In this document: in pieces, positions 1-38,835 of the stretch
Layout of the letters: every line of letters begins with the position of its first letter
How positions within the stretch are numbered: position 1 is the first letter of the stretch
Source: Candidatus Berkelbacteria bacterium CG06_land_8_20_14_3_00_43_10
GTDB lineage: Bacteria; Patescibacteriota; UBA1384; GWA2-35-9; CG2-30-43-20
DNA: 38,835 nucleotides
Reading direction: 5' to 3'
Assembly (NCBI GenBank): GCA_002780235.1
Contig: PEVO01000025.1
Span: 305-39,139, forward strand
The notes under the pieces: model-generated
Database searches by the model: none
What the model saw: only the letters and a program-made list of their open reading frames with translations
What the model was told of the DNA's origin: nothing
Made by a program: the position numbers and the translations under genes

Positions 1-84
1 GCTCAAATGTGTGGTGACTGCACCAGAAAGTCCCCATTCCTCCAGACATCGTGGGATTTCTGTATGATAGGCTTGTTCAAACAT
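1..84 (-). CDS. partial hypothetical protein (first 28 codons, continues off the left edge)
   Basis: ATG at 84-82 (minus) opens a frame (MFEQAYHTEIPRCLEEWGLSGAVTTHLS) that stays open to the window edge. It lies 11 nt after the stop of the 96..479 gene. No clear SD. Confidence 0.25.
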   Translation of the reverse strand, partial: MFEQAYHTEIPRCLEEWGLSGAVTTHLS

Positions 85-95
85 CTTAGTATGCG

Positions 96-479
96 TTATG
101 ACACCCCATTGATGCCAGTTTGGTTCGTGTTCACGGTAATCATCAGGGTTCTCGGCATATTTTTATTTTTTTCTTGAGAAAGATCGAGCGCTTCACGCAC
201 CAGATCACTCGCCATTGCCGGTAGTTTATCCCACAAAGATGCGACTATTTCGTGAGCTTCCTTTTGCTTTGGTGTTGTAACCGTCTCTTGACCATACCCA
301 CCTGCCCGCATTCCATCGGCGCCCGCTTCTTTTTGGGGAGTTCCTGGTGTGTTGTAAAAATGATCTCGTGCTTGGTCAAGTTGCGCTTTGGATTGTGCTA
401 ACTGATCCTCAAGTGGCAGATCTGCGCGATCTCTCAATTCTGGTGTGGGCTGTCCAGTTCCCAAAGGTTTGATATCCAT
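96..479 (-). CDS. hypothetical protein
   Basis: 127-aa ORF with an AAGGAG SD 4 nt upstream of the ATG. No motif recognised. Confidence 0.6.
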   Translation of the reverse strand: MDIKPLGTGQPTPELRDRADLPLEDQLAQSKAQLDQARDHFYNTPGTPQKEAGADGMRAGGYGQETVTTPKQKEAHEIVASLWDKLPAMASDLVREALDLSQEKNKNMPRTLMITVNTNQTGINGVS

Positions 480-530
480 AGTTACTCCTTGTATTTAATA
501 GTATAACATTCACACCATCATCACAATGGT

Positions 531-572
531 TTATTACAAAACAAAACACGGGCAAATGGAGTTATACCCGTG
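531..572 (-). terminator. intrinsic terminator downstream of rnj
   Basis: Hairpin CACGGG-N14-CCCGTG (547-572), followed on the minus strand by TTTTGTTTTG. Confidence 0.5.
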
Positions 573-776
573 CTGTAGTTTGTGTGACCTTACTCTGCTT
601 CTGTACTACGTTTTTAAGTTTTCTGACTTCTTCCCCCCCATAATACTTAATACATAATACATAATACTCCCCCCTACACCTCTATCACAACAGGTATGAC
701 CACCCCACTTCGCTCAAGCTACGCGGGGCGAGAATAAGACAACACCTGTAATCGTTGACAGTAAACCAAGTTATAC

Positions 777-2756
777 TTAAACCTCAATTACTACTGGTAT
801 GACCATAGGGCGGCGTTGGGTTTTTTCGAACAAGAACTCGCCCACGTGGTCGCGGATCATACGTTTTGCTAGGTCCCATTGCAGTGGGTAGCGGTCGTTA
901 TGGTTTGCAAAGATGCGTTTAATCTCGCTGCGCGCTTCATTGACCAAATCTTCTCGTTCACGCATGTAGATAAACCCACGCGATATAATATCGGGCGAGG
1001 TTACCAATTTACCGGTTTGTCTGTCTACGGTCAGAATCAGCACAAAGATACCATCTTTTGCCATTGCTTGGCGGTCGCGCAAGACGATCGCGCCAACATC
1101 CCCAATGCCGAGTCCATCGACAAGGATTGCGCCTGCCTGGACCTTTACGTCGCTTCGAGTTACTTTTTTATCTTTTAAGAGAACTACCTGCCCGTTTTCT
1201 ATCACAAACGTGTGGTCTGGCTCGACACCGAGCTTAATGGCAAGTTGTGCATGTCTGCGCAACATATAGTATTCACCATGTTGTGGGATAAAGTTATGGG
1301 GTTTGGTGATAGAAAGTAATAATTTAAGTTCTTCTATATGCGCGTGCCCAGAAACGTGGACGTCAACTTCATTGCCAGAATAGACCATCGCGCCTCGGCG
1401 AAACAGATTGTTGATCGTTTCGTTGACCGCGTTTTCGTTCCCTTGAATCGGCGATGCGGAGATGATCACCGTATCACTTTTTCTAATTTTAATATGGCGG
1501 TGTTCGCCCGATGCGATACGCACTAATCCGGAGTATTCCTCCCCTTGCGCGCCTGTTGAGAGCACCGTAATCTGGTCATCGGGGATACTCCCGATACGAC
1601 GCAGATCAACCAAAAGCCCTTCCGGCGCTTTCAAATATCCGAGCTCCATAGCGATCTGGATATTCTTTTCCATCGATCGACCGGAAATAGCAACTTTACG
1701 GTGGAACTTAACCGATGCGTTAAAGATCTGCTGGATTCTGTTGATAAGAGAGCTAAACATGGCGACGATGATCCGCCCTTGCGATTCCTTAAATATCTTT
1801 TCGTAACTTTCTGCAACCAGCTGTTCTGATGGAGTGTAGCCGGGTCTCGTGACGTTGGTTGATTCGCCAAGCATCAGGTCGATACCCTCGCGCCCGAGTT
1901 CAGAAAATCGTGCGATATCGGTTACTTGTCCGTTCCACAGTGGTGTATGGTCAATTTTCCAGTCAGGGACATGGAGTATTCGTCCTTCATCGGTATCGAT
2001 ACAAAGCGCCATATCATCGGGAATAGAGTGGGCGACACGAACAAATTCTATTTTAAATGCACCAAGGTGTAATGTGTTGCCGGGTTTGACGACAGAGATT
2101 TTGGGGTTTTGCATCCCTGTTTCTTGGAGTTTAAACTTAATCATCCCTGCGGTCAGATCGCCCGCATACATCGTCACTTCTTCGAACTGTTTGGGGATGA
2201 TAAACGGGACACTACCGATATGGTCTTCGTGTCCATGGGTAAAGATCCACCCTTTAATACGTTTTTTGTTTTCTATAAGGTAGCGGACATCGGGGATAAC
2301 CAAGTCGATACCAAGGAGCCCTTCGTCGGGGATCATCATCCCACAGTCAACAACGATGATATCGTCTTTATAGTCGTAGACTAAGATATTCTTGCCGATC
2401 TCGCCAAAACCACCCAGCGGGATTATTTTGACGCAATCATGGGGGAGTGGACCGGTCTGGAGCGGTCTGTCTGTTGTCTGCGATGTGGTGGTAAGGATTG
2501 ATTCATCGACCTTTCCCCCGTTATTTCTGGATTGATCGCGTCTGCGGGGCGCACTTCTGCCGCCAGCGTGTCTGGGCGCATGGGTTGGGCGCTCTGGCAT
2601 AGGTTTCTTGATGATCACTTGTTTGCCGGGCATCGCATGTGCTGCCATAATCGGCTTTGGTTTATACACAGAAACAGTGCCGCTGGTAGGCGGGTGTATC
2701 GGTGTTGGCGACGCGGTGCCAGCGTGTGCCGGTTGCGTCGGAGATTCTTGAACCAT
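777..2756 (-). CDS. rnj: ribonuclease J
   Basis: 659-aa ORF with metallo-beta-lactamase motif FTHGHEDHIGS and RNase J-like domain order. The first ~105 codons are a Pro/Thr/Arg-rich low-complexity extension, so the true start may be internal. Confidence 0.9.
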   Translation of the reverse strand: MVQESPTQPAHAGTASPTPIHPPTSGTVSVYKPKPIMAAHAMPGKQVIIKKPMPERPTHAPRHAGGRSAPRRRDQSRNNGGKVDESILTTTSQTTDRPLQTGPLPHDCVKIIPLGGFGEIGKNILVYDYKDDIIVVDCGMMIPDEGLLGIDLVIPDVRYLIENKKRIKGWIFTHGHEDHIGSVPFIIPKQFEEVTMYAGDLTAGMIKFKLQETGMQNPKISVVKPGNTLHLGAFKIEFVRVAHSIPDDMALCIDTDEGRILHVPDWKIDHTPLWNGQVTDIARFSELGREGIDLMLGESTNVTRPGYTPSEQLVAESYEKIFKESQGRIIVAMFSSLINRIQQIFNASVKFHRKVAISGRSMEKNIQIAMELGYLKAPEGLLVDLRRIGSIPDDQITVLSTGAQGEEYSGLVRIASGEHRHIKIRKSDTVIISASPIQGNENAVNETINNLFRRGAMVYSGNEVDVHVSGHAHIEELKLLLSITKPHNFIPQHGEYYMLRRHAQLAIKLGVEPDHTFVIENGQVVLLKDKKVTRSDVKVQAGAILVDGLGIGDVGAIVLRDRQAMAKDGIFVLILTVDRQTGKLVTSPDIISRGFIYMREREDLVNEARSEIKRIFANHNDRYPLQWDLAKRMIRDHVGEFLFEKTQRRPMVIPVVIEV

Positions 2757-2949
2757 TGTGTTTTTTTCCTTTCTTCAATGGTAACGCGTTAAAGAACAGC
2801 GTTACCTTAAAATTGTGTAATTATACTAAAAGAGATGTATTGAATAGTTCACAAAAATTGTTATTGAGAGTTTTCCCCTTGAGAACGTATCGCTAAATCT
2901 ACAGTTATGATACCATAGATATACATAAAAGTCAAGTGGCTTAGGGAGG

Positions 2950-3972
2950 TTGATGCGTAAGATTCTTTCACGAATTTTGGTTATTGCGGTTGTTATCGGT
3001 GTGTCACTCTTTGTTTTGCAAAAAGCGGGGCAGTTTGGGGAGACATTGTTGGCGCTACGCGATGCAAATGCATGGATGCTTATCCCTGCGATTATACTGA
3101 CGGTTGCCTATATCGCCATTCAATCCCGCGTTTTACATGCAAGTTTACATTTAACAGGGACAAAGATACCCTATCGGCATGCAGTTCGTCTCTGGCTCGG
3201 TTCTCATTTTGTCAACGCAATGGTGCCAAGCGGTTTCTTCTCGGGGATGACATATCTGTTGCTTAAGGGGAAAAAGTGGCAACCGCATAAAATATCACTT
3301 GTCATCGGAATTATCGTATCGATATTTGCTGCCTATATTGCGATACTTTCGCTCTTCTTTGGCGGTGCCTTTTTGCATGTATTAAACCCAGATCAGAGTG
3401 TTGCGGTTAAAATAGCGGCAGAAACGCTCGCGGTTGTTGTTGGACTTCTTGTTGTCGCATCACTTCTGTTAGTAGAACATTTTAGCGCGCTTCTATCGTT
3501 TGTGCGCAGAGCGCACAGATTTATTCGCAAGGTATTTTCGCGTAAATCTAAGGTGCTTGATATAGAAAATCCGTTTGAACAGGTTAATTCTGTTCTCACC
3601 ACGCTCCATAAGCGGTGGGTTGATCTGTTAGAACCGATAGGTGATGCGCTGTTAACCCATGCAATCGGTCTTGGCATACTCTTATCTGCATTTTGGTCGT
3701 TAGGGTATCCGGTCCCACCATCGACCCTGCTGACGGGCTATGTTGTTGGTGTGCTGCTTTCTATCGTATCAATCACACCCGATGGTCTGGGTTTTGTCGA
3801 GGTCGCGGTCCCGCTTGTTTTTGTCAGTTTTGGTGTGCCTGTGCCCATTGCAACAGCAGCAACCCTTATCTGGAGGATCTGTACGTTCTGGGCGGTGCTG
3901 GGGTTTGGTGGCGTTGCGTTTAGGAGTCTAGAGAAAGATCGTCATCACTCGGGAGTTCGAGCGGGCGAGTAG
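2950..3972 (+). CDS. flippase-like / lysylphosphatidylglycerol-synthase TM-region family membrane protein
   Basis: 340 aa with about 8 hydrophobic helices. GGGAGG SD at 2944-2949 precedes TTG 2950 / ATG 2953. Family assignment rests on overall resemblance only. Confidence 0.5.
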   Translation: MMRKILSRILVIAVVIGVSLFVLQKAGQFGETLLALRDANAWMLIPAIILTVAYIAIQSRVLHASLHLTGTKIPYRHAVRLWLGSHFVNAMVPSGFFSGMTYLLLKGKKWQPHKISLVIGIIVSIFAAYIAILSLFFGGAFLHVLNPDQSVAVKIAAETLAVVVGLLVVASLLLVEHFSALLSFVRRAHRFIRKVFSRKSKVLDIENPFEQVNSVLTTLHKRWVDLLEPIGDALLTHAIGLGILLSAFWSLGYPVPPSTLLTGYVVGVLLSIVSITPDGLGFVEVAVPLVFVSFGVPVPIATAATLIWRICTFWAVLGFGGVAFRSLEKDRHHSGVRAGE

Positions 3973-5146
3973 ATCGTGTATATTCTTTTTTAATACTGTC
4001 GATAATCGTTCTCGTTTGTTCGTGTAAGTTGCCTGCCCGTGGTTGTTCAAACGCGGCTGCTTGTGTATGTCCACCACCGCCAAAGATATGCGCGAGCGCC
4101 GACACATCTACCGATGGCGCGATGGCACGCATACTGGCGTGGAGCGTATTGCCATTTGTTGGCGATCGGCGTTCCGAAATGAGGAGTGCAAAGTCGACAT
4201 CGGGGGTGCTTTTGAGCAGTTCATCAATGACGCCGGTCAACTCTGCGGGTGTTGCGCCAACAGCGTCCAGTTCTTCAATGCTGACGGCTGACCAGACACA
4301 CGGTGGATTTGCCTCGAGTGTGATGTTCGATAACACCGTTCCCCAGAGTTTAAGTGTGGTGAGCGGTTTGGTCTTAAAGAGCCGTTTAATGATCTCTTGT
4401 TGGCGTGCACCGGCACCGACCAACTGCGCGGCAACAGTAAACGATTTGGGGGTTGTCGATGCGTTTTGGAACGACCCGGTATCGGTAATTATTCCCGTGA
4501 GCAGATAGGTCGCCACATCGTCGGTAAGTAGTTTTGTGTTGTTGCTCGCACTCATCGATTCCAGAAGTGAAACGAGTATCTCGCAGGTCGACGTTGCGGT
4601 CAGATCAACCCAGTTAATTTTGCCAAAATGGTCATTGCTCGCATGATGATCGATGTTGATGACCGGCGTTTCAAAAAAGATCTGGGTGTAATCGTCGTAG
4701 AGCGCGCCAAGGCGTTCGATATCGGGGACATCGAGCGCTATGACAGCGTCAAAATGCGGGAGATTAGAGGAGAACGATACGTTTTCTTTACGCAAAAGTC
4801 CGCGCGAGGGGGTGACGACAATACTTAACTTTTTTGCTGTTTTATCGTGTTTATAGCCGAGTTTGAGTTCGCCTTCACTCGATTGCGTTGTATCGATGGT
4901 GATGATAAACTCGCGCCCGCCATCGAGCGTGCTTTTAATGTCTTTAAGGTGTGGTAGGAACGAAAAGAGTGCGCTGATTTCGCCATTACAGACCATGGTT
5001 ACCGTTTTACCGATAGCACTAAGCGATTGACCGAGCGCCAAAAGCGACCCTATGGCGTCGCCATCGGGGTTTTTATGCGTGGTGACTAAAATAGTCTGCG
5101 CTTGTTTGATGAGCTCAATCGTCTGCTGTTTTGGGGTCAGTTCCAC
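3920..5146 (-). CDS. nrnA: DHH-family phosphoesterase, NrnA-like (oligoribonuclease / pAp phosphatase)
   Basis: 408 aa with DGDAIGS, NIDHHASN (DHH) and GGGGH (DHHA1) motifs. GTG start preceded by AAGGA. Confidence 0.75.
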   Translation of the reverse strand: MELTPKQQTIELIKQAQTILVTTHKNPDGDAIGSLLALGQSLSAIGKTVTMVCNGEISALFSFLPHLKDIKSTLDGGREFIITIDTTQSSEGELKLGYKHDKTAKKLSIVVTPSRGLLRKENVSFSSNLPHFDAVIALDVPDIERLGALYDDYTQIFFETPVINIDHHASNDHFGKINWVDLTATSTCEILVSLLESMSASNNTKLLTDDVATYLLTGIITDTGSFQNASTTPKSFTVAAQLVGAGARQQEIIKRLFKTKPLTTLKLWGTVLSNITLEANPPCVWSAVSIEELDAVGATPAELTGVIDELLKSTPDVDFALLISERRSPTNGNTLHASMRAIAPSVDVSALAHIFGGGGHTQAAAFEQPRAGNLHEQTRTIIDSIKKEYTRSTRPLELPSDDDLSLDS

Positions 5147-5234
5147 TCAATTCCTTTCTCCCCGCCTTAAGAGAGTAATTGTAGCAGAAAGCGGTGCGTG
5201 ATGTCAATAATGTTACATTTTTGAAATTTGATTT

Positions 5235-5263
5235 TTGACATTTAATCTCCGATATGGTAATAT
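5235..5263 (+). promoter_or_regulatory. rpsT promoter, predicted leaderless
   Basis: TTGACA (5235-5240), a 17-nt spacer, TAATAT (5258-5263), then only 6 nt to the ATG at 5270. No SD. Confidence 0.5.
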
Positions 5264-5269
5264 CGGCTC

Positions 5270-5605
5270 ATGCCTATCACAAAATCAGCTAAAAAATCAC
5301 TTCGGGTATCGCAAACAAAACAAGCGCACAACACCAAAATACGTATCGCGCTTGAAATTGGGTTAAAAAAAGCAACCAAAGAGACGTTTTCTGGCGTCGT
5401 ATCTATTATCGATAAAGCGGCAAAACGCCACGTTATCCATAAAAACAAAGCCGCGCGGCTCAAAAGCCAACTGGTAAAACGGCTTGCCATAACAAAGCCA
5501 GAACCGCGTGCAACAAAAACGCAAACGGTTGCAAAAACAAAAAGTTCTCCAAAAACAAAAGTAAAAAAGACTGTTACTAAAAAAGCAACTGCCAAAAAAG
5601 CATAA
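5270..5605 (+). CDS. rpsT: 30S ribosomal protein S20 with Lys-rich C-terminal tail
   Basis: Contains IDKAAKRHVIHKNKAARLKSQL, typical of S20. The last ~25 residues are a K/T/A-rich extension. Confidence 0.9.
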   Translation: MPITKSAKKSLRVSQTKQAHNTKIRIALEIGLKKATKETFSGVVSIIDKAAKRHVIHKNKAARLKSQLVKRLAITKPEPRATKTQTVAKTKSSPKTKVKKTVTKKATAKKA

Positions 5606-5614
5606 GGAGTCGTG

Positions 5615-6181
5615 ATGGATCAAATAGGAGGGAGCAAATGGGGGAATTCGCTCACTGTTGTATTTTCTTTGGCAAAATGGATCGTTTTGTTCCTTGTCGC
5701 GCTCCTGCTCATCCATCTATTTGTCGCAACCATCTTTATGGTCGACGGTCCATCTATGGAACCGACGCTCTACACAAAACAGATAATGCTGGTCAACCGC
5801 TTGGCATACCTTACCAATACCCCTAAACGGGGTGATGTGGTGGTAATGCGCTTCCCCGGAGATCCGGTTAAAAGCCGGTATGTTAAACGCATTGTCGGGA
5901 TGCCAAACGATGATATTGCTATCCACGATGGCGCAATCTATATCAATAATAAAGCGCTTATTGAACCATACATCCCATTTGAAACGTATACTGATACGTC
6001 AAATATTACATCAGCACACCTCAAAGCAAACGAATACTTTCTTGTCGGCGATCACCGCGAGGTGAGTAGCGATTCGCGCATCTGGGGACCGGCGCGCAAA
6101 GAAGATCTCATCGGAAGAACAACATTTATCCTCTTTCCTTTTGGCGAAGCTGGCTACATCCCTCACGCATATTATAAGTAG
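5615..6181 (+). CDS. lepB: signal peptidase I
   Basis: S26 motifs GPSMEPTL, KRIVGMPND and GDHREVSSDSR plus an N-terminal TM helix. AAGGAG lies 5 nt upstream of ATG 5615; an in-frame GTG sits at 5612. Confidence 0.9.
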   Translation: MDQIGGSKWGNSLTVVFSLAKWIVLFLVALLLIHLFVATIFMVDGPSMEPTLYTKQIMLVNRLAYLTNTPKRGDVVVMRFPGDPVKSRYVKRIVGMPNDDIAIHDGAIYINNKALIEPYIPFETYTDTSNITSAHLKANEYFLVGDHREVSSDSRIWGPARKEDLIGRTTFILFPFGEAGYIPHAYYK

Positions 6182-6263
6182 ATCTCACTGTTTAGACTTT
6201 CGATCCGATACCTAATACCCTATTATTCGCTTCCGGGTAAGATATTAAACTTGCTCTACGAAA

Positions 6264-6301
6264 TTACACCACTAGTGCGCATATGCGCACTAGTGGTGTA
6301 A
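6264..6301. terminator. perfect 38-nt palindrome, probable bidirectional terminator
   Basis: TTACACCACTAGTGCGCAT|ATGCGCACTAGTGGTGTAA lies between convergent lepB and the DUF2207-like gene. Confidence 0.55.
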
Positions 6302-6398
6302 AACTATAATCCAAACCTTATATCTTTATATCTTCACTCAACATTCAACAACTTTATAATCGAGTGCACAAAGTCGAACAATATAAGATGCGAATGTT

Positions 6399-7937
6399 TT
6401 AGTCGATCGTTGGTGTGCGGGCAAGCGAGAGCGTTGACCCAAGCCAGTTGATCAGCGGAAAGAGTTCTGCGTCAAACTGTTCTATGGTGTGGTATTCGGT
6501 ATCTGTCACAATCCATTCGGGTATGGTAAACGGGTGTAAACGGAACCGCGCGGTCCACTGTTTTTCTACCCCCATCGCGATCGCATAGGGGAGATATCGT
6601 TCAAAATAATCTGCTTCGTCTTGCTGATAGGGCAGTTCGTGTGGATCAGATAAAAACGCTTTAAATGCCAACCAGTCACGATACGCTTTTTTACCCGTAT
6701 CACTCAAGATGGGAAGTTTTGGTGCGAGCGATATTATCGCCAATGCTGACAATATCATACCTACCCACACGAGTGCTGTTTTTGGGTCGGGGAAAAACCT
6801 AATGCCAAAGATAAACCCGCCAAAACCGATGAAAAAGAGAAGAATACCAAAAACCTTAAATCTCCGGTGATACGCCCCCGGGTCTTGGATAAAATAGTTT
6901 TTTTGCGTGACGATACCGTAGATCCCTGAATAAAAGTGTGCTATTTTTTCTGAAAACATGCGATGTCCCACGCGCAGAGTAATGCTTGAGCGGTCAGCGA
7001 CAACTTGATCCTGTGAAAAGAGTTTAGAGAGTAACAGCCGCTCGAATAACTGTATATCCGTATTGTCGTGCACACTCGCGACTGCTTGGAGAATTGCCCG
7101 CACTTCGTCTTTTTCTGACTTTTCTTTGAGATCGATCTGGCTGGGAAGCGCAAATGTATGGTATCTCCCGATACGAAAATCACCTTCATCGTGTTGGTTG
7201 ACCATTATATATTTACGTCGCGCAAGGTCAATAAGCGTTGCTGCGATAGAACGCTTACTCAAATGTCCGTAAAGGAGCGCTTCCACCGCTGCAGGGGGCA
7301 TATCACCCGGCGGTTGTGAAATAGGTTGTATGTTTGCTGCAAGTTCGCCCAGCTGTAAGCGCCGTAAGATCACAAACAGTAAGATGAGCAGAGCGATTGC
7401 AGGGAGCGCTATCGCCAAAGCAAACCACCATGTGAGCGGGCGTTCGAGGACAAACTGGGCGATCCGTTTTGAAATGGGTAGATGCAGCACACCCTTAGGA
7501 AAATCGATCTCAATAGAATACTTTGACCCGGGGTCTATCGAACTAGACAACAGTTGTATGGTGCTTTGATCACGTGTTTTTTGTTCAACACGGGTGACAC
7601 TGGTATGCACCAGTTGGGGGATAACAGTGAGCGATGCAATCGACGTGTTTGGAGGGAGATGCAGTGTCACGCTCGATGAGGGGATATTATCAGTTGGTTT
7701 ATCAAGAATAGGGATCTGCACGCGGTCAATATCGGATAGGGGCGTAAATATCCGATACACATCTTGTCCGTTGTTGACAACGGTCGTATCGGGGTTGATG
7801 GTCAGATCATACATAATTGGACTAGCGATCGAACCCTTATTTTGATCGGGCAGGAGGATATCTGCTTTAGATGTAACTCCTTGTTTTACAACGACGCCAC
7901 TCCAAACAAGAAGACCGATGATCGCCCAAAACGCCAT
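6399..7937 (-). CDS. DUF2207-like membrane protein
   Basis: 512 aa with an N-terminal signal/TM, ~160-aa extracytoplasmic region, central TM, cytoplasmic segment and C-terminal TM cluster. Family call is by architecture only. Confidence 0.5.
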   Translation of the reverse strand: MAFWAIIGLLVWSGVVVKQGVTSKADILLPDQNKGSIASPIMYDLTINPDTTVVNNGQDVYRIFTPLSDIDRVQIPILDKPTDNIPSSSVTLHLPPNTSIASLTVIPQLVHTSVTRVEQKTRDQSTIQLLSSSIDPGSKYSIEIDFPKGVLHLPISKRIAQFVLERPLTWWFALAIALPAIALLILLFVILRRLQLGELAANIQPISQPPGDMPPAAVEALLYGHLSKRSIAATLIDLARRKYIMVNQHDEGDFRIGRYHTFALPSQIDLKEKSEKDEVRAILQAVASVHDNTDIQLFERLLLSKLFSQDQVVADRSSITLRVGHRMFSEKIAHFYSGIYGIVTQKNYFIQDPGAYHRRFKVFGILLFFIGFGGFIFGIRFFPDPKTALVWVGMILSALAIISLAPKLPILSDTGKKAYRDWLAFKAFLSDPHELPYQQDEADYFERYLPYAIAMGVEKQWTARFRLHPFTIPEWIVTDTEYHTIEQFDAELFPLINWLGSTLSLARTPTID

Positions 7938-7983
7938 ATGTTTGTAGTAAAAGCCGATCGTTACGTTCGCGATAGACCCTCCT

Positions 7984-8078
7984 AAATAAACTCTAAACTC
8001 TAAACTCTAAACAAGTATACGCTTTTTGGAACTTTAAACTTGGAGTTTGTTTAGGGTTTAGAACTTAGAGTTTAATTT
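7984..8078. repeat. AAACTCTAAAC-type tandem repeats arranged as a long inverted repeat
   Basis: (AAACTCT)n AAAC at 7988-8012 faces GTTTGTTTAGGGTTTAGAACTTAGAGTTT at 8046-8074. The block lies immediately downstream of holA. Confidence 0.7.
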
Positions 8079-9062
8079 TTAAGTTTTGCACAGCGCAACT
8101 ACCAACATATCAAACGCTGTAACCTCGTCCATTATACCATGTTTTATCGCGCTGTCGTAGTGCGTAAACAGTCGTAGTGAACGGACAAGGTGTGTGAGCG
8201 ATGTTTTTTTGACAAAACCAAGCGATTTTGACACGACAAACGGGTGCGCTTTTATAGTTTTTGCAATGGCAAACGGTTGGGTAATCCCTGCATTGTGCGC
8301 AAGCGCAATACCGATACATGTCCTATATGTGCCCGCAAGGAGTGCAAATAACCCAAACGTATTTTCGCCTTGCAGGCGGAGTGTATCAAGGACACTCAAT
8401 GCTTTTTGTTGGTTATGTGCAACAACGCTATCGATAAGATCAAACACAACACTAGAAACTGCCGATGGCACTAACAGAGAAACTGTTTCCTTTGTAATCG
8501 ATGGATTATATGCGCGTAATGTTTCGATTGCGTTGGTGAGTCGATACAGGTCGGGTCCCGTTGTGGCGAGTAATTGGTCGCGTGCATCAGGCGTAATAGT
8601 TGCGCTACGCGTTGCCACATGATCATCGCACCATCGTCTAAGAGCAAGTGGTGTCAGTGGTTTAAAATGTTTAACAAGTGCGCTTTGAAGTAACATTTTA
8701 TATACCGTTAACCGCTTGTCACAATCGTTTGGTTCGTAGATAACGCACAATGTTGTATCGGGGATTGTTGGTAACAGATCGGGGAGTAGATCGATGATGT
8801 TTTTGTTATTAGATTCAAGAGCGCCCATTACCACAACCAGACGTTTAGGTGCGCAAAAGGGTATAGACATGCAGTGATGCTCAAGAACCTGCGGGGCAAG
8901 GGACGCACCATCAAGCACGACACAGTTCATGTCGCCATTATTTTTATCCTTGTAACGCACAATAATTTCCCGGAGTGCCTCTCCCGAGCGATATGAATCT
9001 GTTCCATAGACAAAGATGATGTTAGTCATAAAGTCTGTAAAGTCGAAAGTCTGTAAAGTCAT
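8079..9062 (-). CDS. holA: DNA polymerase III subunit delta
   Basis: 327 aa with delta-like N-terminal (IIFVYGTDSYRSGEAL) and helical C-terminal regions; the family is weakly conserved. The first 11 codons lie inside the 9-nt tandem repeat; an alternative ATG is at 9029. Confidence 0.65.
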   Translation of the reverse strand: MTLQTFDFTDFMTNIIFVYGTDSYRSGEALREIIVRYKDKNNGDMNCVVLDGASLAPQVLEHHCMSIPFCAPKRLVVVMGALESNNKNIIDLLPDLLPTIPDTTLCVIYEPNDCDKRLTVYKMLLQSALVKHFKPLTPLALRRWCDDHVATRSATITPDARDQLLATTGPDLYRLTNAIETLRAYNPSITKETVSLLVPSAVSSVVFDLIDSVVAHNQQKALSVLDTLRLQGENTFGLFALLAGTYRTCIGIALAHNAGITQPFAIAKTIKAHPFVVSKSLGFVKKTSLTHLVRSLRLFTHYDSAIKHGIMDEVTAFDMLVVALCKT

Positions 9063-9125
9063 AAAGTCGAAAGTCTATAAAATCTATAAAGTCTATAAAG
9101 TCTATAAAGTCCGTAAAGTCGAAAG
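9037..9125. repeat. tandem repeat, ~9-nt unit (TATAAAGTC / TGTAAAGTC / GAAAGTC)
   Basis: About 10 consecutive units run between the exonuclease stop and into the annotated holA start. Confidence 0.8.
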
Positions 9126-9131
9126 AGTAGT

Positions 9132-10064
9132 TCATAGGAGTGATGGTTGGGTATGGTTTTGTTTAATCCGAGTTGACGTTGGTAGTCGCTTGATAAGCGA
9201 TTTGAAGCCGAGTTTTTCTAATTCTTTGACCACGCGAGGGTGGTCAAAGTCTTTGAGCGTCGCCGATTCTAAATCAATGGTAACCGGCGCATCGGTCGCG
9301 ATGGTTGCCAGTGTCAAAGAAAGGTCTGCTTCTTTTTTGCCGTTGACGAGCTTTGTCGCAACCGCGGGAGCAATATCACCGCAGTGCGCGTAAATATCAT
9401 CCAGATGCCCATACGTTTGGATCAGTGTGGTCGCCGTTTTTTCTCCAACCCCTGCGACCCCCGGTATATTGTCGCTCGCATCTCCACGCAGCGCCTTGTA
9501 ATCGACCATAAACTCGGGTCCAAACCCGTATTTTTTTACCACTCCTTCGCTATCAATGAGCATCGGTTCGCGCAGACTCCCATTTGACGGCGTCATGACA
9601 CTCACGCGGTCATTAATCAGCTGAAACACGTCGTTATCCCCTGTTACGATAATGATTTTACTATTTTCATTTTGGTTTTGATTTTTATACTTTTCGCTTT
9701 TAACTATTCGGCACATCGTGCCGATAATGTCGTCTGCTTCATACCCTTTACACCCGATGTGCGGGATAGCAAACGCATCAAGCAGATGTTTGATAAGGGG
9801 GAATTGGTCGTAAAGACTTTGAGGCGCTTTTTGGCGCGTTGCTTTATACGCGTCATAGAGTGTATCGCGAAAGGTCGGTCCTGGCTCGTCAAACGCAACG
9901 CAGACCCATTTTGGGTGCACGCTTGCGAGAGCAGACAAAAAAATAGAAAAAAAACCATATACCGCGTTTACCAACTTCCCGTCGGGTGCATTAAGCGGTG
10001 GGATAGCATGGAATGCGCGGTGGACAAACGCGTTTCCGTCGATAAGCATGAGAGTGTTGTTCAT
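9132..10064 (-). CDS. stand-alone 5'-3' exonuclease (Pol I N-terminal / FEN-like)
   Basis: 310 aa with LIDGNAFVHRAFHA, VTGDNDVFQL and the H3TH motif GDASDNIPGVAGVGEKTA. No polymerase domain follows. Confidence 0.85.
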   Translation of the reverse strand: MNNTLMLIDGNAFVHRAFHAIPPLNAPDGKLVNAVYGFFSIFLSALASVHPKWVCVAFDEPGPTFRDTLYDAYKATRQKAPQSLYDQFPLIKHLLDAFAIPHIGCKGYEADDIIGTMCRIVKSEKYKNQNQNENSKIIIVTGDNDVFQLINDRVSVMTPSNGSLREPMLIDSEGVVKKYGFGPEFMVDYKALRGDASDNIPGVAGVGEKTATTLIQTYGHLDDIYAHCGDIAPAVATKLVNGKKEADLSLTLATIATDAPVTIDLESATLKDFDHPRVVKELEKLGFKSLIKRLPTSTRIKQNHTQPSLL

Positions 10065-10065
10065 A

Positions 10066-10150
10066 TATTAGATAACTGGTAACTGGTAACTGGCAGATTG
10101 AAAATGAGTAATTAGCTAACGAGTAACTAGTTCTCAAATTAACTAGTTAA
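10066..10150. repeat. TAACTGG / AACTAGTTA short tandem and inverted repeats
   Basis: Contains TAACTGGTAACTGGTAACTGG, then GAGTAACTAGTT-N8-AACTAGTTAACTAGTTACTC. Located between the dnaB stop and the exonuclease start. Confidence 0.6.
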
Positions 10151-11551
10151 CTAGTTACTCCCCTCCTTTATTCTGCTTTTCTCTATCGTTGCGAATTTCA
10201 TCTGTTCGGGGACAAAATAGAGATCAACGTTACCGGTCGGTCCATTTCTGTGTTTGCGCACCAGAATCTCCGCGATATTTTTCTTGTCGCTGTCCGGTTC
10301 GTAGTAATCTTCTCGGTAAATAAACATGACCACGTCCGCATCTTGTTCGATACTCCCACTTTCGCGTAGATCGGCAAGTTGCGGGATTTTAGGGTGACGC
10401 ATTTCAACAGCGCGCGACAGCTGGGACAGCGCAATCACGGGGACATTTAATTCGCGTGCGATCGCTTTTATCCCACGCGATATCTCCGATATCTCTTGCA
10501 CTCTGTTGGCATCGCCCGTGCGTGTGCGCCCTTGCATCAACTGCAGATAATCGATAATAATAAGCCCCAACCCTTTTTCTGCCTGCAGACGCCGTGCTTT
10601 TGCGCGCATCTCCATAATGTTGATGAGCGGCGAATCATCGATGTAGATCGGCGCTTCCGACAGCACCCCCATCGCCTGTCCGATGCGGGGAAAATCCTCA
10701 TCAGACAAATTACCCGTGCGCAACTTCCATGAATCGACCGATGCTTCTGCAACAAGGAGTCTATCAACAAGCTGGTCTTTGCTTTGTTCTAGAGAAAAGA
10801 TACCCACGGGGATATTGCCTTTTATTGCGGCAAACGACGCGATATTGAGCGCAAGAGTTGTCTTTCCCATGCTCGGACGCGCAGCAAGAATAATAAGATC
10901 AGACGGTTGCATGCCGGCGAGCAGATTATCGAGGTCTTTATACCCTGTCGACACCCCACGCAACACCCCTTTGCTTTTATGCAACTCATCGATCCGCTCA
11001 AACGTTTGCGACAAGATCTCCTGAATGGGGGTAAAACTTTCACGCAGAAAATGCTGGGAAACGCTGTAAAGCAATTTTTCTGATTCATCGATCAGCGCAT
11101 CGGTTTCTGTATCGCCAGAAAACCCGAGTTCGATAATCTTACTCCCCGCAGCGATAAGGTTACGCATCGTGGCGTCCCGAGCGACAATCGCGGCATATGA
11201 TTCGATATGTGCCGACGACGCAACCGATGCAACTAACGATGACAGATAGCTCGCGCCGCCCACATCGGTGAGTGTTTTGTCTTTTTCTAGTTTGTCAGAA
11301 AGAGTCAAGACATCGATCGGTTGGCGTTTTTCTGTAAGCGTGACCATCGCCTCAAAAATAGTTGCATGCGCGGGGCGATAAAAATCGTGTGCCGTGACGC
11401 TATCGGCAACTCGGAACATCGCATCTTTATCTTGGAGTATCGCGCCGAGAAGCGATTGTTCCGCTTCGATATTTTGTGGAGGGACCGTTCCCACGGGGAA
11501 GGTGATGGGAGTTTTTGGTCTTTTTTTGGTATCTTTTTCGTTTGCCATCAT
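10151..11551 (-). CDS. dnaB: replicative DNA helicase
   Basis: 466 aa with Walker A ARPSMGKTT, IIDYLQLM and a DnaB N-terminal domain. Its ATG overlaps the dnaX TGA (ATGA). Confidence 0.95.
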   Translation of the reverse strand: MMANEKDTKKRPKTPITFPVGTVPPQNIEAEQSLLGAILQDKDAMFRVADSVTAHDFYRPAHATIFEAMVTLTEKRQPIDVLTLSDKLEKDKTLTDVGGASYLSSLVASVASSAHIESYAAIVARDATMRNLIAAGSKIIELGFSGDTETDALIDESEKLLYSVSQHFLRESFTPIQEILSQTFERIDELHKSKGVLRGVSTGYKDLDNLLAGMQPSDLIILAARPSMGKTTLALNIASFAAIKGNIPVGIFSLEQSKDQLVDRLLVAEASVDSWKLRTGNLSDEDFPRIGQAMGVLSEAPIYIDDSPLINIMEMRAKARRLQAEKGLGLIIIDYLQLMQGRTRTGDANRVQEISEISRGIKAIARELNVPVIALSQLSRAVEMRHPKIPQLADLRESGSIEQDADVVMFIYREDYYEPDSDKKNIAEILVRKHRNGPTGNVDLYFVPEQMKFATIEKSRIKEGSN

Positions 11552-13089
11552 GCTCCTTCAAATATCGCGACCGCTTCGTCGACAAGGTCAGGATATTCTT
11601 GTGATTCTCGTTTTTTTACATACGACGGGTCAATAATACACTCGACGATATACGGACTCCCGGCGATTTGCGTAATTGCTGCTTCGACGAGCGGCAGATT
11701 GGTTTTGCTTGCAATTTTATTTTTATGAAACGCAAACGACACGGCGATGGTCGCTTTCCCGTCGATTGCACTCACAATATGGCTTCCTTCGAGCAGGGCG
11801 GCGAGTGACGCGTTTTTATCGCGCAGTGAGCGGATGAGTGTATGCCATGATTCATCGGAGAGCTGTGGCGTGGGTGTGCTTTGTATCGCGATGGGTATTT
11901 TTTTATCAACAGGGTCTTTCATCACGACACGGGGAGTATTTACCGTATGATCGGCGTGTGCGGTTTCTGGCGCAGGTGGCGTTATCGTATCGATCTGCGG
12001 CGTGTCATCTGCTTGGTGCGTTGCCGTTTGCTCTGCAATAAACAGTTCAAGAGGTAACCGGGGCGATGGAGATGATTTGAGTTGACCCAGTGAATGTATT
12101 AACCCGTTGATCCATGCGACAGCATGGGAAGTATCAACTAAGCGGAGCCGTTTACGTGCCTCCCCCAGCGCTTGCGCGATAAATACGCCGGGGTCTCCTC
12201 CGCTTTCAAAAAAATCATCGACAACGGCGAGTGCATCTGTGCGGTTACACTTTTCGAGCGCACCAAAAAAACGCTGGATTTCAGTGATAGATGAAAGACC
12301 GATCACCGCGCGGATGCGGTCGCTATCCACCGACTGCACGCCACTCGATACTTGGTCAAACAGCATCACTGCATCACGGAACGACCCTTCTGCAAGCGAC
12401 GCAAGGAGAGCCGCAGAGTCTGCATCGATCTTCTTTTTCTCCGTTTTCGCGATCGCCATAATATGGTCGGCGAGCATCGCTTCTGTTGCACGGATAAAAT
12501 TAAACTGTTGCACGCGCGAGAGTATGGTTGCAGGGACTTTATGAGGTTCTGTTGTCGCAAGAATGAACATGCAATGCATAGGTGGTTCTTCGAGCGTTTT
12601 TAGCAGCGCGTTAAACGCCTCTTTAGTAAGCATATGCACCTCGTCGATGATGATAACCTTTTTTGCGCACACCGATGGGGGGAACTTGATATGTTCGCGC
12701 AACCCGCGTATCTCATCGATCCCGCGGTTGCTCGCCGCATCGATCTCCAACACATCGAGTGCGTTCCCTTTGGTTATGGCGATGCAGGTGGGACAGGTGT
12801 TGCAAGGTTCGGAATCCGTATTAGGTATTAGGTATTTGGTATTAGGCGATGTATCAGAATCTTTTTTTGTGCCTACCCCCGTATACCGACTACCTACTAC
12901 CTCTTTGCAGTTGACTGCCTTAGCTAGCAACCGCGCCGTTGTCGTTTTGCCGAGCCCCGGCGGACCAGAAAACAGATACGCATGCCCAACAGTGCCCGAT
13001 GTAAGTGCATTTAAAAGCGTTGTCCGGATATGATCCTGACCGATAAGATCGCTAAATTGTTGGGGGCGGTGGGTGTGATATAAAGCCAT
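11548..13089 (-). CDS. dnaX: DNA polymerase III subunit gamma/tau
   Basis: 513 aa with GPPGLGKTT, IIDEVHML, SRVQ and Zn-module cysteines C61/C96/C99/C102. Confidence 0.9.
   Translation of the reverse strand: MALYHTHRPQQFSDLIGQDHIRTTLLNALTSGTVGHAYLFSGPPGLGKTTTARLLAKAVNCKEVVGSRYTGVGTKKDSDTSPNTKYLIPNTDSEPCNTCPTCIAITKGNALDVLEIDAASNRGIDEIRGLREHIKFPPSVCAKKVIIIDEVHMLTKEAFNALLKTLEEPPMHCMFILATTEPHKVPATILSRVQQFNFIRATEAMLADHIMAIAKTEKKKIDADSAALLASLAEGSFRDAVMLFDQVSSGVQSVDSDRIRAVIGLSSITEIQRFFGALEKCNRTDALAVVDDFFESGGDPGVFIAQALGEARKRLRLVDTSHAVAWINGLIHSLGQLKSSPSPRLPLELFIAEQTATHQADDTPQIDTITPPAPETAHADHTVNTPRVVMKDPVDKKIPIAIQSTPTPQLSDESWHTLIRSLRDKNASLAALLEGSHIVSAIDGKATIAVSFAFHKNKIASKTNLPLVEAAITQIAGSPYIVECIIDPSYVKKRESQEYPDLVDEAVAIFEGA
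12808..12903. repeat. GGTATTAGGTA / CTACCTACTACC repeat block in-frame inside dnaX
   Basis: The plus strand reads GTATTAGGTATTAGGTATTTGGTATTAGG ... CGACTACCTACTACC. The same word family forms the intergenic array at 28534-28614. Confidence 0.6.
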
Positions 13090-13237
13090 AATAATTAGAT
13101 AAAAGTTGAAAGTATAAAGTATAAAAATGAATAGATTTTAATTTTATACTTTTAGTTTTTAACTATTCTCATAACACATTTATTTGCGTATTTTGTCAAT
13201 CATATACCTTTGTTCACACATGGGGAAAACCAGGGAG

Positions 13238-13280
13238 TAGAAAAGAAAAACCGACGGGGAAACGAAGTTCCCAATCGGTT
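13238..13280 (-). terminator. intrinsic terminator after the 13305..13700 gene
   Basis: The minus strand reads AACCGATTGGGAAC-TTCG-TTTCCCCGTCGGTT followed by TTTTCTTTTC. Confidence 0.5.
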
Positions 13281-13304
13281 CAGTTGTGCGACGACGTTGA
13301 GTCG

Positions 13305-13700
13305 TTATGATGATTTCTTTGGGCGACCAAAGAGACCCTTTTTTGGTTTTTGTTCTTGATCTGCAGGTGCTGGTGGATGTGGTGAAAAATGACGTTTTTG
13401 CGACGCTCCTTTGTCTTTTTCTCCAACATACAGTTGCATGGTTGTGCGAACTTCTGGTCGTTGCTTTTTTTGTTTAACCGGTCGAGGACGAGAATCGGTT
13501 GCTCGTTTGGCTGGTTTTGTATCGGTGACGTTTGTGTCGCGCTTACGGGAATACGTTGTAAAACAATGATATATTCCGACAAGCAATACGATATCAAAGA
13601 GCCACCATATGATTGGGACAAGAAATCCCAGCACAAACGTGCTAAACACTGTTGTGACGAGAAGTATGTTGAATATCCTTGGACATATTTTCTGTTTCAC
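13305..13700 (-). CDS. small membrane protein, PLDc_N-like N-terminus with basic tail
   Basis: 131 aa with two TM helices (VPIIWWLFDIVLLVGIYH resembles the cardiolipin-synthase N-terminal motif). GTG start sits 6 nt after GGGAGG. Confidence 0.5.
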   Translation of the reverse strand: MKQKICPRIFNILLVTTVFSTFVLGFLVPIIWWLFDIVLLVGIYHCFTTYSRKRDTNVTDTKPAKRATDSRPRPVKQKKQRPEVRTTMQLYVGEKDKGASQKRHFSPHPPAPADQEQKPKKGLFGRPKKSS

Positions 13701-13703
13701 TCA

Positions 13704-14018
13704 TTACCTCCCAAGTTTGTGTGATATGTGAAGTTCGTAAAAAAAGAGGCAGGCGCATGCACCGCCGAATTCGAATCCAATCCGGACGATTTGATAGATG
13801 TCACCTGTCCGTACGTTTTGTTCAAACAAGAAATACAAAACGTACATACCGACTATTGCAGCGATGCTAGAATACGCAAATACTCCAGCCGACCGCAGGT
13901 TTTTCCATGTCGCGTAGTTTTTACGATTGTTTTTCGCTCTGCAAAAGATTACATAGAGCGAAAAGAATATCAAAAAACCAATAATGACAAAAATGCTCAT
14001 CGCTCCATATGGTATCAT
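13704..14018 (-). CDS. hypothetical membrane protein
   Basis: 104 aa with about 3 TM helices and a GGAG SD 8 nt upstream. Its stop abuts the next gene's SD, so the two look like an operon. Confidence 0.5.
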   Translation of the reverse strand: MIPYGAMSIFVIIGFLIFFSLYVIFCRAKNNRKNYATWKNLRSAGVFAYSSIAAIVGMYVLYFLFEQNVRTGDIYQIVRIGFEFGGACACLFFYELHISHKLGR

Positions 14019-14137
14019 CGCATGCTCTCCACAATCAGAATGGTCAAGGTCGCTTGTTTATTTGATCACAAAAAATATACTCCTGAACAGGTGTAATGTC
14101 AATAACAGTTTTGACTAATCGATAGATCGTGTGCAAC

Positions 14138-14578
14138 TTATATCAGAAACATACTATAAACTATAAGCGCGCCGATAATACGAACGATATAGAACACAGG
14201 AATCTGTAATTTTCCGACAGAAACCCATTGGTGCCACGGTGTGCCCTGTGCGTTAAATTTAGAAAACGGGTAGACGGGGTTGACCACAAACCACATAAAA
14301 TCCTCTACGGTCGTTCCCAAAAGGTAGGCAAAAACCAACACCCAAAACAGGTGTGTATCCCACCCGATAAGTGCAAACGGTATAGCAAGCAGAAGCGGTA
14401 TCATCACCCAGTAGAGCCAAAAATGATAAGCAGTGTAGGTGAAACTGCTCATTTTTATCTTCCATCCAACTTGGTTTTTTGCCCAGCCCTCTGGTCCTTC
14501 TATATACGCTTCCCAAAAAGCAGTCGCAACCATTGCGCCTTGTACCAAACCAAACACGATCCAATCACTTGGTGTCAT
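14138..14578 (-). CDS. hypothetical membrane protein
   Basis: 146 aa, Trp-rich, about 4 TM helices. Weak SD. Confidence 0.5.
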   Translation of the reverse strand: MTPSDWIVFGLVQGAMVATAFWEAYIEGPEGWAKNQVGWKIKMSSFTYTAYHFWLYWVMIPLLLAIPFALIGWDTHLFWVLVFAYLLGTTVEDFMWFVVNPVYPFSKFNAQGTPWHQWVSVGKLQIPVFYIVRIIGALIVYSMFLI

Positions 14579-14778
14579 ATGAGCCTACGATAGCACCAAT
14601 TTAGAAAATAAAAAACCCACGGGTGAGAGCATCTCTTATGTTACACTACATCGAAAACCCCGACATTGCTCATTCTATGAATGTTCTGTTCGACTTAGCG
14701 TGGGAGAAGGGGAAGAAGGTTAAGTAAAAAACATTAAGGAACAAGCGTTCAGCGTGAAGGGATGATGGATTGAGTTAG

Positions 14779-15525
14779 TTATTTAATATCTTTTCCCGTC
14801 TCCCACAAAACCTCAAAGATGTTTGTAAAAACCTGTATAAGCAATTTGTCTTTTACCTCAATGAGGAGCGGTCTATCCGCGGAGTGCAGTAGAACACAAT
14901 CCGCCATCACATTAAAATTTCCTGGGTACGAATGAGGGCGTTTTATCAAACGATATTCGTTAATGGTTCTATCAAATCGTGCCAGATCTTGTTGGATATC
15001 TTCCTCGTTAAAAACGATCATTTTCCATTTTATTTTACGCCGTTTGCGGATAGCATCAATTTTTTTGGTGTAGTATGGCGTAATATGCTCGTGCCACTTT
15101 GGACCGATTGTCCCGGCGACTAAGTCTTCGCTTCCCACAGGTAAAGATTGATACTTGTTGAGCCAGTATTTTCGGTACGCTTCCACTCCTTCAAAAATGG
15201 TGATATCTGGTAGATCGCCACTGCGGATGCTTGATAGCTTCTTTGCGATCTCTGTCGCCGTATTAAGCTGGGATTGCGCCTCATCTACGAGTCGGTTGCT
15301 ATCGAGCGCCTGAAAGTGCTGGATGTTCTTTTTCTCAAGCTTAAATACGAGCGTTCGATCTATAAGCTTTTCGAGGGTTTCGTAGACGATATTTCGGTGT
15401 AAACCAGTTTTTTTGATAATGACGCCAGCTGGGGACTGCCCGTTTTCGACAAGAGCGGTGTAGGTAATCGCCTCATTTTTTGAAAGATGTAGTTGCTCAA
15501 GTTGTGAGATAATATCATTTTTCAT
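14779..15525 (-). CDS. TrmB-family transcriptional regulator (module 1)
   Basis: 248 aa. The N-terminal wHTH (LSKNEAITYTALVENGQSPAGVIIKKTGLHRNIVYETLEKLIDRTLV) is typical of TrmB. Paralogous to 17024..17794 and 20277..21026. Confidence 0.75.
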   Translation of the reverse strand: MKNDIISQLEQLHLSKNEAITYTALVENGQSPAGVIIKKTGLHRNIVYETLEKLIDRTLVFKLEKKNIQHFQALDSNRLVDEAQSQLNTATEIAKKLSSIRSGDLPDITIFEGVEAYRKYWLNKYQSLPVGSEDLVAGTIGPKWHEHITPYYTKKIDAIRKRRKIKWKMIVFNEEDIQQDLARFDRTINEYRLIKRPHSYPGNFNVMADCVLLHSADRPLLIEVKDKLLIQVFTNIFEVLWETGKDIK

Positions 15526-15533
15526 ACAATAAT

Positions 15534-15608
15534 ACTATATCAAAATAACCAGTAAAAGTCAATATGTCATCATAAAGTATTGACAAACATATACTTTTGT
15601 GCTATACT
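15534..15608. promoter_or_regulatory. back-to-back divergent promoters (module 1)
   Basis: Plus strand: TTGACA 15580-85, 17-nt spacer, TGcTATACT 15603-08. Minus strand: TTGACT (15562-57), 17-nt spacer, TATAGT (15539-34), then 8 nt to ATG 15525. Confidence 0.55.
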
Positions 15609-15658
15609 ATGTTGTTACGATCGAATTGGGTAACCAATGAGATACGAACGAACCAGAA

Positions 15659-15729
15659 CAATTTGAGCCCTTAGGAAACTTCAATCCCATTTTCCATGGA
15701 GAAGCAACAAGAGGGTTTGGAGAAAAGAT
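15659..15729 (+). promoter_or_regulatory. conserved SD-sequestering leader helix (copy 1)
   Basis: CAATTTGAGCCCT-N40-AGGGTTTGGAGAAAAGAT-ATG. The 5' arm can pair with AGGGTTTGGA, which includes GGA of the SD. Confidence 0.45.
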
Positions 15730-16182
15730 ATGAATGCATGTCAATTTAGACCTTGGGAAGCACCACTGTACATAGACCCTCCACAATGGTTTATGGTGGC
15801 AGCAACGGTTGTGTCATTAATCAGCATTTATTGGCTGATAGGATACCTATTTGGTCCGCTGTGTATGAGTTTCTACACAGCAGGGAAACAAGATGCTGCA
15901 ACGAAATTCTTTGAGAGGTTGAAGCCTTGGGTCTGGGTTGCATTTTGGCCCATACCGGTTGGTTTCATCCTTGTAATGATCGCCTTCGTGGTCGGAATGA
16001 TGTGCTTTGTGATTATGGGGATCATCAACAACATCGGTGAGATTGCGCTAATCATCGCTGGGTTAGCCGGTTTCGCAATCATCGCCGTTCTCGCTTGTGG
16101 CTTATGGGGGGTGTTAATCAATCCAAAATACTTCCCAAGGTTCAAAAGATGGACAAGAAGAATATTTTTGAATCCCGAATAG
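15730..16182 (+). CDS. small membrane protein smp1 (variable cargo, module 1)
   Basis: 150 aa with about 4 TM helices and a basic C-terminus. GGAG SD lies inside the conserved leader. Confidence 0.65.
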   Translation: MNACQFRPWEAPLYIDPPQWFMVAATVVSLISIYWLIGYLFGPLCMSFYTAGKQDAATKFFERLKPWVWVAFWPIPVGFILVMIAFVVGMMCFVIMGIINNIGEIALIIAGLAGFAIIAVLACGLWGVLINPKYFPRFKRWTRRIFLNPE

Positions 16183-16212
16183 TCGCTCTACGCACACTGT
16201 ATTAACAGAGCA

Positions 16213-16250
16213 AGCTCTGCGCCTTTATGGTGCGGAGCTTTTCTTTTGCC
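16213..16250 (+). terminator. intrinsic terminator (module 1)
   Basis: AGCTCTGCGCC-TTTAT-GGTGCGGAGC followed by TTTTCTTTTGCC. Confidence 0.6.
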
Positions 16251-16257
16251 AACGATT

Positions 16258-16689
16258 CTAGATCTGTTTGAGTATCATTTCCGGTGTGACCACCTGGAAG
16301 TGGAACGGGCTATCTTTCATCAAATCACCAAAATCTTTTTGGTCCAAAGTCACAAAGCAGTCAATGGGTAGCTTAAAGCAGATAGCGAGTATAGCAATAT
16401 CCTTTTTAACAACGAATTGAGTAGCGCGCTTGAGATCTTCAGGTTTTGGACTGGGGACTAGTTCAAAGGTATTCTTTTTAATTAGACCTTGGAAAACCTC
16501 ATGTAATTGATTATTGCCTTTTTGCAAAATATTTCTGGAAACCTCTGTGATGATGTCAGAAGAAGTATACGCCTTAACAAGACCGAGTTCTGCGGCATAT
16601 AATAAACTTCCCGATCCGCCCTCTGTGTTAAAAAGACCTGCAAGGATAACGCTTGAATCGAGTACGACTTTCAGCTTATTTGTGACCAT
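16258..16689 (-). CDS. vapC: PIN-domain toxin (VapC-like), module 1
   Basis: 143 aa starting VVLDSSVILAGL. Overlaps the upstream AbrB-like gene by 14 nt. Paralog of 22019..22453. Confidence 0.8.
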   Translation of the reverse strand: MVTNKLKVVLDSSVILAGLFNTEGGSGSLLYAAELGLVKAYTSSDIITEVSRNILQKGNNQLHEVFQGLIKKNTFELVPSPKPEDLKRATQFVVKKDIAILAICFKLPIDCFVTLDQKDFGDLMKDSPFHFQVVTPEMILKQI

Positions 16690-16927
16690 ACTTTTCGTCG
16701 TACATTTCTTGTCTTATTACATCCAAATCCGCAAGCATCTCATCAATGGGGTAGGGTTTGTTTTTGGTAATGTTTTGAGCTTCTTTGACTAATGATTTAT
16801 ATTTCGACAACACAAAACTATTACCAACCTGCGACAAGCTGATCTTACTTCCTTTGCGTAAATTTAAACTCTTCCGCACCGTTGACGGTAATGTAATCTG
16901 CCCCCGGTCTCGCATTTGTATATTCAT
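16676..16927 (-). CDS. vapB: AbrB/SpoVT-type antitoxin (VapB-like), module 1
   Basis: 83 aa with the swapped-hairpin motif RGQITLPSTVRKSLNLRKGSKISL. Confidence 0.75.
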   Translation of the reverse strand: MNIQMRDRGQITLPSTVRKSLNLRKGSKISLSQVGNSFVLSKYKSLVKEAQNITKNKPYPIDEMLADLDVIRQEMYDEKYGHK

Positions 16928-16946
16928 ATTATTATACCTTATAATC

Positions 16947-16975
16947 AGAATAAATCAGAAAATTCTATTTGTCAA
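16947..16975 (-). promoter_or_regulatory. vapBC-1 promoter
   Basis: On the minus strand: TTGACA (16975-70), 17-nt spacer, TATTCT (16952-47). TTCTGAT direct repeats overlap it. Confidence 0.4.
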
Positions 16976-17059
16976 CCCAATCTATCTTTTGATCGCATCC
17001 GGTTAGTGTAATTAGTAATTAGGTCAATTAGAAATTTCTCCCCCTGCTCCTTTCCACGC
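16968..17059. repeat. 92-nt duplicated segment (copy 1 of 2)
   Basis: Nearly identical to 19311..19401 (a few substitutions, 1 indel). Spans the 3' end of trmB-2 (..AWKGAGGEISN*) plus the downstream vapB -35 region. Confidence 0.85.
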
Positions 17060-17794
17060 ACTCCGAAACCCACATCGTTCTAGTTCGGCTATAGCGTGGG
17101 ATTCGACCACAACCATACTTGAGTTATTTTCGTCAATAGTCAACGAACAAACTTGATCGCGCCAGATCCATTTTTCAGCGTTGGTATTCCAGCCATTTTC
17201 AATAAAGCGATGGTCTCGTTTTTCTGAACCAATTGAGCTTTGATATTTTCTAGCATCAGGAGTATCGGGCAATAATATTGTTGATTTTATTTCATTGTCG
17301 TCAGAAAATTTTAAGAATTTATCGTAGAATTCTTTGTCCAAATCATACCAGTGGTTTTTATTTCCGGAAGACCAGATCAAAAGTTCCTCACCTTTCTTGG
17401 CGGTTTGCATAAATATTCGATACCATTCTCGCATACTGATTAGATTTTCGTAGATAGTGATGGTTGGAATTGATATCAGATCCGCCCGTTTGCTTTGCAA
17501 CTCGGGCAAGACCTTTTTCAACTCTCTGGTATTTGATCGGGCAATGTCAACTAGAATATTCGGATCGACAGCATGGAACAAACGATGAGTACCGATTTTT
17601 ACCTGTTTGATTAGACCTTTTTCAATTAGGATTGGCAAGAGAGTGTAGACCATCTGTCTAGTAACGCCGATTTTGCGCCCGATCAAAATCGCTGAAGCGG
17701 GACCGATCAGCAGGCAGGTTAAATATAATTTTGCTTCGGTTGTGCCGTAGCCGAGCTGTGTAAATAATTTAATATAGCGTTCTTGGCTTTTCAT
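17024..17794 (-). CDS. TrmB-family transcriptional regulator (module 2)
   Basis: wHTH TEAKLYLTCLLIGPASAILIGRKIGVTRQMVYTLLPILIEKGLI. The ATG at 17794 is preferred over the in-frame TTG at 17803. Confidence 0.75.
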   Translation of the reverse strand: MKSQERYIKLFTQLGYGTTEAKLYLTCLLIGPASAILIGRKIGVTRQMVYTLLPILIEKGLIKQVKIGTHRLFHAVDPNILVDIARSNTRELKKVLPELQSKRADLISIPTITIYENLISMREWYRIFMQTAKKGEELLIWSSGNKNHWYDLDKEFYDKFLKFSDDNEIKSTILLPDTPDARKYQSSIGSEKRDHRFIENGWNTNAEKWIWRDQVCSLTIDENNSSMVVVESHAIAELERCGFRSAWKGAGGEISN

Positions 17795-17829
17795 ATGTGA
17801 CAAATAATCATTTTACATTATATATGGGT

Positions 17830-17907
17830 ATCATATCAAATATAGAGTATAAAGTCAACAATAGAGACAAGCAAACACTTGACAAACATATACTTTTGTG
17901 CTATACT
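17830..17907. promoter_or_regulatory. back-to-back divergent promoters (module 2)
   Basis: Plus strand: TTGACA 17879-84, 17-nt spacer, TGcTATACT 17902-07, identical over ~30 nt to module 1. Minus strand: TTGACT (17858-53), 17-nt spacer, TATGAT (17835-30). Confidence 0.55.
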
Positions 17908-18038
17908 ACGGTTGTTATTGAAGATTGAAAATCGAAAATCCGCCGTAGCATCTTGAATGAAACATGGATGAATAATCCAAGTGAAATATCAAGAGCGAAG
18001 GAGGACGATCGAAATTCAACTGAAGATAACGCAGATTG

Positions 18039-18099
18039 ACAATTTGAACCCTCGGAAACTTTACCAAATGGAAAGCAACAAAAGGGTTTGGAGAAAGAA
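18039..18099 (+). promoter_or_regulatory. conserved SD-sequestering leader helix (copy 2)
   Basis: CAATTTGAACCCT-N31-AGGGTTTGGAGAAAGAA-ATG. Confidence 0.45.
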
Positions 18100-18543
18100 A
18101 TGATTACAATTATTGTGCTTTGGGGCGTAGTTATACTGCTGACAGCGTTAACAATAACGCTGTCAGGCCAGGAAAATATTCTTGCGCTGGGAATAGTCGT
18201 ATTCCCCCTAATAGGGTGGGCGATAACGAACGACCAGGTAACCCCCCAGCCGGAATATGGGGATAATTTTGAGACTACAAGAAATGTTTCCACCGTTAGG
18301 TGGGACGACATACCGAAAGGTATGTATAAGAAGCTAGGTAAGTTCTACTTGAACTTACCGTCCGGAAAGGCAAAAGTCGTCCGAAAGTTAGACGACTTCG
18401 TGACGGTCAAGGTTGTAGTTTCCCCTCGTGGAGAGAAAAAACTAGCGACGGTTCAAACCGCCAAAAACGAAACGGGCTCGTGGTGGGTCTGGGACCCCTC
18501 GAAAGAGGGGTATAGGGAAGGGCATCTGGAACCTGAAAAATAA
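18100..18543 (+). CDS. small membrane protein smp2 (variable cargo, module 2)
   Basis: 147 aa from ATG 18100, with GGAG 6 nt upstream. Two N-terminal TM helices plus a ~95-aa soluble domain. No similarity to smp1 or smp3. Confidence 0.6.
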   Translation: MITIIVLWGVVILLTALTITLSGQENILALGIVVFPLIGWAITNDQVTPQPEYGDNFETTRNVSTVRWDDIPKGMYKKLGKFYLNLPSGKAKVVRKLDDFVTVKVVVSPRGEKKLATVQTAKNETGSWWVWDPSKEGYREGHLEPEK

Positions 18544-18563
18544 CCTGCGGTTTTGTACCGCAC

Positions 18564-18604
18564 CCCCGCTTGAGTGCAAACTTGAGCGGGGTTTTTCTTT
18601 TGCC
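18564..18604 (+). terminator. intrinsic terminator (module 2)
   Basis: CCCCGCTTGAG-TGCAAA-CTTGAGCGGGG followed by TTTTTCTTTTGCC. A small hairpin TGCGGT-TTTGT-ACCGCA precedes it. Confidence 0.65.
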
Positions 18605-19027
18605 TTATTTTCTTGCCTTCAGTTTTGCGTAGAGTTTGATAAGTTTACTGTCAGACGAAGCAAAGTCGGCGCATTTGTTGTCTATCGCCTCGAGAATAAT
18701 GAGGCAGTCTACTAAACTTACTTGAGGTGTCTCTTTGTAAAGCAAGATCGCGTTTAATATGCGGTTTTTATCTGGCACTTCACAACAGGGTAGCTCCAAA
18801 ATTGCGGATATTCTATCGATGATTATCGCTTTTTCTATTTTGTAATAACTTTTCAGCGTCCACGCGAATTCAAAAATAACGAGTATGGGGATATAGAGAT
18901 TATACATACCGCTCGCAGATTGCGTTATTAACCGTTCCGCTTGATCGTATTTTTCTCGGTGTAGAAAGAAATCGAGGAGAATATTTATATCGATTGCGAT
19001 GGTTTTCATATCGTCACTCGTTGGCAA
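18605..19027 (-). CDS. vapC: PIN-domain toxin (VapC-like), module 2
   Basis: 140 aa with IAIDINILLDFF and VDCLIILEA. A different PIN subfamily from modules 1 and 3. The start may be the ATG at 19009. Confidence 0.75.
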   Translation of the reverse strand: MPTSDDMKTIAIDINILLDFFLHREKYDQAERLITQSASGMYNLYIPILVIFEFAWTLKSYYKIEKAIIIDRISAILELPCCEVPDKNRILNAILLYKETPQVSLVDCLIILEAIDNKCADFASSDSKLIKLYAKLKARK

Positions 19028-19271
19028 TTTCTATTGCCCTTAGTTCGAACGCTTTTTCGATAGCAATATCTGTCTGTGTGCCATCATCGTACTGTTTAAG
19101 AGAGCCGGCAAGATCGAGTATTCTCGGTCTAGTCTTTGGTCGGGCGGTAAACCCATTTTGTGAATAGATTATTTGAAATTTAGTACCTTTTTGTACCGCC
19201 AACCGATCCCGAATTGGTTTTGGGATGGTAAATTGCCCCTTAGAGGTGAGAGTGGTTGTATATGTTTTCAT
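19014..19271 (-). CDS. vapB: AbrB/MazE-type antitoxin (VapB-like), module 2
   Basis: 85 aa with SKGQFTIPKPIRDRLAVQKGTKF. Upstream: TTGACA, 17-nt spacer, TATTGT, and an AAGGA SD. Confidence 0.7.
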   Translation of the reverse strand: MKTYTTTLTSKGQFTIPKPIRDRLAVQKGTKFQIIYSQNGFTARPKTRPRILDLAGSLKQYDDGTQTDIAIEKAFELRAIEIANE

Positions 19272-19310
19272 TGCATTCCTTACATATATACAATAAATCC
19301 TTACTTATAC

Positions 19311-19401
19311 TTTGTCAACCCAATCTATCTTTTGATCGCATCCGGTTAGTGTATTAGTGATTAGGTCAATTAGAAATTTCTCCCCCTGCTCCTTTCCACG
19401 C
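19311..19401. repeat. 92-nt duplicated segment (copy 2 of 2)
   Basis: Near-identical to 16968..17059. Confidence 0.85.
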
Positions 19402-19541
19402 CAGTTCGAAGATAGAACGCTGTCCATTAGCGATGCTCTCGGACTCTATTACAACTGCCACCAGCTCATCTTCGAGCGAAATAATTGCTACTTTATTGCG
19501 ATAGATATTGATCTCGTTGGTAAATGGGTAGATTTTGGGTC
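19366..19541 (-). pseudogene. 3' remnant of a TrmB-family regulator
   Basis: Encodes ..KIYPFTNEINIYRNKVAIISLEDELVAVVIESESIANGQRSIFELAWKGAGGEISN*, which matches the last ~55 residues of trmB-3. The wHTH, promoter and start are missing. Confidence 0.75.
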
Positions 19542-19620
19542 TGGGACCAAAAAAAGGGAGATTATCGAACCGGCCATTGCCGGTAGATGACCCCCACCCA
19601 ACCCGCGGCTTATGCCACAA

Positions 19621-19656
19621 CCCCGCTTGAGTGCGAACTTGAGCGGGGTTTTTTAT
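19621..19656 (+). terminator. orphan copy of the module terminator
   Basis: CCCCGCTTGAG-TGCGAA-CTTGAGCGGGG followed by TTTTTT, with no intact upstream gene. Confidence 0.55.
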
Positions 19657-19698
19657 TTATCGTAAAAACTGTTCGAGAATATATGTTACAATGAATCT

Positions 19699-20229
19699 AT
19701 GGGATTAAAACAAAAGATAAATAATTATGCCTACATAGATAGCCAAAACCTTAATTTAGGAGTACAGAGTTTAGGCTGGAAACTGGATTTCAAAAAGTTT
19801 TGAGTATATTTAACGGAAAAATATCAGGTAAAAATCGCATATCTTTTTATCGGTTATCTTGCTGAAAACCAGGATCTGTATAGTTCGCTTTAAAAAAGCG
19901 GTTATATATTAAAATTTAAACCAGTTTTGCCCGCCAAAGATGGTCAACACAAAGGGAATGTTGATGCTGATATGGTCTTGCAGATTGCCATAGACCACTT
20001 CGAACACCATTTTGATAAAGCGGTAGTTGTCACGAGCGATGGAGATTTTTATTCGGTTGTTAAGTTTTTGTATGGAAAAAAGAAATTAGAAAAAGTAATC
20101 AGTCCTTACTATAAAACATGTTCTTCTCTACTAAAAAGAACAGCCAAAGACAAACTGGTATTTATTAATAATATAAAGAATAAATTAGAATATAAAAAAG
20201 AAAAACACCGCACAAGGACGAAACCTTAA
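19699..20229 (+). pseudogene. NYN/LabA-like domain gene with two in-frame stops
   Basis: One frame reads MGLKQKINNYAYIDSQNLNLGVQSLGWKLDFKKF*VYLTEKYQVKIAYLFIGYLAENQDLYSSL*KSGY..GNVDADMV..VVTSDGDF. TGA lies at 19801-03 and TAA at 19891-93. Confidence 0.7.
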
Positions 20230-20276
20230 GAGGTGTTTTTCACTATAGATTCTGACTAAATTATATCAAAACAATA

Positions 20277-21026
20277 CTATTTGTCAACCCCCGCCCCTTT
20301 CCATGCCAACTCGAAGATGGCGCGGAGGGTTTTGGCGACGGACTCGGATTCGATGATAACCGACAACAGTTCTCCTTGGAGCGACATTATTGCCACTTTA
20401 TTTTCATAAATATCTATTTCATTGGTAAACGGGTATAGTTTTGGGTCAACTAAACGAGTTTCGCGGAGTTGTTCTTGGTCGTGCTTAACGAATTCTCGGT
20501 TAATATCTAAATCGGGCCCAATCGCTTTGACGGTAATGCCTTTCTTGATTCTCCTTCTCAAGTAGGAATTGATGAAAGATTGATCCTGCGAGTAATACCC
20601 CTGCGCAGTTGCAAACGCCAGAATGGTGCCATTTTGGGGTTGTTTTAAGGTGTCCTCGAGGGCAATCTGGATTCCTGATGCTCCCTCGAAAAATTGGACT
20701 CTCGGTTTATCACCAATAGTTTTAACCAGGGCTTTAATTTCTGGGATAACTGATTCTAACCGGTTGATCTTTTCCTCCTGTAATGCCTTGAACTTATCGA
20801 TCGAGATAGAACTGTAGTGGAGGGTTCCGCGGATCTCGACTTCGGAGAGTAAGCCATTTTCAACCATATTTTTAACCAGATCGTAGATAAACGTTCTCTG
20901 AACTCCCGATTCTCGGGCGATATCACTGACTGTTGCTTGACCTAATTTAAGACAAGCAAGGTAGATTTGTGCTTCCTGTGACTTGATACCAAATTGTGAG
21001 AGAATTGTTAAATAATTGTTTTCCAT
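20277..21026 (-). CDS. TrmB-family transcriptional regulator (module 3)
   Basis: 249 aa with wHTH SQEAQIYLACLKLGQATVSDIARESGVQRTFIYDLVKNMVENGLL. Confidence 0.8.
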   Translation of the reverse strand: MENNYLTILSQFGIKSQEAQIYLACLKLGQATVSDIARESGVQRTFIYDLVKNMVENGLLSEVEIRGTLHYSSISIDKFKALQEEKINRLESVIPEIKALVKTIGDKPRVQFFEGASGIQIALEDTLKQPQNGTILAFATAQGYYSQDQSFINSYLRRRIKKGITVKAIGPDLDINREFVKHDQEQLRETRLVDPKLYPFTNEIDIYENKVAIMSLQGELLSVIIESESVAKTLRAIFELAWKGAGVDK

Positions 21027-21033
21027 AGCTTAT

Positions 21034-21120
21034 ATTGTATCAAAAAAATGACAAAAAGTCAATAGCAAGTAGGAAAAAGCGTATCAAACACTTGACAAAA
21101 GTATATTTTTATGCTATAAT
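21034..21120. promoter_or_regulatory. back-to-back divergent promoters (module 3)
   Basis: Plus strand: TTGACA 21092-97, 17-nt spacer, TGcTATAAT 21115-20. Minus strand: TTGACT (21062-57), 17-nt spacer, TACAAT (21039-34), then 7 nt to ATG 21026. Confidence 0.55.
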
Positions 21121-21171
21121 ATACTCATCAAACTGGAAATTTGAAAGAATTGAAAGGGAGACGCAAGTTGA

Positions 21172-21239
21172 CAATTTGAACCCTCATGACACCGTAACCT
21201 GAAATATGGGCGGATTACAGAGAGGGTTTGGAGAATGTA
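21172..21239 (+). promoter_or_regulatory. conserved SD-sequestering leader helix (copy 3)
   Basis: CAATTTGAACCCT-N38-AGGGTTTGGAGAATGTA-ATG. Confidence 0.45.
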
Positions 21240-21572
21240 ATGGAAGATGTAAGTTACGTTGCGATGTATGTATTAATAAGCGGGCTATTCGGATTGTTTT
21301 TCTGGCAATCCGAATCGAAAATTTCCTCATACTGGGGGAAAAATATCGCCAGCCGAGAGTTCCCACCCTTCTGGTATTGGGTGGTGTGGTGCACGGTAAT
21401 GCCTGTTTGCATCGCGATGTGCACCGTATGGTGCATCGGAAGAGTAGCGTGCTGCGTCGCAAAATTTTCGGAAAAAATAGTTAGATTATTGATGGTGCCC
21501 ATTCGGGCGAGTGACTGGGTAAGCCAGCCGGAATGGATAAGATACCAGTTGTGGCTTCGAAGTCGACGCTAA
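21240..21572 (+). CDS. small membrane protein smp3 (variable cargo, module 3)
   Basis: 110 aa from ATG 21240, with GGAG 6 nt upstream. Cys/Trp-rich, 2-3 TM helices, basic amphipathic C-terminus. Confidence 0.55.
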   Translation: MEDVSYVAMYVLISGLFGLFFWQSESKISSYWGKNIASREFPPFWYWVVWCTVMPVCIAMCTVWCIGRVACCVAKFSEKIVRLLMVPIRASDWVSQPEWIRYQLWLRSRR

Positions 21573-21592
21573 CTTGCGACTTATGTCGCGCT

Positions 21593-21636
21593 CCCGCTTG
21601 GTACAGAAATGTATTGAGCGGGGTTTTTCTTTTGCC
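21593..21636 (+). terminator. intrinsic terminator (module 3)
   Basis: CCCGCTTGG-N15-TTGAGCGGG followed by GTTTTTCTTTTGCC. The small hairpin GCGAC-TTAT-GTCGC precedes it. Confidence 0.6.
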
Positions 21637-21682
21637 CAAAATTAGTAACCTCTTAGGTTGCAAAAAATGGTAATGAGGACAA

Positions 21683-21716
21683 CCCCCGTGTCTTTATAGT
21701 GCGGGGGTTTTCTTTT
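21683..21716 (+). terminator. second, orphan module-type terminator
   Basis: CCCCCGTG-TCTTTATA-GTGCGGGGG followed by TTTTCTTTTG. It resembles the module-1 terminator loop and tail, and no ORF lies between it and the previous terminator. Confidence 0.45.
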
Positions 21717-21748
21717 GTTTTGACCCCGCCACAACATATATTCTGGTC

Positions 21749-21777
21749 TTGACAATAATCAGAAAATCGGATATTCT
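21749..21777 (+). promoter_or_regulatory. vapBC-3 promoter
   Basis: TTGACA 21749-54, 17-nt spacer, TATTCT 21772-77. AATCAGAAA repeats and a TCAGAA/TTCTGA inverted repeat overlap it. Confidence 0.45.
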
Positions 21778-21798
21778 GAAAATCAGAAAGGAACTATA

Positions 21799-22032
21799 AT
21801 GGCACAATCTACTTCAATGCGTATATGGGATAAAGGGCAGATAACAATACCGACTCGTTTCCGTAAAGATCTTAATCTGGATGAGGGCACGGTTGTATAC
21901 ATAGAACAATTTGGTGATGCTCTTTTGCTCCGCCCTAAAGAGTCATCTATTATGGCGATCCAAAAACGCGGAGAAGAGCTGATGCGCGCAAAGGGAATAA
22001 CTGTTGAAGATTTAATCGATGAAGAAAACTAA
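21799..22032 (+). CDS. vapB: AbrB/SpoVT-type antitoxin (VapB-like), module 3
   Basis: 77 aa with KGQITIPTRFRKDLNLDEGTVVYI and an AAGGA SD. Confidence 0.75.
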   Translation: MAQSTSMRIWDKGQITIPTRFRKDLNLDEGTVVYIEQFGDALLLRPKESSIMAIQKRGEELMRAKGITVEDLIDEEN

Positions 22033-22453
22033 CGTATTTCTTGACAGTAGTGTCTTACTGGCAGGATTGGTGTCGACAACTGGCGCGTCTGCGGAGATTC
22101 TGCGCCTTGCCGAAATAGGTGTCGTTGAGCTTATGGTCTGCGATCTTGTTATTGATGAGGTGAAGCGCAACCTGACCAAAAAATTACCCGAGTTTTTGCC
22201 TTATTTTTACACCGCGCTCGAAGTTCTTAAACCGAGAATTACGCAAAACCAAGAAACGGTAGATACAGTTCTCACACGTTTAATTCCAAAAAAGTCAGAT
22301 CAAATTATTATTCAAACCGCACTCATATCAAAACCGGACTATTTTATCACGCTTGATAAAAAACATTTACTTAAACCGGTCGTCCGCACAGCCGTTGCGA
22401 TGCCAGTTATTACTCCAAGTGAGTTTTTGGGAATAATTAGATTTAAAAACTAA
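22019..22453 (+). CDS. vapC: PIN-domain toxin (VapC-like), module 3
   Basis: 144 aa starting [12 protein letters not shown]. Overlaps vapB by 14 nt. Paralog of 16258..16689. Confidence 0.8.
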
Positions 22454-24197
22454 CTAAACCCACCGGCTTGGATCTGCCAGAGTTTTTGGTAGGTGCCTTT
22501 GTGGAGTTTTAATAACATCTCGTGCGTTCCTTCTTCTACGATTGTGCCTTTTTCTAGAACGACAATTCTATCCATCTGTTTGATGGTCGATAAACGGTGG
22601 GCGATGACGATGACGGTCTTGTCTTTAATAAGCGTTTTAAGCGCATCTTGGATGTAACGTTCCGATTGGCTGTCGAGTTGGCTGGTCGCCTCATCAAGAA
22701 TAAGAATCGGTGCATTTTTAAGGATAGCCCGGGCGATCGCCACCCGTTGGCGATCGCCACCAGAAAGCTTGATCCCCCGTTCGCCGACTAACGTATCATA
22801 CCCTTGTGGTAGGTTTTTAATAAACTCGTGGGCATGGGCGAGCGTGGCAGCTTTTTTTACTTCGTCATCGGTGGCGTTTTGTTTGGCATAACGGATATTT
22901 TACATAATACTGCGGTGAAAGAGCAACGCTTCTTGCGGGACGTAGGCGATGGCGCCACGCACACTATCTTGTGTGACCGTTGCAATATTCTGATTATCTA
23001 TGGTAATCTGCCCGCCGTGGACATCAAAAAACGCAACAACAATTTGACAAGCGTCGTTTTGCCCGACCCGGAACTGCCGATCAGTGCCAACCGTTCTTTG
23101 CTCGCAATTTTCAGATTAAATTGTTTGAATATTTTATCGGCATGATATCCAAAAGTCACATCGTTAAATGTTACCGCACCGTTTGATAGTGTAATACTTT
23201 TGGCGTTTGGTGCATCTTGAACTTCATACGGCGTCGTCAGAATATCGGTCATTTCGTTGGCGCTCCCCAAACTATCATAGATACTGCGCATATTGGAAGA
23301 AACGTTCCTTAACCGTTCAAACAACTGCATAATCAAACCTTGGATAAGGGCAAAATCACCGATGGTCAGTGTGCCTTGCCTCCAGAGTACAACGGCGAGC
23401 GCCATCATCCCTACCTCGAGTACCATGGTGAAAAAGTTGACATACGATTCTATGTCGCGGTCAAATAACCATGCTTTGAGTTGGAATCCATATTGTGTCG
23501 AAATCTTTTTCTGATAGAGGGCTTCCTCTGTTGTATATCCGTTAAATATTTTGAGGTTGAGGTTGTTGGCAGTCGTGTCGGCAAGGTGTGCACCGGCGAT
23601 GCTATCGGCGGCGGACTTCTGCAGATCAATTTTCTGACGTTTTTTTGCTGTCGAAAAAGAAAATATCAGATAGATAACGGTCCAGAGTACAAGCGCACCA
23701 ACTAGAGTTAGGTTTCGCAGGCCAAGCGCGATGATAATGAACACGTATCGGATGATACTTTCGGCGATACGCCACGTTGCTTGGTTGGAAAGATCTTCGT
23801 ACGCCCTGATAAATCAGTCGACTTTTTTGGTCAGTGCTCCGCTAAAATTATTCGTAAAAAAGGTATAGGAGTGTTTGTGCAGGTAAGAAAAACAATACGA
23901 AGCAAGGTCTGACATTGTTTTTGTTTGGAATATAATGTTACTCGTCATCGCAGCCCGAGACGTAACCCAGATAATTGCATTGACACCAGCAAAAATGGTT
24001 AGGGTTCGATAAATGATTGGGAGGGTTGTGAAGTCGTTGGCGGCTAGACTGTCGAAGATGTTTTTGTATAAAAATGGGATATACACATACAGTGCGTTGA
24101 CGATGAGAGTAGAAATAATCGATACAAAAACAAGCAGGCGATATTTTTTTGTAAACCGCCAATAAATCGAAATCGTTTGTTTCGATAGATTTTTCAT
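22450..24197 (-). pseudogene. ABC exporter (fused TMD-NBD, MsbA-like), disrupted three times
   Basis: The TMD spans 24197-23817 and continues in the same frame after an in-frame TGA at 23816-14. Walker A is GSSGSGKTT. A frameshift falls at the A6/T6 run 23026-31, and an in-frame TAA at 22902-00 reads SIM*NIRY. The [14 protein letters not shown] signature and ILILDEATS Walker B follow. Confidence 0.8.
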
Positions 24198-24308
24198 ACC
24201 TTTAGTATAGCACTAATTATTGGGTAGGTGCAGGTATATCGCTGATCGGAGAACCATATCACGATCTGCGGGAATGGTTTGACACCAAGGATACTGACTG
24301 AACACCTC

Positions 24309-24360
24309 CCCGGTCTTTCGTGATTCGTTTACACGTTTCACGCGAGATCGGGTTTTTTTA
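24309..24360 (+). terminator. orphan plus-strand terminator
   Basis: CCCGGTCTTTCGTGA-N14-TCACGCGAGATCGGG followed by TTTTTTT. Only a short ORF tail (..EPYHDLREWFDTKDTD*) lies upstream. Confidence 0.45.
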
Positions 24361-24364
24361 TCTC

Positions 24365-24413
24365 TTGACAAAACAATAATAACATGTTACCATATAATTA
24401 ACAATAATGTTAA
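24365..24413 (+). promoter_or_regulatory. AbiE operon control region with two palindromes
   Basis: Contains TTGACA 24365-70, palindrome TAACATGTTA 24380-89, TATAAT 24393-98 and palindrome TTAACA-ATAA-TGTTAA 24398-24413. The -35/-10 spacing is not canonical. Confidence 0.4.
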
Positions 24414-24425
24414 CTATGGAGTAAT

Positions 24426-25100
24426 ATGATAAAAGACATTGCAGAAAAGTTATCTCGAGAATTGCGCATTAGTTTGGATAAAGTTGTCAGGGAAGAATGG
24501 GAAATGAAAGTTCTGGAAAAAATATCCCAGAGCGTAATTGGTGATAAGATAATGTTTAAGGGTGGAACCGCCTTGCGTTTAGCCTATAACTCCCCTCGAT
24601 TTTCTGATGATCTAGATTTTTCTCCACTTTCTAAAATTGCATTCGCTGACTACAAAACGGTTATTAAAAGCATCGAAAAGGCGTTTCCCGAAATTGTTAT
24701 CTCCGATATATACAACAAGTACTATACCTATTTATCTGAATATAAAATTACGGATCCGCTTTTGTCTCAAAACATTACTCTGAAAATTGAACTCTCCAAA
24801 AGAAAAAGCCAATACAAATCGTCCTTGCGTTTAATTAGCTCCCCATCATCAAACTTGCAACCATTATTTCAGGTCGAAGAAATCGATGAAATTTTGAAGG
24901 ACAAACTAAAAACAATACAAGAGCGCAAACTGCCTCGCGATTTGTTTGATATTTGGTTTTTGTGCCAAAAACTTCGTTTACCGATGCCAGATATTACCTT
25001 GAAGATCGATAAAAAATTGATTCGGCAGGAACTTTCTAAATATTTGCCCAAAAACTATCAAACGGTTACCACGCAACTTATGGAGAAGTATGGCAAATAA
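24426..25100 (+). CDS. abiEii: AbiEii/AbiGii-family nucleotidyltransferase toxin
   Basis: 224 aa with MFKGGTALRLAYNSPRFSDDLDFS and RDLFDIWFL motifs. GGAG SD. Confidence 0.8.
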   Translation: MIKDIAEKLSRELRISLDKVVREEWEMKVLEKISQSVIGDKIMFKGGTALRLAYNSPRFSDDLDFSPLSKIAFADYKTVIKSIEKAFPEIVISDIYNKYYTYLSEYKITDPLLSQNITLKIELSKRKSQYKSSLRLISSPSSNLQPLFQVEEIDEILKDKLKTIQERKLPRDLFDIWFLCQKLRLPMPDITLKIDKKLIRQELSKYLPKNYQTVTTQLMEKYGK

Positions 25101-25674
25101 CAGATTAAAAGTCCTTGGTACTCTTGATAAAGATTACTTTTCATCGTCTGATTTGCAAAAGATTTTTAAATTACCACGCGCAAGTTTACTAGTGACTTTA
25201 TCGCGTCTGCAAAAACGAGGAGAAATAAAGCGGATTATTAAAGGATATTATCAAGTAGCCGATAAACCAATTAATACTCAAAAGATAGCGACACAGATAT
25301 ATCAACCGAGTTATATTTCTTTTGAAAGCGCGCTGTCGCGCTACGGGGGGATAAGCCAAGTACCTTATTGTTTGACGCTGGCAACCACCAATAAACCAAA
25401 AAAAATAGTTCTCGACAAGGAAGATATTGAGTACCGCAAAATTAAGCAGGATTTACTCTTTGGATTTAACCTTATCGACGGCGTGTATGTGGCGACAGCG
25501 GAAAAAGCTCTGCTCGATACATTGTATATGGTGTCAAAAGGGAGATTGCAAATTGACTTGACCGTTATTGACAAAAAAGTATTTGACAAAATAAAGTTGT
25601 TACTCTGGTCCAAACAGTATCCACCAGCGGTTTTGCGTCTTATTAATAGTTTATATCAAGAACGAACCGATTAA
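25090..25674 (+). CDS. abiEi: AbiEi-family antitoxin / transcriptional regulator
   Basis: 194 aa with an N-terminal wHTH (FSSSDLQKIF..LVTLSRLQKRGEIKRIIKGYY) and PSYISFESALSRYGGISQVP, typical of AbiEi. Overlaps abiEii by 11 nt. Confidence 0.75.
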   Translation: MANNRLKVLGTLDKDYFSSSDLQKIFKLPRASLLVTLSRLQKRGEIKRIIKGYYQVADKPINTQKIATQIYQPSYISFESALSRYGGISQVPYCLTLATTNKPKKIVLDKEDIEYRKIKQDLLFGFNLIDGVYVATAEKALLDTLYMVSKGRLQIDLTVIDKKVFDKIKLLLWSKQYPPAVLRLINSLYQERTD

Positions 25675-25723
25675 CGAATCGATATATTTGCTGGAGATTA
25701 GTACCTAGATCTGGTGGAATTGA

Positions 25724-27874
25724 TTATTCGTGGTTGTTGCCATTTTGCTTAATGCTAAGCCCAACTCTCCCGCGTTCCTTGTCAATCGTTACCACTTTCA
25801 CCTTAACTTTATCTCCGACTTTCAAAACAGACGAAACGGTTTCGATGCGATTTTGTGAGATTTCGCTAATATGCACCATGCCGGTATTTTTGCCACCGAG
25901 GTTGATGATGGCGCCGATCTCGTTACCTTTAAAACGATCTTTGAGGATTTCTTCCACCGTTCCATCGATCACTTCACCGATGGCGAACTCTTTGGTTTGC
26001 CCCTGAATGGCAGCGATCGCACTATCGGCCGCTTCTTTTTTGGGTGACGATACCAACACGGTCCCATCATCTTCGATATCGATACTGATGACCTCTTTAC
26101 CACCCGCATCGTCTACAATCTTGCGAATGTTTTTACCGCCCGGTCCGATAACATCGCCAATTTTGTCGATAGGGATATGCAAGGTGTAGATACGTGGCGC
26201 GTATTGAGATAATTCTGTTCGCGGTTCACCGATAACCGACAGCATTTGTTCCATAATAAACAGCCTACCTTTAAGCGCAGCTGCCAGCGTATCTTTGATG
26301 ATCCCCATGCTTAACCCTTTAATCTTGGTATCAAGTTGTATGGCGGTTATACCGTCTTTGGTCCCCGCGACTTTAAAATCCATATCGCCGGCGAAATCTT
26401 CGAGCCCTTGCAAATCGGTTAACACTTTGTAGTTTTCATAGGGTTTTTCATGATCAGTGATAAGACCCATCGCAATACCACTGACGGGTTTGGTGATAGG
26501 CACACCAGCGTCCATAAGTGCAAGCGTTGATCCGCACGTTGCTGCCATAGAACTGGAGCCGTTGCTCGCTAAAATCTCCGATACCAAACGGATCGTGTAG
26601 GGGAATGATTCACGGTCCGGGATCATGGGTTTGAGCGCGCGTTCTGCAAGTGCGCCGTGACCGATCTCCCGGCGTCCAACACTACGCATTGGTTTGACTT
26701 CGCCGGTAGAAAACGGAGGGAAGTTGTAGTGGTGCATAAAGCGTTTGGTGCCTTCTTCTTCTAGTGTTTCCACGGTCTGTTCGTCGCCCGGGCTCCCCAA
26801 GGTGGCGATGGTAAGTGCCTGTGTTTGACCGCGGGTAAATAGACCGCTCCCATGGGTGCGCGGCAACAGACCAACTTCTATAGACAGGGGGCGCACTTCA
26901 TCTAATTTGCGTCCATCGGGGCGAATATCATGAGATAGAATCAGCTCCCGTATCTCCTTTTCGACTATCTTATTAAACGTTACTTTAAGATCGGTTTGTT
27001 TATACGATCCTTCAAAGTTTTTAAGGACATCTGCTTCAAACGTGGCAATCGCCGTTTTGCGTTTTTCTGGGTCGAGTTCTTTGATCGCGCCTGCAAGTTT
27101 TTTACCGATATATTTTTTCACTTCTTCGTGGATAATATCGGCTTCCGATGCATCGGTAGTAAGCATATCAGTGCGTGCAAAGTTTTTTTGCACCGCTATT
27201 GTCGGTTGCAACCCGGCGAGCGCAAATTCGATCGCCTCGATCATGGTTGCTTCTGGGATCTCTTTTGCGCCGGCTTCTATCATCATCACGGTATCGGTTG
27301 TGCCTGCAACGACTAGATCGAGCGTTGATACATCTAACTGACTTTCTGTTGGGTTTAAGACCATTTTGCCATCGATACAGCCAACACGGGCAGCGCCGAC
27401 CGGACATTCAAACGGTGCGATGGTTTGTGTGAGTGCGGCGGATGCGGCGACAATGGCGATCGTATCGGGGCTGTGCTCTTCGTCATACGACAAAACGGTG
27501 ATGATCACCTGCACATCGTTACGGAATGATTTGGGAAATAAAGGGCGGATAGGGCGGTCGATAAGGCGCGCCGATAAAACTGCATTATCGGTGGGACGAC
27601 CTTCGCGTTTAATAAAGCGTGACCCGCTAATTTTGCCTGCTGCGTAGAGTCGTTCTTCGTAATCAACCATCAGCGGGAAAAAATCGACGCCTTCGCGTGG
27701 TTCTACGCCGACGACTGCGGTTGCCAAAATAACTGTTTCTCCCCAAGAAACGGTGACAGACCCGTCTGCCAACCCTGCGAGTTTACCTGTTTCGAACACT
27801 AACTCGCCGTTTCCAAAATCGGCTTTAAAGACCTTAAGCCCTGAGTCTGTCGAATGGGTTGTATGAGATTTCAT
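25724..27874 (-). CDS. pnp: polyribonucleotide nucleotidyltransferase
   Basis: 716 aa with two RNase PH-like domains, a KH domain (GPGGKNIRKI) and a C-terminal S1 domain (GMVHISEIS). Confidence 0.95.
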   Translation of the reverse strand: MKSHTTHSTDSGLKVFKADFGNGELVFETGKLAGLADGSVTVSWGETVILATAVVGVEPREGVDFFPLMVDYEERLYAAGKISGSRFIKREGRPTDNAVLSARLIDRPIRPLFPKSFRNDVQVIITVLSYDEEHSPDTIAIVAASAALTQTIAPFECPVGAARVGCIDGKMVLNPTESQLDVSTLDLVVAGTTDTVMMIEAGAKEIPEATMIEAIEFALAGLQPTIAVQKNFARTDMLTTDASEADIIHEEVKKYIGKKLAGAIKELDPEKRKTAIATFEADVLKNFEGSYKQTDLKVTFNKIVEKEIRELILSHDIRPDGRKLDEVRPLSIEVGLLPRTHGSGLFTRGQTQALTIATLGSPGDEQTVETLEEEGTKRFMHHYNFPPFSTGEVKPMRSVGRREIGHGALAERALKPMIPDRESFPYTIRLVSEILASNGSSSMAATCGSTLALMDAGVPITKPVSGIAMGLITDHEKPYENYKVLTDLQGLEDFAGDMDFKVAGTKDGITAIQLDTKIKGLSMGIIKDTLAAALKGRLFIMEQMLSVIGEPRTELSQYAPRIYTLHIPIDKIGDVIGPGGKNIRKIVDDAGGKEVISIDIEDDGTVLVSSPKKEAADSAIAAIQGQTKEFAIGEVIDGTVEEILKDRFKGNEIGAIINLGGKNTGMVHISEISQNRIETVSSVLKVGDKVKVKVVTIDKERGRVGLSIKQNGNNHE

Positions 27875-27934
27875 GTGTTCCTTCCTGCCACTCCGTAGCC
27901 TTTGGCGTAGGGTGGTAATTCAGCGTTTGTTTGG

Positions 27935-27987
27935 CTCGGAACGAGGGAATAACTCACGCTGAAATGTGTTATATCTCTCGTGCCGAG
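27935..27987 (-). promoter_or_regulatory. long imperfect hairpin in the pnp 5' leader
   Basis: CTCGGAACGAGGGAATAAC ... GTTATATCTCTCGTGCCGAG lies 60-110 nt upstream of the pnp ATG. Confidence 0.3.
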
Positions 27988-28076
27988 ATGGTTTGTATTA
28001 AGTACCAAGTATTATGTATTATGCAAAAATTTAAAAATCCTATAATACTAATATCTGATACCTAACTATTGATAAA

Positions 28077-28511
28077 TTATATGGCTAGCTCGTACACTGG
28101 GCTATTGGTCGGATTGTAATCATTGGCCAAATCTTTATCGTTGCTAAGCTCAAGTGTCGCAGAGACAATGCATTTTGCATTTTCTGTTGAATATAAATAT
28201 GGCTTTTTAGTGAGGGGGTCGGAATATGTCTTTGTCTTTTCTGCCGTAGCCAGATCTTCTAGAGATAGAGGACATTTACCGTTCTCAACTTTGTAAATAT
28301 TAATTGAATTGATCAGTGCTTTAACGGTGGCTTTACGAGCGTTATCTCGTGACTCGATTTTGCTAACGGCATTTTGTTTACGGGAAGATTTTAATAATTT
28401 ATTGGGGTAAATTACAAGTTTGTAGGTGAAATACGATACTAAAATCAAAGGTGCTACAATTAATACTGTATTGACGATTGTTAGTAATCTAAAAGTATTA
28501 TTATTTTGCAT
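28077..28511 (-). CDS. membrane-anchored hypothetical protein, pseudopilin-like fold suspected
   Basis: 144 aa with an N-terminal hydrophobic helix, then RDNARKATVKALINSINIYKVENGKCPLSLEDL, which resembles GspG/pilin helices. There is no canonical G/FTLIE prepilin site and no SD. Confidence 0.4.
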   Translation of the reverse strand: MQNNNTFRLLTIVNTVLIVAPLILVSYFTYKLVIYPNKLLKSSRKQNAVSKIESRDNARKATVKALINSINIYKVENGKCPLSLEDLATAEKTKTYSDPLTKKPYLYSTENAKCIVSATLELSNDKDLANDYNPTNSPVYELAI

Positions 28512-28533
28512 TTTTAATTTCTAATATCTAAAA

Positions 28534-28614
28534 TCCCATACTACCTAATCCCATACTACCTAATACCTACTACCTAATACCTACTACCTAATACCTAATA
28601 CCTACTACCTAATA
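28534..28614. repeat. TACCTAATACC / CTACTACC tandem repeat array
   Basis: Reads CCCATACTACCTAAT x2, then (ACCTACTACCTAAT/ACCTAAT)n. Located between rpsO and the pilin-like gene. Confidence 0.8.
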
Positions 28615-28620
28615 CAGGTT

Positions 28621-29118
28621 TTACTTTCTCAGCCCCAAATCTGCTATCAACTTCTGATACTGTGCTTGGTTGTGCTTCAATAGATAATTTAACAGGCGTC
28701 GTCGTTTACCTACCATGATGATCAACCCGCGTTTGGAATCACTGTCTTTGCCGTGTTTTTTGAGGTGTTTTGCAAGCGAATTGATCTTTGCCGTAAACAG
28801 TGCAACTTGCACTTCTGTGGAACCGGTATCGGATGTATTATGCTGATACTTGGTCAAAAGTTCCGCATCTTTGCCTTTGAGTTTAAATGTACCGACCGAC
28901 GCAGTTGGCTTGGCGACTTTTTTCTTTTTTCCAAGTGTTTGAACCACGGGCTTCTCTACTGCATTCTCTTTTTTAAGCACTTCAGCACTTTTCTTTTCTT
29001 TTTTAACAACCTTAACAGGAGCGACTAGCGATTTTGTCGCTTTTTTCACAGGAGTTTTCTCTTTCTTCAGCACTTCAGCACTCTTAGTCTTTTTCGTTTC
29101 GGTCTTTTTTATTGTCAT
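28621..29118 (-). CDS. rpsO: 30S ribosomal protein S15 with ~80-aa Lys-rich N-terminal extension
   Basis: The C-terminal half (TSDTGSTEVQVALFTAKINSLAKHLKKHGKDSDSKRGLIIMVGKRRRLLNYL) is canonical S15. The start is set at ATG 29118, 10 nt after the TATACT -10, although the ORF is open to 29157. Confidence 0.85.
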   Translation of the reverse strand: MTIKKTETKKTKSAEVLKKEKTPVKKATKSLVAPVKVVKKEKKSAEVLKKENAVEKPVVQTLGKKKKVAKPTASVGTFKLKGKDAELLTKYQHNTSDTGSTEVQVALFTAKINSLAKHLKKHGKDSDSKRGLIIMVGKRRRLLNYLLKHNQAQYQKLIADLGLRK

Positions 29119-29128
29119 AACAACATAG

Positions 29129-29157
29129 AGTATAGCAAAATATTCTCGTAAGCGCAA
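29129..29157 (-). promoter_or_regulatory. rpsO promoter (near-leaderless)
   Basis: On the minus strand: TTGCGC (29157-52), 17-nt spacer, TGcTATACT (29134-29), then 10 nt to ATG 29118. Confidence 0.4.
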
Positions 29158-29174
29158 GAGTCGAGCATTTTAGA

Positions 29175-29203
29175 TTGACATAATTTCCTTTTTATGGTAG
29201 GAT
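29175..29203 (+). promoter_or_regulatory. promoter of the SLT/M15 gene
   Basis: TTGACA 29175-80, 17-nt spacer, TAGGAT 29198-203. The GGTGAGG SD precedes TTG 29243. Confidence 0.4.
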
Positions 29204-29242
29204 GACGTGTCATTCAATCTGTATTTGTGAGGTGAGGAATAG

Positions 29243-31201
29243 TTGAAAAATCGATCAAAGTTTGAGAACACAGTTGCGTTCATCGTCGTCGCAGGAGCAA
29301 AAGCAGTTTCCTCTGCTGTGATATGGGTCTTTACGACGCTTGTGTTTGATTTGTTTTTGTGCGTCGTGGGACTGTGGTCCATGGGTGTTGGACTGCTCAA
29401 AGGGATGCAAGAGGGGTCACGATACTTCCAGCTCGTCTGGGCGAGTAGTGTTGTCCCCGTATTCAAGCTTAAGTGTGGTCTTGACTTTGGAAAGAAAGTC
29501 ATCCGCGGAAGTATCATCCTTATTGTCGGTCTGGCAGTTGCTGGATGGTATTTTAGAAAACCACTTGCGGACTGGGTCGACGCGGTGTGCAGCTACCGGA
29601 TAACATTTGTCCGGAAACCGCATACGGTGACCAACCTTACCGAACGGGTTATGCGCACAGAAGGTAAAAAGTGGGTTGCACACAACTATTTGCCCTCTCG
29701 CACGCAGTGCCAAACGGCGGATGAGTTAGAGAAGATCATCCGACCCTACGATGGCTACTTTGGCTGGATTGCGCGGACGGTGGATTGGGACATCAATGTT
29801 GTCCGTGCACTTGCACTCATCGAAAGCGGGTGCACGCCAGACGCCGTTGACGGGTCGTTCCTTACTGGTCAGAGTAGCGTGGCGCATGTAGGCATGTTCC
29901 AGCTCTCTGCTGGTGTCTTTGCGCAGTTTTTGCCACAGCAGTTCAACGGCAAGTTGCGAGCGTTAGAGTTGGCACAGTCGCGATCAATTAGGGCGAACCA
30001 TAATGGACGCATCAGCGATAGTGAATACATAGCATCGCTGCGAGCGTTCAAGAAAACTGATCCACGGTGCGCACTTGCACTCAACGCGCTGGCAGGGTGC
30101 AATTTGTGGAAGGCGCACCAAAAGATCGTTGGAGATACCGTCGCGACGGTTCAGGTGCATCACAATGGGCTGGGCAACTACGCCAAACTCGTTGACGCTT
30201 ATGGCGAGTATACGGGCGATTTCCCCGTGTATGGGTATAACAGGTATGCGAATATCTGCAAAACCATACGATCCGGCACCGCAGTATTCACCTACCCAAA
30301 CTTCTGGTATCTGTATCACAGCGACCAGACGTTTAAGGATAAGGTTGATGCACTTGGGCTCCACGACGAAGCGCCAATCTATGCGTTTAAGGTTATGGCG
30401 CTCGCCGATTATCTCGACACGATGATCGGCGACAAACTACTTGTCCCAGCGCTTAGTGACAACGCAATGAACGCAGAGATCGCAAAAGCGCGGAGCGCCA
30501 TCGATACACTTCTGGCGTATAACGATATGCCCGAATGGTTTCGCAATAGGGAACTACCCAAGGAACGCCGTGCGGTGAAGCGCGAGCGCACCATCGCCAA
30601 ACATCTCTACCAGTATCAAGACTGGAAGGACTTGAAGCGGGGACTTGGTGCGGACAAGCTCGTGGCAGTTGCGGACAGACCAGATATAGGTCTTGATTGT
30701 GATGACGGTATGGGTAAGTTGGCAGGAGTCAACCAAACCTACTACCAGAACATTAACCCGCAACTCTGGCGACTTAATTGCACACTTGCCACAGCGTGGC
30801 ACAAAGAAGGTGGTGGGACAATCCACATGACCTCTGCAATACGCACGCTTGCGTATCAATCCCTCATGGGTAACAACTCCTGCGGTCACACAACCGGGCT
30901 CGCCTGCGATCTTGTATTAGAACGTGGCATTCCTGTGTGGCGCTGGGAACAGGGCGAAAAATTCATCCTGTTTTTGCGTGCCCATGCGCGCGAATGGGGA
31001 TACGACTTTTACACAGAGGCGGGCAAGGGGAGCGACACCGGTCGCAACCACATCCACCTATTCATCACAAAACCACAACCACCCAGATTCGGTTTGATCC
31101 CGAATGGGTGGTTTTTTATTTTGACTAACATTCGGGCCTATGTTATACGCTTATTAGTTCGTATTCTGATTTTGGAAGGGATGCACCATGAAAACGGGTA
31201 A
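29243..31201 (+). CDS. membrane-anchored bifunctional cell-wall hydrolase: lytic transglycosylase (SLT)-like + M15-like zinc peptidase domain
   Basis: 652 aa with about 3 N-terminal TM helices. SLT-like ALALIESG..HVGMFQLS. C-terminal TSAIRTLAYQSLMGNNSCGHTTGLACDL ... GRNHIHLF fits the H-x6-D ... H-x-H ligands of the M15 / YcbK-VanY type. TTG start. Confidence 0.65.
   Translation: MKNRSKFENTVAFIVVAGAKAVSSAVIWVFTTLVFDLFLCVVGLWSMGVGLLKGMQEGSRYFQLVWASSVVPVFKLKCGLDFGKKVIRGSIILIVGLAVAGWYFRKPLADWVDAVCSYRITFVRKPHTVTNLTERVMRTEGKKWVAHNYLPSRTQCQTADELEKIIRPYDGYFGWIARTVDWDINVVRALALIESGCTPDAVDGSFLTGQSSVAHVGMFQLSAGVFAQFLPQQFNGKLRALELAQSRSIRANHNGRISDSEYIASLRAFKKTDPRCALALNALAGCNLWKAHQKIVGDTVATVQVHHNGLGNYAKLVDAYGEYTGDFPVYGYNRYANICKTIRSGTAVFTYPNFWYLYHSDQTFKDKVDALGLHDEAPIYAFKVMALADYLDTMIGDKLLVPALSDNAMNAEIAKARSAIDTLLAYNDMPEWFRNRELPKERRAVKRERTIAKHLYQYQDWKDLKRGLGADKLVAVADRPDIGLDCDDGMGKLAGVNQTYYQNINPQLWRLNCTLATAWHKEGGGTIHMTSAIRTLAYQSLMGNNSCGHTTGLACDLVLERGIPVWRWEQGEKFILFLRAHAREWGYDFYTEAGKGSDTGRNHIHLFITKPQPPRFGLIPNGWFFILTNIRAYVIRLLVRILILEGMHHENG
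31079..31120 (+). terminator. terminator-like hairpin located inside the ORF, 80 nt before its stop
   Basis: CCACCCAGATTCGG-TTTGATC-CCGAATGGGTGG followed by TTTTTTATTTT. A homologous hairpin follows the paralog at 32512-32552. Confidence 0.5.
31121..31149 (+). promoter_or_regulatory. candidate promoter for the second hydrolase paralog
   Basis: TTGACT 31121-26, 17-nt spacer, TATACG 31144-49, about 40 nt before ATG 31188. Confidence 0.3.
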
Positions 31202-32482
31202 TGAAAATACACCTCTCGTTGCGTTAGGTGTGGCCATCGCTTTAGTTGTGTCAGCGATATATGTGTGTTGGAAACCGGCAGTGCCCTATGTCTTGCCCGG
31301 CTCTAAAGAAGCACGGGTTACCAATCGTGTACAATGCAATCTGGCGCAAAAGGTCAAAAAGATCAACCCATACGCAGCTATTCTCGTCAAAGAATTGGCG
31401 TGGGACCCCAGTCTTGCCCGTGCGTTTATGGTAGAGCTGGGTGGCGACAGATATACTTCTATCGTATCTGGTTTAACAATCGAGAAGATATATTCAACGA
31501 GGGCTTCGGTAACTGGCAGTCAAACGTCGGCATCGCCCAACTCACAACGAACGATGTATTCAATGCATATAACCTAAGCAACGGATCTGCATGCTTGTTT
31601 GACCTTGGTTGGGAGATAGTTGGTCTCGCGAAAGATGTCAAAGATGGACGTCTTTCAATCCAATCGTTCAAACAAATCGGTGAGCAGCAATTGATACCAC
31701 TCGATCCGCGGTTTAACCCCGATATCAGCATGGGGGTGCTTGTCACAATTCTCCGTAACGACGCATCAGATAATCCAGTAAGCACCGCACGTGAGTTTCT
31801 TGATATTCACACAAAGCGCAATACACTCGCCACGACGTTGGACAAGGTAAGACGTTTGTGGGGTAAAGGCACACTACCTCGAGTTGAGTTTGACGCAACT
31901 CTCGTTCGACCAGATCTTGCGATGGCTGTATCCGATATCTATACATTCATGGATCGACCGGATTGGTACGATGGCGAGATCGCGCGACAAAAGGAAGCGG
32001 TTACGCAGGAACAACATCTCTATGCGCATGCCGTGCGATACATGACAGCACGTGACATCCAAAAAGGAATCAACAGAAATGATGTCGTTCCTATAGCAAG
32101 CAAACCAGAAATTGGTCTGGTTGTTGACAAACGTATTGGCGAGTATGACATACCGCATACAAACTTGTACAAAACTCTCAACCCAAAGCTCTGGGAGGGG
32201 TTGCAACAGTTTGCACATGATTGCCACACACAATACGACACCGTGTTCATTATCCGCGAGGCGAACCATTCGGTTATGTACCAAAACAAAATGGGGAGTG
32301 CATCAATCTCCGGACCAACGGGAAAATCGGTCGAGATCCAAGTTGATGGACGCCCGTTTTGGCGATGGGCAAATGCAAAAGAGATCATCAATTACCTACT
32401 GGTAAACAAGAAAAAGTACCATGTAGACTACTATACGGAGAGCCCTCATCGCGATATGCTCCACCTGTTTCTGGTGGAATAG
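31188..32482 (+). pseudogene. SLT/M15-like paralog, frameshifted, with degenerate metal ligands
   Basis: The frame starting at ATG 31188 (TM helix, DPSLARAFMVELGG) is open to 31577. The -1 frame (GNWQSNVGIAQLT ... ISGPTGKSVEI ... HRDMLHLF) is open over 31334-32482. Paralog alignment places the shift near 31440-31470. Confidence 0.55.
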
Positions 32483-32511
32483 ATTCCACGATATCTTTCC
32501 TGACCACGCAA

Positions 32512-32552
32512 CCATCCAGATTCGGTTTAATCCCGACTGGGTGGTTTTATTT
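32512..32552 (+). terminator. intrinsic terminator after the paralog
   Basis: CCATCCAGATTCGG-TTTAATC-CCGACTGGGTGG followed by TTTTATTT. Confidence 0.55.
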
Positions 32553-32656
32553 AAAAACTGTGAGTTTATGTTGGTTTGTATAACAAAATGTCACGACCGT
32601 GAGTAAATGTTAAATAAAAAGAGATCGCCCCTGCATTGACCCCTGCATAATACTGA

Positions 32657-34063
32657 CTACTTGCTACGTAATACTTTATTAAGCTCCTCTTTGACGATCT
32701 CACGCTCATTCCAAGGTATTAGCTTGTAGCCGTGATCGGCTTTGGGGTCGGCTACCGCCATAACCTCTTCTGCGCCTTTACCGAGGATCAGTACCACATC
32801 ACGTGGCTCGGCAAGTTCCAGCGCTGTGCGGATAGCGAGTCGACGATCTTCGATCAAGAATAATGTTTCATTTAAGACTTTATAGTTTGCGCTTTTTGTC
32901 ATCCCGACTGAAATGGAGGGATCCCTCGGCTTCGCTCGGGATGACACAGGAATTCCTTTTTTAACTTCTTCCATAATTGTCATGGGCGGTTCGTGGTATG
33001 GATCTTCGTTTGTTATGATTACGATGTCCGAGTGCCTGGCGCTAATTGTACCTAAAATTGGGCGTTTGGTTTTATCTCTTGCGCCAGTCGCTCCGTGCAC
33101 GGTAATTACCCTCGCTCTCACGATAGGTGCAATGGCATCAAACACCTTCTCAAACGCATCCGGGGTGTGGGCATAATCAATTATCACGGTAAAGTTTTGC
33201 CCTTCATCGACTTTTTCCATCCGCCCGCGCACCAATTTAATTTCTTCTATTCCATCTCGAATAGTTTCAAGAGCAATGTCGCTTCCGAGCGCAACCCCAA
33301 CCGCGCAGAGCGAATTGCTAATATTAAATTTGCCGGGTAATTGATTATCAATCACAACTTCTCCGATTGGTGTGACGGCGGTAAACATGACTTCTCTTGG
33401 GCTAGCGATGATCTTACGAGTATATAACTCCCCAATCAATCCCGAATTTGAACCCGAATTATCGCGAATACTTTTACTATTTACTGAGTAGAGATACTTT
33501 TTACTTGCTTTTAATTTGGCAAAATCCGGAGCGCTGGGGTCGTCTAAATTAACCACGCTGACCCGCGGGTTATTAACAAACAACAACATTTTGGCATATT
33601 TGTATTCGTTAAAGTTTTTGTGATAGTCCAAATGATCGTGGGTGATGTTGGTAAGCGCGACCGTATCAAACTTAATTCCCCACAGCCGATGTTGTAAAAG
33701 AGCGTGGCTGGTAACCTCAATTATAGCAACTTTGCACCCGGCGTTTTTTGCCTCGCGCAAAAACTTTTGCATGGCAAACGGGCTCATAGTGGTCATTTTA
33801 TTATTGTTTTTTTGCGTTTTGCCGGCAATTTCAAAATCAATGGTTGTCGCCACCGCAGTCTTGTAACCGGCTTTTTTGAAGATGGAGTTGACGAGGTGGG
33901 CAGTAGTGGTTTTGCCATTGGTCCCGGTAATCCCAATCACCTTGATTTTTCGACTCGGCAGTCCATACCAAAACACCGCCAAAATCCCCATCTTCAAATG
34001 ATAGATGTTAAGCATCCAAGCCGGGATGATGGGGCGGAGAAGGTTTTTGATGGTAGTAATCAT
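32657..34063 (-). CDS. murE: Mur ligase, MurE-like
   Basis: 468 aa with GITGTNGKTTT, EVTSHAL and TNITHDHLDYH. The N-terminal domain is short or absent and replaced by a hydrophobic segment. Overlaps the upstream FemAB-family gene by 4 nt. Confidence 0.75.
   Translation of the reverse strand: MITTIKNLLRPIIPAWMLNIYHLKMGILAVFWYGLPSRKIKVIGITGTNGKTTTAHLVNSIFKKAGYKTAVATTIDFEIAGKTQKNNNKMTTMSPFAMQKFLREAKNAGCKVAIIEVTSHALLQHRLWGIKFDTVALTNITHDHLDYHKNFNEYKYAKMLLFVNNPRVSVVNLDDPSAPDFAKLKASKKYLYSVNSKSIRDNSGSNSGLIGELYTRKIIASPREVMFTAVTPIGEVVIDNQLPGKFNISNSLCAVGVALGSDIALETIRDGIEEIKLVRGRMEKVDEGQNFTVIIDYAHTPDAFEKVFDAIAPIVRARVITVHGATGARDKTKRPILGTISARHSDIVIITNEDPYHEPPMTIMEEVKKGIPVSSRAKPRDPSISVGMTKSANYKVLNETLFLIEDRRLAIRTALELAEPRDVVLILGKGAEEVMAVADPKADHGYKLIPWNEREIVKEELNKVLRSK
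32897..32946. repeat. 50-nt nested palindromic element in-frame inside murE
   Basis: TGTCATCCCGA ... TCGGGATGACA flanks the 12-nt palindrome GAGGGATCCCTC. It encodes VSSRAKPRDPSISVGMT. Confidence 0.7.
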
Positions 34064-35118
34064 TTTCGTCGTATATTTTCTAACAATTTAAAGATAGTAT
34101 ACCAGAAAGGTCTCATTTTCAAATCATACGAGCCGAGGCGGGCGATGCTTTTGCCACCAAACTGTTGTTTAAAGCGGGTTAAGTTGGCGAATTTGTGATT
34201 AGGTTGATCGGGCGGGGCGATGGCGAGTAGGTCGTAGGTTTGGCAGTTTTGAGTTTTGGCGTATTTCATAACTTCGTAGTGCAAAAGATAAGGCGCCATG
34301 AGTTCTTTGCGCTCCAAGCTGGACCCGCCGTAGAGATAGCTGGCAACGCCGCCGTGGATTAGTGTTATTGAGCCGGCGAGGGGGGTGGAAGTGATAGATT
34401 GCTTCGTCGCAGTGCTCCTCGCAATGACAGAGGGTGGGACCGCAATGACAGAGGGTGGGCTCGTAGTGGCGGGGGTATAGGCAATGCTTAAAATGATTTC
34501 ATCTTTAAAGTTCTCTAACAGTTTTTCGAAATAACTATAACTGCGTCCGCTGATTGATTTGCGATCGGCGGTTTTTTGATAAAGGTCGTAGACTATTTTG
34601 AGTTTTTCCAACGCAGTAGCATCGTCGCCTGTGGTGATTTCTACCCGGACGCCTTTTTTTTGCGCTAAACGAGTATTGTAACGCCCTTTCTCCTTCATAT
34701 TGTGCAAAATATCCGTTTCGCTTTGGGTAAGGTCGATAATTTGGCGGTGTTCCGGCTGGAGTTCCTCGAACGCTTTGACAAAATGGTTTTCTTTGAGTTT
34801 TTGTTTAATTGCCTCGGCATTTCCGCCGTCAACATTATTAAGAATTTCCAACCGCAGGAACATCGGTTTTTTTTCTTTCGCAAATAAAACTAATTTCTCC
34901 AGTAAACTCGAATCATGTATCATTACTTCCGGCACATACATCATCAACTGGTTAATGTATGGCAACTGGCGCGACAAAACAAAAACATCGCCAACAGTGT
35001 CGGCTTTCCACCCAAACGCACTCTTAAAAGTAGCCCAACTTTGAGTTTGGAGGTATGAGGTTTGCGTTTTACTTTCGTTTTCTAATTCTTTATTCATGGT
35101 TTGACTAGTCTCTGTCAT
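34060..35118 (-). CDS. FemAB-family peptidoglycan interpeptide-bridge aminoacyltransferase
   Basis: 352 aa. YLQTQSWATFKSAFGW, KGRYNTRLAQKKGV and GGVASYLYGGSS.. are typical of the FemX/FemAB family. Confidence 0.75.
   Translation of the reverse strand: MTETSQTMNKELENESKTQTSYLQTQSWATFKSAFGWKADTVGDVFVLSRQLPYINQLMMYVPEVMIHDSSLLEKLVLFAKEKKPMFLRLEILNNVDGGNAEAIKQKLKENHFVKAFEELQPEHRQIIDLTQSETDILHNMKEKGRYNTRLAQKKGVRVEITTGDDATALEKLKIVYDLYQKTADRKSISGRSYSYFEKLLENFKDEIILSIAYTPATTSPPSVIAVPPSVIARSTATKQSITSTPLAGSITLIHGGVASYLYGGSSLERKELMAPYLLHYEVMKYAKTQNCQTYDLLAIAPPDQPNHKFANLTRFKQQFGGKSIARLGSYDLKMRPFWYTIFKLLENIRRK
34387..34470. repeat. repeat element in-frame inside the FemAB-family gene
   Basis: GATTGCTTCGTCGCAGTGCTCCTCGCAATGAC plus the direct repeat CGCAATGACAGAGGGTGGG x2. 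It encodes ATTSPPSVIAVPPSVIARSTATKQSITS. Related words occur at 35290-35335. Confidence 0.65.
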
Positions 35119-35345
35119 CGCGAGGGCTTTAGCCCGTGGCGATCTATTGTATTGATAAATTTACGACTTACGCACTTTAATCGTCATTCTCGAGCCGAAA
35201 GTGGAGCGCTTCGACATCGGGAATCCAAACTATCTAGATTCCGCATCATGTGCAGAATAACAGAAAAGAATATTTTGCGTAAGTCGTAAGATTGCTTCGA
35301 TTCGCTCGCAATGACGGGGTGGGCTCGGCAATGACAATATTTTTA
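35110..35345. repeat. intergenic cluster of small palindromic repeats
   Basis: Contains TGTCATCGCGAGGGCTTTAGCCCGTGGCGATC, GTCATTCTCGAGCCGAAAG.. and GATTGCTTCGATTCGCTCGCAATGACGGGGTGGGCTCGGCAATGACA. These belong to the same families as the intragenic inserts. Confidence 0.65.
35161..35289. mobile_element. MITE-like unit bounded by 14-bp perfect inverted repeats
   Basis: TTACGACTTACGCA (35161-74) pairs with TGCGTAAGTCGTAA (35276-89). The 101-nt interior has no coding capacity. Confidence 0.35.
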
Positions 35346-35421
35346 CGCTTACAATGACGCTAAAGCGATGCAAAGTTGCTTAACCCTTTATCGCGTGACT
35401 TTATTCTATCCGATTTCAGGG

Positions 35422-35455
35422 ATAAAAAAAAGACCGCCCATGAGACATTGGGCGG
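35422..35455 (-). terminator. intrinsic terminator of the small-gene operon
   Basis: The minus strand reads CCGCCCA-ATGTCTCA-TGGGCGG followed by TCTTTTTTTT. Confidence 0.6.
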
Positions 35456-35487
35456 CTTGACAATACAATAATTAGATTAGATGGATG

Positions 35488-35739
35488 TTATAAGCTCTCC
35501 TGCTGTTGGAAGAAGTATATTCCTTCGAAATCGAAGGACAGGATTCTCCGTTCGATACGAAGATCGCGAACTTTGTTTCCGCATTCGAGCGGAAAAGTCA
35601 TATCAATTCCCGACTCGATCCACTCATGGATCTGCTGGGACAAATCCTCGGGAATTGAGATACTACCAATTTCCTTGTCTTTATCAAAAAATGCTACGAG
35701 GCAGGAATCGTCCATCTCAAACATTTGGTAGTAGTTCAT
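35488..35739 (-). CDS. hypothetical small acidic protein (operon gene 4)
   Basis: 83 aa with AAGGAG 7 nt upstream of the ATG. Confidence 0.55.
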   Translation of the reverse strand: MNYYQMFEMDDSCLVAFFDKDKEIGSISIPEDLSQQIHEWIESGIDMTFPLECGNKVRDLRIERRILSFDFEGIYFFQQQESL

Positions 35740-35774
35740 CGTTTCATCTCCTTATTTCTCCACCAATCTACGAC

Positions 35775-35972
35775 CTACTTGACCATCTCTTCCGGCAAGA
35801 AAGCCAGAGAGAATCCTTGTTTGCTGACCGTGACGTTGCCGTCTTTGTCTTTGTCCAGACGAAAACCGCAACCCAAGACAGCTCTTCCTTCCCCCGCAGA
35901 CGAGGAAAGTAAGTTCATAAAACTGCACGAATAATAGCCCAGTGACCCGTCATCATCAACTTTCATCGGCAT
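35775..35972 (-). CDS. hypothetical small protein (operon gene 3)
   Basis: 65 aa from ATG 35972, chosen because AAGGAGG lies 9 nt upstream. The longer ORF to 36089 overlaps gene 2. Confidence 0.5.
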   Translation of the reverse strand: MPMKVDDDGSLGYYSCSFMNLLSSSAGEGRAVLGCGFRLDKDKDGNVTVSKQGFSLAFLPEEMVK

Positions 35973-36165
35973 TGGTATTTGTTTCCTCCTTGGAATTAAC
36001 TGTATTTCCAGCCCTTGGACCTCTATATTCGTCGTCCCAAGCCCGAGGTTTGTCTTTTGTAAATGCTCCACACTCGGTGCATATGGCAAATTTTGCCATA
36101 GGTGAGCGTGCCAAAATTGCTTTCATCTCTTTTTTGCATATCCGGCACTTAGCATATCTGTTCAT
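35956..36165 (-). CDS. zinc-ribbon small protein (operon gene 2)
   Basis: 69 aa with CRIC and CTEC pairs. AAGGAGG lies 4 nt upstream. Confidence 0.55.
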   Translation of the reverse strand: MNRYAKCRICKKEMKAILARSPMAKFAICTECGAFTKDKPRAWDDEYRGPRAGNTVNSKEETNTNADES

Positions 36166-36180
36166 GGTACCTCCTTGGAT

Positions 36181-36444
36181 TCAGTTTCGGTGTCTCTCGA
36201 TAAGTTCCTTGGTGGTGATACCAATCATCGATACATCGCCGCCAGGGACCTCGAGGAAAAGGATACCATCATCATGCTCATTAACACAGGTATGGCAGAT
36301 GCGTGTTTTGAGTATCCTCCCGTGTGAATCAAGAACGACTGGTGCGACAACGGTATTGGTGATATCTTTAGTTTCCGTGCAATAGTTACATGGGTAAACC
36401 GATGAAGTTGGTTGTTGGTAAGCAACCCGAATTCCCTTAAACAT
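36181..36444 (-). CDS. zinc-ribbon small protein (operon gene 1)
   Basis: 87 aa with CNYC and CHTC pairs and an AAGGA-type SD. Confidence 0.55.
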   Translation of the reverse strand: MFKGIRVAYQQPTSSVYPCNYCTETKDITNTVVAPVVLDSHGRILKTRICHTCVNEHDDGILFLEVPGGDVSMIGITTKELIERHRN

Positions 36445-36549
36445 TCGTTTTTTTCCTTGTTAATAATTGCTTCCTCTGGATATTTGGGTTACAATGCCGC
36501 AGATAGACTGAAATAATGATGTTACAGCAAAATTGATAATAAATCACCC

Positions 36550-38052
36550 ATGAAACAAAAAAACTTGCGAATTCTAGCAATTGAGTCAAGTTGCGACGAA
36601 ACTTCGGCGGCAATTATTGAGGGTTCGGATTCTCCGGTTATTAAGTCGAATATCATAGCCAGTCAGATTGATTTGCACAAAATCACCGGCGGGGTGGTGC
36701 CGGAGGTTGCGGCGCGGGCGCACTGCGAAGCGATTATTCCGGTTATCGAGCAATCTCTCGCTCCGCTCGAAATAGAGCTCTTTGGTAAAAAGTCAGACCA
36801 GACGATCCGCAACGTTCTGCCCTACATTGATGCTATCGCCGTAACTGTTGGTCCGGGTTTGGTCGGGTCGCTTTTGGTGGGCGTGGAAACCGCCAAAGCC
36901 CTGGCGTTTGCTGGCGGGAAGCCGCTAATACCAGTGAATCACCTTGAAGGACATATTTTTGCTGCGATGCAGCAAGTATTAAACTCTAAACCCGAAGCTC
37001 TCCTTCGACAAGCTCAGGATGGTGAGCAAAGTCGAACCATAAACTCTAAGCAAACTTCAAACCTCAAAGTACAAAATTCAAAACAGTTTGAAAAATTGGA
37101 TATTTCGAAATTAAATATTGTTTCGAATTTAGAGTTTAGAATTTCGAATTTGTTACCAGCAATTGCATTGCTGGTAAGTGGCGGTCACACAGAACTCGTG
37201 CTTATCAAAGATATGTTTGATTACGAGATTATCGGGCAGACACTCGATGATGCGGCAGGCGAGGCGTTTGATAAAGTAGCAAGTTTGCTGGGGCTGGAAT
37301 ACCCGGGCGGACCGGCTATATCCGCGCTTGCGGAAGAATTTGTGAAAAACTCTAAATCCCAAACTCCCCGCCTGCCATCGACTTGGCATGTCGGGCAGGT
37401 AAACTCTAAACAAATTAAAAGTTTAAAACTTCAAACTTCAAACTTGGAACTTGCTTCGAATTTAGAATTTAGAACTTCGAGTTTTAAGTTGCCTCGACCA
37501 ATGCTAAAAAGTGGTGACCTCAATTTTTCCTTTTCCGGACTTAAAACAGCTGTAGTGAATTTGGTTAAGCAGTTAGAAAGTAATCGAGACGGGATCTCCT
37601 CGCAAACCCACCTCGGAGGTGGAGGAGCGAAGCGGGATCTCCTCCGAGGTGAAAAACAAGCTATCGCCTATGAATTTCAAGAAGCGGTAGCGGAAGTTCT
37701 CGTCGAAAAATCCTATCAGGCATATCAAAAACTATCAACTATGAACTATAAACTTTCAACTATTCTCTTAACCGGCGGAGTGAGTGCCAACAAACGCTTG
37801 CGGCAGTCGTTTAAAGAACGATTTGGTGACAAACTGCTCATCTCGCCGGTAGAGCTCTGTGGTGATAATGCGGGGATGATAGGACTTGCTGCTTTTTATA
37901 GATATAAAAAGCAAATTATAAATAACAAATCCCAAATTTCAAATAAATTTCAAATTCAAAACTCTAAACCCATTCTAAAATCTATAATCTATAATCTAAA
38001 ATCTGCCTTCCCGTGGAAGGCTGTCGATGTTGATCCGAATTTAGAATTATAA
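36550..38052 (+). CDS. tsaD: tRNA N6-adenosine threonylcarbamoyltransferase, with four in-frame insertions
   Basis: ILAIESSCDET, HLEGH, LLVSGGHT, DDAAGEAFDK, GGVSAN and CGDNAGMIG all occur in the right order. It is 500 aa, against about 340 aa for typical TsaD. Confidence 0.9.
   Translation: MKQKNLRILAIESSCDETSAAIIEGSDSPVIKSNIIASQIDLHKITGGVVPEVAARAHCEAIIPVIEQSLAPLEIELFGKKSDQTIRNVLPYIDAIAVTVGPGLVGSLLVGVETAKALAFAGGKPLIPVNHLEGHIFAAMQQVLNSKPEALLRQAQDGEQSRTINSKQTSNLKVQNSKQFEKLDISKLNIVSNLEFRISNLLPAIALLVSGGHTELVLIKDMFDYEIIGQTLDDAAGEAFDKVASLLGLEYPGGPAISALAEEFVKNSKSQTPRLPSTWHVGQVNSKQIKSLKLQTSNLELASNLEFRTSSFKLPRPMLKSGDLNFSFSGLKTAVVNLVKQLESNRDGISSQTHLGGGGAKRDLLRGEKQAIAYEFQEAVAEVLVEKSYQAYQKLSTMNYKLSTILLTGGVSANKRLRQSFKERFGDKLLISPVELCGDNAGMIGLAAFYRYKKQIINNKSQISNKFQIQNSKPILKSIIYNLKSAFPWKAVDVDPNLEL
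36976..37149. repeat. tsaD insert 1 (aa 143-200)
   Basis: AAACTCTAAAC words plus the palindromic unit TTCGAC-N21-GTCGAA (encoding LRQAQDGEQSRT) plus TTTCGAATTTAGAGTTTAGAATTTCGAATTT. It lies between the HLEGH and LLVSGGHT motifs. Confidence 0.7.
37348..37482. repeat. tsaD insert 2 (aa 267-311)
   Basis: Inverted repeat CCTGCC..GGCAGG plus AAACTCTAAAC / CTTCAAACTT / GAATTTAGAA words. Confidence 0.65.
37585..37650. repeat. tsaD insert 3 (aa 346-367)
   Basis: Perfect 11-bp inverted repeat CACCTCGGAGG / CCTCCGAGGTG, with GGGATCTCCTC repeated twice. Confidence 0.65.
37915..38004. repeat. tsaD insert 4 (aa 456-485)
   Basis: Low-complexity AAATTTCAAAT / AAACTCTAAAC / AATCTATAATCTAAAATCT words encoding IINNKSQISNKFQIQNSKPILKSIIYNLKS. 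Confidence 0.6.
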
Positions 38053-38064
38053 AGTTAGGGAACG

Positions 38065-38442
38065 TTACCTGATTGAGATAACTTCGATCGGCAGCTTGAG
38101 TTTTTCCCAGCTACTGTCGGCGGTAAGAATGGGGCATTTTTTACTGATAGCGGTTGCCAAACAGATGCGATCGCCGAGGGATAGGAACATATTTTTGGGA
38201 TGAGTGATTTCTGCTGCGATAAGAGCAATTTCTTTAGAGCAGTCAATCACTTCTAACTTTAAGCTTGATAGTTGAGAGGTAATTTCATCTCCGGGAAAAT
38301 GGTAAAACTTAAATATTATAAGCGTTTCAGCAAGATTTACGCAACTGATGCCGGTCGACTGCTTAAGAAGTCCACCTACCACGGTATCACCTTTTTCGAA
38401 CTTAAAGTATGCGATGAGTGCCGAGGAATCGAGTACAATCAT
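38065..38442 (-). CDS. vapC: PIN-domain toxin (VapC-like)
   Basis: 125 aa with MIVLDSSALIAYF and ILTADSSW. Overlaps the upstream antitoxin gene by 4 nt. Confidence 0.8.
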   Translation of the reverse strand: MIVLDSSALIAYFKFEKGDTVVGGLLKQSTGISCVNLAETLIIFKFYHFPGDEITSQLSSLKLEVIDCSKEIALIAAEITHPKNMFLSLGDRICLATAISKKCPILTADSSWEKLKLPIEVISIR

Positions 38443-38726
38443 ACATAACCTTCCCTTATTGCTTCTTTCTTGCGATCTTCTATTAGTTCCTCGGAAAGCA
38501 TTTTTTCTCCTGGCTTCCAGCGATATTTACTATTTTTTTTTCTAAGATTTTCCCAAGCTTTGAGTTTTTCTTTTTGTTCATCAGCCAGCACAAGCTGATC
38601 ATTTTTGATAAAGATAACAAATCTAACACCCGGTTCTATATTGAGTCGTTTGCGTATCAATGCCGGTATCATCACCCTTCCATTGGGTTCCATTTTTGTT
38701 GTGGCAGATAATGTATGTTTTGTCAT
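38439..38726 (-). CDS. vapB: AbrB/MazE-type antitoxin (VapB-like)
   Basis: Contains NGRVMIPALIRKRLNIEPGVRFVI. The start is set at ATG 38726, directly after the promoter; the ORF is open to 38762. Confidence 0.7.
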   Translation of the reverse strand: MTKHTLSATTKMEPNGRVMIPALIRKRLNIEPGVRFVIFIKNDQLVLADEQKEKLKAWENLRKKNSKYRWKPGEKMLSEELIEDRKKEAIREGYV

Positions 38727-38732
38727 ATTTAT

Positions 38733-38762
38733 AGTATATGACAGAAATATATAATCTGTCAA
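38733..38762 (-). promoter_or_regulatory. vapBC-4 promoter, predicted leaderless, with embedded palindrome
   Basis: On the minus strand: TTGACA, 18-nt spacer, TATACT, then 6 nt to the ATG. TGACAG-N11-CTGTCA spans the -35 and spacer. Confidence 0.45.
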
Positions 38763-38835
38763 TGGGTACGACTTAGATAACGAAATATCTTACCGTAGCA
38801 TCCTTCGTTAGCTCATTAATAATCTTACCTAAATA

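Follow-up and report, generated by a model that had tools for sequence, protein, structure and literature searches.

A recurrent array of TrmB-type regulator modules with unrelated small cargo genes in a Candidatus Berkelbacteria genome

The DNA analysed is a 38.8-kb stretch (the window) from a Candidatus Berkelbacteria bacterium, a groundwater member of the CPR. It holds three modules, each with a TrmB-type regulator gene, divergent promoters, a leader, a small ORF unrelated to those of the other modules, a hairpin terminator and a VapBC pair. This order of genes and features, given in the original prediction, was recovered on re-analysis. The count of three complete modules also stands, but a decayed fourth module at 19311–19660 had been overlooked. 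The conserved unit is made up of the regulator, the divergent promoters, the leader and a variable cargo.

The regulator genes trmB1 (14779–15525; 248 aa), trmB2 (17024–17794; 256 aa) and trmB3 (20277–21026; 249 aa) are all located on the minus strand. The start of trmB2 is most likely the ATG at 17794, which gives a product of 256 aa and corrects the earlier assignment. As expected, a TrmB winged helix-turn-helix (wHTH) domain was found in each product (PF01978; E 2.8e-10, 7e-9 and 4.9e-14, respectively), and all three are TrmBL2-like. They share only 19–29% pairwise identity, and the regulator paralogs fall into three orthologous clades, A (TrmB2), B (TrmB3) and C (TrmB1), which are ancient. 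The nearest relative of TrmB1, from module L025c, is 46% identical, and 19 homologs of TrmB2 were found. The best full-length Foldseek matches to an AF2 model of TrmB2 (pLDDT 89.4) were TrmBL2 (E 3e-12) and TrmB (E 1e-9), and the C-terminal domain of the model resembles PLD-fold proteins. From this model, the regulators are predicted to fold like TrmBL2, with a wHTH, a coiled coil and a PLD-like C-terminal domain. Their recognition helix carries an invariant Tyr and differs among clades A, B and C (TRQMVY, QRTFIY, HRNIVY).

Six promoters were identified at the positions predicted; the spacer is 17 nt long in all of them, and all carry a TG extended −10. The promoter core of module 1 (15534–15608) consists of P_trmB1 (TTGACT-17-TATAGT, minus strand, 15562–15534) and P_smp1 (TTGACA-17-TATACT, plus strand, 15580–15608). 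In module 2 (17830–17907), P_trmB2 (TTGACT-17-TATGAT, minus strand) is opposed to P_smp2 (TTGACA-17-TATACT, plus strand, 17879–17907), and in module 3 (21034–21120) P_trmB3 (TTGACT-17-TACAAT, minus strand) is opposed to P_smp3 (TTGACA-17-TATAAT, plus strand, 21092–21120). The cargo promoters, near-consensus with an extended −10, are predicted to be very strong. The −10 of the trmB1 promoter stops 8 nt short of the ATG, and both trmB1 and trmB3 are probably leaderless. A palindrome adjoining the trmB2 start, ATGTGAC-N10-TTTACAT (17795–17818), is a candidate autoregulatory operator. In 20 loci, the regulator start is preceded by the family motif TGTAAA-N7–9-TTTACA at a distance of no more than 40 nt, and ATGTAAA-N8-TTTACAT is the palindrome proposed as the operator of clade A.

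A promoter block of 37 nt is 86–89% conserved across modules 1, 2 and 3, which also share the Shine-Dalgarno (SD) block AGAGGGTTTGGAGAA. Within the window, both blocks occur only at the three modules, with 0.00 and 0.07 matches, respectively, expected by chance. Promoter identity is 0.74–0.89 among the window modules versus 0.34–0.60 in other arrays, with a between-genome mean of 0.58, and the promoter spacers of modules 1 and 2 are identical at 17 of 17 positions, above the between-genome 95th percentile. In the window, the leader and terminator sequences are not generic intergenic repeats, but the promoter hexamers with the extended −10 are, taken alone, generic; a degenerate promoter pattern matched unrelated promoters in Clostridia, Bacilli and other groups.

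Leaders 2 and 3 span 17914–18099 (186 nt) and 21127–21239 on the plus strand. Folding places a helix between an anti-SD arm and the SD arm at 15662–15721 in leader 1 (UUUGAGCCCUU ... GAGGGUUUGGA, with the SD GGAG at 15719–15722), at 18043–18052/18083–18092 in leader 2 and at 21175–21185/21222–21232 in leader 3, all on the plus strand. This SD-pairing helix, part of the original prediction, is present in the MFE structure of all three leaders, but only the GGA of GGAG is covered, several pairs are G·U and the local z values are modest (−0.9, −1.7 and −2.5 for leaders 1, 2 and 3, respectively). For the whole leader 1 fold, z is −3.0. From module to module, the arms of this helix hardly differ, so it has no covariation support.

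Many cargo leaders open with a hairpin of the form GUU(C)ACGAU.../...AUCG(G)AAC. In leader 1 (15612–15651, plus strand), folding gives GUU-A-CG-AUC paired with GAU-A-CG-AAC and an apical AUUGG-GUAA-CCAAU stem-loop. The 5' arm, TTGTTACGATC, which has a single exact copy in the window, is identical in modules L026b and L039, where it lies at the same distance from the −10. Module 1 is the only one in the window with a convincing family hairpin. It is not evident in leader 3, and leader 2 may include a variant, GUU-AUUGAAGAU / AUCUUGAAU-GA-AAC, which is weak evidence because it was paired by hand and is absent from the MFE structure.

The arm TGTTCACGATG is found in one copy per locus and is confined to the cargo leader. 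The leader hairpin shows compensatory changes: in a derived arms-only alignment of 10 loci, with arms picked from MFE folds, 91% of cells pair, double-sided changes are seen in 5 of 7 pairs, and the covariation score was reached by none of 500 shuffles. A covariance model of the hairpin scored ~66 bits in the sense orientation versus ~22 in antisense, and for 20 of 25 modules the sense fold is the more stable of the two. Measured against shuffles, the hairpins gain little stability (mean z −0.5), and an Rfam search with the leader hairpin gave no match.

Conservation is stronger in the 5' arm than in the 3' arm, and the 5' arm pairs in three different registers, so the element may work as DNA, in addition to or in place of RNA. 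In that case, GTTCACGATG and its inverted counterpart would serve as half-sites of an operator or as an initial-transcribed-sequence element, and would be bound by the regulator or RNA polymerase; the element sits right at the predicted transcription start, and TrmB-family operators are inverted repeats (TGM site). However, the arms lie anywhere from ~6 to ~60 nt apart, the sequence between them folds into unrelated hairpins of its own, the preference for the sense strand is due to G·U pairs, and the same motif accompanies regulators of clades A, B and C despite their different recognition helices. Overall, action of the leader element as DNA is considered unlikely.

The cargo gene smp1 (15730–16182, plus strand) encodes a 150-aa ORFan membrane protein with three predicted TM segments rather than the four or so first claimed. 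The smp2 gene (18100–18543, plus strand, starting with the ATG at 18100) encodes a 147-aa ORFan with two N-terminal TM helices, as predicted, and a soluble part of ~100 aa, and smp3 (21240–21572, plus strand, starting with the ATG at 21240) is a 110-aa Cys/Trp-rich ORF with two predicted TM segments. The expected lack of similarity among the three was confirmed (all pairwise E>1). No match to smp1 was found in Pfam, NCBIfam or PADLOC, nor among 5.8e9 clusters beyond its own 99% cluster, and an exhaustive HMMER scan of 1.84e9 representatives with smp2 returned only smp2 itself and one weak TM match. The annotated frame of smp1 has the best codon score (+0.07) and smp2 scores +0.16; neither signature is as strong as in core genes. 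The SD of smp3 is spaced by 6 nt, as in modules 1 and 2. The smp3 frame and an overlapping 92-aa frame both have codon scores ≤0, and public gene calls are divided between them; smp3 is a doubtful coding sequence. Cargo is identical in the strains examined, and strain variation is low.

Hairpin terminators with the common tail TTTTCTTTTGCC are present downstream of the cargo, as predicted. Intrinsic terminators lie on the plus strand at 16212–16250 in module 1, with this tail, and at 18564–18601 in module 2, and module 3 has two in tandem at 21592–21717. Similar duplicated terminators occur at other sites in the window, e.g. 31076 and 32509. A 92-nt segment at 16968–17059, which includes the vapB upstream region and the 3' end of trmB2, has a second copy at 19311–19401. 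The copies of this 91–92-nt boundary repeat are 97–98% identical overall and 100% identical over 43 nt, and they mark recent recombination between module boundaries. The second copy is part of the fourth-module remnant, which further includes the last 57 codons of a clade B regulator (TrmB C-terminal remnant, 19366–19620, minus strand) and a terminator copy at 19610–19658. At this position, the sister strain L002 carries an intact 258-aa TrmB4 that is 47% identical to TrmB3.

A search of 246 kb from related loci recovered none of the window's SD block, anti-SD block and terminator tail; these segments are thus specific to this genome and not family-wide sites. Module 1 has no similarity to its ortholog L025c in the intergenic region. 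As the regulator paralogs fall into three clades of ancient origin, the near identity of promoter, SD-helix and terminator segments within this genome reflects local homogenisation and not a family-wide recombination site.

Each module has an AbrB/MazE and PIN pair as a neighbour: vapC1 (PIN_3) and vapB1 (AbrB/MazE) at 16258–16927 on the minus strand, vapC2 (PIN) and vapB2 (AbrB/MazE) at 18605–19271 on the minus strand, and vapB3 and vapC3 at 21799–22453 on the plus strand, opposite in orientation to the first two pairs. The three pairs are genuine, but they had also been taken as part of the module, and VapB/VapC homologs are present in none of 28 related loci; VapBC is therefore incidental to the module. 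The modules lie in a low-GC variable island with the three VapBC pairs, AbiEii/AbiEi and an NYN fragment. RNase J is encoded at 777–2756 of the window.

The regulator/promoter/leader/cargo unit recurs in ~30 modules from related metagenomic loci, often in arrays. TrmB homologs divergent from small ORFs with no Pfam match form arrays in loci L024, L025 and L026, the divergent TrmB/small-ORF layout is also seen in 23 metagenomic loci, and of the 10 loci that are ≥5.5 kb long, 6 have at least two regulators. The proposal of a conserved expression platform with exchangeable cargo is supported, as related-locus regulators are 70–87% identical and the adjoining cargo has no detectable similarity. 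Nucleotide homology spans the regulator, both promoters and the leader, and breaks off at, or a few bases from, the cargo start codon; between L036 and L040, the alignment covers 3–169 and the ORF starts at 175. In L038 and L039, the distal flank is 89% identical, and between the conserved boundaries one has a methyltransferase and the other a TM protein. TM segments are predicted in 15 of 25 cargo ORFs, and a terminator hairpin follows 8 of 16 complete cargo ORFs. Cargo in relatives includes methyltransferases, a radical-SAM gene, a Fur-ZnuA operon and a sugar-nucleotide operon. Since some cargo is soluble or an operon, an envelope protein is the majority pattern and not the rule.

The original prediction had offered a defence or abortive-infection reading. 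In such an island, each regulator would silence a small toxic membrane effector of holin or Abi type until phage infection, and VapBC, AbiE and NYN would belong to the same island. The setting in the variable island would agree with this, as would very strong promoters coupled to a putative repressor and a hypervariable, mostly membrane-embedded cargo that fits an arms race. However, PADLOC gave only generic wHTH similarity for the regulators and no match for the smp products, VapBC does not accompany the modules in the 28 related loci, the relatives were not found on phage or viral contigs, and cargo elsewhere includes the methyltransferase, radical-SAM, Fur-ZnuA and sugar-nucleotide genes. 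This interpretation was not sustained and is given a low probability.

Divergent regulator-target pairs are commonplace in bacteria, and the locus could hold nothing modular, only ordinary local transcription factors beside fast-evolving hypothetical genes, with generic strong promoters, SDs and terminators as the shared DNA. The matches of the degenerate pattern to unrelated promoters and the duplicated terminators elsewhere in the window are in keeping with this, but it does not account for a divergent layout repeated in ~30 modules with three ancient regulator clades, for a specific leader motif limited to cargo leaders with compensatory changes, or for the identical spacers of modules 1 and 2, and is rather improbable. 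Least probable is the cassette-exchange locus also suggested originally, here with the leader and terminator as integron-like sites where a site-specific recombinase would swap promoterless ORF cassettes: the sharp cargo boundary at the start codon, the different cargo of L038 and L039, the 3' hairpins conserved within this genome and the boundary repeat speak for it, but the window has no integrase, transposase or other recombinase among its genes, the conserved segments are genome-specific and homogenised, half of the complete cargo ORFs have no terminator hairpin, smp1 and smp2 are without homologs, which leaves no sampled pool of shared cassettes, and the cargo does not differ between the strains examined.

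The locus is instead interpreted, with about an even chance of being right, as an ancient array of autonomous regulator-gated expression modules with lineage-specific cargo, found in Berkelbacteria and related CPR. The modules are most likely repressor-gated, high-output expression units for lineage-specific envelope proteins. Each would combine a dimeric TrmBL2-like protein, compact divergent promoters, a stem-loop leader, a strong SD and a cargo that is usually a small membrane or secreted protein. The regulator would bind operators that lie in the promoter or the 5' region of its gene (possibly the candidate palindrome in the case of clade A), and would thereby repress its own gene and gate the intrinsically very strong cargo promoter until a signal sensed via its C-terminal domain lifts repression. 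The 5'-terminal hairpin may shield the cargo mRNA from 5'-end-dependent decay, in a genome that encodes RNase J, and in this genome the anti-SD helix may further damp cargo translation. Over evolutionary time, cargo is swapped and the regulator, promoters and leader are retained, and gene conversion between paralogous modules would have homogenised short regulatory segments in this genome. The VapBC pairs are unrelated neighbours within the variable island.

The regulators have no sugar-binding subdomain and are predicted to be dimeric TrmBL2-like DNA-binding proteins. Tyr50 has been reported to be important for DNA recognition (PMC4158304), and the invariant Tyr in the recognition helix of the regulators corresponds to this residue.

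The three modules are housed in a low-GC island (approximately 13.3–25.7 kb) in the genome of a Candidatus Berkelbacteria bacterium (CPR), and the flanks of the island hold core replication genes (dnaX, dnaB, a 5'-3' exonuclease gene and holA) and pnp (encoding PNPase, PIU87258.1). The regulator genes trmB1 (encoding PIU87240.1), trmB2 and trmB3, their promoters, the cargo ORFs smp1–3, the terminators and the toxin-antitoxin pairs were all found in the region 14779–22453, where the original prediction had placed them. Its count of three complete modules stands, and a decayed fourth module at 19311–19660 had been overlooked. Start codons were corrected to 18100 for smp2, 21240 for smp3 and, probably, 17794 for trmB2.

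At the position of the fourth module, a sister strain (L002) encodes an intact 258-aa regulator. Comparison of L002 positions 1–1100 with positions 19272–20276 of the window revealed strain-level structural variation: this regulator, TrmB4, belongs to clade B (see below) and is 47% identical to TrmB3, the window retains only the last 57 codons of its gene, fused to a terminator copy, and the L002 sequence upstream of this site is unrelated to the window. A 100-aa ORF beside the remnant (19927–20229) matches only the C-terminal half of the NYN domain, with a weak PADLOC match to HEC-09/NYN, and looks like a gene fragment.

The island also carries, together with this NYN fragment, three further small TM ORFs, a fragmented ABC transporter and an AbiEii/AbiEi pair. 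The TM ORFs (146, 104 and 131 aa; 13305–14578, minus strand) lie downstream of trmB1 and have no Pfam match. A near-consensus promoter, TTGACA-17-TATATT, is present in their region at 14102–14074, and a weak homolog of the 146-aa ORF (26% identity over 137 aa) occurs a few kb from the TrmB module in L022, a locus retrieved by regulator homology. The ABC transporter at the island edge (ABC_membrane and ABC_tran; 22450–24197, minus strand) is broken into consecutive ORFs of 97, 248 and 127 aa and is probably a pseudogene; the type IV toxin-antitoxin pair AbiEii/AbiEi follows immediately at 24426–25674. Elsewhere in the window, a 14-nt tandem repeat, CCTACTACCTAATA, is present in about 4 copies at 28552–28610, between ORF 28077–28511 and rpsO, and a related 31-nt stretch lies inside dnaX (12872–12902). 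AT-rich repeats of the form AGAGTTTAGAAYTT were found at 8014–8087, 37092–37151 and 37425–37484. Two copies of this type are inside a TsaD-like ORF (36550–38052), the Pfam match of which is split into three stretches, suggesting insertions in this ORF.

As predicted, a TrmB-type wHTH is encoded by each of the three minus-strand ORFs that face the divergent plus-strand ORFs smp1–3 (PF01978; E-values 3e-10, 7e-9 and 5e-14; 40.3, 36.0 and 52.4 bits for TrmB1–3, respectively, against a gathering cut-off of 25.6). TrmB1–3 share only 19–29% pairwise identity. Residue Y53 of the recognition helix (TrmB2 numbering) does not vary across two alignments, of 23 and 19 sequences; it matches Tyr50 of Pyrococcus TrmB and TrmBL2, which is reported to be important in DNA recognition (PMC4158304). 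In a Foldseek search, the AlphaFold (AF2) model of TrmB2 (pLDDT 89.4) retrieved full-length TrmBL2 (E 3e-12, 267 columns) and TrmB (E 1e-9). TM-scores to these proteins are only 0.36–0.39, owing to a different orientation of the domains. Similarity to PLD-fold proteins was also seen for the C-terminal domain of the model. The predicted fold consists of a wHTH, a long coiled-coil helix and a PLD-like domain, as in the solved TrmB and TrmBL2 structures. The sugar-binding effector domain of TrmB and TrmBL1 (PF11495) is absent, TrmB1–3 having no Pfam match beyond the wHTH, and the regulator length of 248–259 aa is in line with TrmBL2, which has 264 aa and lacks the sugar-binding part (review PMC4158304). 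Given this length and the missing sugar-binding part, the window regulators are TrmBL2-like in architecture and not sugar-sensing TrmB proteins. Searches of phage, plasmid and viral contigs with the regulator gave no phage or viral match, and the plasmid matches were only to distant HTH proteins of Azospirillum and Niallia plasmids. Searches of the accessible literature for TrmB-type regulators in CPR, Patescibacteria or Saccharibacteria yielded no description.

In 20 loci, the 40 nt ahead of the regulator start contain a palindrome, TGTAAA-N7-9-TTTACA (17795–17818 in window module 2), which is a candidate autoregulatory operator. In five related loci (L028, L029, L032, L035 and L036), a looser second palindrome of this kind lies in the first 21 nt of the regulator ORF, beginning at the second base of the start codon, and may represent a tandem operator. 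The -10 elements of trmB1 and trmB3 end 7–8 nt ahead of the ATG, and both genes thus appear leaderless.

All six promoters were located where predicted, each with a 17-nt spacer and a TG extended -10, and a 37-nt promoter block is 86–89% identical among the three modules. Neither this block nor the SD block AGAGGGTTTGGAGAA is present in the 38.8-kb window outside the three modules, with approximately zero chance matches expected. At their 3' ends the modules have hairpins in which a GC-rich stem precedes a T-tract. These hairpins were called as intrinsic terminators and have the common tail TTTTCTTTTGCC, as had been noted. The helix proposed to pair with the SD is present in the MFE structures of all three leaders; it engages only about half of the SD, its z-scores are modest and it shows no covariation. 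A 40-nt hairpin, CAACCACCCAGATTCGG...CCGAATGGGTGGTTTT, is found at 31076–31115 and 32509–32548 (93% identical) on either side of ORF 31334–32482, for which Pfam gave no match; hence, duplication of terminator-like hairpins is seen outside the TrmB modules as well. A degenerate promoter pattern, TTGACAAANNTATANTTTTNTGCTATANT, was rejected as a module marker. It retrieved 15 genome-contig stretches (L007–L021) of unrelated genomes, including Clostridia, Bacilli and other Patescibacteria, against about 0.02 matches expected by chance (our estimate for uniform sequence), and none of the 15 includes the SD block. The pattern is too unspecific, its matches being generic strong promoters of unrelated phyla. 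Their number suggests a spacer composition that is widely favoured in strong promoters.

Homologs of TrmB2 were found down to 26% identity, and on long contigs they are again divergent from small ORFs without a Pfam match, frequently as two- or three-unit arrays. Another 23 loci came from a metagenome scan. Across approximately 30 modules, the regulator is divergent from the cargo and the cargo promoter is nearly always TTGACA-17-TAnAAT with TG. An intrinsic terminator follows 8 of 16 complete cargo ORFs, and 6 of the 10 loci of at least 5.5 kb have two or more regulators. The three AbrB/MazE and PIN pairs of the window were confirmed (PF04014 with PF13470 or PF01850; gene overlap 14 nt). They had been counted as part of the module; however, no VapB or VapC homolog was detected in 28 related loci (tblastn, E<=1e-4), nor is VapBC present among the Pfam-annotated genes of L022–L026. 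Hence, VapBC is a neighbour of the module and not a component.

The claim that exchangeable cargo lies behind a conserved platform is borne out by related loci, in which pairs of regulators are 70–87% identical and the cargo has no BLASTP similarity. Nucleotide homology spans the regulator start, both promoters and the leader, and ends at the SD or start codon of the cargo; for example, the aligned stretch of L036 and L040 covers positions 3–169, and the ORF starts at 175. As judged by tblastx between related loci, homology is mostly confined to the regulator, IGR and leader. In L038 and L039, the regulators of which are 87% identical, a distal flank at 89% identity resumes past the cargo, and between the conserved boundaries there is a methyltransferase in one locus and a TM protein in the other. 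TM segments are predicted in 15 of 25 cargo ORFs, with one further lipoprotein-like ORF and one truncated TM-like ORF; other cargo includes methyltransferases, a radical-SAM gene, a Fur-ZnuA operon and a sugar-nucleotide-type operon.

The window cargo ORFs likewise show no similarity to one another, as stated previously (all pairwise E>1), and no match to smp1–3 was found in Pfam, NCBIfam, PADLOC or a PDB sequence search. Among 5.8e9 clusters, smp1 and smp2 retrieve only their own, and an exhaustive HMMER scan of 1.84e9 representatives gave nothing further for smp2, whose single-sequence AlphaFold model has a pLDDT of 48.6 and was set aside. Codon-usage scores weakly favour the annotated frames of smp1 (+0.07) and smp2 (+0.16) and back neither frame of smp3. 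Public gene calls at 21206–21572 are split between the 110-aa TM frame (6 contigs) and an overlapping 92-aa frame that begins inside the leader (24 contigs). The coding status of smp3 is doubtful. The sister strains (L001–L006) are at least 99.85% identical to the window, so that a dN/dS-type test on them is powerless.

The regulators form three orthologous clades. Clade A includes TrmB2 and the regulators of L024a, L025a, L026a, L022, L028, L036 and L045 (letters denote modules within a locus); clade B includes TrmB3, TrmB4 and those of L024b, L026b and L025b; and clade C includes TrmB1 and that of L025c, which share 46% identity. Given these clades, the composition of the array is older than the divergence of these organisms. 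A recent tandem duplication of three modules was rejected, as orthologs elsewhere are closer than the paralogs are to each other.

The window cargo promoters are 0.74–0.89 identical, with no difference between modules 1 and 2 over the whole spacer, compared with 0.34–0.60 in other arrays and a between-genome mean of 0.58. The SD block, anti-SD block and terminator tail of the window are absent from 246 kb of related loci, and module 1 has no IGR similarity to its ortholog L025c. A 91–92-nt repeat at the module boundaries is 97–98% identical overall, with a 43-nt stretch at 100%, a pattern that indicates recent recombination. Thus, the similarity of the window segments is neither ancestral identity nor a family-wide recombination site, and is best explained by gene conversion or shared selective constraint within the genome.

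In most modules, GTT(C)ACGAT starts 3–5 nt past the -10 and pairs with a downstream ATCG(G)AAC, with a variable apical hairpin between them. The arm TGTTCACGATG occurs once per locus, solely in the cargo leader. Window module 1 has TTGTTACGATC, which matches L026b and L039 exactly, lies equally far from the -10 and has no other exact copy in the window; for module 2 only a variant paired by hand was obtained, and module 3 lacks the hairpin. A derived alignment restricted to the arms of 10 loci has 91% of its cells paired and both-sided changes in 5 of 7 pairs; none of 500 shuffles reached its covariation score. A covariance model scored about 66 bits for the sense and 22 bits for the antisense strand, and the sense strand is more stably folded in 20 of 25 modules. 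Folding stability was not relied upon, since z-scores against shuffles are weak (mean -0.5). The 5' arm is more conserved than the 3' arm, and pairing occurs in three different registers. Rfam 15 gave no gathering-level match in the window and no match at E<=1 in the leaders of 11 related loci. A covariance model built from 7 leaders (R1) recovered its seeds and L031 only, missing the window leaders because it is too sequence-specific.

The modules are most likely high-output expression units gated by a repressor, each serving a lineage-specific protein, usually of the envelope. Each regulator would repress its own gene and control the strong cargo promoter, and the 5' hairpin may stabilise or regulate the cargo mRNA; RNase J is encoded at 777–2756 of the window. 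The anti-SD helix would damp translation in this genome. Repression, signal and hairpin function are inferences.

The defence or abortive-infection island proposed originally is less well supported: PADLOC-DB gives no smp match, and the regulators match only the wHTH part of the CasR, Csa3 and CARF models. The second original proposal, cassette exchange, would make the array integron-like. Integron arrays also have tandem small, unrelated, often ORFan genes interspersed with toxin-antitoxin pairs, and hairpin-forming sequences at the 3' ends of ORFs. This explanation too is less well supported, as no IntI or other recombinase or integrase domain was found among the scanned window ORFs and the SD block and terminator tail do not extend to the related loci. 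Unlike integron cassettes, each unit has its own promoter and regulator, its hairpins are canonical GC-stem/T-tract terminators, and no shared cassette pool was found. That the modules form no system at all is also less well supported, the architecture being recurrent. The same holds for a leader element acting as a DNA operator, since the hairpin motif is common to regulator clades with different recognition helices, which argues against a clade-specific operator.

Beyond an expression unit of this kind, a joint reading that we consider rather unlikely is that the regulator, divergent promoters and structured leader constitute a conserved CPR 'expression dock', a platform for gene recruitment or gene birth, with the GUU(C)ACGAU hairpin as a cis-regulatory RNA of a new class. 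Genes that are new or captured, most of them for ORFan envelope proteins, would be installed repeatedly behind the dock and come under ready-made tight control. More speculatively, the hairpin might be recognised by a trans-acting factor, possibly the PLD-like domain of the regulator itself, a suggestion made only by analogy with TrmBL2, which is reported to bind single-stranded nucleic acid (PMC4877046).

The modules provide a recurrent, testable regulatory unit, with a bacterial TrmBL2-like family, candidate operators and a structured leader RNA outside Rfam. CPR bacteria are largely uncultured and, to our knowledge, almost nothing is known of their gene regulation. The unit would govern the most lineage-specific part of these genomes, small ORFan membrane proteins that are probably host- or environment-facing. 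It is a concrete case of regulatory DNA being kept while coding cargo turns over, and of regulatory segments being homogenised between ancient paralogous modules; both bear on how reduced symbiont genomes recruit and control new genes. Future genetic tools for CPR bacteria could make use of the promoter, leader and terminator.

Among known systems, TrmBL2 and TrmB of Thermococcales (PDB 5bpi, 5box, 5bpd, 3qph) share the PF01978 wHTH, recognition-helix Tyr, long dimerisation helix and PLD-like C-terminal domain with the window regulators, and TrmBL2 also the size of approximately 250–260 aa and lack of a sugar-binding subdomain. However, sequence identity is only 14–18% and the window proteins are bacterial (CPR). 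TrmBL2 is one abundant genome-wide chromatin protein, whereas the window regulators exist as several paralogs that have diverged and are each linked to a divergent promoter of their own. Their candidate operators (TGTAAA-N8-TTTACA) are palindromes that are specific and conserved.

The ompA 5' hairpin, Bacillus 5' stabilisers and ROSE and fourU thermometers are 5'-terminal stabilising stem-loops or SD-sequestering leaders. The module leaders resemble them in that the predicted transcript begins with a hairpin and a further helix takes up part of the SD, but have no sequence or Rfam relationship to known stabilisers or thermometers. Different genomes share the basal stem sequence GUU(C)ACGAU, a conservation not required of a pure stabiliser, and the SD helix is genome-specific and only partial, unlike that of SD-sequestering leaders.

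TetR-TetA and MarR-type divergons likewise have back-to-back promoters in a short IGR, a regulator beside its presumed target and a palindrome at the regulator's own promoter that suggests autoregulation. In contrast to these divergons, the target is not conserved here: the cargo turns over, with ORFans as the most frequent replacements, behind a regulator, promoters and leader that are kept, and the modules lie in ancient multi-paralog arrays with a conserved structured leader on the cargo mRNA. The modules are a real recurrent architecture, in which the theme of the divergent local regulator is combined with a candidate new leader RNA and ORFan cargo.

Follow-up and report, generated by a model that had tools for sequence, protein, structure and literature searches.

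A leader hairpin that may occlude the Shine-Dalgarno sequence in promoter-leader cassettes with interchangeable small genes in a narrow lineage of Berkelbacteria

Three genes for small proteins in the window (the whole 38.8-kb stretch of DNA that was analysed) are preceded by the same leader element, which is predicted to fold into a hairpin whose closing helix includes the Shine-Dalgarno (SD) sequence. We tentatively favor the reading that this is a lineage-specific hairpin which occludes the SD and gates translation, as part of a conserved promoter-leader cassette with interchangeable downstream ("cargo") genes.

Each of the two 13-nt arms of the element has exactly three copies in the whole window, which places the element at 15659-15724, 18040-18095 and 21172-21235. 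The 5' arm (CAATTTGARCCCT) matches exactly at 15659, 18040 and 21172, and the 3' arm (AGGGTTTGGAGAA) at 15712, 18083 and 21223. All six matches are on the plus strand with a constant arm order, and any further arm copy in the window carries at least 1-2 mismatches. By our own arithmetic, the chance expectation for an exact 13-mer in 2 x 38.8 kb is about 0.001-0.002. The three-copy leader element ahead of an ATG, as proposed in the original prediction, is real. Its starts for copies 1 and 3 and its enclosed segments of 40 and 38 nt are correct, but copy 2 starts at 18040 (not 18039) and encloses 30 nt (not 31). The substitution reported for copy 1 was also found: G at 15667, where copies 2 and 3 have A, is opposite a U and gives G·U instead of A-U. 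Leader lengths, earlier put at about 115, 185 and 115 nt, come to about 115, 186 and 113 nt when taken from the promoter positions. The start codons (ATG at 15730, 18100 and 21240) each follow GGAG by 6-7 nt. ATGs inside the element open unrelated frames, as had been claimed, and are also absent in relatives; on this reading of the sequences, a conserved upstream ORF was ruled out.

The element has a two-helix architecture. An outer helix of 11 bp (P1) encloses an inner hairpin (P2), and the two are separated on both sides by junctions with conserved nucleotides (J1/2 and J2/1). The single leader helix that was originally described corresponds to P1, but it is only the outer part of this structure. 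In copy 1, the P1 5' strand (15662..15672, UUUGAGCCCUU) is followed by J1/2 (15673..15678, AGGAAA, segmented manually), P2 (15679..15704, predicted to fold with a CUUC...GAAG base), J2/1 (15705..15710, CAACAA) and the P1 3' strand (15711..15721, GAGGGUUUGGA), with the SD GGAG at 15719-15722. Copy 2 has its P1 strands at 18043..18053 (UUUGAACCCUC) and 18082..18092 (AAGGGUUUGGA), with a C·A mismatch as top pair, a predicted P2 at 18059..18075 (CUUU.CC/GGAAAG) and the SD at 18090-18093. In copy 3, the P1 5' strand (21175..21185) is again UUUGAACCCUC and the 3' strand (21222..21232) again GAGGGUUUGGA, with the SD at 21230-21233; J1/2 (21186..21191) is AUGACA, P2 (21192..21213) has a predicted CCG...CGG base, and J2/1 (21214..21221) is AUUACAGA. 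All of these features are on the plus strand. The P1 5' strand follows the consensus UUUGARCCCUY and contains UUUGAACCC. In P1, a G-C-rich clamp (CCCU/AGGG) is combined with a weak end rich in G·U, whose pairs U·G, U·G and U-A lie over the G-G-A of the SD. The junctions follow the consensus ANGAMA / WACA(G)AR and exist in two types: copies 1 and 2 have type A and all others type B, the J1/2 of copy 3 being common to 7 relatives. A stretch of about 12 nt ahead of P1 is likewise conserved (ACGMA..UGACAA).

The three copies belong to modules of identical layout (promoter, SD, ATG and terminator), each with a divergent gene for a TrmB-family regulator. A 29-nt promoter, TTGACAAA-N-TGCTATAMT, lies ahead of each copy (at 15580, 17879 and 21092); 0 matches to the pattern are expected in shuffled sequence. 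The copy 1 promoter (15580..15608, plus strand) has TTGACA, a 17-bp spacer and the extended -10 box TGCTATACT, and fits the consensus at 11 of 12 positions, with TG. Its 29-mer is identical at copy 2 (17879..17907, plus strand), and the promoter of copy 3 (21092..21120, plus strand) reaches 12/12, also with TG. A second promoter at TTGACAAT was ruled out, as a usable -10 box is lacking at 17 bp and neither copy 1 nor the relatives' copies L123 and L011 have TTGACA. The upstream leader of copy 1 (15615..15656, plus strand) starts at the approximate transcription start site, as deduced from the -10 box. It is predicted to form a hairpin (AUUGG-GUAA-CCAAU) that is followed by a single-stranded A/C-rich stretch (GAGAUACGAACGAACCAG), and this upstream segment is kept in L011, L012, L016, L121 and L123.

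The cargo genes, all on the plus strand, code for a 150-aa hydrophobic protein of no known family in copy 1 (15730..16182), a 147-aa protein with a hydrophobic N-terminus in copy 2 (18100..18543) and a 110-aa hydrophobic protein in copy 3 (21240..21572), for which the gene calls in L007 and L010 likewise give 110 aa. Intrinsic terminators follow on the same strand at 16212..16240, 18564..18591 and 21592..21623. The TrmB-family genes are on the minus strand at 14779..15525 (-10 box at 15539-15534, ending 8 nt before the ATG), 17024..17794 and 20277..21026 (-10 box ending 7 nt before the ATG). The regulators beside the copies are 21-29% identical, and the cargo proteins are mutually unrelated. 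In the eight copies that were translated, cargo ORFs have 23, 45, 64, 77, 110, 118, 147 and 150 aa; most start with a hydrophobic segment, and the proteins have no match in Pfam, NCBIfam or PADLOC. The TrmB proteins of copy 3 and L016 are 95% identical, yet their upstream leader segments and cargo differ, and the homology ends at the ATG. More generally, leader segments are mosaic between modules. A decayed fourth module is also present and shows that modules rearrange. VapBC pairs come after the TrmB genes and on their strand (in the window, L011, L119 and L120), and so belong to the TrmB side of the module; nothing ties the element to PIN RNases, of which it had been suggested to be a target.

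Close relatives contributed seven more full copies and a truncated one, so that the family has ten full members including those of the window. The nearest genome is Berkelbacteria GW2011_GWA2_35_9. As matched by the covariance model, with flank and ATG included, the element is 65-83 nt long. The distance from the -10 box to the start of the motif is 48-50 nt in 7 of the 10 members. The L011 copy is intercistronic, located directly before the second cistron and 358 nt from its promoter; this placement ties the element to the downstream start codon rather than to the promoter. In every member, L011 included, the SD forms the end of the 3' strand and is 6-7 nt away from the ATG. Covariance model R1 was run on 80 loci around TrmB homologues (33-57% identity) and on L112-L115. 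Since no match at these distant TrmB loci was better than E = 0.3, the element appears to be confined to a narrow clade. In more distant relatives, the layout of promoter, leader and small gene is retained without P1-P2. When metagenomes were scanned with a pattern anchored on type-B junctions and the 3' strand, 18 stretches were obtained; L016 and L027 are the only true members among them, the rest being chance matches in GC-rich genes. A scan of viral contigs gave 3 matches, none of which scores as a family member (best 19.5 bits); L117, the one inspected, sits within a coding region. Rfam 15 yielded 0 matches at the gathering threshold in the whole window, only chance-level matches at E <= 10 for positions 15400-21500, with none on the element in sense orientation, and none on the element at E <= 1 in the relatives L012, L013, L027, L121 and L123.

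Conservation across the 10 members differs strongly between the parts of the element: it reaches 95% in the P1 3' strand and 76% in the 5' strand, and 31% in P2, which is different in all ten copies (17-32 nt). Folded alone, P2 closes its terminal pairs in 8 of 10 members, and in copy 1 and L012 it forms the inner stem only. The pairs at its base vary between C-G, U-A and G-C, and 2 of the 3 show double changes. Seven cells at the base of P2 carry compensatory changes, a count that was reached in 1 of 500 shuffles. RNAalifold, as an independent method, also finds P1 and the base of P2. The covariation that the original prediction proposed to look for in collected homologues is thus present in the base of P2 but not in P1. 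In P1, 91.8% of the cells are paired, compared with 34-66% when the partner strand is slid by 1-3 columns. However, 0 of its pairs show a double change, 5 show one-sided, G·U-compatible changes and 4 show mismatches. Compatible and disruptive substitutions are about equally frequent by our own tally, so that covariation in this sample of 10 sequences from one narrow clade does not prove that P1 pairing is selected. Uncompensated helix-breaking substitutions, originally named as evidence against the helix, do occur in L013, which loses 4 of 11 pairs (three of them SD-proximal), and in L011 and L123, which lose 2 each.

Conservation at the RNA level holds as claimed, and the element is strand-specific: 3 of the 11 P1 pairs are G·U, which in DNA or in a transcript of the opposite strand would be A·C. 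A cis-regulatory placement is likewise borne out, the element being located in the 5' UTR, immediately ahead of the start codon, and conserved beside regulators as divergent as those described and beside unrelated cargo. The conservation is patchy, with identical blocks separated by diverged or indel-bearing segments. Together with the low identity of the TrmB proteins and the unrelated cargo, this argues for selection rather than recent duplication. Because leader segments are mosaic, some of the identity may nevertheless stem from recombination.

In minimum free energy (MFE) predictions, P1 forms in the three window copies, both alone and in a context of about 145 nt, and in L011, L012 and L016. 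The MFE fold of L013 has only the upper half of P1 (CCCUC/GAGGG), and that of L027 lacks P1. In the MFE folds of the three window copies, the helix covers the G-G-A of GGAG, as originally predicted, and leaves the last G free. For 7 of 10 members, G-G-A is predicted to pair with UUU at a probability of 0.77-1.0 at 15 °C and of 0.5-0.9 at 37 °C. The full-leader folds of L011, L013 and L123 do not pair the SD through P1: it is mostly unpaired in L011, has another partner in L013 and pairs with the coding region in L123. In the window copies, G-G-A has a predicted unpaired probability of 0.00-0.03 at 15 °C and of 0.1-0.44 at 37 °C. Opening the SD region costs a predicted 6.1 kcal/mol at 37 °C, compared with 4.0 +/- 2.1 kcal/mol for 26 other gene starts in the window, which is about one standard deviation above them. 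The predicted occlusion is thus modest.

The cassette consists, in this order, of the extended -10 promoter, the 5'-proximal hairpin, the A/C-rich single strand, P1-J-P2-J-P1, and an A-rich spacer with the ATG, and the element is the last block of this conserved expression cassette. In the mechanism that we propose, the cargo genes, which code for small hydrophobic proteins (23-150 aa), would be strongly transcribed, probably under TrmB control. The P1 3' strand runs into GGAG and is predicted to pair with the 5' strand, with the clamp keeping the weak end over the G-G-A. As the SD lies under this weak end, cargo translation would need that end to open, and the hairpin may throttle or gate initiation post-transcriptionally. 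The A/C-rich stretch next to the hairpin, being unstructured, would probably serve the 30S subunit as a standby site. That the 3' strand hardly varies and the junctions are conserved suggests recognition by a common trans-acting partner, which may be the ribosome, a protein or an sRNA. It is tempting to speculate, although we consider this doubtful, that this is the recognition module of a new riboregulatory system specific to the candidate phyla radiation (CPR), in which a shared partner, be it a protein, an sRNA or a ligand, reads the invariant strands and junctions and co-switches the translation of exchangeable membrane-protein genes, and in which the hairpin also marks the exact 5' junction of cargo swaps between TrmB modules.

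That the hairpin is instead an operator for a shared trans factor, representing the OFF (or ON) state of a true switch and not a fixed throttle, seems to us somewhat unlikely. An sRNA might pair with the 5' strand and free the SD, or a repressor protein might bind the hairpin and its junctions. In rpoS-type leaders, a hairpin hides the SD and sRNAs that pair with its upstream strand activate translation. Here, too, the upstream strand would act as the anti-SD, and two strands that are conserved in sequence without covarying would agree with a trans-acting RNA common to the modules. Conservation of the strands and junction nucleotides across modules with such divergent regulators is what one common partner reading the sequence would lead one to expect, and the conserved 12 nt ahead of P1 also speak for this reading. 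The window, however, has no complement of the 5' strand (<=2 mismatches) beyond chance-level matches inside genes, so that no sRNA partner was seen there; neither a candidate binding protein nor an Hfq-type factor was identified, there are two junction versions, and the likeness to rpoS is one of logic only. A role outside translation control, for which the hairpin would be a stabilising or processing structure (RNase protection or an RNase III site) or a passenger of the cassette that spreads by recombination (concerted evolution), is in our view unlikely. The mosaic leaders, seen most clearly where copy 3 and L016 share nearly the same regulator, the rearrangement evident from the decayed module and the only modestly raised cost of SD opening would all agree with it. 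Yet identity is limited to the arms and junctions that flank an ever-different P2, and gene-conversion tracts should not skip 17-32 nt; the invariable position of the SD at the end of the 3' strand, also in the intercistronic L011 copy, is a further argument against it. An element acting in DNA, either a TrmB operator or an attC-like recombination site at the cassette junction, is very improbable and was set aside. AACCCTC/GAGGGTT is a perfect 7-bp inverted repeat, TTGACAATTTGAAC resembles, by sequence reading, the TTGAC-N5-GTCA palindromes at TrmB promoters, and cargo replacement starts just past the element. However, the arms are spaced by 28-46 nt, unlike a dimeric operator, and are identical beside regulators with diverged HTH domains; the three G·U pairs function in plus-strand RNA only; TTGACA is missing from copies 1 and L123, and in L011 the element is far from its promoter. 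The attC R-box consensus is RYYYAAC/GTTRRRY; the arms (TTTGAAC ... GTTTGGA) are unlike it, and the genes called within about 10 kb to each side of copy 3 include no integrase.

A fourU-type RNA thermometer, whose pairs between U-run and SD melt on warming and release translation, is quite improbable. In FourU (Rfam RF01795) and ROSE thermometers, as at the weak end of P1, a U run pairs with SD purines via A-U and G·U at the base of a hairpin before the start codon, and the predicted melting of the window copies would fit. That prediction is unspecific, though, since any helix melts with temperature. The element has three U, not four (the fourth position of UUUG is a G opposite U), at the end of an 11-bp helix with a CCCU/AGGG clamp; neither fourU nor any other thermoregulator model matched at E <= 10, and the second helix (P2), which is always present, and the conserved junctions would be superfluous. 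The records name groundwater samples as source (GW2011; ERZ978390), and groundwater is a thermally stable habitat. A small-molecule riboswitch, with the internal loop as ligand pocket and P1 as expression platform that holds the SD, is very improbable. Conserved asymmetric junctions, a variable distal helix and an SD in the P1 3' strand speak for it, and this layout may be likened to small riboswitches such as NMT1/xanthine and the THF-II folE motif, which are rod-like hairpins whose internal-loop nucleotides are conserved, whose distal stem varies and whose closing helix contains the SD. Unlike these, the element has no family match in Rfam 15, occurs in two junction variants, is very narrowly distributed (about 10 members in one clade) and precedes heterogeneous genes, the small hydrophobic proteins being unrelated and without a common biochemical theme. 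A comparison of the junctions with kink-turn and loop-E motifs gave no fit; it was made by hand against the consensus and is not rigorous.

If the favored reading, occlusion of the SD by the hairpin, is correct, the element would be a clade-specific translational control element on a module of a TrmB regulator and a strongly promoted small membrane protein. If the hairpin gates translation, transcriptional and post-transcriptional control would be stacked on interchangeable small membrane proteins. CPR bacteria are not culturable and have tiny genomes, and to our knowledge very few regulatory RNAs are known from them. The conceptual gain is modest, as SD occlusion by leader hairpins has long been established; the element would add a new example, of narrow distribution, to a well-known kind of translation throttle. 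As a short and portable RNA, it is suited to reporter tests.

The mRNA leaders of type I toxins (tisB, zorO, hok, aapA1) have a sequestered SD and a ribosome standby site. The modules described here resemble them in having small hydrophobic proteins, an upstream stretch that is predicted to occlude the SD, and an adjoining unstructured region. A promoter for an antisense RNA facing the leaders was searched for on the minus strand; none is conserved, and there are only weak 9/12 matches in the AT-rich promoter region, which makes this a weak test. Unlike type I toxin mRNAs, most of the cargo has 64-150 aa, which is above the typical toxin size (below 60 aa), and the gene that accompanies it codes for a TrmB-type transcription factor and is divergent.

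Each of the three leaders carries an element that is larger than originally described, with the order P1-J1/2-P2-J2/1-P1. P1 is the outer helix of 11 bp (the helix of the original prediction), P2 is an inner hairpin, and J1/2 and J2/1 are junctions. The P1 5' strand (11 nt, UUUGARCCCUY) is followed by J1/2 (5-8 nt; (A)GGAAA in copies 1 and 2, and AUGACA, AAGACA or GCGACA in type B), P2 (17-32 nt), J2/1 (6-8 nt; CAACAA in copies 1 and 2, AYUACRGA in type B) and the P1 3' strand (11 nt, GAGGGUUUGGA). The latter continues into the Shine-Dalgarno (SD) sequence GGAG, followed by an A-rich spacer and the AUG (9-11 nt, a tail that counts the last G of GGAG).

A window search returned exact matches for both arms, CAATTTGARCCCT at 15659, 18040 and 21172 and AGGGTTTGGAGAA at 15712, 18083 and 21223, all on the + strand; beyond these three, the window has no further close copy of either arm. 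The arms enclose 40, 30 and 38 nt in copies 1, 2 and 3. The original coordinates hold apart from two off-by-one values (the second copy starts at 18040, not 18039, and encloses 30 nt, not 31), and so does the substitution in copy 1, a G where copies 2 and 3 have an A, opposite a U. A nearly invariant 29-nt promoter (TTGACA, a 17-bp spacer and the extended -10 TGCTATAMT), which had no matches in shuffles, lies upstream of each copy. Leader lengths are about 115, 186 and 113 nt, in line with the 115, 185 and 115 nt proposed. The ATG follows the element after 6-7 nt in all three (15730, 18100 and 21240), and a strong intrinsic terminator is found 3' of each ORF (16212-16240, 18564-18591 and 21592-21623). 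Copies 1-3 are three separate monocistronic units.

Relatives were found via contigs encoding TrmB homologues, one metagenome pattern scan and a search with a covariance model (R1) built from the first eight copies. Outside the window, this yielded seven more full copies, all on the - strand: L011 (3677-3604, between two cistrons), L012 (650-569), L013 (2059-1984), L016 (3227-3160, on the same contig as L032), L027 (6587-6505), L121 (1241-1175) and L123 (1012-940). There is also a truncated copy, L120 (about 62-45, - strand), which retains the 5' strand only since the contig end cuts the element. The consensus promoter is present in all ten full copies, and the motif starts 48-50 nt past the -10 box in seven of them. 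The L011 element is intercistronic, immediately 5' of the second cistron, which links the element to the start codon that follows it rather than to the promoter. Most leaders also form a hairpin within their first ~35 nt (window 15615-15650; L011, L012, L016 and L121). It is capped by a four-nt loop, GNRA or similar (GUAA, GCAA, ACAA or AUAA; GAAA in the copy 3/L027 type), its stem shows some compensating changes (G·U in L016 versus G-C in L121), and it is probably a 5' stabiliser.

Conservation is unevenly distributed over the element. Mean pairwise identity is 95% in the P1 3' strand, 76% in the P1 5' strand and 31% in P2. P1 is paired at 91.8%, versus 34-66% after shifting the partner by 1-3 columns, and is part of the minimum-free-energy structure of all three window copies, both alone and in contexts of ~145 nt. 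RNAalifold independently recovers P1 and the P2 base. None of the P1 pairs has changed on both sides; in five, just one side varies and always remains G·U-compatible, and four carry mismatches. The putative SD-masking helix is supported by conservation, not covariation. The much better conservation of the 3' strand suggests a second function that fixes it. A ribosome-binding role may lock this strand, with the 5' strand following by complementarity, which would explain the absent P1 covariation. P2 is distinct in sequence in all ten copies. Folded alone, its terminal pairs are closed in eight (copy 1 and L012 form the inner stem only). In the model-guided alignment A5, the three P2 base pairs vary between C-G, U-A and G-C, and the both-sided changes (seven cells) were equalled in 1 of 500 shuffles.

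According to the original prediction, the helix buries the SD. In full-leader partition-function folds, the SD G-G-A is paired with the 5'-strand UUU in seven of ten copies (probability 0.77-1.0 at 15 C and 0.5-0.9 at 37 C), with the last G of GGAG usually free. In the other three, the SD is predicted to be mostly unpaired (L011), to have another partner (L013) or to pair with the coding region (L123). These three have also lost P1 pairs: L013 lacks four of 11 (three among the SD-nearest), L123 the top two, and L011 two, with an extra C-G pair reaching the last G of GGAG. The mean opening energy of positions -14 to -5 is 6.1 kcal/mol at 37 C and 9.3 at 15 C, compared to 4.0 +/- 2.1 and 6.1 +/- 3.0 kcal/mol for 26 other gene starts of the window. 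On these grounds, predicted SD occlusion is moderate and is not delivered by P1 in every relative. In L027 (6560-6600, - strand), the minimum-free-energy fold favours an alternative hairpin (GCAAG/CUUGC) over P1. It takes the top of the P1 5' strand, competes with P1 and could act as an anti-sequestor, but is not conserved in other copies.

Each unit is divergent from a gene for a TrmB-family HTH regulator (14779-15525, 17024-17794 and 20277-21026, all on the - strand; Pfam PF01978, E-values 3e-10 to 5e-14). The three regulators share only 21-29% pairwise identity, and the cargo proteins (150, 147 and 110 aa) are hydrophobic and mutually unrelated, so that the modules must be old. For these three proteins, Pfam, NCBIfam and PADLOC gave no match. 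Identity is kept in discrete blocks (promoter, GUUGUUA, ACGMA..GACAA, the two P1 strands and the junctions) that alternate with diverged or indel-containing stretches, which is the mark of purifying selection acting on these blocks. Leaders are also mosaic. Copy 3 and L016 (window 21027-21700 versus L016 2700-3420, - strand), whose TrmB proteins are 95% identical, share DNA homology over the regulator, both promoters and the element; it ends exactly at the cargo ATG and skips an upstream leader segment, which was swapped too. Inter-module recombination therefore happens and may contribute to identity, but it cannot explain a mid-element P2 of 17-32 nt that differs in every copy. In L016, a 23-aa ORF serves as the cargo, and after it comes an unrelated ORF of 229 aa (2293-2982, - strand).

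We tentatively favour, at a little short of an even chance, a leader element that occludes the SD and throttles or gates the translation of small hydrophobic proteins whose genes are strongly transcribed. Structure and position are established, and every functional step is our inference. Cargo transcription would be strong and probably TrmB-controlled, a G-C clamp would keep the weak, G·U-rich end over the SD, and the conserved single-stranded A/C-rich stretch next to the hairpin would be a plausible 30S standby site. The invariant sequence of both strands and junctions would favour an operator read by a common sRNA or protein, but the window yielded no partner, and we regard this reading as unlikely. 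A role in stability or processing, or a mere passenger, is quite doubtful. A DNA-level operator or recombination site is highly improbable: arm spacing is variable, one copy is intercistronic, and the three G·U pairs of P1 restrict complementarity to the + strand RNA. A metabolite riboswitch, given the heterogeneous cargo, has just as slight a chance.

The favoured SD-masking reading shares its logic, a leader-hairpin upstream strand that masks the SD, with fourU/ROSE thermometers, type I toxin leaders and the rpoS leader. The element lies outside these families, with no covariance-model match to known ones. It has three U and not the four of fourU, and a fourU-like thermometer is very unlikely. 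Unlike in type I toxin systems, no antisense RNA was seen here, and the cargo proteins mostly exceed those toxins in size. Rfam 15 has no matching family, and literature searches turned up no account of an element like this. Over 80 genome loci (TrmB homologues at 33-57% identity) and L112-L115, R1 gave nothing better than E = 0.3; in these more distant relatives the hairpin is absent, although the regulator is still divergent and the consensus promoter and short leader are retained. Homologues are named as Berkelbacteria and other Patescibacteria, the nearest genome being Berkelbacteria bacterium GW2011_GWA2_35_9 (TrmB identity 95%). The same species is present in many metagenome assemblies, with identical elements every time. 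The element is best filed as narrowly distributed and new, within an already familiar mechanism class. It is a clean candidate cis-regulatory RNA from a phylum with almost no known ones, joined to an unexplained module with swappable cargo. In L033 (about 4825-4850, - strand) and L034 (about 4625-4645, - strand), more distant Berkelbacteria-like relatives without P1-P2, the gene divergent from TrmB has a tiny CCUU-N3-7-AAGG(AG) hairpin at its SD, perhaps a pared-down form of the same principle, perhaps chance.

The neighbouring PIN RNases had been suggested to target the element. A same-strand order of TrmB, MazE/AbrB-type antitoxin and PIN toxin recurs (window 16258-17794 and 18605-19271, both - strand; L011 4109-5556; L119; L120), which assigns the PIN pairs to the regulator side of the modules and not to the leader side. 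The TrmB genes are apparently leaderless, as only 7-8 nt separate the ends of their extended -10 boxes (15534-15539 and 21034-21039, - strand) from the ATGs (15525 and 21026). A decayed fourth module is located at 19311-19660. Its traces are 92 nt (19311-19401) that are ~98% identical to 16968-17059, an ORF remnant of the TrmB C-terminus (19366-19620, - strand) and a copy (19619-19650) of the terminator at 18564-18591; it looks as if a deletion took the TrmB N-terminus, promoters, leader and cargo. An ABC transporter gene (22450-24197, - strand) is split into at least three ORF fragments (22450-22743, 22998-23744 and 23814-24197) and is probably a pseudogene. An AbiEii/AbiEi toxin-antitoxin pair of the abortive-infection type (24426-25674, + strand) has a promoter (24365-24393) similar to that of the cassettes. 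Short tandem repeats (periods 7, 9 and 14 nt) occur in intergenic spacers at 28539-28615, 9024-9120, 7987-8012 and 639-667, for example TACTACCTAATACC x5 and AGTCTATAA x11.

Follow-up and report, generated by a model that had tools for sequence, protein, structure and literature searches.

Probable in-frame colonisation of TsaD loops by hairpin-forming dispersed repeats in a groundwater Berkelbacteria genome

The tsaD gene of a groundwater Berkelbacteria member of the CPR encodes a protein of 500 residues where about 340 are usual, which raises the question of what the additional DNA is and how it came to lie inside a conserved enzyme. The excess amounts to ~160 residues over compact homologues (+47% on a ~340-aa enzyme), as a sequence-only reading of the 38,835-nucleotide stretch analysed here (hereafter the window) had already estimated. 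That reading had also seen all TsaD core motifs present and in order, and alignments of 18 and 120 sequences agree: H131, H135, G211, G212 and N440 are invariant in both, and S210, H213, T214, D439 and A441 are invariant in the 18 homologues and at least 90% conserved in the 120. The open reading frame is a bona fide TsaD, a tRNA t6A threonylcarbamoyltransferase of the TsaD/Kae1/Qri7 family, with matches to Pfam PF00814 (E 1e-73, 248.8 bits vs a cut-off of 24.8) and TIGR03723 (329.5 bits vs a cut-off of 296.1). Its AlphaFold2 model has a pTM of 0.84 and a core pLDDT above 95, and the two-lobed ASKHA fold is superposable on solved TsaDs in Foldseek (target-normalised TM 0.86 for 8ifx_A and 0.87 for 3zet_B). 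The core, with a dN/dS of ~0.1 against two relatives at saturated synonymous sites, appears to be under strong purifying selection. Family membership and this low ratio suggest that the protein would take part in t6A synthesis with TsaB/TsaE and be essential, the latter status being carried over by analogy from other bacteria and not from the present organism.

Borders of the inserts were set by phmmer against solved TsaDs, which gave aligned blocks q6-140, q202-264, q312-345 and q368-457. The four blocks of excess sequence marked out by the sequence-only reading stand (Table 1), with borders at 36973 instead of 36976 and at 37342 instead of 37348, but two small extras had been missed, a 12-residue extension and about five residues within a heptamer run. 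The extension is not repeat-like and is modelled with high confidence; the site of the heptamer run carries larger inserts in relatives.

Table 1. Coordinates (window positions) and make-up of the tsaD gene, its inserts and related repeats.
Feature	Position	Strand	Description
Intergenic heptamer hairpin	7984-8078		(AAACTCT)x3.7 ... GTTTAGG GTTTAGA ACTTAGA; family I4; z -6.3, -5.4
dnaX insert	12814-12900	-	29-aa in-frame heptamer hairpin between Cys 1 and Cys 2 of the zinc module; z -2.6
Intergenic tandem array	28539-28620		(TACTACCTAATACC)x5.4; word family of the dnaX insert; adjoins stop codon of ORF 28621-29157
femAB-like gene repeat	34396-34476	-	27 aa in frame, GC-rich TPATTSPPSVIAVPPSVIARSTATKQS, contains 21-mer x1.9
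tsaD CDS	36550-38052	+	500 aa; H131/H135 metal site, SGGHT 210-214 and GDNA 438-441 intact
Lineage-specific 12-aa extension PLEIELFGKKSD	36763-36798	+	End of helix 51-78; two closest relatives without it
Insert 1	36973-37149	+	aa 142-200, 59 aa; composite palindromic element; z -3.2, 0/200 shuffles
GC-rich hairpin nested in insert 1	36991-37041	+	PEALLRQAQDGEQSRTI; stem TTCGAC..GTCGAA; two closest relatives without it
Insert 2	37342-37482	+	aa 265-311, 47 aa; architecture as insert 1; family D1, 75%
Insert 3	37585-37651	+	aa 346-367 (37585-37650), 22 aa; GC-rich hairpin
AACTATC heptamer run	37730-37763	+	4.9 copies; ~5 extra aa at 37741-37755
Insert 4	37915-38004	+	aa 456-485, 30 aa, near C-terminus

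Two classes of repeat make up this DNA: AT-rich heptamer hairpins, and GC-rich hairpins nested within these. Inserts 1, 2 and 4 consist of degenerate 7-bp tandem repeats arranged as hairpins. The outer arms of insert 1 are AAACTCTAAAC (36981-36991) and TTTAGAGTTTAGA (37128-37140), with heptamer runs at 37051-37083 and 37121-37151, and the TTCGAC/GTCGAA palindrome picked out earlier proves to be the stem of its nested hairpin. Insert 2 runs from a left word (37347-37357) through a nested GC hairpin (37366-37399), a second word (37401-37411) and heptamers (37422-37445) to a right arm that starts at 37451 and extends to 37484. Insert 3 contains GGGATCTCCTC twice and an 11-bp inverted repeat, CACCTCGGAGG/CCTCCGAGGTG, which is perfect, as had been described, and whose arms (37609-37619 and 37641-37651) end 1 nt past the block first drawn. 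Insert 4 holds AAATTTCAAAT, TCTAAAA/TCTATAA heptamer runs and one AAACTCTAAAC, and the conserved tail W..VDVDPNLEL is kept downstream of it. All five copies of AAACTCTAAA in tsaD read AAC TCT AAA. The folding signal of insert 1, whose outer arms still pair, is stronger than those of inserts 2 (z -1.5) and 3 (z -1.3). Predicted tryptic peptides that lie inside the inserts or across insert-core junctions include QFEK, LDISK, LNIVSNLEFR, QIK, SLK and LQTSNLELASNLEFR.

The same families of repeat occupy spacers of the window, as the sequence-only reading had noted. Inserts 1 and 2 align, from one end to the other, with a spacer element (7975-8085) whose hairpin adjoins the stop codon of a holA-like ORF and has stops in all frames. 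The window has 14 copies of AAACTCTAAAC with at most one mismatch where 1.1 would be expected, and none of 100 shuffles reached 14; seven of the copies lie in tsaD and four in this intergenic hairpin. Period-7 repeats are a specific feature of the present genome: lag-7 tandem segments number 11 (10 after a unit-complexity filter), with six in spacers, four in tsaD and one in dnaX, whereas the remaining lags between 4 and 12 give 0-1 each and shuffled sequence gives 0.05. Insert 10-mers find ~10 times more matches per kb in intergenic than in coding DNA, and their intergenic match rate is ~20 times that of core tsaD 10-mers, an enrichment dominated within the window by the single spacer locus at 7984-8078. 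For the GC-rich inserts, namely insert 3 and the nested hairpins, the 38-kb window holds no other copy, and it is leuS, just outside it, and the chimeric contigs that support their status as repeats.

In-frame repeats are not peculiar to tsaD but genome-wide, being present also in dnaX, a femAB-like gene, leuS, rsmH and an aaRS gene. Between the dnaX insert and the spacer array at 28539-28620 there is a match with E 7e-7, and the in-frame insert of leuS has words of insert 3 in exact copy (15/15 and 12/12), AAACTCTAAACTCTAAA words recurring there as well. Three short metagenome contigs are chimeric at inserts, with fused gene calls (L208, L209); in these chimaeras the N-terminus of RsmH and an aaRS-like N-terminus are joined to tsaD exactly via the insert-2 element, and the rsmH-side copy has three substitutions of its own. 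Near-identical, same-frame copies of insert 2 must therefore exist in rsmH and in the aaRS gene; the contigs could in principle be real rearrangements, but these too would require that the partner gene contain the element. A single genome thus holds dispersed copies in spacer 7984-8078, in tsaD (three), leuS, rsmH and an aaRS gene. Elsewhere in the window, RNase J has an N-terminal extension of ~100 residues and no internal insert, the ~40 extra residues of a DHH/NrnA-like gene are not repeat-like, and a match at 32172, in an ORF that could be placed in no known family, does not look clearly like an insert. The insert-1 peptide and the RsmH-plus-insert chimaera found no matches as protein queries in a word index ill-suited to short, low-complexity queries. 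A metagenome search with AAACTCTAAACTCTAAA, a 17-mer of too common a composition, returned, among the matches listed, 119 unrelated loci and none from the present organism, with an inverted partner nearby in 7 of 132.

Within the protein, the inserts occupy connections between helices and strands, which are where the family has its chief indel hot spots. Among 120 mostly CPR homologues, each of four sites (s0-s3) is expanded by more than 10 residues in 27-37 proteins; three of these sites hold inserts 1-3, and compact homologues have nothing there. Loop expansion recurs, in these alignments, across the TsaDs of Patescibacteria. The AlphaFold model sets the confident core against low-confidence inserts (pLDDT 45-69 for inserts 1-2, 57 for insert 3 and 73 for insert 4), consistent with loops tolerant of change. 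Although a low pLDDT does not prove disorder, the inserts are predicted to be largely disordered and to lie at the surface, and would probably be harmless to TsaD activity.

In the closest relatives, inserts occupy the same sites with different words, which are found again at other places in the gene concerned and in the leuS of the genome that carries it. Rather than conserved structured domains, which the sequence-only reading had named as the opposite outcome, the inserts are fast-evolving, unconserved and repeat-like. In the set of 120 TsaDs, insert words are common within a protein and not between proteins: across the 36 proteins with two or more expanded sites, inserts of one protein have 0.68 4-mers in common for each pair of sites, whereas permutation gives 0.12 +/- 0.05 (0/2000). 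The use of different words at a common site could be due to the overwriting of ancient inserts, and not to independent insertions. The femAB insert, which is missing from a relative's orthologue, the nested hairpin of insert 1 and the leuS inserts all differ between relatives. In a search of genome contigs with a three-sequence TsaD alignment, the TsaDs among the matches listed were all distant, none exceeding 43% identity. When 10-mers of inserts were compared between a protein's own and other loci only two loci stood out (L087 and L007), in a test left with little power by flank-length normalisation and by AT-rich low complexity.

We therefore favour, at a probability of roughly 80%, the reading that the gene is a working tsaD and that hairpin-forming dispersed repeats of two classes have settled, in frame, in those surface loops of the enzyme that permit insertion. 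The sequence-only reading had proposed repeat elements colonising the loops of TsaD; the present results support it and widen it to the whole genome and to the phylum.

It is unlikely, on the same evidence, that the inserts were made on the spot, by replication slippage in heptamer tracts and by template switches that leave quasi-palindromes, with no movement between loci. Several tracts are indeed simple tandem heptamers (AAACTTC x2.9, TCTAAAA x4.4, AACTATC x4.9), and many lineages expand the same loops; insert 1 is partly orthologous with that of relative P0002 but differs in its heptamer words, as gradual change would give, and the insert-3 and C-terminal arrays of P0002 are not hairpins. 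Against this, the composite of heptamer word, GC hairpin and second heptamer word is near-identical in tsaD, rsmH and an aaRS gene and occurs twice within tsaD itself. The spacer element aligns with inserts 1 and 2 over its full length, the words common to insert 3 and the leuS insert are an exact 15-mer and an exact 12-mer, and inserts 1 and 2 of a further relative, P0003, are roughly 85% identical (84 of 106 aligned positions). Slippage by a single heptamer, moreover, shifts the frame, and cannot alone explain in-frame growth, although slippage probably contributes to later expansion and contraction of the inserts.

There is also little to recommend the view that the inserts are adaptive and were selected as docking or linker segments offsetting missing partners in a reduced CPR proteome, or as mRNA hairpins tuning translation or stability. 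The same sites do keep inserts in diverged relatives, where the arms consist of other words that co-vary and can still form hairpins (z -1.6 to -2.6), and every insert is kept in all strain variants, without presence/absence polymorphism among the full-length members of the 90% cluster. Alignable insert columns give a dN/dS of ~0.5 and not 1, a value that is unreliable, since the alignment of the inserts is uncertain. However, identity to two relatives falls from 80% in the core to 22-37% in the insert peptides, with many indels, and compact homologues of the same phylum do entirely without inserts. Non-coding spacers and unrelated genes hold the same sequences, model confidence in the inserts is low, and hairpin folding is poorer in the coding copies (z -1.5 to -3.2) than in the spacer (z -6.3).

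That the inserts never reach the protein, because they are spliced out as introns or inteins or because the ribosome skips them, is very improbable, even though they are hairpin-forming and missing from most homologues. Inteins and self-splicing introns were rejected: Pfam finds only TsaD-type domains in the protein and no intein or homing-endonuclease domain, the inserts at 22-59 residues are too small for inteins, and no Rfam family matches at gathering thresholds in the window, or at E up to 1 in 36400-38200. Removable elements need no frame, yet the inserts of tsaD, dnaX, femAB and leuS are in frame and stop-free. The tsaD inserts all have lengths divisible by three and no stop in the tsaD frame, whereas the AT-rich ones have 4-5 stops in each of the two other sense frames; none of 20000 shuffles of the 474 insert nucleotides was free of stops. 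Heptamers of the right arms have TCG in place of TAG in 4/4 cases where the triplet is in frame, and keep TAG in 4/4 where it is out of frame; in the spacer copy at 7984-8078, all three heptamers have TAG. The dnaX insert has undergone the same cleaning, with TAA changed to AAA. Selection for an open frame, which the sequence-only reading had deduced, is here seen directly, and since stops have been removed only at in-frame triplets, the tsaD inserts are very probably translated. The in-frame change of TAG to TCG provides a test of translation from sequence alone that is usable on other inserts.

Finally, an assembly artefact or a decaying pseudogene can be virtually discounted, since, although repeats do misassemble in this population (the three short chimeric contigs), the identical full-length 500-aa protein is present with conserved synteny on at least 20 contigs from separate samples, assemblers and archives (NCBI, ENA, JGI), the frame is intact, the catalytic motifs are all conserved and the dN/dS of the core is low. 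The inserts are thus present in independent assemblies, and full-length members of the 90% cluster are all 500 residues long and 99-100% identical. Given this strain-level uniformity and the synonymous saturation against the closest relatives, the insertions into tsaD itself need not be recent.

If loops of a functional TsaD were colonised in this manner, the first class would be AT-rich palindromes with arms of degenerate tandem heptamers (AAACTCT / AGAGTTT type) and the second GC-rich hairpins of 35-65 bp, nested in the first or inserted alone. Both would reside chiefly in intergenic spacers, often adjoining stop codons, and a copy that entered a gene would survive only if its length were a multiple of three, if it were stop-free at once or soon after, and if it fell in a solvent-exposed connection. 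Surviving copies would be transcribed and translated as hydrophilic, largely disordered loops rich in N, S, K and Q, and, with constraint on them relaxed, would then change fast through substitutions, slippage of heptamers and nesting, and probably also through conversion from copy to copy. Copying might proceed by transposition with a trans-acting enzyme, or by gene conversion or template switching between hairpins; the distribution of copies suggests that the repeats are mobile.

Such elements have a counterpart in the RPEs, palindromic dispersed repeats found in frame in Rickettsia genes (Ogata et al., 2000, Science; Ogata et al., 2002, Genome Res; both as summarised in PMC10969869). RPEs resemble the tsaD repeats in being short palindromic sequences present in spacers and in frame in unrelated housekeeping genes of a host-dependent bacterium with a reduced genome; in those genes they add peptide segments at fold-compatible positions, as the tsaD repeats are predicted to do. 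RPEs have a fixed consensus of ~100-150 bp encoding a conserved peptide, whereas here the arms are tandem heptamer arrays. The present repeats differ further in belonging to the phylum Patescibacteria, with no sequence relationship claimed, in having genome-specific words with quick turnover, in the nesting of GC-rich hairpins inside AT-rich elements, and in their density, with four to six inserts in one 340-aa enzyme and the same loops hit in many lineages. Being hairpin-forming, dispersed in spacers and unrelated genes, in frame and open, they are RPE-like by functional class; membership of the Rickettsia sequence families RPE-1 to RPE-10 is not claimed for them, phylum and architecture being different.

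MITEs and REP/REPIN elements are also small, non-coding, hairpin-forming and multi-copy, and mostly intergenic (PMC10969869, PMC3733652, PMC3116915), and like the tsaD repeats they sometimes form in-frame fusions. Of the marks of MITEs, neither target-site duplications nor terminal inverted repeats matched to an insertion sequence were identified here, and Pfam scans of 21 ORFs of the window gave no transposase (Y1/RAYT or other). Terminal repeats could be provided by the inverted heptamer arms, and the direct AAACTCTAAAC words that flank the nested hairpins are equally well explained by insertion into a tandem array. A REP/REPIN system with RAYT is not supported, the three GC-rich hairpins of tsaD being without GTAG or CGTC and the scanned ORFs without a Y1 domain. 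Heterocystous cyanobacteria reportedly carry short tandemly repeated repetitive (STRR) heptanucleotides together with small dispersed repeats, and share with the present genome tandem 7-bp repeats in spacers genome-wide, several heptamer families and hairpins nested in repeats. The phylum differs, however, and the heptamers found here (AAACTCT, TAATACC, TAACTGG, AAAGTAT) are unlike the STRR units, so that this is a resemblance only; STRRs are not known to occur in frame within essential enzymes. Inserts of low complexity in housekeeping proteins of Plasmodium (for example PMC11260460) and the translated coding palindromes of Nematomorpha mitochondrial genes, hairpin DNA inside coding sequences (PMC6649704), resemble the tsaD inserts in being hydrophilic, fast-evolving and unconserved and in lying in loops of conserved enzymes, but these systems are eukaryotic or organellar, and in Plasmodium the inserts do not derive from palindromic repeats that are dispersed through spacers.

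A literature search found no description of in-frame translated palindromic repeats for CPR, and the present case extends this phenomenon, best known from Rickettsia, to these bacteria, with an architecture of heptamer arrays and a heavy load (+47%). It marks out insertion-tolerant loops in TsaD, DnaX, LeuRS and others, and offers one explanation for many CPR proteins of odd length that bear low-complexity segments. There is also a practical hazard, as the repeats yield chimeric metagenome contigs and fused gene calls and cause matches to profiles to be fragmented. More tentatively, and as a possibility we would not presume, an active, hitherto undescribed process of copying and overwriting may operate across Patescibacteria, rewriting the same permissive loops of essential proteins with the hairpin and heptamer repeats of each genome; it might consist of hairpin-targeted transposition or of templated conversion between hairpins. 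If so, unrelated genes of one genome would share insert words that orthologous loops of sister genomes do not, and colonisation by repeats, instead of being a peculiarity of a single gene, would systematically add length and disorder to CPR proteins and give rise to chimeric assemblies.

The long tsaD ORF matched PF00814 (Pfam, E 1e-73) and TIGR03723 (329.5 bits, cut-off 296.1), with each match split into three stretches. In phmmer comparisons its residues q6-140, q202-264, q312-345 and q368-457 aligned to compact TsaDs of solved structure (327-343 aa; best match Aquifex 8iey), and the excess therefore lies in the ranges listed as inserts 1-4 in the table. A sequence-only reading had placed four blocks of repeat words within a few bases of these positions, an observation borne out by profiles, phmmer and repeat counts, and had overlooked two shorter extras of 12 and ~5 aa.

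Features discussed in the text (window numbering unless a contig is named)
Feature	Residues or length	Coordinates	Strand	Remarks
tsaD ORF	500 aa	36550-38052	+	TsaD by every sequence test
Insert 1	aa 142-200	36973-37149		gap between phmmer blocks; past HxxxH helix, ahead of second lobe's first strand
Insert 2	aa 265-311	37342-37482		gap between phmmer blocks; past helix 253-270, ahead of PRPM segment
Insert 3	aa 346-367	37585-37650		gap between phmmer blocks; between helices 329-350 and 366-397
Insert 4	aa 456-485	37915-38004		beyond last phmmer block; past last long helix
Short tsaD extra	12 aa	36763-36798		absent from closest relatives
Short tsaD extra	~5 aa			inside AACTATC heptamer run 37730-37763
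Spacer heptamer hairpin		7984-8078	both	z -6.3 and -5.4; heptamer/octamer array adjoining or overlapping stop codon of ORF 8079-9062(-)
Spacer heptamer hairpin		13098-13170		z -4.1
Heptamer/octamer array		28539-28620		adjoins or overlaps stop codon of ORF 28621-29157(-)
Heptamer/octamer array		10109-10157		adjoins or overlaps stop codon of ORF 10151-11551(-)
dnaX insert	29 aa	12814-12900		between first two cysteines of zinc module
GC-rich repeat in femAB-like gene	27 aa	34396-34476		absent from relative's orthologue
Chimeric gene calls		L208:781-1608, L209:256-1059		RsmH N-terminus (40 aa) in one, aaRS-like in the other
Chimera P0127				unrelated N-terminus, joined to tsaD within insert 1

An AlphaFold2 model computed from a 120-sequence alignment (mean pLDDT 86.5, pTM 0.84) closely resembled solved TsaD structures (target-normalised TM 0.86-0.87). 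All inserts fall between secondary-structure elements, and their pLDDT (45-69 for inserts 1-2, 57 for insert 3, 73 for insert 4) is lower than that of the core (>95). Among the 120 homologues, mostly from the candidate phyla radiation (CPR), each of four hot spots, s0-s3, is expanded by >10 aa in 27-37 proteins; s1-s3 are the sites of inserts 1-3 and s0 that of the 12-aa extension, and the sites are empty in compact homologues of 339-348 aa. Overall identity to the two closest relatives (BLASTP) is 59% for P0002 and 55% for P0003; the core is 80% identical, with saturated synonymous sites and dN/dS ~0.1, against 22-37% identity and dN/dS ~0.5 in alignable insert columns. The enzyme is thus modelled as intact, with the inserts in tolerant loops.

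The word AAACTCTAAAC, singled out in the sequence-only reading, occurs 14 times with at most one mismatch (1.1 expected), and both the perfect 11-bp inverted repeat (37609-37619/37641-37651) and the TTCGAC..GTCGAA stem (within 36991-37041) were recovered. Tandem repeats of 7 bp are in excess in the window, with 11 lag-7 segments (10 after a unit-complexity filter), where shuffles give 0.05 and the remaining lags between 4 and 12 give 0-1 each; spacers hold six of the segments, tsaD has four and dnaX a single one. Inverted heptamer arrays form both hairpin arms in several spacers. Inserts 1 and 2 align with one such spacer element, 7975-8085, over its whole length, sharing a left arm (TAAACTCTAAAC), a central part and a right arm (ACTTnAAACTTGGAnnTTGyTTnGnnTTTAGAnyTTAGA); each insert also carries a nested GC-rich hairpin behind its first heptamer word. 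The outer arms of the whole of insert 1 still pair (z -3.2, 0/200 shuffles), and folding is weaker in the remaining coding copies. Insert 10-mers match spacer DNA ~10x more per kb than coding DNA and ~20x more frequently than do 10-mers of core tsaD, an enrichment that comes mostly from a single locus, 7984-8078.

Two likenesses to core codons were also seen. A 17-nt stretch (CAAACTCCCCGCCTGCC, 37360-37376) within the GC hairpin of insert 2 shows 88% complementarity to core codons 37254-37270, which lie 89 nt upstream and encode the near-invariant AAGEAFD motif; chance is the probable explanation, since the same hairpin occurs in rsmH. At 38030-38048, the codons for DPNLEL (GATCCGAATTTAGAATT), the conserved C-terminal tail, match at 89% identity the repeat right arm TTGyTTCGAATTTAGArTT, which encodes SNLEF at 37118-37136 and 37451-37469; because homologues lacking inserts conserve the tail too, the likeness could be fortuitous or could be a seed for recombination. 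As three arrays adjoin or overlap stop codons of upstream ORFs (table), repeats may supply or displace gene 3' ends; such arrays perhaps act as terminators, and the C-terminal insert of tsaD may be their in-frame version.

Comparison with orthologues showed inserts at the same sites in P0002 and P0003, built of other words that recur within their own gene and genome. Inserts 1 and 2 of P0003 are roughly 85% identical (84/106 aligned positions); AAAAGTGAAAAGTTAAAAGTTAAAAG is shared by insert 3 and the C-terminal insert of P0002, whose own leuS has it in the form QKLKVKSEK. Likewise, QNTNK[LS]QIQN is common to sites 1 and 2 of a 43% identical TsaD (L007), and one ~35-aa peptide is present in three loops of another protein, P0042. 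For the 36 proteins expanded at two or more sites, the number of 4-mers common to inserts of the same protein is 0.68 per site pair, compared with 0.12 +/- 0.05 in permuted sets (0/2000 reach 0.68). Each lineage's own repeats may have been inserted independently into the few survivable loops; alternatively, old inserts may be continually overwritten by conversion with the genome's current repeats. Insert 1 of the window and that of P0002 are at least partly orthologous, with arm words that differ and still pair, which favours some overwriting or arm co-evolution.

The lengths of all four inserts are divisible by three and the gene frame is free of stops, whereas the other two sense frames hold 4-5 stops each in the three AT-rich inserts; no shuffle of the 474-nt insert DNA was stop-free (0/20000). 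The right-arm heptamers cycle through all three frames, so that TAG falls in frame in one unit of three. In the right arms of inserts 1 and 2, TCG stands in 4/4 in-frame units and TAG is kept in 4/4 out-of-frame units; the spacer copy has TAG in 3/3 units. The dnaX insert has CCTAATA changed to CCAAATA in the single unit where TAA would fall in frame. These replacements in two genes agree with the proposal that frame-compatible inserts were selected. Elements removed from RNA or protein would need no such cleaning, and the pattern thus points strongly to inserts that would be read by the ribosome. Searches detected no Rfam family in the window and no intein-type Pfam domain in its TsaD.

An assembly artefact is excluded, as the exact protein (OIP06052.1, Candidatus Berkelbacteria bacterium CG2_30_43_20, CPR) lies in a constant gene neighbourhood on at least 20 contigs from different groundwater samples (NCBI, ENA and JGI assemblies), and full-length members of its 90% cluster are all 500 aa and 99-100% identical, without strain-level presence/absence differences in the inserts.

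Repeats also occur in frame elsewhere. The dnaX insert is a heptamer hairpin (z -2.6) matching spacer array 28539-28620 (E 7e-7), and leuS, just outside the window, carries an in-frame AAACTCTAAACTCTAAA... segment as well as a GC hairpin that shares exact 15/15 and 12/12 words with tsaD insert 3. Three short JGI metagenome contigs are chimeras in which an insert forms the exact junction between tsaD and another gene. In L208 and L209 the frame runs continuously through the insert-2 repeat into the C-terminal two thirds of tsaD, and the rsmH-side copy has three substitutions of its own; judging from these sequences, near-identical same-frame copies must therefore exist in rsmH and an aaRS.

Several further features were noted. 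Between a 5'-3' exonuclease gene and the start of a holA-like ORF, 11.4 copies of a 9-bp unit (ATAAAGTCT-type) stand in tandem at 9024-9120 and extend over the mechanically assigned start of that ORF. The long spacer 35119-35480 abounds in GC-rich words (TTCGCTCGCAATGAC, GGCAATGACA, CAATGACG) that resemble GTCATTGCG, the in-frame repeat of the femAB-like gene, and 36 nt at 35112-35147 recur at 86% identity upstream of rsmH (L208:653-688). On a relative's contig, a 23S rRNA intervening-sequence protein (PF05635, L087:1296-1664) adjoins the femAB-like gene. Three paralogous TrmB-family regulator genes (14779-15525, 17024-17803, 20277-21026), four promoter-like boxes TTGACAAA..N..TGCTATACT/TATAAT (15573, 17872, 21085, 24364), two blocks with 98-100% identity (16968-17059, 19311-19401) and GC hairpin terminators CCCCGCTTGAG..CTTGAGCGGGGTTTTT (18553, 19610, 21590) together mark 14779-21131 and 24364-24404 as a duplicated cassette region. 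Of an ABC transporter, ORF 22998-23744(-) retains just the C-terminal half of the membrane domain and the first 41 ATPase-domain residues, and the adjacent "spacer" 22744-22997 resembles coding sequence; 22744-23744 is likely a truncated or pseudogenised ABC exporter. Two toxin-antitoxin pairs (24426-25674, 38065-38762) comprise AbiEii/AbiEi and, directly downstream of tsaD, a PIN-domain toxin preceded by a small partner. RNase J (777-2756(-)) has a ~100-aa P/T/A/R-rich, not repeat-like N-terminal extension relative to solved RNase J, which could be an artefact of start-codon choice.

The colonisation of tsaD loops by repeats, as first proposed, is supported, and extends to dnaX, the femAB-like gene, leuS, rsmH and an aaRS. 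Dispersed hairpin repeats residing mainly in spacers would be copied to new places, selection sparing only in-frame, stop-free copies in exposed loops; translation of the survivors would give polar, flexible loops, which would afterwards change by drift, slippage, nesting and partial homogenisation. Neither target-site duplications nor a matching insertion sequence were found for the repeats, nor a transposase among the 21 window ORFs scanned, and neither of the REP tags, GTAG and CGTC, is present in the GC hairpins. The heptamer spacer repeats resemble cyanobacterial STRRs. The inserts have their closest counterpart in the Rickettsia palindromic elements (RPEs), described as ~150-bp palindromes in frame in many unrelated genes and predicted to be compatible with protein folds (PMC10969869). 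The window repeats would work alike, but no membership of the RPE sequence families is claimed for them, and they are distinguished by heptamer-array arms, genome-specific words, a nested second repeat class, four to six insertions in one enzyme and repeated use of the same loops across the phylum. Plasmodium low-complexity inserts (PMC11260460) are likewise hydrophilic and in loops, and Nematomorpha coding palindromes (PMC6649704) likewise translated hairpins. No description of such inserts in CPR bacteria was found in the literature covered, which mostly excludes subscription papers, so that "undescribed" is provisional; Patescibacteria go unmentioned in a survey of MITEs across 183,232 genomes.

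The repeats lead to misassembly and have put spurious fusion proteins into public collections, and these practical consequences for metagenome assembly and annotation merit follow-up. A specialist familiar with RPEs would not be astonished; equally worth pursuing are the insert density, the clear signature of stop removal and the phylum-wide occurrence of genome-specific words in shared loops.
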